DNA from: Reclinomonas americana ATCC 50394
Taxonomy: Eukaryota
Direction: 5' to 3'
Assembly (NCBI GenBank): GCA_048213135.1
Contig: PS015015.1
Coordinates: 96,925-160,924 of the forward strand
DNA: 64,000 nucleotides
Positions 1 to 64,000 of the stretch are shown here, one piece after another; the first letter of the stretch is position 1, and every line of letters starts with the position of its first letter. A program made the position numbers and the translations under genes. Below the pieces are notes generated by a model. The model ran no database searches. It was not told the origin of the DNA and saw only the letters and a program-made list of their open reading frames with translations.

Positions 1-2
1 TC

Positions 3-103
<101 letters not shown>

Positions 104-143
104 CAGACAAGGCAGAAAACATGACCTGCGCGAGAATCACACA

Positions 144-1990
144 TACCGCATCCCCTCCTTCGCGACGCGGTTTGGACCGTCGTTGTCGCTTCCTCTTCTT
201 CTCGTCGCCTGTCGCCGACGTAGCATCCGCAGCAGCACTGTCGCCAGCCGTCTTGGCGGGCGACTCCAACGTGTCGGCGGCAGGCGACATTGCGGCACGC
301 TCCGCCGCCACCCTGGCCGCCACCTCCTGCTCCAGCAGCGCATCTGACGAGTACTCGGGCGCCGACAATTTCCCGTGCAGAAGACGCACACGCTCGCGCA
401 GCTCATCATCTGCAAGCGGCGCAGTGTGTGGTGAGCAAGTGCACGTCACGTGAGTGCGTGCGATCCCGGAGACAAAACTTGTCAAACCACACGACAACGA
501 ATCGCTGCCGCCGTCGGTGACGAGGGTCAGCACCAACGTCGTCAGCGATGGCGATGCATCAGCGTCATTTGTGTCCGCTGCAGCCAGGCGCGACAGCAAG
601 TCACGCAGCCGCTCAATGGGCTCGAAGAACGCAACCCCCTGTTGTTTTTCGTTGGCAGGCAACTGAGTGACAGTGAAACACCCTTCCGCCGTGGTGCGTG
701 CACACACCTGCTCAAACTGCTCCACGAACAGCGCCACCGCACGTGCGCCGAGCACCGTGGACGCATTGAACGCATCGCACACCGCCGTAGCAGCCACCAG
801 GAACTGCGTCGCCAGCACCAACGGCGACGGTTTCGGCGGTTCCTGCAATCGACAATGAGCCTCGATTCACCCATCGGCGACTGAAACGAGCAACTCGGTA
901 CCTTTTCCGCTGCACTCGCATCAGCATCACCACTCGCCTCTGGAGCCGATACCGCCAGCTGCATCGCGAGACGACATTGGCAAGGGTGATGAGCAAGAGC
1001 ACCCCACCAAAAAAAGGACTCACCAGCGGGAACTTGGCCAGCAGCGTCTCATACAACTCGGTAACAAAGGCGAACCGCACGACGTTCTCCTCGTAGCCCT
1101 CCACTATCTCCAGCTGCGCCGGCCTCAGCTTCTCGCCATTGTCTTGTCGCTGTGTGCACGCACGCGTGAGTGCAAGTGCAAAAAGTGTGCGAGGGGAGAG
1201 TAAACAGCACCTCTACGAGCTTGCGCTGTTTGGAGACAGTTCTCCGCAGTTTCCGCAACGAAGTGAGAATGGAGCGGATAATCTGCTCCCCCGGGCTGCT
1301 CGTCTCACCTGTGCGCGCGCAGAGGAGGCCGCATGTGAGCGAGAGCGAGAGAGACAACTGCTCATTCCCACGAAATGCACAGATGCAAATGAAGACGGCG
1401 CAAGTGTGCATTACGCGTGCGTGTGTGCTTGTGTGCAGTGGAGTGAAGAGAGAGAGAGAGGAAGAGGCGGAGAGAGAGGGAGGGGGGGGGCAGAAAGAGG
1501 AATGACAACAATTGGTCGATACAAGTGACTTGTGCAAAACTCTGCGCAGGCGACGAGCATGCCACTCCACGCACACACACGCACACAGACACAGACATGC
1601 ATGCACACACACACATACGCGCACGCACAGAGAGAGACACGTGCGACGAGATGGACATGTCGACGACAACAACAACCCCCCCCCTTTCCACTCCCTCATT
1701 TCTCACGCACCCGCACCAGCGGGCTCTGCCACCACTCTGCCCGCCGCCACTTTGCCGCTCGATGCCGACGCCGCCGACGCCATGTGTGATTTGATCGAAG
1801 TTGTCAGTCGATCGAGCATCCACAGGTTTTGCTTCAATTCGCATGGCTCGTGAGACGAGGTGCGACTTTTCCTCGCTTTCTCGCAGTGTGCATTGTGCTG
1901 ACAGTGGTGTGTGTCGCGCAGATATGAGGCCAAGCGCATGAGCTGCGGTCGATGGACGCTGATCCTCTCAATTCCGATCATCACTTCATT
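144..1990 (-). CDS. Multi-exon hypothetical protein; 3' end probably continues beyond the window edge
   Basis: Exons bounded by ag/gt translate as GETSSPGEQIIRSILTSLRKLRRTVSKQRKLVE, ...YEENVVRFAFVTELYETLLAKFPL, EPPKPSPLVLATQFL..., DDELRERVRLLHGKL...EKKRKRQRR. No family recognised; start uncertain. Confidence 0.5.
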
Positions 1991-2055
1991 GCTGGGAGTT
2001 GCGCGCTCTCTCTCTCACACACACACACAGACAGGCAACGAGACAGAGTGCACTG

Positions 2056-3005
2056 ATGCTCACTCTGTGTGCATTGCATCAGTTGGTGTTGGTGTTGGCG
2101 ACCGCCGGTACGCAAAGTGTCGCCGCGCTGGTCATTGTCTGTCTGTCGTGGACGCCGGCGTATATCATTCTCTTCTTTGCACTTCCGTTGCGCATCAGAG
2201 CATGCTCTTCTTCGTTGTCACCCTATTGCTCATTGGCGATGTATCGCATCATCAAAGTCGCTATTACTCGCTAAGTCGAACACGCTTCCGCTGTCACGGA
2301 CTGTGGTGCTGCGGCTGCTCGTTCCCTGTGGCGACCATTGACGAAGCCGTGCGAGGTACACCCTCCACACACAGCTTGTCTTGGAGATACATATAATGAT
2401 CCGGTGCGCATTGCAGGCGATCCGAGCGATACGATGGTGTTTTGCGGAATCCGCCTGGCCTCGGCGCAGGAGAATGCCGTCATTCTCAAGCGCAAGGAGC
2501 CGACGCAGGCGATGCCAGGTGCGTGTGGTTTTCGATCTGTGCTCACACGGAGGTATTAATACGCTCGCGGTGATCTGATGCAGCGCATCTTCTGGCCCAC
2601 GATCCCAGCTCGTCGGCTGAGCCCTGCTGCGCGGACCACTGCTGCAAGTACACATGCTGCTGCTGCTACCGTTGCGTCAAATGTCGAAACCGCTGTCTTC
2701 CAATCTGCTGACACAAGGCCGGTATTCTGCAGCCTGCAATGTCGTGGTGACTCCCGAGGATCGCGACAAGTGCATCATCGACATCAACAAGCAGTTGCGC
2801 ACCTCATCTCACCCCCGTTGCCTTGTGTGTGAGCCTCTTGCTGAATGCATGCGTATAGGATCATGGCGCTGCGAGCTGGCGGCTTTGATCCGGAAACCGG
2901 CCTCACCAGCGACGAGCCACTGGCGATGCAAGCTGCACGCGAGCGCGAGAGGCAGCAACTGATTGATCAGGGCAGAGGAGGGCGTGGAGGGTTCGGGAGA
3001 CTTTG
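2056..3005 (+). CDS. Small multi-exon hypothetical Cys-containing protein
   Basis: Exon-like segments DPVRIAGDPSDTMVFCGIRLASAQENAVILKRKEP, YSAACNVVVTPEDRDKCIIDINKQ, IMALRAGGFDPETGLTSD...GGFGRL*. 5' end poorly defined. Confidence 0.4.
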
Positions 3006-3112
3006 ATACAGTGAAAAACAGGAGTTGTGCGAAATGGCGGGAATCAAAGGAACATTGTGCGATCGTAAAGGAGTGAGAGAGAGAGTGAGAGCGAGGCAGC
3101 CTTCTCCTCACG

Positions 3113-3351
3113 ATGTCGTCTGCAGCCAGACATTGGCGGCAACTTGCTGTGTGTCTCTTGTGTGTGGCACTGCTGGTGACTGCAGTGGCCAATCACGATG
3201 ACAATGAGGAACACGAGGGTGGTGCTCAGCAGCAGCAGCAGAAGGAGGATGCGCCCAAGGGTATCAACACATGGTGAGAGGGAGAGAGGGAGGAGAGGGT
3301 GGAAGGGGAAGAGTGAATGTGACAAACTGTGCGAGAGAACGAGAGAGAGAC

Positions 3352-3386
<35 letters not shown>

Positions 3387-5844
3387 GAGAGAGAGACACA
3401 CAGACACACACAGAGAGAGAGAGAGAGCACGAGGAAGGAAGAGAGAGGAGAAAGGAGAAGAATGAGAGAAAGGCACAGAAGAATACAGTGACAGATTGTG
3501 CGACAGGAGAAGAGTGAGCGCAAGAGACAGGCACAGAGAGAGGAGGGAGGGAGGGAAGAAGGGAGGGAGGCTGAGAAGGAGCGTGTCTCAGAGAGACAGA
3601 GAGAGAGGGAAGGAGAGAAGAGAGATGCATATGATTCATGCCTTCTCACTCTCTTCTTAGTGAATCACGCTACCCGCTGCTGGCCAAGCAACAATGGGGA
3701 CGCATCGCTGGTCAGGACGGGTGGATGGGCGACGGGACGACGGGAGGCGATCCGCTGACCGATGCGCGTCTGGGGCGCGTTTTTAGTGTGCTGGAGGACC
3801 CGGTGGGCTCGGGCGACTACTACTGGTTTGAGGTGAGACTGTGCTCTTGTCTCTCTACTCGACAATGCTGCTGTCTATAACTTGCTTGTTCGTCGCACAG
3901 GAGAACAAGAACGGGAGGATCGAGTGGCGCGCGATTCAGAACGGGACGGTGCCGGAGGGTCCCAAGGTGGTCTACTGCAGCGGACCGGCAATGCCTGTGC
4001 GAGTTGCGTGCACGTGCGCTCGCGTATCTTGTCTGCCGCTGTCTGGCTAAGAGCTCGTGTGCTGGCAGATGCGTGGTGGATCGCTGGTGCAGCCGCGCGT
4101 GGCACTTGTCGCACCGCACGGCTCGCCGTACTTGATTGTGGCCTCGGTGGTGTCGACCAGTTCCGTACTCGTGTTCACTGTAGACGTGTGAGAGGTGTGA
4201 ACTGACACCGTCTCGGAGCAGGGCACCAGGGTCAGTTCAATGTGTGGGGTCGCATCAATCAGGTTGGCGACAGCGACGGTAACACGCATTCGTGTCTGTT
4301 CCACAAGTTGCGCTCTATTCATCCGCCTTCCTGCCACCACTTGTTACTTGGGCTAAACCGCGTTGACGGTGCAGGATCCTGGGTGTCACCGAACATCCAC
4401 AAATCCGCGGTAAGCCTGCGATATGACATTCGACACTTGCGCCTTGTTGCTTGCTCACACTCCTCTTATTTGCCGCAGGCCTGCTGTACATTCTGGACAT
4501 GGACTTGTGGGGGCAAGCGCGTGTGCGCGAGTTGCACGTCGACATGAATCCAGTGGTGAAGACCATTATTCCCACCAGCGATTGGTCGCCGGGCATGGAT
4601 TCGCCGTTCCAGTTCACCGGGTGGGTGGTGGTGGTGTGCCACTCGGGTGTATACTGTAGTCTGACGAACGACGCACACTTGTACTGCCCAGGCCCGATCC
4701 CGCCGGCTCGTTCTACTTTGCCGATTTCGACAACAACTCGGTGGTGCGCATGAATGCCGACTTTTCGGTGCAGTCGTGGGGCGAGGGCGACGCCGGCTGG
4801 AACGACGGACCAGGTGGGTTGGGAGAGAGGAGTGTAGGTGTAAGGCTGCATGCTGAAAGTGTGCGTGTGTGGCCACAGGTGATCGTGCACTCTTCAACGG
4901 ACCATTTGGAGTGGCTCTGCTGGACAACGATCACATTGTGGTGTCGGACTCGGTCTGTGCTGTCCGCTCGTGCCTTTGCCTGTCACTCCTCTCATTTTTG
5001 TCCCTTGCGCGCATGTGCAGAACTCGCACACTCTCCGTCTGATCAGCATGAAGACGAGTTGCGTTGTTCTGTGAAGGGTGTCACCACTTTTTGGCTTGTC
5101 GTTCTCACCCCGTCGCTTGCAGACGAAGTGTGCACTTTGGCAGGTGCGCACGCCATTGCTACCTCCATCCCAAGTGCTCGGTGACTGAATTGTACGCAGG
5201 TCGACCCAATGTTCGCGGCTTTGGCGAGGGCGACGAATCGCAGCTCCTCAACTTCCCCAAGGTGCCGTTCTCCTTCTCCTCACCACTGTCTTTCCTCGTT
5301 CTCATCCCCACGTGCGGCGCAGGGTCTCATGTGGAACACGGCCACTAAGACCCTGCTCATTGCCGACAGTGGCTCCTTGTTGCGCCTCTGCTTCCCCATC
5401 CCTTTCTCTCTCTTCCGCACAAGTTTTGCTCACTCGCGTACCGCCAGCACCATTCGCACGCTGCACTTCCCGGCTCTCAAGGCCGCTGCCGACAAGGCCG
5501 AGCGTGACCGCCTGCAACGCGAGCACCTGCAAGCGCTGCGTGAGCAGGCGCGTCGTGTCCGCGAGATGCGCGAGCGCCACCTGGCCGAGATGGCGCGCGC
5601 CGCCGAGATCGAGATCCAACAGCGCCAAGACATGGAGAAGAGGCGTGCCGACCTGCTCAAGGCCAACCCCGACATGTCAGTGGACGGACACACCGGCCCG
5701 CAGTCGGTGGAGGGCGCCACGGCAAGCGCCGCACAACCTCCACCGGAAGAATTGGCCTTTGACGCGCGGCAAGAGAATCCCACGCCACCGCCACCTCCTC
5801 CGCCTCCACCACCACCAACACAAGCTTCGCCACCTCCACCGCCG
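3113..5844 (+). CDS. Secreted NHL-repeat beta-propeller protein with C-terminal coiled coil and Pro-rich tail; runs into a gap
   Basis: Signal peptide MSSAARHWRQLAVCLLCVALLVTAVA. NHL-type segments GEGDAGWNDGP/GDRALFNGPFGVALLD and AGRPNVRGFGEGDESQLLNFPK/GLMWNTATKTLLIADS. Charged helix ERDRLQREHLQALREQARR. Confidence 0.65.
3276..3625. repeat. GA-rich low-complexity intron
   Basis: (GA)n and purine runs between gtgag donor (~3274) and cttag acceptor (3660). Confidence 0.85.
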
Positions 5845-6144
5845 NNNNNNNNNNNNNNNNNNNNNNNNNNNNNNNNNNNNNNNNNNNNNNNNNNNNNNNN
5901 NNNNNNNNNNNNNNNNNNNNNNNNNNNNNNNNNNNNNNNNNNNNNNNNNNNNNNNNNNNNNNNNNNNNNNNNNNNNNNNNNNNNNNNNNNNNNNNNNNNN
6001 NNNNNNNNNNNNNNCAGCGGCGGCGGCGGCGGCAAAGGCAGCGAATTACTAATTAATGGCCACACACAGACACGCACATTCCCGACTCTTTCTCTAACAA
6101 ATTCTGTACGATTCCATCTCTCCTCCTCCGTTCCAAGTCGTCGG

Positions 6145-7940
6145 TTAGCGAACGTGCAGCTCTTGTGAGGGCCTGCCACCCAGATGCGGCGCCGAGGGTT
6201 GTGGTCTGGAAAGCTTGCCAATGATCTCCGCCTGCGGTTGCAGCTGCAGCGAGTGCAGGATGCGATAAAACGTCTTTCCGTACTCGCGCCACGCTGACTC
6301 CTCCGCCTCCATAACAATCACCACGCCGAGGCACCGCGCGTACTACAAGAAAGGGAGAAAGAGGGAGAGTAAGAAACGGTGTCGACAGAAAGAAGCTCGT
6401 GTGTCGGTGCGGCACCTTGATTTGCGCCGCCACCAGCGTGTCTCGCCGCATGACCTTGTCGTCCTGCGCGTACGTGTACCTCATAAACTCGAACGTGCGC
6501 TGCACCGTGCGCAGCGAGTCGGTGGTGTCGATGGGCGCCCACGGCACGGGAATGGACGGCAGCTGCTCCGACTGGACCACTGTGTCGTCGGTTTCGGTGG
6601 GCGGGTTGTCCGGATCCCCGTGCGCCAGATCCACCAGACTGGCGCTGTGCCGGACTTGGGTTTCGAGCACTTCGTGTTTGAATAGGAATTGCATGTTGAT
6701 TTCCTGTGGGAGGGAGGGAAGAGGGAGGAAGAGGGGAGGGAGGGGAAGAAGAGAAGGGTGAATACTGGGCGGACAAGAACTGGGAAGACAGGTGGCGAGA
6801 GGGAGCAAAAGGAAGGATGAGGGTGCACGCTGACACCAGCAGACTGGAGACCAGAGACAGCAATAGAAAGAGGAAAAGGCGAGGCGATGAAACTTGAGAC
6901 CATAAAAACAAAGGGAGGACGTGTAGAAGGAGAGAAGCAAGGGTGAGACAGAAAAGGCTCGAAGTACACGAAGCAACCGAGGAGGCGGATGCTGACAGGA
7001 AGACACTGGAGAAGAAAGATGGAGAGAGGAAAAGGCGAGGTGATGAAGATAAAGACCACACACACAACGGGAGGAATGGTGGTACAGGAGAAGAAGCACA
7101 TACTGAGATGGGAATGGCTCGAGACAGAGGTGCACACGAAGCAACCGACGACGTGGATGCTGACTGTAAGAGATAGGAGAACAGAGGAAGCGTTGATGGA
7201 GTGCGGAGAAGGCAAGAGAGCGAGGCTGGAGACCACAAGCTCGCAGGTACACACAAAGGGAGGGATGGTGGAGAAGAGAGAAGTGCTTGATTCACTCTGC
7301 GAGAACAGAGAGAAGACGAAGATCGATGTGAGAGATAACGGCGAGGAACAGGAAACCTGCAAAGTTGTAGCAGAGAGAAGGACAGGACGAGTGAGCCGGT
7401 GAGGATGAAGAAGAGAGGAACAACGGAAGATGGCCGAGCAAGGACGTTCTCACCGATCCTCGCCCTTTCTCGGCCCTCTCACATCGATCGTCGGCATTCT
7501 TTCTTTCCTCTCACTTGTCATCTCTCTCTATCTCTCGGCATGCACGGTGTCGTGTACTTCATCCACACTGGCTAGTTCTCTCTCTCTCTCTCTCTCTCTC
7601 TCTGTTCTCTTCAGCCCTTCACTTCCCGTTTCTCGGCCCTCTTCAATCTCCTCTCTCTTTCCCCCTTGCCACTACCCCTCCTTCCTCCCCACCTTGGCCA
7701 GCTCACGCGTTGTCCTGGGCGGATCGAGCTTCTCCAGCTGGAACTCCATGCTGGCGCCCGAGTTGTGCGCGACCACCACCTTGCGCGCACACGAGCCACC
7801 CTGATGTCGCACACTCCATCCGGCCACACACGGATACACAAACGTCAGACCGTCGTTGCGGAAGGTTTTCTCTGAGAGAGAGACACACAAGTGAGAGACA
7901 AGTGAGTGAAAGCGATCGTCGTCCGTTTGAGCACCATTTT
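6145..7940 (-). CDS. PsbP/Mog1/DcrB-fold-like small protein (tentative)
   Basis: Spliced EKTFRNDGLTFVYP..GW, VVVAHNSGASMEFQLEKLDPPRTTRELAK|EINMQFLFKHEVLE...FMRYTYAQDDKVMRRDTLVAAQIK|YARCLGVVIVMEAEESAWREYGKTFYRILHSLQLQP...*. The F.YP..W start and 'F..IL.SL' end resemble this fold; family assignment is inference. Confidence 0.5.
6825..7290. repeat. Degenerate ~165-bp tandem repeat (about 3 copies) inside a ~1 kb intron
   Basis: Recurring agaggaaaaggcgagg(c/t)gatgaa (~6869, ~7026), acacgaagcaaccga (~6966, ~7134) and gctgac (~6829, ~6991, ~7159). Confidence 0.65.
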
Positions 7941-8487
7941 TTGTGCGTGTGTGTGTGATTCTCTCTTTCTCTTTGACTGTGTCTGTGATCACGCACCATT
8001 CTGTATGTCGCTGATTGGTGGTGGCTCGTCACTGTAGCTGCACCCCTGTTCCTCACACCCCCCAACGAACAAGAGTGAGTGAATGTGAGCTGTTATGAGC
8101 GCGATTGATGGGACTCGTGTGCGTGTGTGTGAGTATGTGTGTGTTGTTGGAGGAGGCGCACCATGTTGTGAGTCGATCGCGTTGGCTCACTACACAAAGT
8201 GGTGATTGGATTTGGAGAGTGCGTTCGTCGGTTATCGCGGACTGCGAACGCTTACGCCAAGATGTCACGACATGCGTGTTGTGCGGGTGGAAGCTGCCTC
8301 CGGTTTGTCATGCAAGTGATCAAGCGTTGAGCACTATCTGGTCGGTCTGTCAGATTATGTGAGGGGAAATGTGGGTGGCAGTACATCAGGATACAGAGTC
8401 CATTCTGTGTCACCATGGACCGTGCTATATATGGGCGTGTGCGCCGTCGTGTGGGGAGGAGGGTGGTGCTGGCGGCCTCTCAAGGAG

Positions 8488-11400
8488 ATGCCTGTAGGCA
8501 GAGAGAATCGCGATACACTGCGCGGGACAAGTCGTTACAAAGTTTTCGCACTGTTGAGAGAGAAGGTGACTTGCAGGCGCGCTCCGCGCGCCTGCGCGTC
8601 TGTCTGTATGAAGACACCACATTGTCTCTGACTCCTTGTGCTGTGTCAGATGGCTGCGGCTGCGGATGTGGTGCGCTTCGTGCGTCTGCCACCGGCGACC
8701 ACACAGTTGTACTGCATGGCACCGACATCGGCACCGTGCCTCGCTCTCCTCGCGCTTCTCGAGGCAGCTGACAGTCAGGTGGCAATCACAGAGGAGACTA
8801 TGGACGCCTACGATCGTCTCTTCTGTGTGCAAGAGGAGAATGGTTTCCATCACCGCCTGTTTCAACGCAGCGGCACCTTCTCCAGCCGCCCGGCGCGACG
8901 CGCAGCCCGAGCGTGTGGAGCGCTTAAGAGGCCCACCGTCGTGAGTGGTCAGTGTGTGCACGCGTTGAGTGTGTGTGATTGGAGCGATGTGATCTGACTG
9001 GTGATTGTTAGTCGTGGGGAAGTGCCCACTGGGCGAGTGTACGAGTACCACTGTCACCCTTGTTATATTCAACACCCACAACTAGGCGGCACGAGAGGTC
9101 GCGCGAACCGTACACTCTCGGACGCTGACCACACTGCGCAGTGCGTTGATGAGGATGGAGTGCCACAGTTCATGAGTGGTGTGTCAGTGTCGCGTGCAAT
9201 TGCAAGTGCTCACGCCCCTGCTCAATGAGTGCCATAGAGCAACACTTCCATGCTCCGTGCGGCTCCGCAGTGCGAAAGGATCAGCTCGAAGCGAAGGTAC
9301 AGGCGTTTGTGGAAAGTGAAGGTTCTTGTCTGCTCAGTGTGCCTGCGCCTCTGTTCGTCCTTGTGTCACTCACTGCTAAGAGCAGAAGCAGAGGCAGAGG
9401 CTGACCAGGAAGTGGTTCTGGAACTGCAACGCAAAGCTGTGCCTCTCGCAGAGGCTGGACTCTTGCTGAAGCCTATTGGATTGCAACGACAGAAGATGAC
9501 TCTCTGGGTGATTGACGGCACTGCGGCCGCCGCTCCTGACACACCGCCCATGTTTGTCGCCACCAACTCGAAGCAGAGCTATGTGGATGGTTTGGCCATC
9601 GTCAGCCCTATTCTGCCTCGGCCACCGGCAGGGCCTGAGCCGTTGCACATGGACCAATTGTGGCGGTGCTCTCGCTGCAGTGGACGATACGCGGCTGCGG
9701 CGTGTGCCCACGTTCAAGTGGCCCACAATGCTGGAGTCGGTGCTGTTAACGGTCGCACCCTTGAGTTTGTCGGCGACGACGGTCTTGAACATGAGGCACT
9801 TGCGCTACCTCCCAACGTTCGGTCCTTGCACAAGAAGAGGTCGTCACGGAAACGAGCCGGCGATGCCGATGCAGCAACGATTGACATCAGGGCTCAGGTG
9901 CGTCACGTTTATGCATGCGTGAGGCAGAGAGCGGGAGCTGGTGGAGTATTATTATCGACGCGATGTCTCACTCCGTCCACCTCCTCCACAGATGGTGGAG
10001 GCGATCAGGGACTCCAAAATGTATCGCGTGCCGTTTGCCACAGTGCTTGGCGAGCCAGGCTGTTTGCCAGTCGTCGAGGACATTACATCGTGCTCCTTCA
10101 AGCCACATCGCTCTCGACAGAAGATGCCGGCAATACGGCTAGTAATCCGCATGCCCGTTGCGGTGGTGCCAGGTTGGTACACTCCGTGGCGTTGATCATG
10201 AAGTGCTGGGGTGCATCTGTGTGTGGCTCATTGCGCCTCATATGTGCAGCGCAGGGAGCGCTACATCTTGGGTCGAGTCTCACGATTGCAGTCGTGAAGC
10301 TCGACGCCGAGTGGGCTGTCGATTCGGTAATCTCCAAGTGCGACTGCAACGCGGCCCACACAGAGTGCGCGCACGTAATGATTGCGCGCTTCGTCGTCAA
10401 GCGTCTACTCCGACCTCAACCTCCAGCTGCCGAGGTACCAATACCGGCGGCGCACGATGCTGCGGAGGATGTCGCGCCTGCCGCAGTTCTCCAGGAGCCT
10501 CCTGCGCTGGAGGATGTGCGACCACGACTGTCGGAAGAGCGGCATTGTGATAGGTTTTGGTTCGATCTGAGCCAGCTGTCGGACGATGAGCTTGCTGCTC
10601 ACGACGTGATGCGCATTGTACGGAGTGTAGGTGCGTTGAGCTGTCTGGAGATAGGGCTGGTGTCTTGCGCCAGGCTAACCGTGGTGCATGGTATGCCTTG
10701 TTGTGGCAGAGGAGGATCACAAGCACACATCATACCAGTTTCCATGGATGTACAAGCCAGGTGAACTCGCTCGTGCCGAGGATCACATGGTGTTGGCAAA
10801 CAGGCTCTACATGCCAGCGGCGACGTGTCCCGCCTGTGGGTATAATGTGCATCGGAACTCGGAACGCCGGTCAGGAGTGTGTTTGACGACTCATGGTGTT
10901 GCTCAAGGTCAGTCACCTCCACTGGATGCTTCCCGAGTAGGCATTGGCATCTCTTAGCTTTCATGTTGACGCAGGCCTATACTTCACTTCGGGTCGATGC
11001 ACTAACAAAGAGTGCAACATCGACGTGTACCCTCGCGACGCCAGTTGGCTCATCCACATCCTGGACGATGGCTTTGCATGTAGTTTCAATGTGCTTATCA
11101 AGCTCACCTGGCACATGCCCCGAGTGAGTCTGCGTGATCTTCATCGCACTTTCTCTTTCCTGTGTTGACTGATGGTTTGTTGTCTCACACAGTTTGGACA
11201 TGGCATCAAGACGAGTATGTTGGAGCTGTTCCCTCATGACTACGGCGAGCCTCCTGGCATCAAGTCCCTGCAGCAGGTGCGAGACTGCTGTGAAGCATTC
11301 ATCAGCTTCACCCCGTGGCCATACAAGCCGCTCTGCCTTAAGTGCGGTGGTGACAAGTTCGTAGCAGTCGTAATGGATGGTCAGTTTGCAGTGGCGCTTC

Positions 11401-12661
11401 TCTTTTGTTGTCTGTCTGGCAGCTGCGCAACTCGTGAGCTGTCCACTCGCAGGTATCGAAGGAGTGGTGATGCGAGTGCCGAGTTACGTTCTTGTGTGGG
11501 GTACTAGGATTGGTGTGAGCGTCTGACGGCGCCATGGATTTGTACAACCGCTTACCGGATGCTGCAGGGGAGGCTGCCAAGTTCCAGACAAGCGAAGAGG
11601 AAGAGGGCATTCTGCAGCGCAACGCCCAGCAACCAATGAATCTCGTCAAGCGGTGGTCGAACGTTGACAAGATGGTGCACCTACAACCCTTCCTGCCACC
11701 GTCAATTCGTCAGAGTTTTGTGCCTATCTGAATCCTCCGTGCTATAGTTTACGTGATAATCTGACTACTGTCGTCGATACACAGAGCTCAAGCCTCTTGA
11801 GAACTACTTAGCTGGTGAGTTTCCCATGCACGCCAACCGTGATATGATTAAGGGAGATGGCACTGCCGCCGTCAACACGGAGAGCCGGAAGCTGCATCGT
11901 GCAGAGCAGCAAGGTGCCGAACTTGTTGGCCCTCTCGGTGACGGTGACGAGGCTGAGTATGACAAGCTCATGGAGGGTCTTGACGAGGAGAGCATGGGGT
12001 ACGAGCTGCGTCGGAAGCTGCAGCACTCAAAGGTATATGCTCCCCTCAGGCAGAATGTGACGCCCGCACGTGCGGTTGTTGTGCTCACCCATTGTTATGT
12101 CACAGAAAGCAGTATTGAAAGCATATCTGGCGATGGAGAGGGTCGCGTTTGATCCGAACGCTCTGCGCGACACGTTGCGCAGGCAAGCGATTAACCACTG
12201 CTGCGTCAAACACGGACTTGAAGTGGACACCAAGAACTTCAACGCAGTGTCTCAACCGACCACATGTAAGTGTGTGTGTGTGTGTGTGCGTGTGTGTGTA
12301 TATGTGAGAAATCGCATTCAAGTCGCAGTCCACTGACAAAGTGCATCGTTCACGTCCGTTCATGCAGCACATATCCTCACCGCACAGTGCCCACACGGAA
12401 CCGTTATAGCATTCTCTGTCTGCAACCGATCAGAAGGTGAAGGTGACTATGGAGACATGCTGGACTCGCTCAAGTTCGACTGGCTCCCCAATCTGGTGCG
12501 TCGCTTCCGTTGTCCATCTTAGAAGAGTGCTGACACAGCGCGCGACATTTGCAGACATCATCGCAAACGCAGGCTGCGAGCAATGGAGCAGCCGTGTTCC
12601 AGCTGATTGTCGTGCAACGAGCAGTAGAACTGTCATCTGCACAGCGCGAGCAGCTCACCAC
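8488..12661 (+). mobile_element. Intron-containing Zisupton/HMGXB3(KDZ)-like transposase gene, truncated by an assembly gap
   Basis: SWIM-like CDC..AHTECAH (~10340) and CSRC...CAH (~9670); CPAC...CTNKEC Cys cluster; CLKCGGDKFVAVVMDG (~11335-11380); SAP-like KAVLKAYLAMERVAFDPNALRDTL (~12110); CPHGTVIAFSVCNRSEGEGDYGDMLDSLKFDWLPNL (~12388-12495). This motif order is typical of the family. Element termini not seen. Confidence 0.68.
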
Positions 12662-13368
12662 NNNNNNNNNNNNNNNNNNNNNNNNNNNNNNNNNNNNNNN
12701 NNNNNNNNNNNNNNNNNNNNNNNNNNNNNNNNNNNNNNNNNNNNNNNNNNNNNNNNNNNNNNNNNNNNNNNNNNNNNNNNNNNNNNNNNNNNNNNNNNNN
12801 NNNNNNNNNNNNNNNNNNNNNNNNNNNNNNNNNNNNNNNNNNNNNNNNNNNNNNNNNNNNNNNNNNNNNNNNNNNNNNNNNNNNNNNNNNNNNNNNNNNN
12901 NNNNNNNNNNNNNNNNNNNNNNNNNNNNNNNNNNNNNNNNNNNNNNNNNNNNNNNNNNNNNNNNNNNNNNNNNNNNNNNNNNNNNNNNNNNNNNNNNNNN
13001 NNNNNNNNNNNNNNNNNNNNNNNNNNNNNNNNNNNNNNNNNNNNNNNNNNNNNNNNNNNNNNNNNNNNNNNNNNNNNNNNNNNNNNNNNNNNNNNNNNNN
13101 NNNNNNNNNNNNNNNNNNNNNNNNNNNNNNNNNNNNNNNNNNNNNNNNNNNNNNNNNNNNNNNNNNNNNNNNNNNNNNNNNNNNNNNNNNNNNNNNNNNN
13201 NNNNNNNNNNNNNNNNNNNNNNNNNNNNNNNNNNNNNNNNNNNNNNNNNNNNNNNNNNNNNNNNNNNNNNNNNNNNNNNNNNNNNNNNNNNNNNNNNNNN
13301 NNNNNNNNNNNNNNNNNNNNNNNNNNNNNNNNNNNNNNNNNNNNNNNNNNNNNNNNNNNNNNNNNNNN

Positions 13369-15419
13369 TTTGGGTGGCGAGGAGGAGAGGTGAGAAGGAT
13401 GTACTGAGATGTGGGCGCAATGCAGGAGGGGTACGCGCAGTGGCAAGGCGAGTGCATCCAGTGTGCAAACACGTCGGGATTCGCCCGGCTGTGGACCTTC
13501 ACCAAGATTCTCGTTTTTGTGCTGTTCATTCACGTGTTCTTCCAGATCGATGTGGGAGGAGGTTTTGTTCTTGCTTCTCTCCAGGCCAGTGCTTCTTTTT
13601 TTTTGTTACTCACACTACCACGGGTACCGGTGCAGCCTCGGCCGAAATCATCATCTTCACGCTGCAGACGGCCACGCTGCTGTTCTACCCGAATGTGGAG
13701 CTGATTTCGCTGGGCCGTCTACTCTCATTTGTCGTTCCGCGCATTGTGGATGTTGGATGCGCGTTCAACACCGATGCCGTGGGCGACATGTTGGGCCGCA
13801 TCATCTCGCCGGCAGTGTCGATGGCCACGTTGTGGGCGTGCTTTGGTGCACACTGGTTGCTTGGCAAGGCGCTGACGCACTGCGCCTACCGCGGACGGCT
13901 GCATCACAGTAGATCGGCAGGTCGGCGGTGGCAGCGGTTCATTGGCTGGTTCATGCGCACTGCGTCGCCGCATCGGTACATCATGACGAGCATTGTGCTG
14001 CTGCTTGGAGCGTACGAGGGTGTGACGGAGACAGCCATCACGTTCTTCACATGCACTGCGGTGGGCAACAGTCACGTGGTACTCTTCTCGCCGAGTATCG
14101 TGTGCTTCGAGGGAGTGTTGCGTTATCACTGCAGCTGCTGCGCTGCGCGATTGAAGAGAATTGTCATCATCAATTGTTTATCTCTCAATGCGCGCGATGC
14201 ACAATGCAGGTGGCGGCGCCTCATTCCGCTGTTTGCGGTGTTGCTGGCGGTGACGTTGAGCATTCCAGTGTTGGTGATCCTGTGGACTGCGCGACTACGG
14301 CGGCAGAAGAGACTGCAGGATGAAAAGGTGATGGCATGCATGACGACATGATTGTGAGAGGGTGTGCTGCAGTTTTTGTGTCAGCCGTGGCCGGTCTCGT
14401 TGAGATTCGTGAATCTCGTTGCACACACATGGGTGTATGCATGTGTACTGCTGTAAGCTTGCTCGTGTCTCTCACGCATCGATGTTCCGTGCTACAGACG
14501 CGACGCCGGTTCGGCGTGTTGTATCACCACTTCCGCACGCCGGTGGTTTGGTATCAAGGTGAGTCAATCATTCTGGATCCAGCGTGAGTTCAGTCTCATA
14601 TCACACACACACACACACATGTACTTTGTTGCGGTTGTCGATGTCATCAGGTTACCAGCTGTGTCGGCGGCTGGTTGTTCTCGGAGTGCTCTTCCCACTC
14701 GCTGCCACGGGATCGATCGAAGTTCTCCCCCTCGCACTGTGGCTGGTGTGTGTCGGATTCCTCGCGGTGCATCTCAGTGTGCGCGCATACGAACATCAAC
14801 TGTACAACATTCTGGAGGTGAGCAGCAGTAATGAGGTGACCGGCCATACCGATTGAGTGTTCGTCTTCTGATTCTTCTTCTTCTTCTTCCTCTTCCTCTT
14901 ATACGTGTGGCAGGCGATTGGACTCGGCTGTCTCGTTGTCATCTCCACCATATTTGCGTCGCAAGCATCGACAAACTTCAAGGTCGTTGCCAGCATCACG
15001 ATCTTGTCGGTGGTGGGTGCGGTGCTGGTTGGCCCGATGGTGCTGTTTGGCGTCCAGGCTATGGTGGCTGCCTGTCGGCGACAGCGACCGCGCAGTGGAC
15101 AGATGGGTGACGGTACGCACACCTACACATCCACACACATACATACATATATACACGCACGCGTCCTCGGGCGTGACACCCTGGTGCTTAGTAGCATTTG
15201 TTGTGCACTGTAGATGGCCGAGGTGGTGGAGCTGCTGCGCAGCCACAGGATGATGGTGGCGGCAGCGCAGCGGCGTCAATGCAACATGCATATGCGCGTG
15301 ATGACATTGCAGGCAACGCACCACTCAATGTTCCACTTCTGGCTGGCGCCGCTCGTGAAATGGATGACGGGATAGACTGGGCGGACAAGCGCACCGCAGC
15401 AGACTGGCGAGAAGTTTAA
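13369..15419 (+). CDS. Multipass membrane protein C-terminus with upstream Cys-rich segment; N-terminus lost in gap
   Basis: QEGYAQWQGECIQCANTS followed by many hydrophobic helices; TAITFFTCTAVGNSHVVLFSPSIVCFEG; RFGVLYHHFRTPVVWYQ; YQLCRRLVVL; VRAYEHQLYNILE. Layout common in protist multi-TM surface proteins. Confidence 0.7.
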
Positions 15420-15907
15420 AGTGACGAGTAGTGAAGGTCGGCGGTAATCACTGTTTCCTTGTTTGTCGCTGTGGTGTGCTCTCTGTACGCATCATGGGAC
15501 GTCACACCATGCACGAACGATGACAGTGCATTGCGAACGAACGCGAAAACTTGTAAGCATGCAGTTGCGCTGTGTCCTCTCGCTGCGGATCGTCCTCCAT
15601 AAGAGCACGAGGGGGTAAATATGAGACACCGGCGGCGACGGCTGCTAACACCCGCACAACACGCATGTCGTGATATCTTGGCGTTGCTGCTTGTCGTGTG
15701 TGGCGTGTGCGCTGCACTCGTCCATGTGACATGTGCACACACCGAAGATGATGCATTTTTTGGTGACAAGTCCGACGACGCGCTGCCACTTGTGCTCTGT
15801 CAGGGTCGCATCGAGGGCATGCGCAGCCACGCTCACGCGAGATCCTTTTCCAGCTCCACTCTGTACTCCCCACGCTTAATATCACCCTCATCTTCACCAC
15901 CCATCTC

Positions 15908-17453
15908 TCAGAACTTGAGGTTCGACATGGCCTGGATCGGCGGATCGTCGTTCGCATCCGGATCGAATTCCACATCATTGTCTCCCCCGTCACCGTTACC
16001 ATCGTCGTCGCCCTGCGTTTTTTTCCCTCACGATGAGTACAGACAACGACAGCGACGACAGCGGGAAAGAAGAGCCACACCCCACCTGTCCAAGCGCAGC
16101 CAGCACACTGGTGGCGTGCGCGTCGAACCCTTCGAGGAACTGCAGATTGTCGATGGCTTGCGGCCACTGGTCCACGAATTGCAACGTGGAGACGCCATTG
16201 TAGGTGACATTGACCTGCGCAGCAATGATTTTCTTGTTGGTTGTCCATGGTGGCAACAGAATAAATCAAGTGCAACGACACGCAACGTTTACGAGGTTCT
16301 CCAGTCCTTCGAGAATCACCGCCAGTCGCTTGCTCACCATGTTGGCCAAGCCCATCTGCTTCACCAGCTGCACGACGTCGTCGAGTGCCTCCAGCAGCAC
16401 GCGTAGTCCACCGGCGTCCACCAATCGCCTGTGACGGGGGACTTGTTGTGAGACGCACTGTGGTGAGTGTGATCGTTCNNNNNNNNNNNNNNNNNNNNNN
16501 NNNNTCCCCCTTCTCCCCCTTCCCCATACCCACCATTTCTTCGCTCACAACCGGCTTCCAGCGGCACAGATTGGAGAGCGACCACGCTACGTTGCGCACG
16601 AGCCCGATGCTCACCGCCGGATTGGCGGAATCACCCGCGTCTTGCGCATCCGGATCGCAATGCAACAGCGTGAACAACTTGACATGCATCGCTCGACCCA
16701 GCAGCATATCACGCAGTTCCGCACAGTCGCCCGACACGTTGCCGATGAACCACACCGCCTGCGCGCGACGTGACATGAAAGACCGCAAGTGGCGCGCGAG
16801 GCACACACACACACACACACAAAGGTTACCTGTTCGCGAACATCAGAGCTCGGCGACAGGAGACACCGTTCGACATCCGGCAGCACCCCCGACGTCATCA
16901 CCGCCATGGTCTGATCATGCGACCCCGACGCCACATTCGACAAGATCCACAGGCACTCAAACTGCACATGCACACACACACACACATACACGTGAGTCAA
17001 AAAACAGTCAGTGGTCAGCATCATTCAAACAATCACTCACCTGCAACTCATGCGACTGCTCCTGCCGCACTCCATTGACTACAGTTTCCAACGCTTCATC
17101 GGTATCCAAGAACGCCTGCAACGTGCCATCCTGCGCCGCACTCTCTGCACAAACACGTCACATGACCGAAATAACACACACACACAATCGCGCGCGCGCA
17201 CACACACACCAGTTGACACCAAGCGACGAATGCTATGTGCGCCCGACACCTGCTCCGCCATGGTACCAACGCGGATCATGTTCACACCGCGTTGAATCTG
17301 TTCTCGCGTGTGTGTGTGTGAGAGAGAGAGACAGTGTGCATCATTCGCGCACACACAATGAAGCAAGCAAAACGCAACTCGCTGAGCCACATTATGCGGT
17401 TCCTCAGCGCCAAACTGCCTGACTGCATTGTTCTCTGCGATCTTCTCTGCCAT
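15908..17453 (-). CDS. Importin-alpha-like ARM-repeat protein, divergent, interrupted by a gap
   Basis: LQ|FECLWILSNVASGSHDQT...SDVREQ|AVWFIGNVSGDCAELRD...VRNVAWSLSNLCRWKP are karyopherin-alpha ARM motifs. Acidic tail ends SNLKF*. Confidence 0.8.
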
Positions 17454-17507
17454 GGTTCGCGCGCGACAAAGGAGGACACAGGACGTGAGTTGTCTTCCTA
17501 TCATTGC

Positions 17508-19892
17508 ATGGCGTCGAGCACAGAGAGCGTGGCTGTGCACGGCTTGCTCGGCTCTGTGCTTGGTGACGCACTGGGCTGGCCGTTTGAGAACTTTCGTGGT
17601 GGGCGGTTTGCGCTGGAGACGCGCTGGGAACTGCGCGCGTCGTTGCGGTGAGCACTTCCCTGTGTGTGTGTGTCGTCTTGTCGCGTGACTCATTGATGCA
17701 CAAGCAGCACGTACCCGGAGAGAGAGATCCCACCGGGTCACGGTGTGTGGACAGAGGGCTCGCAAGTGTCGCTCACGCTGATGGATGTGTTGCATGAGTT
17801 GATTGCGCTGCTGCAATTGATCCGATTCCTTTTTTCCTCCTCGTTCTCTTGTTGTGACGCTCGCCGACTGCAGATGCAACGATGGATCGGTGGACTTTGA
17901 TGCGCTGATCGAACTGTGGGTGTCGCTGGCCAACGTGGAGTGGTTTCGACAGGCTGGTCAGCCGCTGCGCGAGAATCAACGAGGTGCCTTTCGAGCAACA
18001 TCGCTGGTCAGTCAGTCAGTCAGTCGTTTGCTTCTCAGGAGACGCATGCTCTCTTATCTGTGAGGGGAATTGCAGGCTTTCCGTAACGCTCTGCGTGCGT
18101 GGCAAGACGATGGCACGCGGGCCGATGATGCCGCCGAGCTGAAGTCGCGTTCGTGTGTCGACTTGCAGGTCGACTTGCGACTGACACTGTATTTTTTCTC
18201 GACTCTATGCAGTCCCGGGTGTGCTGCTGCGTTGCGCGTGTTTCCACTGGCGGTGCTGGCCGCCACGAGTGCCCACTCGGCCGAGGTGAGTGGACACGAG
18301 CACTTTTCATCTCGTGTTGTCGACACTCATCGCGTGCAGGAAGCGATTGCATCGCTGCAAGAGCTCGTCACCGCGTCGACTGTGCTGACGCATGGCGACG
18401 TGTTTGCCGTGGTGCCGGCCTACGCTCTGGCGTACATGATGGCCAACATTATCCTCGAGTCCGAAGGACTAGTGCGTTGGAGGAGAGTGATGGGGAGTGT
18501 GATACAGTCTCCCTGACCTTCTTTCAACCACAGGTGCGCATGTTTGAGCACAATCACTCGCTCGAGGCCGTGCTGCTGGAGCTGAGTCGTGAGATGGCCA
18601 TCTTTGAGGACTTTGTGGCGGTGCGCTTGCCTGTGCGTTGGCGGTACGTCTTCCCACTTTCGACTTTCGGCGTCCGTCTTCCTTCTGTGAGCTCACATAC
18701 ACACACTCTCTGCAGACCCGTCAACGCACAACACTACCACTCCTATTCTACGATGCTGGCGCAGGTGGCCACCGACTGTGCACAGTTTGAGGCATCGCGA
18801 CTCCCACCGCCCGAACTCTTTGGCAAGCTGGTGACGTCGATCAAGCAGCACGCGAGCGCCGTCAGTGCGCGTCCACTGGACAACCCGTGCACGGCGGCCT
18901 TTGCACCAGCCAGCGTGACCGTCAGCATCTGTTTGGCTCTGCTGTACCGTTCGCCGGCCTACACCTTCTTGGATGGGTTGTGGATCCTGTTTGCGCAGGG
19001 TGGCGATTGCCGAGCCACCGGTGCCATGGCCGGTTGGTGCAGTCTCTTTTCTTGCCTTTACTATCTCCTTTACACATTTTCACTGGTTGTAGGTGGTCTG
19101 CTCGGTGCCTTTCAAGCAAAGCAGGGTCGCCCGTCGCTGGTGAGCGAGGTGCACTGGTTGCATGCGTAGGTCACCTTGTAATCTCACTTGCTTTGCGCAG
19201 GTCGATGACGCGCTCCCGCTGTTGATGGTGCACGAGCGCTTGCGTGACTTTGTCTCGCGCTTTGTGGCGTGGTGTTTCCGTCGTCGCGTACCCTCGACCA
19301 CGGAGTTGGCGCCGGAGGAGCGAGGTTGTGTGTGTGTGTATGCAAGATGCCGCACCATGCCGAACAATGCTGAAGAGCTTCCACTCGCAGAGCCACCACT
19401 GGACGCAGCAGGCCTGGAGCTGCTCGTCACTCGCGGTATTCTCGAGTTGCCGCAAGAGACGCGACGCGACTACTTTCGAAGCGGTGCCTATCAAAAGAAT
19501 AAGCAGGCCTTTGTCAAAGGTACGAATACTCTACGTCGTCGGCACGTCATGCGCGCCACCACTCACAACTTTGCCCGTGTTTCACAGCGGCCACAGAGAG
19601 AGCCAACGAGCTGGCGGAAGCGCAACTGGTCGGAGTCGATGTCAACGACGACGTGGCCGTGCGACGTGCGGTGGAGGAACTGTATGTGCAAGTGTTTCAG
19701 GAGCACGACGAACCGCTGCTGTCGTTGGTGTTGACAGGCATGTCACTTCGCTGTGATATGCCACAACATGCTTTCGTGTCGCCTCACACACCAGTTGCAG
19801 CCGACGAACGACAGCGCCTGATCTTCAATGTTGTTTCTCGCGTGCTACCGCCGCGATCTGCTTCAACAGCCGGTCCTAGTGCTGTCTCATGA
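17508..19892 (+). CDS. ADP-ribosylglycohydrolase (ARH/DraG)-fold protein with degenerate catalytic motifs
   Basis: GLLGSVLGDALGWPFE; GVWTEGSQ; SPGCAAALRVFPL; STVLTHGD; QGGDCRATGAMAG(G)LLGA. Confidence 0.75.
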
Positions 19893-19999
19893 ACCTCATG
19901 TCGTGCAGCAGTATGCAGTTGTTTACGACATTTTCCATATCCCTCTCCCCCTTCTGTTTTTCTTTTCTCAAAAGTTGCCCACATGCATGAGCATGTCTC

Positions 20000-21132
20000 T
20001 TACGACATCTCAAAGGCAAAGGTGGGGTCACGCTGTGGCTCCTTGGCGGGATCCGTGTACGCCTGCCGCACTGTGGTCATGTAGTGCTGTGCGCCGCTGT
20101 GAATGTTGGAGCGGACGATGCCGCCGGTGACGGTCCTGTTGGTCACCACAATGGTGCGTGCCGTCTTTGTCTCCTCGTGCGCCAAGCCCATGGAGTCCTC
20201 CACCGTCGGGCCCCGCTGTGACACAAATGAGTCAGTTGAACGAATCCCAACCACAGGCCACACGCTGTTGACATACCGGGGAATTGTACGGCCAGCCCGT
20301 CGAGGAGCGCTGGATCCGCGACGTCTCCAGTCGCCGCTCGGTGATTTCACGGCAGTAGTCGGCCAGCTGGTGGTCGTCCTTGACTGGCCGCCGGTACGAG
20401 GACTGCTGAATCGTGACAAGGTCGCGTGCCCATTTGGCCTCGCCAACTGTGCGCGGCAGCTTGTTGCGCGTGGTGTGGGCCATGCCCGGCGGCGCTGGGA
20501 CGTGTGCGCCCTCGGGCAGGTCGGGCGTGGAGCCCGTTCGTGCAACAGTCAGCGGCATCAGCGGCGGAAGGGTCAGTGTTCCGGACTCTGCAGAAAAAAA
20601 GAAACAGAAAGTGAGTACGCGCTGCCAGCAGCACCCGTGCTCGGCGAGGAGAGACGCAACTGCCAACAACCGTAATGGGCTTGGTTGCTTGCATGCTGAA
20701 GCGCACAGAACCTCTGTAACGAGCAACAGGAGTCAGTCCAGAAACCACTAAATCTCGCACACCACGACCCGGCACACACCGTGCTGACATTGGTTCGCCG
20801 GTGAATCCCATCTCGCGCGGAGTGGCGCGGTCAATGCCACCCACTGGAAGCAGTGCCACCTCCTACACACACACATTCACGCGCATGTGTGCGAGTGTGT
20901 GAGAGCGGAAAAAGAGGTGACACGGCAACGACCACCCGAAATATGTCACCTTGGACTGGCGCTGGAGATCACCGCGAAGCACACTGCTGCCGGCGTTGCG
21001 CTGCTTGGAGCGGTCGCGCACAATCGTGGCAAAGGGGCGTGGCGATGTGGCGGAGGCCGAGGGACCCGGCGGGTGCGAGGAACGCTGATACGTTGCGAAG
21101 GGATCGCTCTTGTTGCCGAGCCACGACGTCAT
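20000..21132 (-). CDS. Small hypothetical protein with Mn/SAXO-like motifs; candidate axonemal microtubule inner protein
   Basis: FATYQRSSHPP, LVTIQQSSYRRP and YMTTVRQAYTDP in an otherwise disordered protein. Middle exons unresolved. Confidence 0.5.
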
Positions 21133-21337
21133 GGCTCACTGTCGCTGGAGTCACAGCGCAAGTGGTGGCACTCGAGAAAAACCAACAGAAAAAATAAAAC
21201 ACACACTCGCACGCACACACAATATAGCAGAAAAGCGCGTGCCAGCCACCGAAGAAGACAGTTTTCAATAAGCCGTTTTTGACGGTCGGGTTCGTTCGTC
21301 GGCCCTTACAGCTGCTCCTTACCCCTTACGATTCCAA

Positions 21338-23304
<1,967 letters not shown>

Positions 23305-23329
23305 CACACTCACACACACGCCGATTGTT

Positions 23330-25504
23330 TACTCGCTGTCGGTGTCGTCGCTCTCTCACTGTGCTGGTGGGTAGAGATCGACAGCGTCGCGACGCCGGTG
23401 CAAGGCCTTGGGCGTCACATACTCGGGGAAGTCTGTGCTAAACATGCGAATGACACGGTCACGCTCCTCGTGCACACGTCGATCAAGGACCTTGGAGGAC
23501 TGCACAACTTATTTAGTTTTCTTGTTGCCATCACACACAATGTCCTCACACTCAAACTCACCGTGAACGCGTAAAGGTAAAGGCTAAGCGGCTTGGCCAG
23601 TTGCTGTACAAAGGACTGGCCGTCGCGTCGTCGCATGACTTGCACGGAGAAGCGCACCAACTGCGGCGCCAATGTTCCGCTGTTGTACTGCTCGCTCTCA
23701 TCGAACATGGCCTGCACAGTGCACCACAGTGCGCAAGTGAGACACGTGGAATTCTCATCCACTCTCATCATCACCAGCACACACCTCACGCTGTTCCAGA
23801 CGAGGCACGCGCACAGAGAACGTCACATCGATGCAGCGCGTGAGCGGATTGTACAACGACTGGGTGTCGGTGCATTCGGTGTCTTCGACACTGACACGGA
23901 GTGCGTACACATCGCGCTTCTCGTACACCTCGAAGCCAGGATCGCTGTGGTCACAATCAGCAACGGGGCGACGGAGACAAGGAGATGCCAGTTGTAGTGT
24001 GACGCAACGCTATGCTCAGAGTTACGGAGCACGTCGTTCCATGCAGCACGAGGAAGCGACCCTCGTCGTTCAATATCAAGTGCGAGTCTGCAGTACGAAG
24101 AGAACACGTGAGCGATAGTCACACAAACACCACACAGTGTCGAACAGAGACGCAACCAAAGTTGTCCTTGATGGAGGTCTCAATGTAGGCGGTGTCCGGA
24201 GGCAACGATGTTGCCATGAGCTCCAAGAAACTGTGTGCACAATGGCATGAGTATCAAATCAGACACACTCGCTCGTCGCGCACATCCCACCTTGCAGGCG
24301 TGGGCAGCCGGCGCACCAGGATCGGATCCAGGTCGCACAAGCGGCTGCGCAAGTGTTCAAGGCGAGCTGCACGGTACACGGGTGCCCGCTGCAGCGTCAC
24401 GTCCAGCGGATAAAACAGGTCGCTGGTGCCGCTGAGCAGTGCACCAAACACGGTGCGCACACGATCACACACTGCGTCTTCGATCTGCTGCAACTCGCCC
24501 ATGTCCACAGTGCCGACAGTCGCCTTGCGCGACGGCGACAGCGCGGATAGCGACAATGGGCGATCCAGCCCGTCGTGCTGTTGGACACCGTGAAGGGCCT
24601 CTGACATGTAAAACAGTGAGTGCGGGTCGAGTGGCGTGTCGCGCAACATCCTTGCCAGACAGTGCTCACCGTCCACAGCCGCCATGGTGCTGGCGTACAT
24701 GCGCTGCTGTGCTATCGTCTCGTGCACCACCGCCGTGATGCTGCCCTCGATCACGGCCAGCAAGTCAGCGGTCTCGTCGGTGGGCTGACCCGCCCGCGCG
24801 AATACCGGACTGAGTGCACGATGGTTCGGGCTGCGCAGCGCAGTCGGCGAGTACAGTGGACGCGCTACAGATGGCGACAGAATAAGAAGTGAGGCTTCCA
24901 TTTTTTGTGCACAATTGAGAGTACACACCGGTTGCGTATTGAGGCGTCGTGGGAGAGGACACGGTTCGTGGCTCATCGGCCGCAGACACAGGCGACATGA
25001 TGTCGGGTGCGTCAATCACCTCGTCCTCGGTTGCCGCAGTGTGCACCTGCATACCGTCATCAGTATCACAACAATAAAGTCGAAGCAAGTGAATACATAA
25101 ACACACCGCTTGTCGCTCCAGACGCTGAGCAATGCTGTCGATCTCCGCGTCCTCCATTTGCTGCTCCATGGCGCGCTCAAACACAACCTCCATCTGTCGG
25201 TTCCGGTGCACCGCCTCTGCCGCTCGCCTGCCACGCGAAAAAAACGGGTGAGGCAGAAGTCGGATGCGAGCAGCGCATGAAACACGACCACACACACACA
25301 CACACCTCTCAAGCTCCTCGCGGTTTGGCGACACAGCTCCCACCGAGGCTGCAACGAAAGTGCGGGTCAGGCGTGGATCTGGAGCACAATGGAGCAGCAG
25401 AGGAGGAGAGAGACTGGAAGACAACACTGACACGTGAGCACATAAAAGAGCAGTTCATTCACCATTTGCAGTGGAGCTTCCACCCTGGCCGGCGGTAGAT
25501 CCAT
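23330..25504 (-). CDS. Multi-exon hypothetical protein, probably helical
   Basis: Exons such as RAAEAVHRNRQMEVVFERAMEQQMEDAEIDSIAQRLERQA; DLLAVIEGSITAVVHETIAQQRMY...LRSRLCDLDPILVRRLPTPAR; AMFDESEQYNSGTLAPQLVRFSVQVMRR. No family recognised; ends approximate. Confidence 0.5.
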
Positions 25505-25603
25505 CGTCCTGTGCAGGTGACGCAACCAGAGTGAGCGAACTGTGATACAAAAGGGGAATGCGGGACCGACTCACGGATGACGACAAGACAGACGGGAGGT
25601 CGG

Positions 25604-28340
25604 TCAATGGGAACTGTCGCGGTACAGAGTCAAGCGGTCAGGAAGTCTACACGCACAAGCAGAAGCACGGACAGTGCATACCGATCTGCCAGTCTTGTTG
25701 CGCAGCATGGTGAGCAGACGAAGCTGATAGGCACGCAGGTTGTCCAAACTGTGCAAACAAGTGCCGGTGTTAGCAATCTCCACATCGCATGCAAGCAAAC
25801 GAAAACAACGCAACTCGGCAGCATCGTACGCAGTGCGGTCTGTGCCGTCGGCCTTGTGGCTGCAGCTGGAATACACGACACGAAAAGTGCGCGGCAGTCA
25901 AGGGAGAACAGACAGCAGGGATGGAAGCAAAGCAATGACGGTGGCGGTGTGACACAAAAGGATATTCGTTGAACTCGGCTCGGTCGTCGAAGCGCACGGA
26001 GAAGACGCTGTCGCGGCTGATCATCTGCCACGTTTGTGCCTCGCTGACCACAAGCGGCATGTTGCCGTTGAGTCGGAAGAGCGTCACCGGCTGTGCGACA
26101 CGAGAAGCTGTGGTGAGTACAGACATGGAACTTCTGCACCCGCAGCTCGACGCTATTGGACGCACAGCAAGAGTTGGCTTGAGGAAAATGGCGGCCATAA
26201 AGGGGTCCACCGAGTTGGCCAGAGGAGCAGTGGGAGAGGCCGACAGGATGCACACACGGCACTGTCCGCGACTGACCCAGCGCATGCGACTGAGGTCGAG
26301 CTCATAGAGCCGACCATCGGCCGACTGCAGACACTGCCAGTTGCTGCACGAGGACAGTCAGTGACGCGTGTCAAACGCACTCATGACCACACATGAACAC
26401 TCAACTGCGGAGTATCGACCGGCACGTCACTGAAGGACGAGGTCATGGAGACGTTGGACCATCGCTCGTCTTGTGGAGTCGGTGGCGCACGCGGCTGTGG
26501 CGTTTGCTCGAGCACGGACGGGGCCGCTCCTGTGACATTCAGTGCTCTTTAACAACTCAACGTGCTCGACACAGCAGAGGGGGATTTTTTGAGCGAGTTG
26601 GTGCGCACCTTCTGCAACGCGCGGGGGTGACGGCAACTCAAACGTCACCGTGATACCGGATGCCGACGAGCCAGATACCGGCTGCTGCAGCTGCTGAGAC
26701 GAAGAGGAGGAGGAGGCGGCGCCGGCTCGGGTCGGCGGTTGTGGTGAGGCTTCGACTGCAGACGGCTGCGGAGCCGGCGTCCTCCGCGGAGCAACTTCTG
26801 CATGAGTTTTTTTGTGGCGACATTGAGCNNNNNNNNNNNNNNNNNNNNGAACGGCTTGTCCAGCACACTCTCCTGCAGTCGAGGACCCTTGATGTCGCGG
26901 AAGACTCGGAACACTTTCCATTTGCGATTTTGCACAAAGTTCAGCGTGCCCTTGCTTTGGTACATGCGCTCCAGCAGAGCTGTGCGGAACGGACTGTAAG
27001 GAACACAGAGATCAACAGGACTCACAACGGACGGCACACCTCGAATCTTGGCGACAGTGGTCGTGTACACCGCACCGTACTGCGCCGACGAAAAGGCGTA
27101 GAGTGCAATGCGGCCGAGCAGCTCCAAGAACTCGTAAAATGTAATGCTCTCCGGCACACCCGGCACCGTCTTGTGCACACAGGCGCGATACAGCTGCAGG
27201 AGCGCCGGCTTGGACGCCAGCGACGGGAACAACTCAAAGTCGCGGGCAAACATCGAGAACTCGTCAAAGTTCATAGTCTCCTGCGCCCTCGTCACTGTCT
27301 TCCACGACGTCTCCTCACCCGGCAGTTTGTGCAAGTCGCAGTAGTAATCAAAGATCTGTGCGTATGCAGTGTGAGAATGATTCGCAACTCGTCAAACGCA
27401 TGTGACGACGACGTGACAGACCTCACGAATCGGGGCTTCGAACTGGCGCCACGTCTCAATCACATCCGGCATCACCAGCTGCTTGTTGTCGCGTGCAGCC
27501 GCCATGGCTTCCACGTGCCTGGCCGGAGCCGACGACGACCCTGAAGACGACGATGCTCCCGATACTGCACTCGTGTTGACCGCATCCGGTGAAGCGTCTG
27601 ATGCAAAGGAAATGAGTTCGCCTGCGCGAATGCACATCTACACCAGCCAGCACGACACGCAACAAAGGTGTGGTGACAGCTGCTCCGGTCGCAAGCGGGA
27701 GCAGTTGGCCAGAATGTAGCGAGTGAGGAAGGCGTGGAAATCTTCACTGGCCAGTGGTCGATCCGTGGCTACTCGGAGACACACAAGCGCGCATTAGACA
27801 CACATAGGAAGAGTAGGGGAGAGACGAAATGGAAGCGCACCAAGGTGTTTCCGACTGGCCAGCATGTAAATCGCAGTGAGGAACTCCTGGTAGTTCATGC
27901 GCGCCTCTTGTCGCGGCTGTGTGGGTGACACAGGCCGCATGGCAAGCGTGGCACTGGCCGCAGAGGCATTGAAGCTCGGCGACCCAGTGGCCGGAGGCAG
28001 TGCCGTGAATGTGTCACTGCATGCATGCGTGCGTGCCGTGGTGAGCGAGAAGAGATAGTCTATAAGAGAGGTAGACGATGGTCATCAACGACGGAACGTC
28101 CTGAGGGCGCCACGCGTGCACTCGACAAACACCAGATCAACGTCGCCAAAGCTGAGACTCTTGTTGTCCACCGCGCCGCTCTCCCTCATGAGGCGAGCGA
28201 ACGAGCGACTGGAGATGGTGTCACTGCGGTTCATTCGGTCGCCCGAGTGGCTGTAGTGGTGGAAGATGCAACGCAAATCCTCATCTGCATCGAGTACGAC
28301 TGTGAGCGAGTGGTCTCACCAGCATGAACCGCAACAACAT

Positions 28341-28389
<49 letters not shown>

Positions 28390-28564
28390 GTAGAACCGAC
28401 AACAGTGCCGCTGGCGTGTTGTTCTGCAGCGGAATGGCTGAGCGATCGGGCGGTGCATCGCCTCGGGCTGCCGACTGCTCAAAATCTGCAATCGTCATGC
28501 GCTGGCGAGTGGAGTTGGGCGACACCGGAGTCGGCGAGGCCGCGGCTGCGCTTCCAAGATCCAT
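25604..28564 (-). CDS. p25alpha/EF-hand-like repeat protein with a possible C-terminal PH-like domain
   Basis: LRCIFHHYSHSGDRMNRSDTISSRSFARLMRESGAVDNKSLSFGDVDLVF; MNYQEFLTAIYMLA; MNFDEFSMFARDFELFP; ITFYEFLELLGRIA. Late exons GRLYELD...WVSRGQC and SVFSVRFDDRAEFNE. Confidence 0.6.
28343..28388. repeat. (CA)n intronic microsatellite
   Basis: Seen directly. Confidence 0.95.
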
Positions 28565-28648
28565 ACTCTCGCTGCGGCTGCACGCACAGACGTGATCAGG
28601 GGGGGGGAGCAAACAAATGCAACCCAACAGAGCCTCGCATCCATCAAC

Positions 28649-30577
28649 TCACCGACTCATAGACGACGCCGATGAAGGCGACGACGGTGGTCGCTGGTTG
28701 GCGAGGCCGGGCGACGGTGACCGACGACCCACTGCCAACAAGAATAAGCAACAAAACAAGAAATCACAACGACAATCACCACCAACACACACCTGCGCGC
28801 ACTGGACCAGCGGGAGAAGACTGCAGCGCCAATGGCGAAGACTGCAGTGCCAACGGCGGCGGCGGCGGCGAGCTGCTTCCTCCCACTGCGCCGGCTGGCG
28901 AAGCCGACAGTGACAAACGCCCAGATGAGGAACCAGACGCACGACTGGCGGACTCGCCCGCAGCACCAGTGGAGAGTCGATCGGTCGACCGCGCAGAGCT
29001 CGAGGGAGACGAGGCGGCAGCAGCTGCCACCAAGTTTGACGGCTGTGCGGCGAAGGTACATGTGAGTGAACTCGACGAGAAGCAAGAGCACGAGTGCATC
29101 AGTCCTCACCTCGCCGGCACGCGCGGCTGCGCGGGATCGCCGCAGAGTGGCAGCGTACAACTGAACCACCGGCGCCACCTTGGCCGGATCCTTCCACAGC
29201 AGGCGAATGGCGTTGTTGCCGAGATCGGCCACGTACACCTCGGCCAGTTGCGTCACGAGAATGTCGGAGAGAGAGTTGAATTTGGCCTGCGACAAACAAC
29301 ACGGGGTGAGCACCAAGTGCGTCCCAAAGCGAGCGGCACTTGCAATACATCGCAACTTCATCGGCGGTCCCATTGACGTGACCCCAGCCCTTCTGGCCGG
29401 CAAACGTGACGACACTGGTGTAGTCGCGCGACACCTTGCGAATGCTGTTGTTCTCGCGATCCGCCACGAGGATCTCGCCACTCGGCACCACCGCCACCGC
29501 CACCGGAAAACTGAAGGCCGCCGACTCAGCGGGCCCATCGCGGAATCCCGACTTGCCCGAACCGGCCACGGTGCTCACCAGCTCCAGATCGGCCGACAGC
29601 TTGCGAATGACATGGTTGCGCGAGTCGGCCACGATGAAGCCGCCGTCCACGTCGGGTGTGATGCTTGTGGGTCTCTGTGGGTACCGCGTGAGTCAGCAAA
29701 GGAGAAAGCGAGTGTGGAATGCGTGTATGCGTGACGCACCCGGAAGAGTGAAGCCGCCGCCGGACCATTCGTGTAGCCCTCGACAGAGCCGGCAACCGTA
29801 GTCACGCGGCCCTCGGCCACCGCAATGCGCCGAACGCGATGGTTGAACTCGTCGGCCACCAGCACCGCCCCGTCTTGCGTCACACAAATATCGGAGGGCC
29901 CATCAAAGCGGGCCTCGGCCACCGACCCATCACGGAAGCCCTTCTTGCCCGAGCCAGCCAACGTGCGCGCATCGGTGCCGTCTACGTGAGAGAAGATGAG
30001 CGCGAAAAAAGAACACAAAGTTGGAGAAGAGAGAGGGCTGCGCACCGAGCTTGATCATGCGAATCCGATTGTGACCCGAGTCGCACACCAACACGTAGTC
30101 CTCGTACAAGCACATGCCCTTGGGCGCCAGCAGCACACCTCCATCCAGCAGTGTCTCCACGCGGCCCTCATCGGGAAACACTCGTCGCAACGAGTTGCTG
30201 CGCGTCTCCGACACCACCAACGATCTGCAAACACACACACACACACACACACATGTGAGCAGCGCGCAGAGGAAGACAGAGAATGTGTGTGTGCGCACCC
30301 ATCAGGCAGCTCGCAGAGGCGATTGATGCCTGAGAACTCGGCCGACGCAAAGTCCCCATCGCGCTCTCCAAAGCGACCGGAGCCGCACAGTGTGCGCACA
30401 AGGAACTCGCCTCGCCAGAAGGCATCCTTGGCGAACACAGACGCGGCCTCCGCGGAAGCTAAAGACAGAAAGATAAGAGAGAAGAGAGTGAGTGCATGAC
30501 GTGTGCGCAAGAGTGTGTGCGTGGACGCAACGAGGGCTGTTGGTGAACATGCGCTTGCCAGTAGGCGTACCAGACAT
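28649..30577 (-). CDS. NHL-repeat beta-propeller protein with a Ser/Pro-rich tail
   Basis: Repeated TLAGSGKKGFRDG..AEARFDGPSDI...VLVADEFNHRVRRI, VADSRNHVIRKL, VADRENNSIRKV, VADLGNNAIRLL. Confidence 0.88.
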
Positions 30578-30676
30578 GGTCTCTCCGCGCGCTCTCAAAG
30601 TCTGAAGTGTTTTCGTGTGCAGAGAGCTGCGTGAAATTTACACACAGTTTTCTTTTCGCGTGTGAGAGCAGATCGG

Positions 30677-31897
30677 ATGCTTCTTTTGCGACGTGCGTTC
30701 GGCCTGTTTGCCGCTGGAGTGTCGACAGTCACTGCTGGTGTGTGTGTCTCGTTGTTTGCGTCGGGCAACCACATTTGTGCTGATTTTGCAGTGTCTTTCG
30801 TGCAGCCATCTGGGCATCAGAGGGCGAGGCTGTGCACACGGAGCCAGCAGTAACGCCAGCAACAGCAGCACCGCCGACGCCACAAGCAGTGGCGGCAGCA
30901 CGCGCGCAGAGTTGCGTGTGTGTGTGTGTGAAGGAGAGAGTGTGCGATGACATCGCACAAACTTACTTTCTCACGCACTTTGCAGGTGCGGTGGTGAGCG
31001 ATGGCAAGGCGCATGCGGCGTACGTGTGGATCCACTTGTCGCCGACGGCAGATGTGCGCGAGGTCGCGCGTGTGGCCGCGCACATTCACAAGTTGGTCGA
31101 TCATGTGGTCGGTTGTTGTCCAGTGTGTCTGTGTTTGAGCGTGCTCTCTCTCACACACGCGCGTACATACAGTCACCGCCTGCGGATCGCGACGAGGAGA
31201 ACGAGGTGTTGACGGCGGTCGGCTTTGGACCGCGCATGTGGTCGCGCATTGGAGGCAAGACGCATGTTGCGTCGGAGAAACTACCTCGTGTTGCATGATC
31301 GTGGTCATCGCTCACTCTTTCTTCTTCGTCCTCCAGGAGCCGTTTGAGTACAAGCGTCGTGATGGGCAGTTGGGATCGATGCCGGCCACGGGCGGCGATG
31401 TATTTGTGCACATCAAGTCGGACTCGTACGGAAGCTGTTTCGATATGGTTTGCGTTGCTGTGTGTCCGCTGCGGCTTGCGATGTCTCGCCGTCGCTTTGG
31501 GCTGACTCGTGTGTGTACGTGCAGGCGCGTCTGATCAAGGAGCACTTGGACCGACTGACCCCGGGCGCAGTTGCGGCGTTTGACGATCGCTACGGGTTTG
31601 TGTACAAGGAGGGCCGCGATCTCAGCGGCTTCATCGACGGTAACGCGCACTTTGTCTGCCTCTCTCTCCCTTCGTCTCTTGTGTGTTGATCGTGTGTGTG
31701 CGTGTAGGTACGGCGAATGTGACGGGCGATGAGGAGCGTCGCGCAGTGTGCTTGCTGCCGCACGGTGGCGCGTACGTGATGACGCAGCGATGGGTGCATC
31801 CGCTGCCGACGCTGCGCACGCAGAGCCGCGCGCACCAGGAGCAATGGGTCGGCCGCCACAAGGCCGATTCGACACCGATTGAGCCGGCGCCAGTCGG
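30677..31897 (+). CDS. Dye-decolorising (DyP) heme peroxidase, YfeX-like; C-terminus lost in gap
   Basis: VGFGPRMW; MPATGGDVFVHIKS; GFVYKEGRDLSGFID|GTAN (GxxDG motif); GGAYVMTQRWVH; QEQWVGRHKADS. N-terminus MLLLRRAFGLFAAG is presequence-like. Confidence 0.85.
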
Positions 31898-31975
31898 NNN
31901 NNNNNNNNNNNNNNNNNTCATTGGTGTGATGTGGTGTGTGGCACTGCCTTCTCACTTTTTGTTGCTCGTTTGCAG

Positions 31976-32477
31976 AGTTCGATGAGCTCGATGCCGATCA
32001 CAATGGTCATTTTGTGTCCTTCTTGTCTCACTCTTTGTGGTGTCTTTGCTCACTGGTGTTTGTTGGGGCGGTGGTGGTGTAGGCACGCTGGAGAAGAGCG
32101 AGGTGCGAGAGAGAGAGAGAGACACTTAACAGAGACGATGATCACTTATTGATTGCTGGTTTTGTGTGATACAGTTCGCCCCTCACCTCAGGGTGCTGCT
32201 GAAGACCGCTGTCGAAGTGTGGGAGGAGGTGCGTGTCTGCTGTTGTTCATATGTGCACGCAAGTCCGTGTGACTTATGATGATGCATGTGTGTGCAGCTC
32301 GAGCGCGTCATGTACGACATCAAGGTCAGTGTGTCATGACAGTGTTGTTTGCAGGGGAGTGTGTGAGTGTGCTCACGCTGTCGAGGGACGGATGAACAGG
32401 AGTGGTACGATACTGACCGCAGCTATGAGGCCGCCCAGAAGAGCTCGTCGGAGCCGAAGGTGAGGATGCACGCATGA
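31976..32477 (+). CDS. C-terminal exons of an EF-hand-containing protein
   Basis: Spliced FDELDADHN|GTLEKSE|FAPHLRVLLK...|LERVMYDIK|EWYDTD...MHA*, with a canonical loop DADHNGTLEKSE. Confidence 0.6.
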
Positions 32478-32605
32478 TGGGAGGGGCGAAGAACGCACTG
32501 GTTGCAGAAAGCGAGAGTCTTGTCGCACGTGCTTGTGGTGGATGGAGAGAGATGCAGCGAGTGAAGATTGAGTGTCGCCTGCATGCACGCAAGAGTCTGA
32601 GAGCG

Positions 32606-33002
32606 ATGGGATGTGCATGGCGAGTGAGATCGCCGAGTCGTTTTTTGTCAGAGAGTATGCAGACATGCAGAGCGCACACTCAGCTTCCATTGCAGTGGAC
32701 ACCGTGTGGGAGACTATTATTCTTCTTGTCGGAAACGCACTGACGACCTTGTGTGTGCGTTTTTTCTGCAGGCGACCACTGAGCACGACTCGTACGTGCT
32801 GGTGGAGTACCCGACCTCGTCGTGGCTGTACTTTGTGCCGGCCGGCGGTGCTGAGAAGCACTTGGTCAAGAGCTCGCGCAGCGCTGCTGCCACCTGCGCT
32901 TTGTACCTCCGCAAGCTGTCGATCGATGCCACCAAGCCGCACAGCCGCGTCGTCAAGCCGGGCGGCTCGATTGTCTCCACCTACTACATGAACTCGCAGT
33001 AA
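32606..33002 (+). CDS. Small hypothetical protein; only the last exon is clear
   Basis: After ctgcag: ATTEHDSYVLVEYPTSSWLYFVP...STYYMNSQ* with coding-like GC3 bias. Confidence 0.4.
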
Positions 33003-33200
33003 TTGTGCACAACTGCGGGCGGCTGGCGGGGCGGAACACTCGAACCCCCAGTCGGTCGTCGGGAAGAGTGAAGGCGCGCGTCGCGAAACCGTACACAATC
33101 ACAACTACAAAAAGTTATTTCTGCACGCAGATTGTGTTTTTCCACTCTCGTCCACGCCAACACTCTTTTCCGTCATTCTAGCTGGAGCCAAGACCAAACC

Positions 33201-35584
33201 ATGGCTGCACTTGCCCGCGGAAATAGCATCGATGGCGACGATTCCGTCTGCGGTCTCGGGCAAGACTGCTGGATCAACATCCTATTGGTTGGTCGACGAT
33301 CCTCAGTGTCCATCTGTCGCTCCCTCGTCTAATGGCGCCGCGACCGCACAGTTCCTGGAGAGCAGCGACCTGCTTCGACTGCGTACCGTCTCGCAGGTGT
33401 TCCTGCTGCTGACGCGCTCACACACGCGCAAGGTGATGGCGGCCGGACGCGGTCGACAACTCCCTCCGCGACTGTCGCGCCTGCTGGACGATCGCGATCG
33501 ACAGCGCTTGTGGCGACTGCTGCTGGAGCGTGACTTTACCGCACAGACAGCAGAGGGAGGAGCGCTGGCAGTGCGTGGTTGGGTATGTCTTGAGAGACAC
33601 ACATTATCTCTCTCCTCACATGCATGATCGCTCACTCCTTCCTTGCTTGCTTGCATCGCAGCCGTTCGAGGGCATGGACTGGTTCACCACGTACTTTGGC
33701 TTTGCGCAGCTGCAGGCATGCACCGCCGATCGCATGGTCCGCAAGGTTCGCATCCAGTGCGAGCCGCAAGTCGACGTGGATCAGCAGGCGCTCTCGCGTG
33801 GAGGCTGGGTGCGACCGGCCAGCGCCAAGTCATCTTCCTCCTCCTCGTCCTCATCTCTCGCCGATCGATATCGACCGGTGCGACCGCTGTCGTCGTGCCA
33901 GCCCAAGTCGTCGCGATTGCCCTCGGTGCCGTGCCACTCGCTGTGCTTGCCAAACACGGAGCACTTGTCGAGCGACGTGCCGCTGACGGCGTGGTGCGGA
34001 ATGGGCGACGGTCGACTGGTGATGACCAACGTCGCCAGCGGGGAAGTGTTGTGGGGTACGTACGACGGCTATGAATAATGCTGCGTGGCGCGTCGTTTTC
34101 TCTGACTCTTGGTTGCAGAGTCGCGCCACCACAGCCACATTCTGAATGTGCTGCAGCCGCTGCAAGCGGATCGCAGTCGCATCCTCGCCGCCAGCATGGA
34201 CGGCGTCATGAGCGTGTGGAATGGACCGCAGGTTCGTCTTGCGAGCACGTAGTTTCTCTCCGTCTGTGCATGATATTCACCACTGTGTGCAGCTGGTCAC
34301 CACCTGGGATGTGATGGCGTCGACGGGCCGCAACAAGACCAAGACGTACACCAACAAGTGCGTGATGGATCCCACCAGTGGCCTGCTGGCCGTGGCCTGC
34401 GATAATGGCAAGCTGGCACTGGTGGACACGGCGGCCGACGGGCAGGTGATTCGTCGCGTCAGCACAAGGCGCGATCGCGATGTGTCGTTGTATGCGGTGG
34501 CTCCGTGTCCGGCGATCGGTGCGATTCTGACGGGCGGCTTTGACGGCAAGGTGTTTTTACACAGTGCACTTTGTCTTTCTCTGCGTCGTCATGCTGACTG
34601 GTGTCCACACGCACAGCTCCGTGTCTATGACGTTCGAGCTGGCCAGTTTTTCAACGTGGTGGAAGGCAATCCGTACAAAGGTCGGGCACGCTCCCACCGC
34701 GCCTCATCAATCCTGTTGCAACTCACACCGCACGTTTTCTGTACTCCACAGTGTATTCGTTGGACACCAAGGAGGTGCAAGTCGCGTGCGGTGGTGGCGA
34801 CAATATGCTGCGTTTGTTCGACCTGCGACGACTGCATCGGTACGTGTCGTCGAAGAATGTTGATGGTGGTGTGTACATGCGTCTCATCATTCTCTCCTCT
34901 CGTCGTCAACAGCGGCTCGGTGTGTAACGATCGGTGAGTTGTCGTCGCAGACAATTATGGAAGTATTTCTTGAAACTGATGGTGAAATGCAGTGTGTCGG
35001 ACTTTGTGCGTGGCTGGCTGGAGGTGGTTCGCTTCTCGACTGTGCCCGACTCGCGCGACGTGTATGGCGCGGATGGTGCCGGTCGTGTGATGCGATGGGA
35101 CCTGGAGCGGGGTGCCGAGTTTCGTCCACGACGTGTGTTCGCTGCGCAATCGCTCATGACCACTTACACTCCCCTTCCCCGCTTTCCTCCTTTGCAGCCT
35201 GGACGCCGAGCGCGTGTCACCGGCGTACAGCTCTCCGGTGTGGGACATGCAGCAAGTGCCTGGCAAGGATGCACTCGTGTGGGTGACGGAGAGCGGCGAA
35301 GTGGGTGTCTCGCGGACCAGCGACACGAACCGCGAGCGACTGCGGCAGTACTTTGACTGGCCCGAGCGGACCGACAATGTGATGCCACCACACCCGAGCC
35401 GTGTCTCATGGTGAGTGCATTGTTCATGCATGTCCAACAACAGCGCAAGATATTCTTTTGTATGCATGCGTCGGTCGGGGGTCGCACATGTGTCTCACTT
35501 CTCTCTTTGTGTGTGCGTTTGCGTATGCTGCTGTGGAGCAGGATGCAAGGTGGTTCGGGACGGGCGCATCGGCTGTACTTGTGA
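33201..35584 (+). CDS. F-box/WD40-repeat protein
   Basis: F-box LGQDCWINILL|FLESSDLLRLRTVSQVF; WD-like CGMGDGRL, LAASMDG, AVACDNGKL, LTGGFDGK|LRVYDVR, GGGDNMLRLFDLR, GRVMRWDL. Confidence 0.8.
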
Positions 35585-36072
35585 ATGAAAGCAAACAAAA
35601 AACCTGTTTTCCCTCGAGCTCGTCCATCGGTGTTCGATATTTTTCTCGCGCCACACGAGCCAAGCCCGCCGCGTCGCTCCTCACACGACCCTCTCTTGCG
35701 TGTGTGTGCACGTGCCTCCCAAGTGCCCTTTGAGTGGCACACCCAATGTGGCGTCAGTTGCGTTCCACACACAGCATGACACCTTCTCTGTGTACACAAG
35801 CATCTTGCACCGGGGTTATATGCAATCATCGTGCAGAGCCTCTCTCTCACATACACTCTTACTCTCTCTCTCTCACACACACACAGTCACAGGCTTTCCT
35901 CTGCACGCACTCTCTCTTCTCTCTCTCTCTCTCTCTGCCTCCCGGTATCCTTCTCATGATCTCTGCTCTCTCCCTGTACGCGCGCCACACTCACACGCAC
36001 CGCCTTGCACTGCCTCACACTCACTGACACACCACCCGCGCACCTATGGGGACGGGGAGGGCGTGGAGAGTC

Positions 36073-39000
36073 ATGTCCACACTCACACACTCACACACAC
36101 ACGCACACAGTCGCCTGTCACGATCTGGTGCCTCGGGCGGAGGTGCAGGTGGTGGTAGTCTTGGAGGCAGTGGCACAGGTGGCGGTGGAGGAGGTGGTGG
36201 TGGCGGCTTTGGATTCGGCAACGAGTTTGGCGCCCCACTCGCCGAGGATGAGTTTGTGAGTCAGTTCATGCTGCTGGCCAGCGACGATGCCGAGAACTCG
36301 TTTGGCGCGCAACATGGTGGCACAGGCACCGGCAGCAGTCTGTCCATGTACAACTTCCAGTCGACGCCCACCATGATGGGACTGAGTGGGCCCACGGCGG
36401 CGCCCAGTAACTCGTTTCTCGGAGGTGCAGCGTCGGCCTCGGGATGGTGGATGGGAGGAGGTGGTGGTGGTGGTGGAGGTGGAGGTGGTGGTGTCGTAGG
36501 CGCCTCCTCGTTCTCGCCTGTACGTGGTGGAGGCAGCGTCGTTGGTGGCGGTGGCGGTGGTGGAACGGGGTTCAGTGGCTTCTTGGCGGGACCCAATGGT
36601 CCGTCGTCGCCTCTGATTCTGCCGGCGAGCAGTGTCGGAGCTGCCTCGCCGACGTCGGGCACCGTCACGCATCATCGGCTGCAGGGCTTCGGCAGCGGCA
36701 ATGCGATGGGCAGTGGTCCGGTGTCGCCGGCGCTGGGTGCCACAGTTGTGGCGCCGGCGCATGTGGCGGTGGCGCTGTCGTCGTTCTCGCAGGGCATCAC
36801 AGCGTCGTCGACCTTTGTGGCTGGTGGAGGCAGTCCGTTGAATACTGCGTCAGCGGCGGCACCTCTGCTCGGAGCTGGCGTCACGCGGACGAATGGCAAT
36901 GCCGCGGCTGGTGTGATTGTCCCTGCCGGCAGAGGAGTGCCAATGACAGCAGTGTTGTCGGCGGCGGTGGTGGTGGCGCCTGTAGTACCCGCCAAGTCCG
37001 TGGGTGCCGCTGCCGTGGGTGCCGGCAAGCCTGAAAAGGCGACGGCGGCCGCGGGTCGAGCAAGCGTGCCGGAGACTGCACGCAGTGACACCAGTGCACG
37101 AGCTCCGTCACCACAACAGTCGCTAACGGTGCTGTCCGGTGCCTCCTCACGACGGAGAACCAAGCAGTGCGTTTCTGCTTCCCGTGATCCCCGTGTCTCT
37201 CACTCTGCGTCTCACAATTATGCTCAGATCTGCTGCCACCTCGGTCACATCAGCGGCGGCAGGCAAACGAGGAGCAAGTGCCGCTGAACAGTCAGCAGTG
37301 ACGAGCAGCCGCAGCACTGCTGCCGCTGCGCCGTCGGCTGTGACGTGGAATTTTGCCAATGCGCAGCCGAGCTCCATTGGTGGCTCCCACTCACCGCCAT
37401 CGCATGCGGCCAACTACGCCGAGCATGCTGGTAACTTCCTTTACGGCCGCGAGGCCGATTTTCCGTCACTGGAGGCGCGCGTCAAGGGCAAGCAAAAGGA
37501 CCACAGCAACCGCACGTACGAGGAACTCGACTTGCTTCTGGCACTGGTGGAGCGTCTGCGGCCGGCGTGCTATCAGCCGAGCACTGGTGCGCCGTGTGCG
37601 TTTCTTCTTCGCTCGACTGTTGAACTAACTAACTTATCCACCCGATGGTTAGCGTGTGGCATCTACGTGGTGGAGATTCAGACGTCGCTGTGCAGCCACC
37701 CAACTCCCATCACGTTTTCGTCGGCGGAGAGTGGCACCGGCGTGTGGAAGCAAGTGCGCGGCAAGAATCCCGACATTACACGACTCAACACACTGAAGTA
37801 TTTCATCCATCGTGCACGTGTCGACGCCGACAAGGTGTGCGAGTGTGTGTGTTTGTGTCAAAAGAGTGCCTCCTTGGCACTGATTGTTGCGCAGCACGCT
37901 GCGGTGCGACGCGAGTACTACTTCCGTCGCCGACCCACCGCGGATCAAGTGCTGCTGGGTATCTGCATGGTGTATCCGCTGAACCAGAAGCGGCAGGCCA
38001 GCAAGCGCCAATCGTACGAAGGTTCGTATGGCGGGGGCGTGCAGGCGGTTGTTTCTGCAGTCACTCATNNNNNNNNNNNNNNNNNNNNNNNNNNNNNNNN
38101 NNNNNNNNNNNNNNNNNNAATGCGACTGCTCCAGCGCGACCAGCCGCACGCGCCATGCTCTCCGTACAGCAGCTCCCTGTTGTGTCACCCAGTGCCGATG
38201 ACTCGCTTTCTTCTGGGGGCGACTCTTCGCCAACTCCATTGGTCCCATTGCAACAACCACCACTAAAAGCGGAGCTGCCACAGCAAACTGCACCCCCCGC
38301 TCCTCCGCCACCACCACCTCCTGCTGCTCCGCCGATGGTCGCTGCAGCAGCAGCAGCTGCATCGATTACCTCGTCGTCGCCCACGCCGGCTTTGTTTTCT
38401 GGCGCCACGCCGGTCGCCGGCGCACTGGCAACTTCATCGCCAATACTGGCAACGCCGCCAATGTCTCTCGGGGCGGGTGCTGCGTCGCCGATGCCCTCGC
38501 CGCTCGTTCCGGTGCACACGAGCGGCACTCCGTCGATGCCCTCTGTCGCCGGTCGCATGCCCTCGCCCTACATTGGCGGTACTGCTGGTCCTGCTGCTGC
38601 CGCAGCCACACTGCCGCCGGTGCTTCAGCTTACCGATTCAATAACGCTGGCCGAGTTGCAGTACCGCAACGGCACACTGGAGTTGCCGGCGACCATGACA
38701 GGACGCGAGCAGCAGCTTGGCGAGTCTGTCGAGTTCCTGGTGGAGAATCTCGGTTCGTTCACATGCATATGCGTTTCAACCCACAGTGCTGACCGACAAA
38801 ATGTCGTCGCTGCTCGCAGGCTACCCGTGCGTCATTATGGTGACTGGCGAGCAGGGCGTGGGCAAGACTTCGTTCGCCTTCCAGCTCCTCTCCGACATTC
38901 GTACCAAGCTTGGCGTGTCCAGCCGGCCAGTTTACGTCAACATGTCGGGCCGCGATCAGCGATCCTCGCTCAAGGACGCACAGGCCATGTTCCAGATCAT

Positions 39001-42000
39001 TCACCAAGTCGACTACAAGCAGAGCTGCCGTATTGGTGCGGCATCTTTCGGCGGTCGGCTCGGCGAGGTTGGTGAAATTGATCTCCGTTTCCTTTGCTTT
39101 TTTGTTGGTCGTTGCTGACGTGTATCGCGCGCGCGCAGCATCTCCTTCACCGGCAGTACCAGTTGTGGCTCTTTGCCAGCACGCCCAGCAAGCGCCGCAT
39201 CATTGTGTTGGACAATGTGCAGACTGCCGCACAGATCGCGCGCCTCTTGCCATCCAGCTCCCATCTCAGCAGCTCGTCGACCTGTCGTGGTGCGCTCGTT
39301 TTTGCTGTTCACACTCCATGCAGTTATGTTGTTTATCATCATCGTCCGTGCGCAGAATCGTACCCGCCGCTGTTGATTGTGATTGCGGCCAATCAGTCGC
39401 TGCAGTTGAGCTGCGAGTCCCTTCATCGGTGTCACCTGCCACCGTGGACGGTGCGTGCTGCTATTAGGCCCTGTGTTCCTTCTCATTACGAGCGCTCACC
39501 AGCATGTGTGGCTCTCGTGCAGACCGAGGAGTGCAAAGTATTCCTCACGCGCTGCTTCCGCAAGGACTCCATCGACGCCCATTTCGAGGCCGTGCTCGAC
39601 GACATTGCTGTGCGCATCAACGGATCGCCTCTGTACGCGCAGTTACTTGTCGGCTACCTGAAAGAGCACATGCGAGAGAATCCGCACGGTGACGGCATTC
39701 TGGGGGCGTGGCAGGCCTTCACCGACGGCGGTGCAGAGTTGGTGCGTCATCACCCTGAGTGCTTACCATGTGCTTTCTTCGTTCCTCCTCACCACATGTG
39801 TACATGTGTAATGCATGCAGTCTGCAGACACGTGGCTTGGTCGCACGATACAACCGCTGTCGGAGGCAGCGCACAAGTTGATCTCGTGTCTGGCCACCTT
39901 TGGCGGCATTCATCCCGTGTCCACCGCCGTGCTGCAGCTGCTCATGAAGGGCGTTTTGCTGCCACGTGATGGTACGTGGACCTGCGACGCGCGCTGGTGA
40001 AGAAAAAGCTCACCGTGCTCGTAGTTGAGGCGGCACTCGCCGAATTGCTGGCTCGCAACATGGTGCACTGCTGGCACGACTTGCGTCCGAACTTTGCCCT
40101 CGTGCTCGACGGCGAGCCGGAACACGTGCTGCGGCGGTTCTCGCGCCTAGTGGCCGGCGCTTCGCGACAAAAGAGTTGCGCGACGTGCACCTGCGCTGTA
40201 GATTGCCCTGTGAACTGACTTGTGTGTGCGTGTGTGTGTGCGCTGTAGCCGACACGGTCGTCGATGCGACCATGGAGGAGAACGCGCTGGCGCTCTGCAG
40301 TCTCTCCAACATGGCAACATCGCGCTCCGAGGCCTTCCGTCGTCGCCAGCGGTTGCACTCGCTGGAGGAGGTCTGTCTTGCGCATGCAAGTGTACATGGC
40401 AAGCGAAAGCACGGATTCACTGATCTGTCAACTGCAGTTGTCTGGACCGCAGCTCAATGCGCCGGGCATCTCCAAGGAGACGCAGGCCATTCTCGGCGAC
40501 GCCTATCCGTTTGTGCAGGGTGGACACTTTTTGTTGTGGGCACTGCCGCAGCCGGTAAACGCGTATATTGTGCGCCGCGGCAACGCCGACAAGGTGTACT
40601 ACGAGAAGCGCTTTGTCGAGGTCAGTTTGTGTCGATGTGGAGAGACAGCGGTGTGTTTGCTGTTTTTTTCCCGCTCACCACGGGGAATGTGCAGATTTTC
40701 GGGCAGCTGCTGGCCGGCTACGAGTACATGTACTACGACACGGACCATGCCAACTGGGCCGCACTGGCCTTTGAGCCGTTCCGCATGTCATTCCAATTCC
40801 TGCAGTGCCTGCTGCAGGATCTGTGGGAGGAGCACTACGACACCCTCGTGCCCATCATGTCGGAAGGCTCGCTCTTCCTCATCGACCGCGTCGGCCGCAA
40901 GAAGTTCTGCAAGTGCCTCTTCAACATGTTCTCGCGGTATTTGGACGCGCATCACGACACCCTCTCCCTGTGGGATCGTGCTCGCCTGCACCAGCGCTGC
41001 GTGTACATGGCACGTCGCATCCGGCAGTACGACGAGTCGGCGCAGCGGCACGCATCACAAATGTTCGAACTGGTATCATCGTCGCCGCTCGCCGGCAAGC
41101 GACGGTACTATGAGTTCATTCACACCTACGGCAAGTACCTCATCGACCAAGGCCAGTGGGCTGCGGCCGAGGAGGCGCTGCTTGGTGAGCTGCTCACATC
41201 AAAGATAATCGTGTTTCCTTCCGTGCGACTCATGTGTGCCTTGCAATTGTGCAGCCGCACTTGAGGTGTTTGGCACCGATTTTTCGTCGCCACCGTACGT
41301 GATTGCGCGCATGGTGAACACTCTGTGCGTGTGCCAACACACTCTGGTTTGTGATGCTTTGCGGGTGAAGAATTGTTGGCAGTCGTCTCATTTTCGCTCC
41401 GCAGGGCAAGTTTGCCGATGCTCTGGCCACTGGCGACTTGCTGCTGCGCATTTGGGATCACCTGAGCAACAAGGAGCACCCGGAGTACGCTCGCGCACTC
41501 AACACGGCCGCCAACATCAAGAGCGTGCAGGGCAACCGACTGGAGGCCATCCGGCTCATCGAACGATCGCTGAACGTGTGGAACACCGTGTACGTGTGCA
41601 AGTGGATCGAGTACGCCATTGCCGAGAGCAACTTGGCGTCGGTGTTTGTCAGCGAGGGATCCTACTCCAAGGCCGAGTTTCTGTACACGTGCGTTGCCTC
41701 GTGATGTCTGTGCCTAGTCAATGTGCATTCTCCCTGACACGTTGCTGTGCACAGACGGTCACTCGGCAAATTGGAAAGCATCTACTTGGATCCGTCGCAA
41801 CCGAGCGTCGAGAATCGTGAGCTGCACGCTGCTCCGCTGCTCAAGATCGACATGACTGCCATGAACCCGGAGCTGGCACGCTGCCTCGGCAACCTGGCCC
41901 TGGTCAACGACTTTCTCGGGCACATTGAGGAGACGCAGGGGTGCGTACGCGTGTCTCCAATGACTTGCACTGGCCGCAAGCTCACCATGTCGCGTCTCTC

Positions 42001-43204
42001 GCAGTCTAATGTCGCAGGCCGTGGACTACTTCCAGTCGGCTCGGCACGATCCGTTGGTGGGACCGCAAATCATCCTAGACCTGGCAGTGGCCCTCGACAA
42101 CTCGGGTGTCGTCCTGCAGGGGCTGGGGCACTTTGAGCGCGCCATTGAGCGGCACCGGGTTTGTTGTTGTGCGCGCTTCACGGGTGCATTTTTCATTCAT
42201 TTACTCAAATGAGCATGTGTTACAGGAGGCTGCCGAGGTGCGCTCGTCACTCTACGAGGCCTCCAACATTGAGCTGTGGCCGTCGCGGACCAATCTGGCC
42301 ATTGCGTATGAGAACTGTGGACGGAATGCGGAAGGTTGGGTCCCCTTGGTGTGTGCATGTGCGTGTGCGTTTGCTCATGCGATTGCTGGGTGCAGCAATG
42401 GAGATCCACCGCGAGATGCTCGAACTGGCACGCTCATCGCCTGGCACCTTCTCGAGTCACATTGCGTCCAGTCTCACCAATTTGGCCATCTCGGTGGCGC
42501 TCGCTGGCGAACTCACGGAGGCCGAGGGTTTGCTGGTGGGTTTCCTCTTTCTGATTTGCTTTACTTGTTTGCGTGGCTGACTTTCTCTCCACGCCGCGAT
42601 GCAGCGCGAAGCCGGTGACTTGTGGCCAACGCTGCACCCGGAGCTCGGTATTGTGTGGAACAACCTCGGGCTGGTGTTGATGTACCAGGGCCGTCTGGAG
42701 GAGGCCGCGAACTACCTCAACAAATCCCTGCAGCTGCTGGAGATGCACCGCCGCGGCGACAACCCTGTGTGTCTGCTGGTGCGCAACAACATTGGTGTGC
42801 TGACCGAGTCCAGTCCGGTTCCGCAAGACGCACTGTACGTGTACGCCCACGCGGCACGCATGCGCCCCGTGCACCCCTGCTACCCGTTCGTGACCTTCAA
42901 CACGGCACGCGTGCTGTCGCTCTCTAACCGAGAGCAGGCCGCTGCGCTGTTCCGCAAGGTGTGTGTGATTGTGATTGTGAATGTGCGGGAGTGTGAGGCG
43001 CGTCTCACGCAGTGGAGCGCGCAGTGTCACGAGCAGGTGACGGTGGTGGATCCGTGGGCCGGGCAAAGCGCCGAGTTGCAGGAGTTGCGCCAGCAGCACG
43101 ACTGGCTGGCCATGGCGGACCGAGTAAGCGAGCTGTCGCCGCAAGCCGTGTTCTTGCACGCGTACGCTCGATGTGTGCACCGCAATGCGTGGAACACTTA
43201 CTGA
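36073..43204 (+). CDS. NLR-like STAND P-loop NTPase with C-terminal TPRs, low-complexity N-terminus and an unrecognised globular domain
   Basis: Walker A VTGEQGVGKTS (~38840); Walker B RIIVLDNV (~39200); GxP motif INGSPLYAQL (~39620); TPRs HPEYARALNTAANI...EAIRLIERSL and HPELGIVWNNLGLVLMYQGRLEEAANYLNKSL. One gap at 38069-38118. Confidence 0.78.
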
Positions 43205-43317
43205 TCCCTCCCCTCCTCTCTCTGTTTAATCTGAAATGAACTTCGCGAAGAAAACTCTGTTTACTCCTCCGCTGACCACCACACTGACTTGACTCACTGC
43301 ATTTTCTTTCGATCCGA

Positions 43318-44469
43318 TCACAACCCAAACAATTCCTCGTCCAGACCCTTCACCGTCGCCTGCGCCGACCGTGACGCCGGCTTATCATCCTCACGCTTGG
43401 TGGCCTTGCCCGCCGGCTTCTTCTTCTTCTTCTTGTCCTCGTCGAGATCCATCGTGCCGGCCTCGACACCCATGGCCGCCTCGAACTTATTGGCAGTCTT
43501 CATCTCCTTCTTTGCGGGATTGGCAAACATGGCATCCAGCGCATCTCGCTGCTGCCGCGTCTGGTACGTCGAAATGTCATCAGCAACATCATCAGCAGCC
43601 ACCACCACCGCGCCATCACCGTCGACAGCCGTGACCGCACTCGCACTCAGTCTCAGCGTCGACAGTTGCTCGCTCGGTGGTGCCACAGCCACCGCCGCCG
43701 CTGTTGCTGTTGTCGTCGTCGTCGTAGTTGTCGTCGTCGATGATGAGGTCGCAGTGGCGCCACCGCCAGCCCGGGAGCCACCAAACAGCGAGTCATGTGT
43801 GTCGGCAAAGAAGTCTGACGCATTACGCTGCGCCGACTGCGGCTGTGGTGGAGGCGGTGGCTGCGGTGCAGCGGTGGCACTTGTCGCCGACGACGCATCT
43901 CCCGACGCCGCCAACAGCGCCTCCGCCTCTCTCCGCTCCTGCGCACTGATGACCACACCATCCAACTCCAGCAGCGTCGGCATCCGCGCAATCACAAACG
44001 CCCGGTAGTTGCGCTCGGTCTTGGCGAACGGACAACCCTCCAGCCACAAGGACTCCACCGCCGGAAACGTAAACAACCCTGCATGCACAACCACAGTGGA
44101 TGAGTCATGGATGACGCGAACGAGGAGAAAGCAAGAGCACGAAACCTTGCAGTTGCCGCGCAAAGCGAAACGTGTTGCCACTGAGATCCAGGCGACGCAC
44201 ACGCAAGCACTTGCTGAAATCACCCAAATCTGATCATCACGCACAGTCATCACTCTTGCACACACACACATACACCACTCTCTTCACTCACCATCAATGC
44301 TGCCTTTGGTGATCGACAGCTCCTCCACCTCTGCCACATTCACCATCTGTCACACACGCACAACAAGAGAGCGTGAGTGTGTGACGCAAACACTCACAGA
44401 CAAGAGCACACATAAGCAACAAACCCGATTCAGCTTCGCCGGCAGCTTCTCCACAGTCAACTTGGGCAT
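43318..44469 (-). CDS. Short SDS22/U2A'-type LRR protein with LRRcap
   Basis: MPKLTVEKL; VRRLDLSGN; VESLWLEGCPF...NYRAFVIARMPTLLELDGVVISAQER. Confidence 0.8.
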
Positions 44470-44567
44470 TCTCTCTGCTCAACAACGACGATTGCACAAG
44501 TCAGCTCAAGTCGTCGTCGTCCTGCACACAAATTGCAATCCGTCAACAGTCTCTCGGAGTAGAAAGG

Positions 44568-47500
44568 ATGCGCTCGGCACCACGTGTGCATTCCAAAGTT
44601 TCGCCCACTCTTCTCTCATGCCCAACTCTCTCTCACACACTCACACACACGCGCGTTCACAGGATGCAGAGGCGGAATCTGCATCGCCCTCGACGCTCTC
44701 CTTTGTGCTCTTTCTCGTGTGCATTGTGTGCGTGTGTGTGGCCGTGTGGAGCTTCGAGCATCCACTGTGGTCACTGCCGACTCCGGTCTCTGGCAAGGAG
44801 TGCCCGGCGGAGAGCGCCACGTGTTTCTCAGAGGAGCGCGCTCGTCGACACACGCAGTATCTCACAGAGACCATTGGCATTCGTTGCGCATCTGCATCTC
44901 TTGCGCGCCTCTCTCTTTTCTTTGTTTTTTTTGTTGTTCATTCTTTTGTTTCCCCTGTGGCACTGCGTAGGACTGACGGGCACTGATGAGAATGAGATTG
45001 TTAGTGCGGGGTACCTGCTTAACGAATTCGAGGCGTTGCAGGTCGGTCGGGCTGTCGGTGTTTCTCCGCATTGTGTCTCTGTCTCTTATCGCTCGTGTGT
45101 GTGTGTTGGCGATGCAGGAGACTGCCAGCGAGAAGCTGACGGTGGAGGTGGAGCAGCAGTTCACCTCGGGCAATTTCTCCATGAGTTGCGCACGTTTGCA
45201 TGCAGGCTGTATGTTATAACAACAACGCATTCACTGGGTGTCCGCCAGACTTTTTGCAGCACGACTTGGCGCTGGTGTACTCGAATGTCACCAACATTCT
45301 CATGCGTGTGCGGGCGCGTAGTGATGCGGAGCCGGAGCATTGCGTCGTGGTCGGCACGCACTTTGATTCGACGATTTCCAGTCCCGGTTTGCTCACGATC
45401 CTCCTTGGTGGTGCTCGTGACCGCCACCCCCACATGCGCGCTTACTGGCATGTGTGTGATGCAGGTGGTTCCGATTGTGGCACGCCAGTGGGTATCGCGG
45501 TGGAAATGGCACGCGCGCTGACTCGTCCGGGTGCGGAGAAGTACTTTTCGCCGGGTGGCGAGAACTGCGTCGTGTTTGTGCTGAATGGCAGCGAGGAATT
45601 CGGACTGCTGGCCGCACACGGTTTCCTGAGCCATCCGTGGGCCGAGCGGTGAATGGCTTTTCCTCTCAGCTGCTTGGTTATCTTGCTCTCACAATCCTAC
45701 AGCTCCTCGTTCATCGTCAACATGGAGGCCGTCGGTGCCGGCAGCAAGGAAGGTACGTCTGTCGTCCGTCGCTTTGGCGCACTGGTGTGCCTCGCTTAAA
45801 CACGCTGCTGCACGCGCACAGTCTTCTTCCAGACCGCCCCCGGCAACCGCCACTTTGTGGAGACGTACTCTGAGTACGTGAAGCGTCCGCATGGCACAGT
45901 GCTGGTCCGTCGTCGTTGTTGTTGTTGTTGCCGTCGCTTGCAGTTTTGTGTGCCTTCTGAGTCGCTTTGCGTGCTTTCGATAGGGCGAGGATTTGTTCCA
46001 GCGGCTGCAAGTCATTCCCAGGTGCGTGTTGCAATGGGCGACGGCGTTGCGTACATGTATCATTGTTCTTAACTGCATCGTGTAGCGACACCGATTTCCG
46101 CATCTACCGCGATTTCGGCGGCATGCGTGGCTACGATTTTGCCGTGTACCGCAACAGGTGCGTGATGCTTTCATGTGGCGGCGACTTGCACTTCCATTCA
46201 CCACCACACGCGCACAGCCAAGTGTACCACACCGAAAAGGATAACATGGAGATGATCACACCCGGCACCATTCAGCACTACGGCGAGAACGTGTTTGCCG
46301 TGACCCGCGGCATCTTGGCCAACTACAAGAAGCTGGTGCAGAGGCATTGTCTCTTGTTGTTCTCTTGTCTTTCCAGGCGTTGTTGCTTACGTTGTCGCAG
46401 ACGGAGACGGACGTGGAGGATGTCGCATACTTTGATGTTCTGAGCACGTACATGATGTGGGTGCCGTCATGTTGCGTGGCTGCTTGTTTATCAGCAGAGG
46501 CTCTCTCTCTCTCTCTCTGTCGCTGACACGTCAGTCTTTCCATCAGCCGTTCTCCGCCTGATCCAAGTCTCCACATTCGTCATTACACTGCTGTTGCTGG
46601 TGATCTTCTCACGCAACAAGCGTGGTGGCAACACCATTTTCCAGGACGCGTTGGTCGACACGGTGAGTGCGTTGTTGCAGTGTACACTCATGGTGACGAT
46701 CACTGAATGTGTGTGCGTGTGTGTTTGCAGGGAGTGCTGATCCTCGCCGTGCTGTTCGCCGTCATTTTCAACGTCTGCGTGGCGCTCTTCGTGACACGTG
46801 TCATTGGAAGCCGCCTCTCGTTCTACTCGAACGGATTGCTCGGTGGTTTGCTGTACGGCAGCGGTGCACTGTTTGGCTTCTTCCTGGCCATTCGTTTCAA
46901 GGTTTGGCAGTCGGGGGTGTCGTGAAAGAAAAGAGTGTGAGCGACTGACGGCGACTCACGCAGACGGTGGTTGCGGTGCTGGCTGGACTCATTGTCGCCA
47001 TGTTGCAATATGTGCTGGTGCTGCGCGTCGCGTGGCGCATCGGCTCGCCGGAGGAAGTCGACGACATTACGTGGGTGTCGAACTTGGTGCCGTCGCCGAC
47101 AATGTTGTACGGCGCGGCAGTGGTGATGGCCTCTGTGTCGCTGATTGTCGTGCCGTGGATGGGCGTGCGTCAGTTGCGTGATATGCGATAATGATCGCAT
47201 GTGGGAGTAACGTACCAACATTCGCGTTCAGCTTCGCGCACCGTCGTCGGACAGCCAAGGAGGCACCATCGCCGTTGACTCAGCGTCTGGCATTCGGATT
47301 CAGCGTCCAGTTCCTGACACTGCTTATCATGGCGGCACTGGCCGCTGGTCCGTCACGATTTGTGTGTGCATGTGGTGATCGACTTCTGTCTCACAGTTTT
47401 CGCACAGGCGGTCTCGGTTTCACGTATCTGTTCACCATTGTGAGCATTGCTGGTGTGCTGTCCCTCGTGCTGGAGCTGCTGGGCAACGGTATCGTGCCCA

Positions 47501-48762
47501 TGACTGTGCGTCTGTTGGTGTGCTGCGCGCCGATCTTGGTGCACGCGATGCACCTGTTCTCCAACACCACTGGACTGCTGTTCGGACTGTGTGGCCGCCT
47601 CGGCAAGATTGTGAGTGTGCCTGCTGATCTGTCTCACAGCACGTGCGTTCTCATCCCATGTCATGACAGGACGGCGACATTGCGGTGGCGGTGCTGGTCG
47701 GCGTGTTCTCCGTGCTGACCCTGCTCATCGTGTTGCACTTTATCAACAGCACCGGCAAGGTCAGTCAGCATGCTCCGTCGTCGTGGAAATCGTGCTGTTC
47801 TCACATGTTTGCACGCATCAGACCGACACCCTGCTCGTGTTGCTCGCCGTGGTGCTGGTGGCGTCGATTGCAGTCGCCTCCCACACCGCTCCATACACCG
47901 CCAACACACCAAAGCGTCTCTTTGCGCAGCGCAATTTCCAGTTGAGTGGGTCACCATCGATGTTTGTTGTCGTCGCGCGAGCTGAAAAATTGATGTGCAT
48001 GTGAACAGTCAGGACCTGCGTGCTGCCGAGCCGCAGTGGAAGTCCAAGTACATTGTCAGCTGGCTCGACTCGGTGGCGCTGGCCGAGGAGCACGCATCCA
48101 GGCTGGCCGGTGGAGCGCCACTGGTGCTTCACCACGGATATCCGACAACGGCTTCGGAGTATTTGGTGTGTGTGTGTGTGTGTTGCTGGAGTAGCCGCGG
48201 CCAGCCCTCAACATGGTGCTCACTGCTTGCCGTCGTGCAGTCTCTCTATCCGGTTCACATTCTGCTGTCGGGACTGTACGAGTGGGGCCACAGCACCAAG
48301 GAGACACCAGAAGTGGTGCCGACCATCACCGTGCTGAAGGACACGATCGATGTTATGGTCTGTCGCGCTGCACCTTGCTTCTACCTGCCTTCGCAAGGCT
48401 GTGACACGTACTATCCCACACAGGGCAAACGACGCATTGAGCTCGAGTTCGACCGCGTTGCCAAGGAGTCGCAGTGCGTGCTCCGCATCAGTGGCCACCT
48501 GGTGAGCTGGGACGTGGTGGAGGGCCTCGTCACCGAGCAGCTGATGGACGCCGCCGAGGACGGCAAGCCGTTCACGGCCTACATTCGCCAAGTCGGCCCG
48601 GAGACACGCTGGCGCCTGCGCATAACCGCAGAGCCCGACACTGGCGTGCTGCTGAACCTGGCCGCCAGCTACTGGAAGACCGTCCTAGAGCATGCCCACA
48701 CGCTACCGGAGTGGACCACCAAGTTGCAGATCGAGGAGGTCATCGTCACAAAGGCGCTGTGA
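44568..48762 (+). CDS. ERMP1: ER metallopeptidase 1-like (M28) multipass membrane peptidase
   Basis: FSEERAR; YSNVTNIL; GTHFDS; GSDCG; NGSEEFGLLAAHGF; NMEAVGAG; SDTDFRIY; YHTEKD; TM region; PYTANTPKRL. Confidence 0.9.
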
Positions 48763-49000
48763 GACGACAAGTCGACTTGAGTGAAGTCGACATCGACATC
48801 GACAATCCGAACAATACAATTTTTTTTGTTTTCCCTTTGTCGTTGTCGCGAGAGGAGAAGGAGAGTGTGTGTGAGAGAAAGAGAGAGCAAGTATGCCACC
48901 GAAACGCAACAGCAAGAGCGGTGCGTGTGTGTGTTGACTGCGTGCATTTCGTCATGCATCCTTTCTCATATGAGAGTGCGCAGCAGCCGCAGCTGAGCCA

Positions 49001-52000
49001 ATGGACACGGACGCGCAGGTTTGTCAAACAACAGCTTCTGCGGTGGTGGCGACCTCACACTCCACTCACATTCTGCACTGTGCACAACACAGGCAGCAGC
49101 AGCAGCAGCCGTGGTGGTTGCCTTTAGTGGTCAGTTCGGATGCACCGAGGCGTCGCTGGGCAAGACGGTCGAGTCGATTGGAGGCTCCTGGTCGCGCTCT
49201 GTCACCAAGAAGGCAAGTGTGCACGTTCGTTGTCGTGCTGTGTGCATGTGTGCTCATGACTGCCCGCGCACACAGGTCACACATCTGGTGACCACTCTCG
49301 AGGACGTCGGTCGACATGCACTCGGCGAAACGGCATTCGTCAAGGTCGCCAAGGCGGTAATGGCCAAGCTGCCTCTTGGTTGCGTGCTCCTCCCTCTCCC
49401 TCTTTCCCTCTATCTGTCTGTCTCGCACTCACCGCTGCACTGTTGCCAGTGAGTCGCGAGTGGCTGACCGAGTCCGACGCGGCCGGCTCGTTCCTGCCCG
49501 TCGACAAGTTCCTCATTGAGCTCGAGGTGGCCAAGGCGGCCGTGGAGGCCGTCAGTGCCCCTCACCAGAAGAAGCGTGCGGCTGCGTCGGAGGCCGCTGA
49601 GGAGGAGGAGCTGCCGGGTGAGCCGACTGCTGGCATGCATGTGCCGCGTGTTTTTTTTCTTGACTGACAATGGTGGTTTTCTCTCTGCAGCCAAGAAGCG
49701 TGCGAAGCGTGGAGCCAAGGCCGCGGAGACGACGGCCACAGACGACAGTGAGCCGGCTGCTGCGGAGGCCCCTGCGGCGGCGGCGCGTCCGAAGAGGGGC
49801 GCCGGCAAGAAGGCTGCTGCGGCTGCGGCTGCGGCTGCTGCGACGAGCCCCACCAGCGACATGGATGTGGACGCGGGTGAGACGGAGGCAACGCCCGCCG
49901 CCAAGGCCAAGAAAGGCAAGGCAGCGGCCAAGGCCGCGACTAAGACGGAAAAGGCCGACGATGCCGCCATGGCCGGAGACGAGGAGGAAGAGGAGGCGGC
50001 GCCAGCGGCCAAGGGCAAGAAGGGCAAAAAGGGCAAGGCGGCAGCCAAGGCCACCGCCAAGACCGAGAAGGCCGACGATGACGAGGAGGAGGAGGAGGAA
50101 GAGGAGGCAGCCCCGGCAGCCAAGGGCAAGAAGGGCAAGAGCGGCAAGGCGGCTGTGGCTGCTGCTCCCGCCACTGCTGCCACTGCTCCCGCTGCTGCTG
50201 CTGCGCCGGCCTCATCCAGCCGCCCGCCGGATCCATTCACCACGGTGCCCCGCGATCAGATCATTATGGTGCCACGCGATGTGGCCAAGCCGAAGGCCAT
50301 CAAGGCCGCCAGCGCGCCGCCGTTCCCCTCCAACTACGTCATTCTCAAGCACGTCGGTGAGTCGCACGTTCCCCCCGAGTGATCTCATCGATGCACACTC
50401 ATGCTTCCATTTCCTCGCAGTGCTGCAAGGTATATGCGTATCGCAGTGCACTTGTCTGTCCCTGTTTACTGATTCGCCGCGCTGCAGTGACCGACATCAA
50501 GGACAACCACAACAAGTGTGCGTGTTGCAGCAGCGCTTGCTTTGTGTTTAATCTACTGCTCATTCTTCCCCCTCCCCAACGCAGACTACTCGATGGAGAT
50601 CCACGAGGCGCCTGGCGGCCACTACCGCATCTACAGCCACTACGGACGCACCGATGACCTGCAGTCGAACCCGGTCTGTTATCCGATGCGTGCACTTGTA
50701 TTTGTGGCTGCATCCACTGACTTGGCAGCTGCACAGAATGCTGGGCAGCGCGAAGTGCGCCTGTTCCCGAGCTTGCCTGCTGCGTGCGCCGGTTGGGAGC
50801 TCCTGTACAAGGTCTGTGCGTGTGGCCACTGATTGCATTTCCTCGAGACAACTCATTGGAGTACTATATGAGCGTAGGACAAGACCGGCGGTAGCAAGGG
50901 CTACCGTCCGTGAGTGGCATCCACCATTCCCTTTTTCTCGCGCTTCTTCATCGTCTCGCTCACTACGTCGCAGGGTGAACTTGGCGTCGTCCAAGATCGG
51001 CTCGGAGAAGGCAGTCGGTGTCAGTGTCGGCGAGGTCGGCGCAGCCACCTTGGCCAAGTCGACCAAGGCCTCTGATCCGCAGGCTGTTGCGTTGCTCTCT
51101 CTTCTCCATTTGATCTCGTGCACGCTGACACTCATCACTCGTGAGCAGGCCGTCAAGGCACCTGCCGTGTCGACACTCGACTCGCATGTGCAGGAGCTTG
51201 TGCGAGTTGCGTAATAATATCCTCCCCCCGATCGCGCCAGCCCTGCGAGCTCACTGTGCGTGGGCAGTACATTTACGCCGAGGCCACCAATGCACTCACG
51301 TCGGCCGTCAACTGCTCCATCACGGCGCACGGCATTGAGACGCCACTGGGCGTGTTGACCATGGAGCAGGTGGAGCGCGGCGAGGCCATCCTCAACCAGA
51401 TTCTCGGCGAGGTGGAGAGCAGCAAACCGAACAGCGCCGTGCTGCAGCGTCTCTCCAGCGATTTCTTCACCGCCATCCCTCACCGCATCGGTCGTTCGCG
51501 TGCCGACATCGAGGCCTCGGTGCTGACCACCAAGGACAAGGTCAAGGCCGAGGAGGAGTTGCTGCAGGTACGCACACACACATGTCTTGTAGGCCTCGCG
51601 TTTTTTCATGGCACTCAACTCCTGTGCGCAGCTGATGAAGGACATGTTGCAAGTGGACGAGGCCGGAGGTAGCGGCAGTCATGTGCTCTTCGACAATGTC
51701 GTTGACGACCAGGTTAGTGGTAAGACAAGCACGTTTGTGCATCTGTATCCTGAATATGTGGCGGTGCTGGAATGCAGTACAAGGCCCTCGGCTGCAACGT
51801 CGAGTTTGTGCCGCCGTCGTCGCCCGACTTTGCACGCATTCGCGACCACGTACTCAAATCGCGCGTAAAGTCGTGCAACCTCAAGGTGCGATCCTTTTCT
51901 CTCCTTCTCGCACTCGCGCACACACACTCACTGCATGTTGCAGGTGACCAATATTTACCGCGTGCAACGCCCCGAGGAGACCGCACGATACACGGGCGAC

Positions 52001-53057
52001 AAGATCGGCAACGAGCGCATGCTCTTCCACGGTTCCCGCATTCAGAATTGTTTCGTGGCGCTGCATGCACGCCAGCATCTCTTCACCTTTGTGACTGACC
52101 GCCGCTGGTGCATGCAGGGGTCGGCTTGTTGTCGCGTGGCCTGCTGAGTTGCGCCAGTTGCACATTAACAACTGTGTTTCCTCCTCGTCTGACTTGTTTT
52201 GTGTTTGAACAGTGCCCAAGACCGTCGTCTCCATGGGCATTCGTCGTACTGATGCTGGTGAGTGCATGCATATCTCTTCTTGTGCCAAGAACAACATTCC
52301 TCATCACTCACGGATGCCTTCCGACGCACAGGCTGGGTGAGCACACTCTCTTCTGTGACCAGTGATATGAACACGCGACTCATCGCGTACTGCAGCTCGG
52401 CAACGGTATCTACTTTGGTGACGCATCGTGCACAAGCGCGTACTACACCTCGTCGGGGTACGTTGTCGTGCGCAGTGTGCTTCCCGTGTCTGCCACAAGT
52501 GCCCATCAGTTTTCACCACAGACGCAATCGCAACACTCGCTTCATGATGGTGCTGACTGTTGGGCTCGGCAAGATGAAGGTCTGTGATGTGTGTGCACGT
52601 GAACCGACTTGATTGTCATTCTCACCGCACTGTCGCCGAACAGGAGTACACCAAAATCACGTACGGCTTGACGTGAGTGTCGTTCATCGCATGTGTACTG
52701 CTTTTCGATTTCGCTGTGCACTGATCGTGGTGCTGTAACAGGAGCCCGCCCAACGGCTACGACAGTTGCCACGGTGTTCGCCGGTGCGTGCTACTTTGCT
52801 ATCCTCCCTGCTCGAATGGTAAACCAACATTTTGTTCTTCCGCAGCACATCTGGCGTGCACAGCGAATTCTGTGAGTTGTGCCTCTCCCCTCTTCTTTTA
52901 TTCTTTGTTTCTCACTGTATGCAACAGCCGACGACGAGTACTGCATTTACGACCTGGCCCAGCAGGTTTGTTGGTGCTATTGGTTGTTTGCACATGGATG
53001 GTGTGTCACTCATTGGTCGTGCAGAAAATGGACTGGCTGGTCGAGTTTAGCATGTAA
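49001..53057 (+). CDS. Poly(ADP-ribose) polymerase: BRCT - charged linker - WGR - regulatory - catalytic domain
   Basis: Splices cleanly: BRCT (FSG...IGG...VTKK|VTHLV...EWL); WGR (DNHNKYY...HYGR...KGY); regulatory TPLGVL...FFTAIPH; catalytic LFHGS, GLLSRGL, RTDAGWLGNGIYFGD, DDEYCIY...WLVEF*. H-Y-E triad present. Confidence 0.93.
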
Positions 53058-53245
53058 GCAGCGACTCCGAAACACGCCACACACATTCTTCCCCAATCCA
53101 TCCCCAATCCTTTGCGAGAGCCTTCTCTCTCTCTCTCTCTCTCTCCCCACCCAATACCCTCCAATCAATGAACACGTTTTTGATGCATTTTGTTTTGGGT
53201 CTGTGCTTGCAGTGAGCACAGGGGTACAGGCGGCATATAGAGCCA

Positions 53246-56200
53246 TTACGACAGGCGAGCCGGGTTCACCGGCGGCACCACCACTGGCCGCGCTTGCCCT
53301 GCGTAGTAGTTGTTGACCGCCATTCGCTCTGCACAGGAAGAAAGCATAAGAACACAATCGCTTCCCACGCCGGCAAATGCGGAACGCAACGACGGCAGGT
53401 GTGCAGCTGCTGCTGCAAATCGGCCACTGGCGTGGGCTTCTTCCAGTTAGCAGGTGGCCGCGTGCCGTTCAGCAGCGAGTAGTACCAGCGGAGGAGGGCC
53501 ATCCGACGGGCCGTGTCGAGGCACTTGGTCCGCGTGGGTCGTGGCGCTGGGGCCGGTGCTGGCTGCGCATACTGAGGCATGTAGTATGGCGACGGCTGCG
53601 GGTAGTATCCGTACGGCATTGGCGGCGCCGGGGCTTGGTAGGTCGGTGGTGGTGGCGGCGGCGGTGCAGGTGTGTAGTACTGTGGCGTGGGGGCGTAGTA
53701 GTACGGCAGTGGCACAGACTGCGGTGCTGGAGCTGGGGCAGGAGCAGGCTGTGCGTACTGCTGGTGCGACGGCACGTTGCAATGGTACGGAGCCGCAGGC
53801 TGCGGCTGCTGCTGCGGCTGTGGTGGCGGTGCTCGGCGACGGCGAGGAGCCGGCGGAGCGTACATTGGCGGAGGGTACGAGACATCGCATCCTTGCGCTG
53901 GCGCTTGCGCTGGTGGTGGCGGAGGCAGTGCATAGCGGCGACGGCGAGGAGGCGCAGAAATGGGGTTCTCCGACACATCGCAGCCACCCATGTCACCAGC
54001 CGCCGGGGGTGGCGGTGGCGGTGGTGGGCGTGCATAGTACGGATCCGGGATCATGCGTCGGCGAGGTGGTGGCGGTGGAGCCGCAGCAGCAGCAGCAGCA
54101 TCTTGCTCCTGCGCCTCTTCGGCATCATTGACAGCGGCAGAAGCCGCAGATCGCGGTCGCGCATAGTACGGGTCGGGGACGATGCGGCGACCGCCTCGGC
54201 GCCACGCACCATAAGTCGGAGCGGGACCATCGGCAGCGGACGGAGCTGCCGCAGCGTCGTCGTCGGCATCTGCACCGTCGCGAGACAGGAGGCGGCGGCC
54301 ACGTGCACGACGCGGCATCACAGCACCCTCCTCGTCCTCTTGTGGAGCACGAGCGGCTTCGGCTGCGGGCGGCGCAGCTTGTGCGGCGGGCTCCTCATAG
54401 TCGTTCTCCTCTGCAATCAAATGTAAGTGGCGGTTCGCAGAAGTGATAACCAACTCAGCAAGTGACCTTCAACAAGAGCCGCTGCAGGTCCACGAAGGCG
54501 CGAGGTCGGCGACGCGGCAAAAGCTGCTGTCGGCACGGCCAGTTGGGCGGCGGCACCAGCAGCCACTGCACATTTACGTCAGCACGAGAGACAAGGAAGA
54601 TGGATCACAGTATGGGGAACATACCGTTGCGGCTGCGCTGCGGTGCCAGTGCGACAATGCACTTCTCCACAGTGTTGATGCGACGAGCCAGTCGTGCCTG
54701 GGCAATGTGGCACACTGCGCGTGCACGCAACGACCGGGGCGCACGAGGGCACGCGTGGGCGGCGACATTGCGCAGCTTCTTCACCACCACCAGTGCTTGA
54801 CGGCAACGGCCGCGGTCGATAGTCTCAACTGCGCACACAGATCGTCAGCAACACTGCAGCTCGTGCAACACAACAACACTCGTCGTCAATCCTCACCGTC
54901 GTCATCGTCGTCGACGTTTTGGTTGCGGCGCTTCTGACGGCGTGGTGCGCTGTCATTGTCGTTGATTTCGCTGCGGCGTCTGCGACGGCGAGGCGCGCTG
55001 TCATCGTCGTCGTTGACACTGCGGCGCTGGCGACGACGGGGTGCACTGTCATCGCCGTCCAAGTCTGCGACAAAGGGGAAACAGAGTGGGCACACCACAC
55101 ACTTTCATCACCGGCTGTTGACAGTGCTTACCATTCTTGCTGGGGCGGCGACGGCTAGCAGACCGTCGCTTGCGGCCACCTGTGAGTATAGCAATGAGTG
55201 CAAGCGCCCTCTCATTGTCACATGCAAATTCAGTGCATGTCGCGCACCACCATCGCGGCGGCGGCTTGGACGACGACCACCGTCCTCCTCGTCGTCGAGG
55301 TCGTCAGCACGACGAGTTGGCTTGCGGGGCTTGTCTTCGCTCTCCTCGTCAGCATCGTCACCTTGACGACGACGGCGGCGGCGGCGGCGATCGCCCTTCA
55401 AGTCGTCCTCATCATCTGCGCCCGCAAAAGGGAACACCACTTGAGTGCCACTGCAAGTACTCTTGCTGACCATTTTCGAATTCATACGCATACCATTGCG
55501 GGCAGCAGCACGACGACCACCTCGGCGGCGCAGGGTGGGCTGTCGGCGACGACGCAGCGGACCATCGTCGTCAGCATTGGCGTCACCGCCAGCATCTGTG
55601 CATGTGGTGAGTCACAACTCACACATTGATTTACAAAAGTGGTCATGGCTGTACGCACTCTTCCTGCGCTTGCGGCCGACAACAGCAGCATCATCGTCAT
55701 CAATGTCAATGTCATCAGCGACGCGAGAACGCCGGCTGTCACCTGCAGCATCGACACGTAAACAACGGAGGCGGTGCCACTGAAACAGAAGTCCACATCA
55801 ACCGTACCCTTGCGAGAACGCGGTGCAGCACGGTCGTCGTCCTCGTCAGTGGCTTCCGGAATGGCGCGCATCACTGTCAACATGACGATGATGGAATGAG
55901 TGCCCAAGTGCTAACAAGCACACATGGAGTGAGTGTGGTGAGGTGAACGCACTTCGTCGGAACTTGCGCGCGTCACGACGAATCACGTGCCGGAGGTACT
56001 CGCTGGTGGCTGTGCAAATGTGATACGATGAGCGCAGAACACGAAGGATCCAAAGGCAGCTCAAATAAACAAACCACCACGGATACGCTTGTCTTCACGA
56101 TCTGTTTGTGTGAAAGAGTGAGTGTGGGATTGACTGAGTGGCAACAGTGCACGGGAATGAGACTCACCAGAGCCGCGGTCGTCAGAGTCAGCGCCATCGT

Positions 56201-57225
56201 CTGCATGTGGAGAAAAGATATCAAACAAACCAGTCAGTTGTCGCTCAATACCTCGGTGAGGAATACGCTTCACTCCCATCACCATTGCGCGACGGCGGCG
56301 GCGACGACTCTCGCAAGCGACGCACTGCAGAGGCAGGAAGACATGTCAACAGGGGGATCAGCAACTACGCACGACTCAAACCACACGCGCAACTGTTCTT
56401 CTTGATGCGACTGACAATGGCGCGGCACCCTGCAAACATCATAGAGTGAGACAGTGGTGGGACGAAGTGATGGTGACACCATGATGTGAAAGAACTTTGC
56501 TTGTGGATGGGTTCCGGATCGGCCTGTGACGGGTCCACTGCACAGAGAGAAAGTAAACAACACTGCAACACACAACCATGGAAGTGGCAGTGGAGGTGAG
56601 AAAACAGTACGAAACAGCTGGCATCGAAACCGGGCAGACGGCGAACACGGTAGTCACGGAAGGTGCGACCGTCTGCCACCAGTGTCGAAAAACAGTCAGC
56701 AAACTGTCCAAGAGGCACTGCTTCTCTTCCCACACCCACCATTGTCTGCATCGTACTCGCGGTTGCTGAGTCGGGAAGCTCGCTTGCACGAGCGATTGGT
56801 CGGCGGCCGCGGAACTGCACAAATGACAACGATGACCACACAAGTACAGCAATGTATGCGAGTAAGCATTTTGGTACACACTGTCATCGGCAATAGTGCG
56901 ACGACGGCACATGCGCGGTGCGCCAGACGGCGGTGGGGGTGGCAGCGACGGCAGAGCAGCAGGACCACGACGACGGCGGCAACTCTGTGGCGGCGGCGAC
57001 GCTGGAGTCTCCCACGGCGCCGGAGCTGCATTCTTTGCTTGCGGTCGGTAACCTGTGTCCACACCCCACCATGTGAGTCGACAAAGAGACCGCAGTCGCA
57101 CAGACACCACAACACAGACCCTCCCAAGGATCACCGCTAGCAGGGCGCTTGAAGGCATCGGGCGCTGCGCACACCAGACCGCAATGAGACAACACAACAA
57201 AGACTGCGATCGCGACATGCTGCAT
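53246..57225 (-). CDS. Large secreted precursor-like protein with poly-Arg/Asp-rich repeats and a Pro/Tyr-rich C-terminal region (about 19 exons)
   Basis: Signal peptide MQHVAIAVFVVLSHCGLVCA at 57225. A continuous reading frame can be spliced through GT-AG introns to NPARLS*. No family recognised. Confidence 0.7.
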
Positions 57226-57297
57226 CCACGGCTCACCCCTCGTTGCTTTCACCACTGCGTGCGTTCAGCAGCAGCCCGTCAGTCAAACAAAGCCACA

Positions 57298-57865
57298 ATN
57301 NNNNNNNNNNNNNNNNNNNNNNNNNNNNNNNNNNNNNNNNNNNNNNNNNNNNNNNNNNNNNNNNNNNNNNNNNNNNNNNNNNNNNNNNNNNNNNNNNNNN
57401 NNNNNNNNNNNNNNNNNNNNNNNNNNNNNNNNNNNNNNNNNNNNNNNNNNNNNNNNNNNNNNNNNNNNNNNNNNNNNNNNNNNNNNNNNNNNNNNNNNNN
57501 NNNNNNNNNNNNNNNNNNNNNNNNNNNNNNNNNNNNNNNNNNNNNNNNNNNNNNNNNNNNNNNNNNNNNNNNNNNNNNNNNNNNNNNNNNNNNNNNNNNN
57601 NNNNNNNNNNNNNNNNNNNNNNNNNNNNNCCGCGCGTCGGCACTTTGAGTCGCTGCGGCAGCGCCAGGAGCGTCGTCGTGCCGAGCGTGAGGAGCGTCTA
57701 CGCAACCGCCAATATGCGGACGACGCGGAGGATGTCAGTGCTGCTCCTCCGCGCGATGACACTGATGCCCCGCGAGCTCGTGGACCCAGTGTGAACAAGC
57801 AGCTGCGCTGGCTCGGCAAGCTTCTGCGCGGCTACCCGCCGGCTGGTGGCGATGCACGACCATGA
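57298..57865 (+). CDS. Small Arg/Asp-rich hypothetical protein, mostly hidden in a gap
   Basis: 'acaat' abuts the gap (likely ATG). After the gap the frame reads ARRHFESLRQRQERRRAEREERLRNRQYADDAEDVSAAPPRDDTDAPRAR...GDARP*. Confidence 0.5.
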
Positions 57866-58012
57866 GCACCTACATCCTATTCTATCTTGTATCAACTTCC
57901 TCCCTTTGTGTTTTTTTCATTGACATGCACAATGAACGCGTGATGAGTCATCAGATATCCGCGCGCCGCGAGCACATAAATATCTCAGTCACTTTCAACA
58001 CACGACGCACAC

Positions 58013-60634
58013 ATGAGGCCACAGCTGGTGCTGTTGGCGCTGCTTGTGGCGGTGCTCCTCTGTGTGAGCGCTGCGGTTGCTGTGTCTGCGCAGCAGGAGG
58101 ACGAGGTGGAGGGAGTGGAGGAGAACTTTATGCTGGTGTCGCAAGTTTCGTCCGTCTGCGCGTCTCTCTCTCTCTCTCTGTGCACACTCTAACACACACA
58201 CATACGTAGAGCGACCATGCAAGTCAGAGTGCTGATGCGGAGGATGCCATGAATGGTGCGCGTGTGTTGTGTGTTGTCTGCTCTGCTACTCTCTTCTCAT
58301 TCCAAGCCGCCACCAGAGGCCGAGTCCGATGAGGAAGACGAGTGGCTGGACGATGGTGTGTGCACATATACACACGTACGCGCAAGTGCACCACTGTCTC
58401 CTCACTCACTGNNNNNNNNNNNNNNNNNNNNNNNNNNNNNNNNNNNNNNNNNNNNNNNNNNNNNNNNNNNNNNNNNNNNNNNNNNNNNNNNNNNNNNNNN
58501 NNNNNNNNNNNNNNNNNNNNNNNNNNNNNNNNNNNNNNNNNNNNNNNNNNNNNNNNNNNNNNNNNNNNNNNNNNNNNNNNNNNNNNNNNNNNNNNNNNNN
58601 NNNNNNNNNNNNNNNNNNNNNNNNNNNNNNNNNNNNNNNNNNNNNNNNNNNNNNNNNNNNNNNNNNNNNNNNNNNNNNNNNNNNNNNNNNNNNNNNNNNN
58701 NNNNNNNNNNNNNNNNNNNNNNNNNNNNNNNNNNNNNNNNNNNNNNNNNNNNNNNNNNNNNNNNNNNNNNNNNNNNNNNNNNNNNNNNNNNNNNNNNNNN
58801 NNNNNNNNNNNNNNNNNNNNNNNNNNNNNNNNNNNNNNNNNNNNNNNNNNNNNNNNNNNNNNNNNNNNNNNNNNNNNNNNNNNNNNNNNNNNNNNNNNNN
58901 NNNNNNNNNNNNNNNNNNNNNNNNNNNNNNNNNNNNNNNNNNNNNNNNNNNNNNNNNNNNNNNNNNNNNNNNNNNNNNNNNNNNNNNNNNNNNNNNNNNN
59001 NNNNNNNNNNNNNNNNNNNNNNNNNNNNNNNNNNNNNNNNNNNNNNNNNNNNNNNNNNNNNNNNNNNNNNNNNNNNNNNNNNNNNNNNNNNNNNNNNNNN
59101 NNNNNNNNNNNNNNNNNNNNNNNNNNNNNNNNNNNNNNNNNNNNNNNNGCCGCCGTCCGCGGAGAAGGTGGATGCGGCGAGTCGACGAGCGAATCGGGAG
59201 GCGCAGGCGATTGCAAAGCAGATTTTGCAGGTGCCGCGTCGTGCGGCGTCGTCGTTGCAGGCGACGGTCGATGCCGCGTTGCGGAATGCTGATGGTGACG
59301 CGGCGGACCGCATTCGTCGGTTGGCAAGCCGCGCGATTGGCTGCTTGCGCTCGTCGACGCGCACCAGCTGGGACGCGTGGCTCGAGCTGGCGGAGGTGGA
59401 CTCGGCTCGTCGCGGGGGCAGTAGCCGTTCCGTCCGCTCCAAGGCGCCTTCCAGCACCAGGAGCTTCAGCAACAGCAACAGTGGGAAGAGAAGCAGCAAC
59501 AGCAGCAGTAGCAAGAGGAACAGCAACAGCAGCCGTGGCGGTCGCAGCAGCAATGCCTCGAACGGCTCGGTCAACACGGTCAACAGTACGCTGCAGACGC
59601 TGAAGCAGCTGGTGGCACAAGCGGAGCGGGCCCCGAAGAACTCGGCCTTGGCACGCCTGGCCAACAAACTGCGACTGGCGGCGAGGACAGTCGGCCGCGA
59701 GGTCCGCACCTCCATGGTCGGCGTGTCGCCGTCGCGATTGCTGAATCTGGCGACCTCCAACGTCAAGGACTTGTCGCTGCAAGCCATGAACAATCCCGAC
59801 GTGACGCGCAATGTGCGACGCCAGGTCTACAACTCGCAGCAGAGCGTGCAGGCGCGCCTGACCAATTGCCGCGAGAACGTCGACGAAGTGCTGCGTGAGC
59901 TGAAACGCCTGAAGCAGGACTCCCAGCCGGAAGATGACGACGCAGCGGCGGATCCACAGCCGGCTGACGATGGCGATGACGACAACGACAATAACAACGA
60001 CGACGGCTCCGACGACGACCAGCAGCCGGCGCAGCAGCAACAAGAGCGACGACGCCGCCGCCGACGAAACAGTGCACCGATCGACGAGAGCGAGCCGGAG
60101 AAGGATCGCGAGCCAGTGGACGACAGTGGCGACGACGGCGACAGCGACGGTGGCGATTCTCCGCGTTTGCGTGGCCCGCCGTCACAGCGTCGCGGCAAGC
60201 GCAGCCGCAGCAGTGGCAGCAAGCGCAGCCGTGGCAGTGGCAGTGGCAGCATGCGCAGCCGTGGTGGCAGCAAGCGTCGCAGTGGTGGTGGCAAGCGCAG
60301 CCGCCGAAGCCGTGGACGCTCCTCGGCCTCCAGGAGCCGCCGCGGGCAGGTCAACCGACCCAGCGACCGCCTGTTGGGCACGCTGTGGCGTCTCCGCAAG
60401 AAGGTGGCGTACGCCGGTCGCAAACTCGAACGCTGCGCGCAGCGCAATTGGGCCTATCGCGGCACTCGCGGTGCCGGTGGCGATCGGAGAGGCCGTGGTG
60501 ACGGACAGCCTCGCTTTCCTCGCGCTGCGTCGTGGTTCGGCGCACCGCGGTACGATGGTCACCGCGAGGTGGAGTGGGAGCCGGGTCACCGTTGCGTCGC
60601 ACCAACACCGAGCAGAGAGGGAGAGCGAGAGTGA
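58013..60634 (+). CDS. Large secreted protein with acidic, Ser/Arg/Gly-rich and Cys-bearing helical blocks; gap inside
   Basis: Signal peptide MRPQLVLLALLVAVLLCVSAAVAVSA then acidic QQEDEVEGVEE; ~1.5 kb open frame after the gap. Joining across the gap is assumed. Confidence 0.65.
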
Positions 60635-60870
60635 CAGAGACAACTCACCTATTTGACATGCTTTGCAGCAACGGGTCGTCGACCACTCGGCACCCGCGCA
60701 CACCACGACACAGCACACAAGGGCAAGCGGTCGCCACTGCTCCGGCGACGACAGCAACAACGACGCCGCAAGTGATGCCCGTCGGAGCTCCGTCGGCGTC
60801 CTCTCGTCCGTCGTGTCTGTGTGTGTTCGTTGAGTGTTGACAGCGGGAGAGAGAGTGAATCGACAAGGGA

Positions 60871-62855
60871 ATGGTCACACTTCCGCGCATCGCACTGCTG
60901 GCTCTGCTGCTGCTGGCCATTGCTCTCCTCGTCGCGCATCACAGTGCACACGCTCACTCCGATCACGACGACGACGACGACGACGATGCAGGCAACGCGC
61001 ATCACGAGCATGCTCACAGCGACAATGATGACGATGACGACGACGATGAAGAGGAAGACACACGAGATGCAGCCGAGGTGCACACACAGAGATAGCGTGA
61101 GGAGAGAACATGTCAGACAACTCACGCACACACACGCACACACAGAATGGTCTGACGACTGGCATTGTACACGTGTTGAATGGCGACTCGTTCCACGAGG
61201 TGACGCGTGTCGGGCAGTGGCTGATTGAGTTCTATGCACCGTGGTGTGGCCACTGTCAGCGACTGCAGCCGGTGTTTGAGGAGAGTGCGCGTGCGGCCCC
61301 GGATGTGTTCTTTGGCAAGGTCGATTGTGATGAGCACAGGAGTTGCGCGCGCGCGCGCGTGTGTGTGTGTGTAAGTGTGTGCGTGTGTGTGTAGGCCACT
61401 CATGCGTTGCTGTGCAGCTGTGTGCGAGGAGTTTGATGTGTCGGGATACCCGACAATCAAGTTGTTGCGTCTCTCTTTCACTGTGTGTGCCTGAGAGGAT
61501 TGCTCATTCCCTGTGTGCATGCAGCAAGCGCGGTGAGGTCGTGTTGCCGTACAAGGGTGCACGCACGCGTGACGGCTTCGTGCACTGGTTGAAGCGTGTC
61601 AATGGGTAAGTGTGCGCTCTTGTCCTTTTCTTCTGTCTGCATGTGCTTACTCGCCTGTGCGTGTGCAGTCCGGTGCTGCGTGAGGTGTCGGCCGATAGCG
61701 TGGAGGCGTTTGCCACGGAGGATGCGCGCAGTGTGTCGTTTTTGCTCATTAACCCGTCGGCGGAGGCTCGAGTTGCGCCCTGCCTGCTGCTGTTGTCGTT
61801 GTCTTTGCATGCGGGTGGAGAATTGACTGGTCTCGGCTGCGCAGCGCAATGTGGAGTCTGTGGCGCAGACGTTGCTGTTCGAGAACAAGTTTGGCGTGGT
61901 GAGCGAGGAGGACAGCAAGGCGGTGCTGCAGGAGCTGCGCTTCAAGCTGCCGAAGAAGAACAAGAGCGGATTGTTGTCGATTACGATTGGTGAGGGCGTC
62001 GACTTGTTGGTGGAGAGCGTGCTGGAGAATGCCGAGGCAGTGCGCGACTGGGTGCACTCTCGTCGCCTGCCGCCGGTGGCCGAGCTCAACGAGGGCACGT
62101 ACGAAGCGATTTCGGAGGACACTCGCAACACGTACCTGTTGATTGCGTCGTCGCAGTTGCCGGGGTCCATGGAGAGGTTCTTTTTTGCGCATAGCTCGTG
62201 CATCTGTTGACGTGGATTCTTACCTTCTCCTTGTTGCGCCAGTGCACGCAACCTGCTGACGGGGCCTGCGCGAGCTGATCGCAGTCGCCTGTTTGCGGTG
62301 ATTGACTTTTCCAAGTACGAGCGCTTCATCGAGAGCACGCTGAGCACGTCGGCCACCGAGCTGCCCGTCATCATGCGCATCGATTTCAAGGAGAGCACCT
62401 TCCAGAAGATGTCGGCCGCCTCGCGTGGCGACAATAACCTCATCTCGGAGGAGCAGCTGCACGAGTTCATTCGCCAAGCCGAGGCCGGCGACATTTCGTC
62501 TTGTTGCGTGCGACTTTTGTTGGGTGTGGACGCGATCGATTCTTGTCTTCTCTCACGTCTTGCTTGTTACACCAGCGTCGTTCGGTGGTGGCGTGTTCTC
62601 TGGGCTGTGGAATGCGGGCAAGAAGTTCTTGGTGCGTCACGATTCTCTTGTACCCCTCCCTCACCTGCATTTTGTTCACGCTTGTGTGTGTGTGCGCGCG
62701 CGCAGATCTACATTGGCCAGAACCCGTCCGTCGGTGTCAGCATTGTGCTGGCCTACATTGCCGTCATGGGTCTCCTGGTGTACGTCTTCCGCCGCATGAG
62801 CTCGGGCGACGACAAGGACGACAAGCCGGCCGTCAAGGACAAGGACAGCGACGGT

Positions 62856-62887
<32 letters not shown>

Positions 62888-63011
62888 GGCCGACGGCAAG
62901 AAGGGAGACGACAAGCGGAAACCGAAGAAGGCCAGTGCGGCGGCGGAGGGTAGCGCAGCGGTGCCGGCAGCCACGGTGCGTGCCAAGCAGGGCGAGGCCA
63001 AGCAAGACTAG
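60871..63011 (+). CDS. Transmembrane protein disulfide isomerase (TMX3-like) with a His/Asp-rich N-terminal extension
   Basis: Signal peptide; [61 protein letters not shown]; acidic tail. Confidence 0.88.
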
Positions 63012-63100
63012 ACGAGAAAATAGCCGTGAATGGATGTAGCGAGAAATACAACAGCGCGAAAGAATCAGGGGAACAGGCTCTTCATTGCCTTCGCTGCAGC

Positions 63101-64000
63101 TCAGCAACCGAACTGGATGGTGACGTTGCTGTTGATGGCGATGTTGCTCAGAGAGATGTCGAGTGTCTTGAGCGTGGAATCGAACTTGAAGGCCGTTTGC
63201 ACATTGTTCACCTGCACCGTGCACACATTCGGCACGCCAAACACCTGCACCTCGCCCAGTTGCATCTGTGCCGCCGGCTTGTACCTGATGGGGACAGACA
63301 ATTGACAGAGTTAGTCTCTAGTGAAAAGAATGTGAGGCGGAAGAGAGGAATGGAACGCACTGATCAAACACGGCGCGCGACGAGAGCTGCCACTTGGTGC
63401 TGGAGACCGATTGCACCGCCATCTGCACCAACGTGTACGTGCTCGTCGAGAGGCTGTCGAGAGAGTCGCCGTCGTCAATGTACAGCTCGCCCTGCGCGGC
63501 GCCGTTCTGATCGAGGCCGACCAGGAACTGGAACGGGTTGCGACGGGTGGCGGCAGTGGTCAGTGCGGGCGCCTGAGCCGGCACAATAGTGCCACCGCGC
63601 ATAAAGACAGGGATGACCGTCAGTGGTGCGGAGATCGTCTGGTACGAGCCAGCACCCGACACCTCGCCGCCGGTCCAGTAGTTGTACCAGCGAGTGTTGG
63701 CCGGAAGATATGCCGACACCGAGGTCGCGCCCTGCGTGAGCACAGGCACCACCATCAGAGCCGAACCTGCGTGTTGGGGGAAGGGCAGTGAGTGTGTGTG
63801 TCTGCGCAGAGAGCGTGGAAAAGTGGTTGGTCGCGGGGTAGGCACTCACCGACCATGAACTGACGATCGATGTAAGGCAGCGACGACTCGCTGTCGTTGG
63901 GGAACTCCCAGAACAGAGCACGCCACACGGTGGAGCCCTGCGACGACGCGCGGAAGAAGAGCGTGTAGTAGTACGGCAGAATGCGGTAGCGGTTGAGGAG
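63101..64000 (-). CDS. GH31 alpha-glucosidase, C-terminal part
   Basis: RYRILPYYYTLF; VWRALFWEFP; DRQFMV|GSALMVVPVL; RWYNYWTG; IPVFMRGG; AQGELYIDDGDS. Confidence 0.92.

Follow-up and report, generated by a model that had tools for sequence, protein, structure and literature searches.

Plants, animals, fungi and bacteria commonly build intracellular sensors on the STAND/NLR-like plan, in which the N-terminal module determines what the sensor does. Among protist and fungal STANDs, N-terminal domains without annotation are frequent; the bacterial MalT and AfsR have DNA-binding domains of recognised types, a LuxR-type HTH and a SARP domain. STAND activation is described with a TPR sensor (PMC6468293), STAND proteins with TPR, ANK or WD40 repeats are documented across protists and animals (PMC3879445, PMC4053784), and the TeTIR domain is given as 200-350 aa, directly upstream of NACHT (bioRxiv 10.64898/2026.09.21.753143).

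Here, we describe a locus of this kind in a 64,000-nt stretch of DNA (the window, meaning the whole stretch that was analysed). Our best reading of its + strand from ~36046 to 43204 is one many-intron eukaryotic gene for an NLR-like STAND switch protein. We hold with moderate confidence that this single-gene protein would combine a TPR sensor, a divergent P-loop NOD and an orphan N-domain as output. What is new here is the orphan N-domain family; the combination of STAND and TPRs is already known. Since unannotated N-terminal domains are common on such proteins, the gene is a useful catalogue entry and no surprise to a specialist. Once its activity is worked out, the N-domain would be a further type of effector among the NLRs of microbial eukaryotes.

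Gene structure and the assembly gap

The predicted protein is at least 1950 aa long. It comprises, in order, a Gly/Ala/Ser-rich N-terminus, the basic N-domain, a Pro/Ala-rich linker that holds an assembly gap, a STAND-like P-loop NTPase and TPRs of the kinesin-light-chain type (Table 1). The spliced reading runs without a stop for 615 aa up to the gap and for 1335 aa beyond it. At least 19 GT-AG introns of 53-79 nt are present (CAG acceptor in 16 of 19), and 16 introns interrupt the coding sequence downstream of the gap. GC3 lies at 0.72-0.84 in most globular exons. The GC content is about 58%, which, like the density and size of the introns, would suit several protist lineages.

Table 1. Features of the locus, in window coordinates
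Feature	Position	Strand	Remarks
First recognisable coding exon	36046..37166	+	Gly/Ala/Ser-rich low-complexity N-terminal region, ~374 aa
Intron, 61 nt, GTGCGT...CAG	37167..37227	+	joins Gly-rich exon (frame 1) to N-domain exon (frame 2)
N-domain exons	37228-37595, 37653-37834, 37895-38068	+	
Conserved orphan N-domain, ~153 aa spliced	37433..38008	+	from NFLYGRE to NQKRQASKR
In-frame introns inside N-domain	37596-37652 (57 nt), 37835-37894 (60 nt)	+	
Assembly gap, 50 N, true length not known	38069..38118	.	in low-complexity linker, 20 codons past the last residue of the N-domain
Pro/Ala/Ser-rich linker exon	38119..38752	+	ends in pre-Walker helix TGREQQLGESVEFLVENL
STAND-like nucleotide-binding module with helical, winged-helix-like region	38683..40090	+	seven exons, spliced model stop-free
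NTPase-module introns	38753-38819, 39068-39138, 39290-39355, 39451-39522, 39742-39820, 39972-40024	+	
Walker A, GEQGVGKTS	38846-38872	+	
Walker B, IIVLDN	39199-39216	+	
GSPL motif	39622-39633	+	
Helical arm, then kinesin-light-chain-type TPRs	40091..43201	+	continues from exon starting 40025; ten introns
Arm/TPR introns, first five	40175-40248, 40371-40437, 40621-40694, 41185-41254, 41347-41404	+	
Arm/TPR introns, last five	41689-41754, 41941-42004, 42159-42225, 42335-42395, 42536-42604	+	
Stop codon TGA	43202..43204	+	sequence reading, spliced translation

The first exon is of low complexity (G 21%, A 17%, S 15%), and the frame-1 ORF 36028-37287 is open over it. At 0.61, its GC3 is below that of the globular exons (0.72-0.84), so the case for it being coding is made by the open frame and the splice join. 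The intron that makes this join was chosen among the enumerated stop-free junctions with a length of 1 mod 3, for its donor, GTGCGT, the commonest in the gene, its CAG acceptor and its typical length. The sequence-only reading, made from the letters of the window, had started the gene at 37400; it starts further upstream, as this intron links the N-domain exon to the Gly-rich ORF, which reaches at least 36046. Two ATGs, at 36046 and 36073, are candidate start codons, and the CA-rich tract at 36070-36110 may be part of a UTR or of an intron.

The coding frame changes from 2 before the gap to 1 behind it, so that a gap of exactly 50 nt would break the frame. From the gap onward, frame 1 is open, and the 67-nt intron at 38753-38819 connects the linker exon in frame to the P-loop exon. 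The sequence-only reading had proposed a fusion of the N-domain to a STAND-like NTPase and TPRs, and had itself raised the case that the gap separates two genes. The fusion is supported by P0002, the one relative found among database proteins, which has the same order of parts in one open frame of 1615 aa; the separation is made unlikely by the same protein. Under the two-gene explanation, which we consider very improbable, the gap would hide a stop codon, an intergenic spacer and a new start, leaving an N-domain protein and an NTPase-TPR protein as neighbours. This would suit a gap whose length is not known and whose sides differ in reading frame, the in-frame ATGs past it at ~38155 (frame 1) and 38801 (frame 2), and the low GC3 of the linker (0.59). 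However, P0002 carries the N-domain and the NTPase-TPR part uninterrupted, with a low-complexity linker of ~107-117 aa between them, and the coding frames of the window hold no stop from the N-domain to the gap or from the gap to the NTPase. In addition, the pre-Walker helix GREQQLGESVEFLVENL aligns to P0002 and its codons lie upstream of the ATG at 38801, so the open frame of the NTPase extends at least into the linker exon. Given the single open frame of P0002, the gap most likely does not lie between two genes. We infer continuity across it from this orthologue, and the N-domain, the NTPase and the TPRs very probably belong to one gene.

The orphan N-domain and its one relative

An exhaustive search of 1.84 billion representative proteins returned four matches, of which only P0002, whose one open frame lies on a contig of 6456 nt, is a true relative. 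P0002 is colinear with the window gene over the N-domain, the NTPase and the arm with the TPRs; the domain order is conserved in this one distant orthologue. Before the N-domain, P0002 is Q/S/P-rich and the window protein G/A/S-rich. The other three matches (P0001, P0003 and P0004) are long repeat proteins and were rejected as repeat-summed chance matches: their single HSPs to the window N-domain reach at most 33.5 bits, and the N-domain of P0002 matches neither P0001 nor P0003 at E <= 10 and P0004 only at E >= 0.13. No relative beyond P0002 itself came out of 5.8 billion protein clusters in word-indexed searches with P0002 residues 150-310, P0002 residues 420-1000 and the N-domain profile, and among 420 pattern matches in metagenome contigs none was confirmed as a related locus. 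The invariant G[IL]CMVYP[IL]N, searched as a degenerate DNA pattern, matched twice in metagenomes, once in a prokaryote genome and never in viral sequences; the three matches have no flanking similarity and were put down to chance. By tblastn, no part of the gene has a second copy within the window. In billions of sequences, the family thus has two members found, the window gene and P0002.

The N-domain is the most constrained part of the protein, with 40-43% identity to P0002 against 24-25% for the rest. Its identity is 40% at E 2e-30, and 43% (64 of 150 positions) in a global alignment; with P0002 residues 158-315 as query, tblastn matched 37433-38005 at E 4e-24. Since the exhaustive search with the N-domain finds P0002 at E 6e-18 among 1.84 billion proteins, with 40% identity, the resemblance is beyond chance. 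As the most conserved part across two very distant orthologues, the N-domain is under strong constraint, and it probably carries the activity of the protein.

The sequence-only reading had described a globular domain of ~140 aa between Gly-rich and Pro-rich flanks. All of the strings it named (ELDLLLALVERLRP, GVWKQVRGK, LKYFIHRAR, VRREYYFRRRP, ICMVY and KRQASKR) are present in frame 2 of 37400-38068, and so are the flanks, G/A/S-rich upstream and, in the linker downstream, P/A/S-rich (P 21%, A 19%). Two stretches that it had counted inside the domain are in-frame introns, the second of which shows in the alignment as a 20-aa insertion absent from P0002. Both N-domains are basic, with a pI of 9.69 in the window and 9.15 in P0002 and with 25 and 23 Lys+Arg, respectively; 13 Lys/Arg are invariant between them. 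Basic clusters flank the domain, namely RRRTK and KRQASKR in the window and RRKK, KRKESK, RKRER and RKR in P0002.

Neither N-domain matched any Pfam family at E <= 10, and P0002 scanned whole at the same threshold showed no family over its N-domain; Pfam includes CG-1, NAM/NAC, WRKY and GCM models, and the HMMER filters lose most matches above E ~0.1, so that a very remote relation could escape. NCBIfam and PADLOC returned nothing for the read-through N-domain of the window, and their matches to the whole of P0002 all lie outside its N-domain. Searched against all PDB sequences, the two-sequence N-domain profile gave one chance-level match only (E 0.92). AlphaFold2 on the two-sequence alignment reached a pLDDT of 41 and a pTM of 0.33, and neither it nor ESMFold2 produced a confident fold. 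The ESM Atlas neighbours of the domain score at most 0.83, within the range of shuffled proteins. Among the low ESM Atlas rows, ubiquitin-like families (Rad60-SLD, ubiquitin, TDP-43_N, GRHL1_C) come up repeatedly, a lead only. Our best reading of the N-domain, from sequence, is a new, unclassified family that would serve as output module.

A divergent NTPase module and a TPR array

The Walker A, Walker B and GSPL motifs named in the sequence-only reading are present where it had placed them. Window residues 189 onward align with P0002 residues 432 onward, and the NTPase is 24% identical to P0002 residues 432-777 (E 1e-15). Both orthologues share a motif layout of a GR[ED] helix, G-x-x-G-x-GKT, YVNM, VLD[ND]V and a helical W...LS...L region. 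The Walker A consensus GxxGxGK[ST] is intact in both, GEQGVGKTS of the window aligning with GDDGAGKTA of P0002. At Walker B, P0002 has LVLDD and the window IIVLDN, in which Asn (39214-39216) replaces the second acidic residue. At the sensor-1 position, VVILTSR of P0002 corresponds to LLIVIAAN in the window, with Asn at 39391-39393 and thus Ala-Ala-Asn versus Thr-Ser-Arg. At the GxP position, the window reads INGSPLYAQLL and P0002 reads FKGNLLHSLVF, which has no Pro. The window NTPase may therefore bind nucleotide without hydrolysing it, which would fit a scaffold as well as a switch.

No NTPase family HMM reached its curated cut-off in either orthologue. The P-loop exon has weak Pfam matches, all of them to families of STAND or AAA type (AAA_16 at E 1.7e-4, nSTAND3 at 2e-3 and NACHT at 9.6e-3, all below cut-off). 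NB-ARC (PF00931) is not listed, and NACHT (PF05729) scores 16.2 bits against a cut-off of 26.7 for the window exon and E 0.11 for P0002. We class the module as STAND by its motifs and architecture rather than through a family HMM. The AlphaFold2 model of the module has a pLDDT of 46, with the helical/GxP part mostly below 50. Searched with this model, Foldseek found no match at E <= 1e-3; the best was RFC (1.5e-3), and the weak rows hold the NRC1 NB-ARC (TM 0.27), Apaf-1 (0.28), NRC2 and CED-4 beside RFC and ORC. A VIA fold search with the same model gave Z <= 6.8 and generic alpha/beta folds.

The TPRs of the sequence-only reading are supported by TPR_12, which passes the Pfam cut-off of 30.1 bits in two exons, at ~41489-41689 (48.9 bits, E 7.7e-13) and 42650-42865 (35.4 bits, E 1.2e-8); P0002 scores 121 bits over nine stretches. 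The arm and TPRs are 25% identical to P0002 residues 900-1607 (E 2e-61), and among PDB sequences the TPRs of P0002 find kinesin light chain 1 (E 2e-16).

Possible outputs and comparison with known systems

In the switch that we propose, the C-terminal TPR array would be sensor and autoinhibitory domain, the divergent P-loop nucleotide-binding oligomerisation module the switch, and the basic ~153-aa N-domain, between two long disordered linkers, the output module. By analogy with every studied STAND, a ligand on the repeats would release autoinhibition, allowing ADP-to-ATP exchange and multimerisation, and the clustering of the N-domains would trigger output. This output would act at the protein level, through recruitment or through enzymatic signalling of the kind seen in other eukaryotic STANDs, and not on DNA.

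Output on DNA would make the protein a sensor-transcription factor: its N-domain would bind DNA as a domain of CG-1, NAC, WRKY-GCM1 or a new type, and ligand-driven multimerisation would directly activate transcription, as in bacterial MalT and AfsR. We regard this as unlikely. The kinship to CG-1, NAC and WRKY/GCM suggested by the sequence-only reading found no Pfam match at E <= 10 and no PDB sequence match. The basic pI, conserved Lys/Arg and basic flanks are compatible with nucleic-acid binding, not specific to it, and none of the searches and predictions made here lends support to DNA binding. What speaks for such a factor is an N-domain that is basic in both orthologues, with its 13 invariant Lys/Arg, basic clusters around it in both proteins, preceding low-complexity regions, as in many activators, and an order of helix and strands that by eye resembles the CG-1 consensus, a lead and not a test. 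Against it, no Pfam family was hit by either N-domain at E <= 10, including CG-1 (PF03859) and NAM/NAC (PF02365) and also WRKY, GCM, FLYWCH and FAR1; PDB sequences gave nothing; and the ESM Atlas neighbours, at noise level (<=0.83), include none of the proposed DNA-binding families. WRKY-GCM1-class domains carry C-x4-7-C ... H-x-H/C Zn ligands on a four-strand sheet. The only invariant Cys/His of the N-domain alignment are C69, C81, H120 and C153, separated by 11, 38 and 32 residues, and they lack CxxC, HxH and HxC pairs and WRKY-type spacing; no conserved pair of Zn ligands occurs in the two-orthologue alignment. A limited literature search met no eukaryotic STAND with a DNA-binding output. 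It is similarly doubtful that the protein is a one-component sensor-transcription factor with a new DNA- or RNA-binding fold, in which a cytosolic or nuclear TPR ligand would cause NOD multimers to place N-domains on a promoter and the Q-/G-rich N-terminus would activate. If the N-domain does bind DNA, this would be the first eukaryotic STAND to regulate transcription directly, a counterpart of MalT and AfsR.

A non-switching scaffold of the NPHP3/TTC41 kind, to which we also assign a low probability, would use a degenerate, structural NTPase, TPRs that dock partners and an N-domain for protein interaction, with neither ligand sensing nor induced oligomerisation. The window copy, in which the second acidic residue of Walker B and the Arg of sensor 1 are missing, fits this description, as do the low identity of the NTPase between orthologues (24%) and the sub-threshold match of the P0002 TPRs to the TPR model of Nephrocystin-3 (E 1e-10; 41.7 bits where the cut-off is 100). 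However, P0002 retains the canonical LVLDD and TSR motifs, and Walker A is intact in both proteins. TeTIR, which defines the NPHP3/TEP1/NWD group, adjoins NACHT, whereas here ~35 ordered residues precede Walker A.

Set beside known systems, the switch protein would share with bacterial MalT and AfsR the logic of sensor repeats, NOD and output domain in one chain, and its Walker-B exon matches the AfsR model at chance level (E 0.024). It differs from them in that no DNA-binding family matches here. The CG-1 domain of CAMTA factors is similar in size to the N-domain. The CG-1 consensus runs from a helix through W-K/R-cluster strands, an aromatic-His strand and an RR-x-aromatic strand to a hydrophobic V/M-x-Y strand. 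The order in the N-domain is similar to this consensus, a resemblance only, with no match to the Pfam CG-1 model at E <= 10.

Eukaryotic STANDs offer closer counterparts. The TEP1/NWD/TTC41/NPHP3 group (TeTIR-NACHT-WD40 or TPR) has a STAND ATPase and C-terminal TPRs in common with our protein. The group is set apart by TeTIR: in our protein, nothing of this kind adjoins the NOD, and the ~153-aa N-domain lies >200 aa upstream. Compared with NB-ARC-TPR and NACHT-TPR proteins, the NOD here scores below both Pfam cut-offs, and the N-domain, which fits no family described so far, lies inside the chain and not at its very start: it begins 155 aa (P0002) to ~440 aa (window) into the protein, and a disordered linker of 107 to >200 aa leads from it to the NOD. 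The order of N-module, P-loop NOD and C-terminal TPR_12/TPR_10 is the one described for NB-ARC-TPR proteins in Acanthamoeba and Ectocarpus and for NACHT-TPR proteins in holozoans and other protists (PMC4053784, PMC3879445). The protein also resembles these eukaryotic STAND-TPR proteins in its motif layout, with Walker A, hhhhD[DN], a candidate GxP-like motif that has its Pro in the window but not in P0002, and a putative helical region of winged-helix-like kind.

Gene structure across the assembly gap

On the forward strand between 36028 and 43204, stop-to-stop open reading frames switch frame every few hundred bases because of short GT-AG introns. Downstream of the assembly gap that interrupts this region, a 16-intron model, obtained by dynamic programming and then refined by hand, encodes 1335 amino acids without a stop, from 38119 to the terminal TGA. 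Upstream, splicing out three introns yields 615 amino acids without a stop, from the first ATG to the gap. Intron lengths range from 53 to 79 nt (mean 66, n=19); the donor GTGCGT occurs in six introns, and 16 of the 19 acceptors end in CAG. GC3 is 0.72-0.84 in most globular exons but falls to 0.59-0.61 in the two low-complexity coding regions, one Gly-rich and the other Pro-rich; these were taken as coding because their frames are open and their splice joins keep the frame. Much of the Pro-rich stretch is open in all three frames. The coordinates of these and neighboring features are listed in the table.

Features of the gene and its surroundings in the window
Feature	Position	Strand	Remark
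NHL repeat (PF01436), exon-sized ORF	29102-29692	-	E 2.8e-12
First ATG	36046	+	
CA/GT-rich microsatellite-like tract	36060-36110		just 3' of the first ATG
Gly-rich coding region	36110-37166	+	
Intron, 61 nt	37167-37227	+	chosen among many stop-free candidate junctions: commonest donor in the gene, typical length
N-domain	37433-38008	+	
Intron, 57 nt	37596-37652	+	upstream of gap
Intron, 60 nt	37835-37894	+	upstream of gap
Pro-rich coding region	38119-38752	+	
Walker A	38846-38872	+	
Walker B	39199-39216	+	Asn codon 39214-39216
Sensor-1 Asn	39391-39393	+	
GSPL	39622-39633	+	
CA/GT-rich microsatellite-like tract	40205-40245		within intron 40175-40248
TGA	43202-43204	+	
321-codon open frame	43321-44283	-	long Thr/Ala-rich run
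Peptidase_M28 match, exon-sized ORF	45961-46440	+	E 1.3e-5

The sequence-only reading had described a gene starting at 37400, with a continuous domain followed by a STAND NTPase and TPRs. Its quoted strings are all exonic and lie where it placed them, and the Walker A, Walker B and GSPL motifs and the TPRs were found in the sequence. The basic, conserved domain (the N-domain) also exists and spans about 153 aa when spliced, but it is not continuous: two in-frame introns had been read as protein, the second of which appears in the alignment as a 20-residue insertion absent from the related protein P0002. The start had to be moved as well, as the gene begins at least 1.4 kb further upstream, in a 374-aa Gly/Ala/Ser-rich region, and its 5' end is bounded only to this extent.

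This eukaryotic window has a G+C content of about 58% and contains nine N-runs, one of them precisely at 38069-38118. This gap might separate an N-domain gene from an NTPase-TPR gene. It falls in a low-complexity linker, 20 codons past the end of the conserved domain, and the coding frames contain no stop codon from the domain to the gap or from the gap to the NTPase. The 3' end of the linker exon, TGREQQLGESVEFLVENL, matches the pre-Walker helix of P0002 in the alignment and is joined in frame by splicing to the P-loop exon, so the ATG at 38801 lies well inside the NTPase reading frame. In P0002, the N-domain and NTPase share one frame, with a low-complexity linker of ~107-117 aa between them. 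Overall, we consider a single gene highly probable and two separate genes very unlikely.

The minus-strand 321-codon frame ends 116 nt past the stop codon; the two genes thus seem to converge, with a very short spacer between them. This frame matched nothing in Pfam at E <= 1e-4. The composition profile further showed low-GC windows (0.36-0.48) at 12001-14000 and 56001-60000, which overlap the long N-runs 12662-13368, 57300-57629 and 58412-59148; the low GC is probably a gap artifact rather than AT-rich DNA.

Conservation and relatives of the N-domain

Searching 1.84 billion representative proteins with phmmer, using the read-through domain as query, returned four matches at E <= 0.001. One of them, P0002 (1615 aa, E 6e-18), is a true relative. 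When the spliced window protein was compared with P0002 by local blastp, three colinear blocks emerged, covering the N-domain (40% identity, E 2e-30), the NTPase module (24%, E 1e-15) and the helical arm with the TPRs (25%, E 2e-61); in a global alignment, the two N-domains are identical at 64 of 150 positions (43%). Since its identity is higher than that of the other blocks, the N-domain is the region of this protein under the strongest constraint. Its leading motif, N[FY]LxGRExxFP[ST]L[DE]ARVKGxxKDxxN[KR]TYEE, is strongly conserved, and 13 Lys/Arg, three Cys and one His are invariant between the two domains.

The other three matches, P0001, P0003 and P0004, are long repeat proteins in which a short piece of the query was matched many times, and we judged them to be chance hits. 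Their single HSPs to the window domain reach 33.5 bits at most, and the domain of P0002 matched neither P0001 nor P0003 and matched P0004 only at E >= 0.13. P0001 (4029 aa) is intermediate-filament-like, with ~20 repeats of ~115 aa that weakly resemble the two final strand-like segments in the window N-domain (YxFRxxP...VLxIxMxY); because P0002's domain does not match P0001, this resemblance too was attributed to chance.

P0002 is the single member of its cluster and derives from one 6456-nt contig of the Logan assemblies, whose 4.8-kb unbroken frame, compared with the 19-intron gene, suggests a transcript contig. Word-indexed searches of 5.8 billion clusters recovered no relative other than P0002, contig scans found none in metagenome, prokaryote-genome or viral contigs, and no second copy was found within the window. 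The N-domain thus appears to define a family of two members, without annotation and new by these searches.

A divergent NTPase and clear TPR repeats

The TPR repeats are clear by profile matching: TPR_12 scored above the Pfam cut-off in two window exons and in nine stretches of P0002, and among PDB sequences the match was to kinesin light chain 1 (E 2e-16). The NTPase is divergent, and this P-loop module (NOD) is an outlier. Against Pfam, the window P-loop exon gave only sub-threshold matches (AAA_16, nSTAND3, NACHT), and P0002 matched AAA_25, nSTAND3 and NACHT at E 0.015-0.11; NCBIfam and PADLOC gave only chance-level matches. The AlphaFold2 model of the NTPase has a pLDDT of 46; Foldseek found nothing significant with it, the weak rows mixing AAA+ clamp loaders, ORC, NRC1 NB-ARC, NRC2, Apaf-1 and CED-4, and a VIA-wide search returned only generic alpha/beta folds (Z <= 6.8). 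We based the STAND assignment on the motif order common to both orthologues, the helical region that follows, and the NOD-arm-TPR architecture.

Walker B reads IIVLDN in the window, with Asn at the position of the second acidic residue usual in STANDs, versus LVLDD in P0002; sensor-1 reads IAAN, with Asn in place of the Arg of TSR in P0002. The canonical Walker-B and sensor-1 residues are kept in P0002. Provided that the exon model is correct, the protein of the window may be able to bind nucleotide and yet hydrolyze it poorly or not at all.

Putative switch and output of the N-domain

The mechanism proposed here is modeled on studied STANDs. The TPR sensor would hold the NOD closed until it is opened by a ligand, after which nucleotide exchange and multimerization would gather the N-domains together, and this clustering would produce the output. 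STAND activation is described in PMC6468293. Taken as a whole, a tripartite STAND switch with putative protein-level signaling is probably the best explanation, by analogy.

The sequence-only reading had instead suggested a possible sensor-transcription factor, the N-domain recalling CG-1/NAC/WRKY-GCM1-type DNA-binding folds; this would be notable if true. The N-domain is indeed basic (pI 9.69 in the window, 9.15 in P0002), with basic clusters on both sides in both proteins. In a low-confidence model, four or five hydrophobic segments look strand-like, and by eye the order of elements resembles the CG-1 consensus, which gives no more than a lead. The Pfam scan spoke against the CG-1 type, returning no family at E <= 10 for either orthologous N-domain, nor any over this region when P0002 was scanned whole; the conserved Cys/His spacing is unlike the ligand pattern of WRKY-GCM1 zinc fingers. 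NCBIfam and PADLOC yielded nothing for the window read-through domain and, for whole P0002, only matches outside the N-domain. A two-sequence profile had a single match among all PDB sequences (E 0.92), and ESM Atlas scores (<= 0.83) were at noise level. The AlphaFold2 model of the N-domain has a pLDDT of 41, and the fold of its chain was likewise uncertain in an ESMFold2 run for a complex. This evidence leaves the transcription-factor idea no higher than a prior guess, and we regard direct DNA binding as unlikely. A scaffold that does not switch, for which the altered Walker-B and sensor-1 residues of the window protein and their canonical state in P0002 are both to be weighed, seems similarly improbable.

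The preprint bioRxiv 10.64898/2026.09.21.753143 defines TeTIR as 200-350 aa directly upstream of NACHT, and the N-domain falls outside this definition. There is ample documentation of the NOD-arm-TPR architecture in both protists and animals (PMC3879445, PMC4053784). The STAND-TPR design is of an already known kind, and the N-domain family is its new part.

Follow-up and report, generated by a model that had tools for sequence, protein, structure and literature searches.

We tentatively read gene 1 and gene 3, two of three adjacent genes in a stretch of 64,000 nucleotides from Reclinomonas americana ATCC 50394 (the window, i.e., the whole DNA analysed), as real, lineage-specific genes for secretory block-polyampholyte matrix or precursor proteins, with gene 2 between them as a probable further member. 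According to this tentative reading, the proteins of gene 1 and gene 3 would be largely disordered, with Arg runs alternating with Asp runs, and gene 1 would have grown as small, symmetric phase-1 exons were repeatedly duplicated, each of them contributing one acid-then-base module. At present, the finding comes down to two orphan low-complexity genes, with two sequence gaps at critical places.

Gene 1 and its exon modules

All gene models were built ab initio in a genome with weak codon bias. For gene 1, a multi-exon chain could be modelled on the minus strand from the ATG at 57225 to the stop at 53246, with the following features:

53246..57225, minus strand: gene 1, a model of approx. 900 residues (899) in 20 exons with a net charge of about +56, obtained by splice-aware dynamic programming
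57120..57225, minus strand: exon 1, signal-peptide-like, with a hydrophobic core and V-C-A followed by A-P; an alternative donor lies at 57102
54897..55873, minus strand: six consecutive mini-exons of 66, 84, 102, 168, 48 and 168 nt, read from the exon translations
54905..55058, minus strand: three tandem 48-nt (16-residue) repeats with a D-D-S-A-P-R-R-R unit (repeat family D3)
54625..54828, minus strand: exon of a four-Cys helix-loop-helix of 67 residues, modelled by AlphaFold2 from the single sequence
53391..54410, minus strand: large exon with an Ala/Asp-rich start, a Pro/Ala/Tyr/Gln region and a two-Cys C-terminal segment

The 19 modelled introns are without exception 44–82 nt long, CAG-ending and in phase 1, and consequently all 18 internal exons are divisible by three. 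A stricter model of 19 exons has 17 of its 18 introns in phase 1. The same modelling procedure returned phases 0,1,2,2,0,2,1,0 for the eight introns of a neighbouring gene of the protein disulfide isomerase (PDI) family, in contrast to the single phase of gene 1. The model is least certain in its 5′ third (57225 to approx. 56000).

In five of the six mini-exons, acidic sequence gives way to an Arg cluster, whereas the remaining one (55132–55179) is purely basic. The D3 copies show 74–76% identity to the reference at a spacing of 48 nt, and the large exon contains a further internal repeat (D8) with a spacing of 129 nt. Within this exon, the Pro/Ala/Tyr/Gln region covers 218 residues (32.6% Pro, 9.6% Tyr) and carries RRR(R) clusters and recurring Cys sites of the G-C-D-V-S type; overall, the Cys content of gene 1 is low (15 of 899 residues). 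The four-Cys segment was modelled with a mean pLDDT of 85.1 as two helices (residues 5–28 and 33–60), and its boundaries are exactly those of one exon. Its cysteines (8, 26, 39 and 56) are placed symmetrically about the loop, and, judging from position sums of 64 and 65, two disulfides could staple the hairpin. Foldseek searches with this model gave no matches at E ≤ 0.001, returning generic helical hairpins only.

Animals and plants have multi-peptide antimicrobial precursors, and gene 1 could be read in a similar manner, the genes then encoding precursors with multiple copies of cationic, Arg-rich peptides of an antimicrobial-like or polyanion-binding type, which acidic spacers keep inert until cleavage. 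Acid-then-base modules occurring at least six times, including the threefold 16-residue tandem repeat, would suit such precursors, as would a signal peptide combined with a net positive charge, and the disulfide-capable helical hairpin recalls, by analogy, plant hairpin peptides. However, the modules vary in length and sequence and no defined mature peptide recurs, no antimicrobial family was matched in Pfam at E ≤ 1, and the large Pro/Tyr and helical parts would be left unexplained. We judge this explanation to be very improbable.

A different concern is that the models are partly or wholly artefacts, representing chance open frames in GC-rich low-complexity DNA or decaying pseudogenes, to which assembly breaks would add. 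At 53269–54468, up to four or five open frames overlap in such DNA, two N runs lie inside genes, codon bias is weak, and no relative was found in any database searched; recognition values in the ESM Atlas are low as well (1241 and 1196, whereas 91 of 100 proteins of known families reach 2300). Nevertheless, 19 short, CAG-ending introns of one phase linking a signal-peptide ATG to a stop codon are very unlikely to arise by chance, intron lengths and donor types agree with those of the homology-checked PDI gene, and the confidently modelled hairpin corresponds to precisely one exon. An artefact thus appears decidedly improbable. Reads of two small DNA runs yielded one contig each, at 53872–54285 and 54635–54974, the second of which is unspliced across the predicted intron 54829–54896 and has adapter-like loose ends. 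Both contigs are read as genomic DNA, uninformative on splicing or expression.

Putative signal peptides, charge blocks and homology tests of the three genes

Genes 2 and 3 lie on the plus strand and are each affected by a run of undetermined bases:

57300..57629: N run of 330 bases that covers the gene 2 start and some of the divergent spacer between genes 1 and 2
57632..57865, plus strand: visible 3′ part of gene 2, 77 codons and a stop, from frame reading
58013–58144, 58210–58255 and 58317–58355, plus strand: 5′ exons of gene 3, encoding a classic signal peptide and, behind it, an Asp/Glu-rich stretch
58412..59148: N run of 737 bases inside gene 3
59150..60634, plus strand: large 3′ exon of gene 3, 494 codons

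The original prediction placed gene 2 at 57298–57865, which could not be confirmed, as this interval begins two bases before the N run, its length is not a multiple of three and the start is unreadable. What is visible consists of an Arg/Glu-rich stretch, the motif D-D-T-D-A-P-R-A-R and an amphipathic C-terminal helix (hydrophobic moment 0.65, reached by 17 of 2000 shuffles). In gene 3, the 5′ exons join in frame, using GTTTCGT and GTGCGCG as donors and TAG and CAG as acceptors, and the intron after 58355 enters the N run. The signal-peptide exons are joined to the large 3′ exon only across 737 N, making this a candidate link in the model. A GTTGCGT donor at 60591 permits three alternative last exons, and the true 3′ end may differ. 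The large exon opens with helices, a Ser/Asn-rich linker with five N-x-S/T sequons and more helices, continues with an Asp/Asn block, Arg7 and an acidic stretch including D-G-G-D-S-P-R-L-R, and ends with an Arg/Ser/Gly/Lys block and an amphipathic Cys helix. Its structure model has a mean pLDDT of 58, and only 4 of the 494 residues are Cys. Cys-bearing amphipathic helices had been proposed for both large genes; those of gene 3 are amphipathic, their moments being reached by 19 to 63 of 2000 shuffles, whereas the helices of the gene 1 hairpin do not exceed shuffled sequences in this respect (594 and 711 of 2000).

Signal peptides were assessed using a crude filter (hydrophobic core and small-x-small), passed by 26 of the 999 ATGs in the window with at least 35 open codons (2.6%). 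Among these are the starts of gene 1 (57225), gene 3 (58013) and the PDI gene (60871), which is in agreement with the signal peptides predicted earlier for the two large genes. The start of gene 3 has the appearance of a textbook signal peptide (mean hydropathy 3.57). Further signal-peptide-like ATGs are located at 56887, 57218 and 58253. A plastid-type bipartite leader for gene 3 was dropped because the stretch behind the signal peptide is strongly acidic.

Arg accounts for 16–17% of residues in the two large proteins, and Lys for 2.7% (gene 1) and 3.8% (gene 3). The Arg clusters, with 6–8 residues, are much longer than a cleavage site requires; they also resemble nuclear localisation signals. 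Charges are strongly segregated in gene 1 (z = 14.1) and gene 3 (z = 5.6), neither value being reached by any of 1000 shuffles, but not in the visible 77 codons of gene 2 (z = 0.5, reached by 293 of 1000). The alternation of Arg and Asp claimed for all three genes was confirmed for the two large ones. In a check for convertase-type sites, multi-basic [RK]x[RK]R sites exceed the shuffled mean in gene 1 (22 compared to a mean of 5.0 and a maximum of 12) and in gene 3 (8 compared to a mean of 3.4 and a maximum of 11). A motif was likewise thought to be common to the three genes. In its strict form, [DE][DE]-x(0-3)-[SA]-P-R-x-[RK], which was defined after being seen, it is matched four times when the whole window is translated in six frames: three times in gene 1, with two of these matches in one tandem repeat, and once in gene 2 (18 of 5000 shuffles reach one match). 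Gene 3 has no strict match and contains a looser form only.

Charged windows of the Arg/Asp type are confined to genes 1, 2 and 3. As such segments occur nowhere else within the 64 kb, three genes of this kind are unlikely to be neighbours by chance. Descent from one ancestor is not demonstrable at the sequence level: pairwise blastp comparisons of the three genes were not significant (best E-values of 0.20, 1.0 and 4.3), and neither were Smith–Waterman alignments, whose scores were reached by 58, 249, 376 and 203 of 2000 shuffles.

In accordance with the original prediction, which recognised no known family, searches in Pfam, PDB, HMMER, a word index, the ESM Atlas and metagenomes gave no convincing relative. 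Seven pieces of genes 1–3 showed no RRM, nuclear, antimicrobial or other Pfam domain at E ≤ 1, the ESM Atlas contained no usable match for the large exon of gene 1 or that of gene 3, and metagenomes scanned with the helices of gene 3 and the C-terminus of gene 1 yielded no relatives. A word-index protein search with the large exon of gene 3 and, among longer proteins, with the hairpin exon of gene 1 produced no matches (E ≤ 0.001 or 0.01). However, the b-region exon of the PDI gene, used as a control and likewise compared with longer proteins, had no close relative in this index either; the lineage is thus poorly represented, and orphan status says little. HMMER, applied with residues 1–260 of gene 3 to 1.84 billion protein representatives, returned one match (E = 2e-5, 34% identity) in nine stretches of a 1482-residue repeat protein, the repeats of which are presumably HEAT-like. 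We rejected this match as family evidence and read it as a repeat-amplified alignment of one helix pair. PDB sequence matches to KCMF1 (0.00096) and DnaJ 2 (0.0004) were discarded as low-complexity only.

The composition of these genes would also be compatible with highly charged nuclear or nucleolar proteins (RS-like, acidic/basic chaperone-like or RNA-binding), the hydrophobic N-termini being mis-assigned or unused. Besides the poly-Arg runs with their likeness to nuclear localisation signals, the Arg/Ser/Gly/Lys block of gene 3 resembles RS domains, as its approx. 55 residues contain most of the 28 RS/SR dipeptides found in the 494 residues, and the visible part of gene 2 is Arg/Glu-rich and shows no signal peptide. 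Other genes of the window commonly contain charged low-complexity regions, e.g., a Lys/Ala/Glu region at 49933–50172 upstream of PARP domains and the tail of the PDI gene. Moreover, the PARP gene directly adjoins gene 1 on its other side, and PARP products are usually nuclear. On the other hand, both readable starts are signal-peptide-like, a property shared by few ATGs of comparable open length (see above). Pfam detected neither an RRM nor another nuclear domain, also not together with the RS-type block of gene 3, which lies behind the putative signal peptide if the model spans the N run correctly. In addition, the Cys hairpin is more in keeping with lumenal or extracellular proteins, as are the clustering of sequons and the Pro/Tyr-rich tail. 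Overall, a nuclear role seems unlikely to us.

The PDI-family gene and the genomic surroundings

Downstream of gene 3, one further gene was modelled:

60871..63011, plus strand: PDI-family gene with 9 exons, based on the model and on Pfam and PDB matches

Its product comprises a signal peptide, a His/Asp-rich insert, a CGHC thioredoxin domain, a putative thioredoxin-like b region, a transmembrane segment and an Asp/Glu/Lys tail. Pfam identified the thioredoxin domain with an E-value of 1.8e-15 (57.3 bits, cut-off 23.5), and the b region, for which one exon was queried, matched Thioredoxin_6 with E = 0.001 and 19.4 bits, below the curated cut-off of 27 bits. In PDB, 220 sequences were matched at E ≤ 0.001, with TXNDC5 as the best (1e-30). 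A His/Asp-tailed PDI had been predicted about 240 bp beyond gene 3. A thioredoxin-domain gene indeed starts 236 bases past 60634, but the His/Asp stretch is N-terminal, directly after the signal peptide (exon 60871–61077). We take the gene to be similar to TMX-type, membrane-anchored PDI-family proteins, with which it shares the signal peptide, one CGHC domain, one transmembrane segment with a charged cytosolic tail behind it and, presumably, the b region. It differs from them in the His/Asp-rich insert behind the signal peptide. The C-terminus, A-K-Q-D, is non-canonical as a di-lysine signal.

Genes 1–3 and the PDI gene might form a co-regulated cassette for one secretory structure, for which the original prediction named an extrusome, scale, cyst wall or adhesive, and the PDI would then serve the Cys-bearing precursors specifically. 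This would be consistent with three adjacent genes of a composition unique to them within the window, with the divergent arrangement of genes 1 and 2 (at most approx. 400 bases apart) and with the position of the PDI gene, which is itself followed by a partial GH31 glycosidase gene. However, all measured spacers in this region are short whatever the function of the genes (147 bases between genes 2 and 3, 236 bases between gene 3 and the PDI gene, and approx. 300 bases from the PDI stop at 63011 to the lower end of the GH31 frame at 63321), so that short distances do not speak for a cassette. The sole 9-mer common to the regions upstream of gene 3 and the PDI gene is no more frequent in the window than expected (20 matches, 25.2 expected), the Cys content of both large proteins is low, and the CGHC thioredoxin domain of the PDI is a generic one, with many PDB relatives and no tie to genes 1–3. 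A cassette thus appears quite unlikely. Most simply, the PDI is explained as an ordinary membrane-anchored family member, its adjacency resulting from a compact genome. No gene for a kexin/furin-type protease was seen in the window.

Possible function and comparison with known systems

If genes 1 and 3 encode secretory block polyampholytes, as we tentatively favour, their N-terminal signal peptides would direct the proteins into the ER, where oxidoreductases might oxidise the Cys hairpins. The blocks of opposite charge could cause a dense, coacervate-like self-association in the secretory pathway, and a kexin/furin-type protease may cut at the Arg clusters, releasing acidic peptides and Arg-rich pieces. 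From these products, the matrix of a wall, scale, granule or adhesive would be formed. In its most far-reaching form, this would amount to a new class of ER-targeted block polyampholytes, encoded by duplicated phase-1 mini-exons with one Asp and one Arg block each, which condense through charge pairing within and between molecules, are cut at poly-Arg and build a lineage-specific extracellular or extrusive structure. The symmetry of all exons would, on this view, allow the charge pattern to be varied in many combinations by exon skipping. We regard this form of the reading as a long shot.

One parallel concerns silica formation in diatoms. The silaffin precursor Sil1p combines a signal peptide and an acidic domain at the N-terminus with basic repeats which are cut out, and silacidin precursors are repetitive proteins releasing Asp/Glu-rich peptides (PMC4557024). 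Genes 1–3 would share with them a signal peptide, acidity near the N-terminus in the case of gene 3, repetitive, strongly charged units with basic sites at the unit ends and possible release of short peptides, as well as the combination of acidic and basic functions for self-assembly (PMC4557024). In contrast to silaffins, whose basic repeats are Lys/Ser-rich with KxxK clusters, the basic residue is Arg and not Lys, with two KxxK sites in gene 1 and one in gene 3. RR[IN]L, the form of the RxL processing motif that terminates silaffin repeats, has no match, and RxL occurs five times per large protein, not at repeat ends. The Pro/Tyr tail and the Cys hairpin of gene 1 are absent from silaffins, and no sequence similarity was found.

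Ciliate granule proteins are acidic coiled-coil types and not Arg/Asp block polyampholytes, and no search revealed sequence similarity between this cargo and genes 1–3. The trichocyst matrix proteins of Paramecium and the Grl proteins of Tetrahymena are reported to be secretory precursors processed by proteolysis to small acidic polypeptides which form the granule core (PMC2119969, PMC4142616). Families of secretory precursors matured by proteolysis are also what is proposed for genes 1–3, although processing in Tetrahymena is attributed to a cathepsin rather than to cleavage at basic sites (PMC4142616). In Eimeria, GAM56 and GAM82 are tyrosine-rich secretory precursors, processed to smaller peptides which are thought to be dityrosine-cross-linked into the oocyst wall (PMC2726925). 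The tail of gene 1, rich in Pro and Tyr over 218 residues, resembles these proteins in composition, but no homology was detected, Tyr is moderate in gene 1, and the Arg/Asp blocks are without counterpart. Extensins, wall proteins rich in hydroxyproline with recurring Ser-Pro(3-5) and Tyr cross-link motifs, differ in that gene 1 has two SPPP matches only and its Pro runs mostly follow Ala, Arg or Pro; Tyr pairs and one triplet are present.

Exon shuffling of phase-1 modules is known in animal extracellular proteins. The arrangement in gene 1, i.e., a signal-peptide exon followed by modules bounded by phase-1 introns, resembles such class 1-1 exons, but its modules are low-complexity charge blocks of 9–68 residues instead of folded domains, and they appear to have been multiplied within one protist gene, not shuffled between genes. 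Phase-1 introns are reported to be over-represented near signal-peptide cleavage sites (PMC1626468).

If the proteins are secreted and processed, they would constitute an Arg/Asp-based counterpart of the diatom silica-building systems, which are based on Lys and phospho-Ser, and would offer a genetic handle on a secretory structure in a poorly sampled protist lineage. Growth of secretory proteins by exon duplication has mostly been discussed for animals. With approx. 18 consecutive symmetric phase-1 mini-exons encoding charge modules, gene 1 would be a clear protist case of this mode of growth.

Gene models and the exon structure of gene 1

The window is intron-dense eukaryotic nuclear DNA with a G+C content of approx. 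58%. Gene models were built ab initio using a self-written, splice-aware dynamic-programming modeller, which scores GTGCGT-like and GTTGCGT-like donors. As a control, the neighbouring PDI-family gene (60871–63011, plus strand) was run through the same procedure. Its model comprises nine exons with a thioredoxin domain (Pfam, E = 1.8e-15), and the eight introns (45–76 nt) share a terminal CAG and are mixed in phase (0, 1, 2, 2, 0, 2, 1, 0). Four of them start with GTTGCG (61342, 61464, 61772, 62503), each after an exon without a final G. CA/TG and CT/GA dinucleotide microsatellites are abundant (1–100, 3047–3664, 22269–22598 and many introns) and lead to long spurious open frames, e.g., Arg-Glu or Thr-His repeats.

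For gene 1, the splice-aware model returned the span originally predicted, i.e., the minus strand from the ATG at 57225 to the stop at 53246. A moderately strict model has 19 exons with phase 1 in 17 of 18 introns. In a hybrid model, a doubtful exon pair (14 + 157 nt) is replaced by three exons of 36, 42 and 33 nt with a consensus GTTGCGC donor. The resulting 20 exons are separated by 19 introns of 44–82 nt, every one of them in phase 1 and with CAG at its end, although the hybrid was chosen partly for keeping phase and 17/18 is the safer count. Consequently, all 18 internal exons of the hybrid are multiples of three. In either model, the phase-1 share is far above the approx. one-third to be expected and unlike the phase mixture of the PDI gene. 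In other eukaryotes, phase-1 introns concentrate where signal peptides are cleaved (PMC1626468). Junctions in the 3′ two-thirds (56009 to 53246) were identical at three stricter penalty settings, except for intron 55493–55416, which was unspliced at the two strictest; the loosest setting altered several junctions in this part. The model of the 5′ third is less certain. Of the new results, this exon architecture is the firmest. For the locus as a whole, we regard artefactual models or pseudogenes as unlikely.

Two gene 1 introns (at 56393 and 53390, minus strand; 2/19) have GTTGCG-type donors, and all six such donors, including the four of the PDI gene, follow an exon not ending in G. The 3′ ends of two gene 1 introns (54829–54858 and 56538–56567, minus strand; repeat family D9) are 76% identical over 34 nt, which could reflect duplication of an exon-plus-intron unit or only shared splice signals.

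The product of gene 1 has approx. 900 residues (Arg 16%, Ala 15%, Pro 14–15%, Asp 9%) and a net charge of about +56. A signal-peptide-like start is followed by a Pro- and Arg-rich part with single Cys residues beside Arg runs, and by the following exons:

55873–54897, minus strand: six mini-exons, five encoding an Asp-rich stretch leading into an Arg cluster and one purely basic

Among these, a 16-residue unit of the D-D-S-A-P-R-R-R type occurs in three tandem copies (48-nt period, 74–76% identity). Gene 1 would have grown by duplication of symmetric phase-1 mini-exons. Next, one exon (54625–54828, minus strand; the hairpin exon) corresponds to exactly one helix-loop-helix of 67 residues, followed by an Ala-rich linker. 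Interspersed in the 218-residue region that comes next (Pro 32.6%, Ala 18.3%, Tyr 9.6%, Gln 8.3%) are RRR(R) clusters and three G/H-C-D/N-V sites, and the C-terminal segment carries two Cys. AlphaFold2 modelled the hairpin exon alone with a mean pLDDT of 85.1 and helices at residues 5–28 and 33–60. Its four Cys (positions 8, 26, 39 and 56) are in register across the hairpin, given the sums 8 + 56 = 64 and 26 + 39 = 65; these positions suggest that two stapling disulfides, 8–56 and 26–39, may hold the modelled hairpin. Foldseek returned no matches to this model at E ≤ 0.001, but generic hairpins only.

Genes 2 and 3 around two N runs

Nine N runs occur in the window and two of them lie inside the studied locus. 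As these two vary in size and fall within repetitive coding DNA, they could be assembly gaps, withheld sequence being the alternative; both were handled as unreadable. The features concerned are:

57300–57629: N run of 330 bases
57632–57865, plus strand: readable part of gene 2, 77 codons plus stop
58013–58144 / 58210–58255 / 58317–58355, plus strand: 5′ exon chain of gene 3, in frame, with an Asp/Glu-rich continuation
58412–59148: N run of 737 bases

Gene 2 had been placed at 57298–57865; the length of this span is not divisible by three, and the start, which falls just 2 bases short of the N run, is putative, as is any signal peptide. The readable part runs from an Arg/Glu-rich stretch through D-D-T-D-A-P-R-A-R to a C-terminal helix that is amphipathic (hydrophobic moment 0.65, matched by 17/2000 shuffles).

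The predicted signal peptide of gene 3 was recovered by a sequence filter: a classical signal peptide starts from the ATG at 58013 and has the highest hydropathy among the signal-peptide-like starts listed for 52–64 kb. Similar hydrophobic stretches follow further ATGs at 58253 (plus strand) and at 56887, 56869 and 57218 (minus strand), which sit in pyrimidine-rich predicted introns or alternative frames and could be alternative starts or chance. The intron after 58355 enters the N run, past which an open frame of 494 codons extends to 60634; the signal-peptide exons and this large 3′ exon putatively form one gene across 737 N. For the first 260 residues of this frame, single-sequence AlphaFold2 gave long helices (pLDDT 58 on average over the model, rising to 88 in the second helix) with a disordered Ser/Asn-rich linker between them, which contains five N-x-S/T sequons. 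The helices are followed by an Asp/Asn block, seven consecutive Arg and an acidic stretch with D-G-G-D-S-P-R-L-R; these lead into an Arg/Ser/Gly/Lys block of approx. 55 residues and a helix that is amphipathic and carries Cys. Three alternative last exons are possible from a GTTGCGT donor at 60591, which leaves the C-terminus uncertain. Amphipathic helices, expected in both large products, stand out in gene 3 (matched by 19–63/2000 shuffles) but not in the hairpin helices of gene 1 (594 and 711/2000).

Charge blocks, motif and search for relatives

An alternation of Arg clusters and Asp-rich spacers had been proposed for all three genes. Charge segregation bears this out for gene 1 (z = 14.1, matched by 0/1000 shuffles) and gene 3 (z = 5.6, 0/1000), but not for the readable part of gene 2 (z = 0.5, 293/1000). 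Gene 1 contains 22 [RK]x[RK]R sites versus a shuffled mean of 5.0 (maximum 12), and gene 3 contains eight versus 3.4 (maximum 11). Fifty-residue windows containing 11 or more basic and 11 or more acidic residues define 13 regions in 64 kb, and the Arg/Asp type occurs only in genes 1–3. Lys/Glu-type regions lie upstream of the PARP domains, in the PDI tail and at 43324–43473; others are an Arg/Glu helix (5485–5649) and Arg/Glu-rich or mixed frames, including two plain Arg-Glu repeats which probably reflect simple DNA repeats.

The proposed common motif, in a strict form defined post hoc as [DE][DE]-x(0-3)-[SA]-P-R-x-[RK], has four matches in six frames of the 64 kb, three in gene 1 (two of them from one tandem repeat) and one in gene 2; gene 3 has none. 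These counts were matched in 0/5000 shuffles for gene 1 and 18/5000 for gene 2. Pairwise blastp of the three products found no significant similarity (E = 0.20, 1.0 and 4.3), and between 58 and 376 of 2000 shuffles matched the local alignment scores; the top alignment pairs L-R-W-x3-L-L-x-G...P-P-A in the C-termini of genes 1 and 2.

As predicted, the three genes match no recognised family, and no convincing relative emerged from any of the following searches. Seven pieces gave nothing above noise in Pfam, a word-index search of 5.8 billion proteins had no match to the gene 3 exon or the hairpin exon, and ESM Atlas, PDB and two metagenome scans added no relative. A full HMMER search of 1.84 billion representatives with the helical part of gene 3 gave one match (E = 2e-5), a repeat protein aligned over nine stretches, which we rejected as repeat-amplified noise. 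The PDI b-region exon retrieved zero matches from the protein collection, itself included. Thus, the lineage is evidently absent from this collection, and "orphan" weighs little for fast-evolving, low-complexity genes.

Neighbouring genes and reading of the locus

The disulfide isomerase expected approx. 240 bp downstream is a real PDI-family gene. In its product, a thioredoxin-like b region is matched weakly, and a transmembrane segment is present. The His/Asp tail ascribed to it is misplaced: the His/Asp-rich stretch is N-terminal, and the C-terminus is the transmembrane segment with an Asp/Glu/Lys tail, an arrangement also seen in TMX-type PDIs. Directly past the signal peptide, the His/Asp/Glu-rich insert (approx. 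45 residues; 60940–61077, plus strand) looks like a metal- or calcium-binding low-complexity stretch. Other genes in the window are:

29102–30054, minus strand: NHL-repeat protein
42581–43201, plus strand: TPR protein
45185–46440, plus strand: M28 peptidase
63321–64000, minus strand: C-terminal part of a GH31 glycosidase (Pfam Glyco_hydro_31_3rd, E = 3.2e-17), converging on the PDI gene

A PARP gene adjoins gene 1 on the side away from the PDI gene (PARP_reg 51145–51669, catalytic match 51869–52144). Upstream on the same strand, a Lys/Ala/Glu-rich low-complexity frame (49468–50379, plus strand) may be its N-terminal extension.

The original prediction joined genes 1–3 and the PDI gene in one co-regulated cassette. 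The spacers measure 147 bases from the gene 2 stop to the gene 3 ATG, 236 bases from the gene 3 stop to the PDI ATG, and approx. 300 bases from the PDI stop to the low end of the GH31 frame. As all are short, closeness is the local norm, and one 9-mer common to two upstream regions is without enrichment in the window. Neither point speaks for a dedicated cassette, which we consider unlikely.

That the products are instead nuclear charged proteins is a lesser possibility, though less remote than the cassette. Cleavage would not need Arg blocks of this length. Altogether, the original observation is partly confirmed and its interpretation partly supported. Genes 1–3 lack the defining sequence features of the precursor families that serve as analogues here: diatom silaffin and silacidin precursors (PMC4557024), ciliate granule precursors (PMC2119969, PMC4142616) and Eimeria tyrosine-rich wall precursors (PMC2726925). 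The best-supported reading, held tentatively, is that the genes are real and lineage-specific, encoding largely disordered block polyampholytes of the secretory pathway, which, by this analogy, may be condensed and cut into matrix components.
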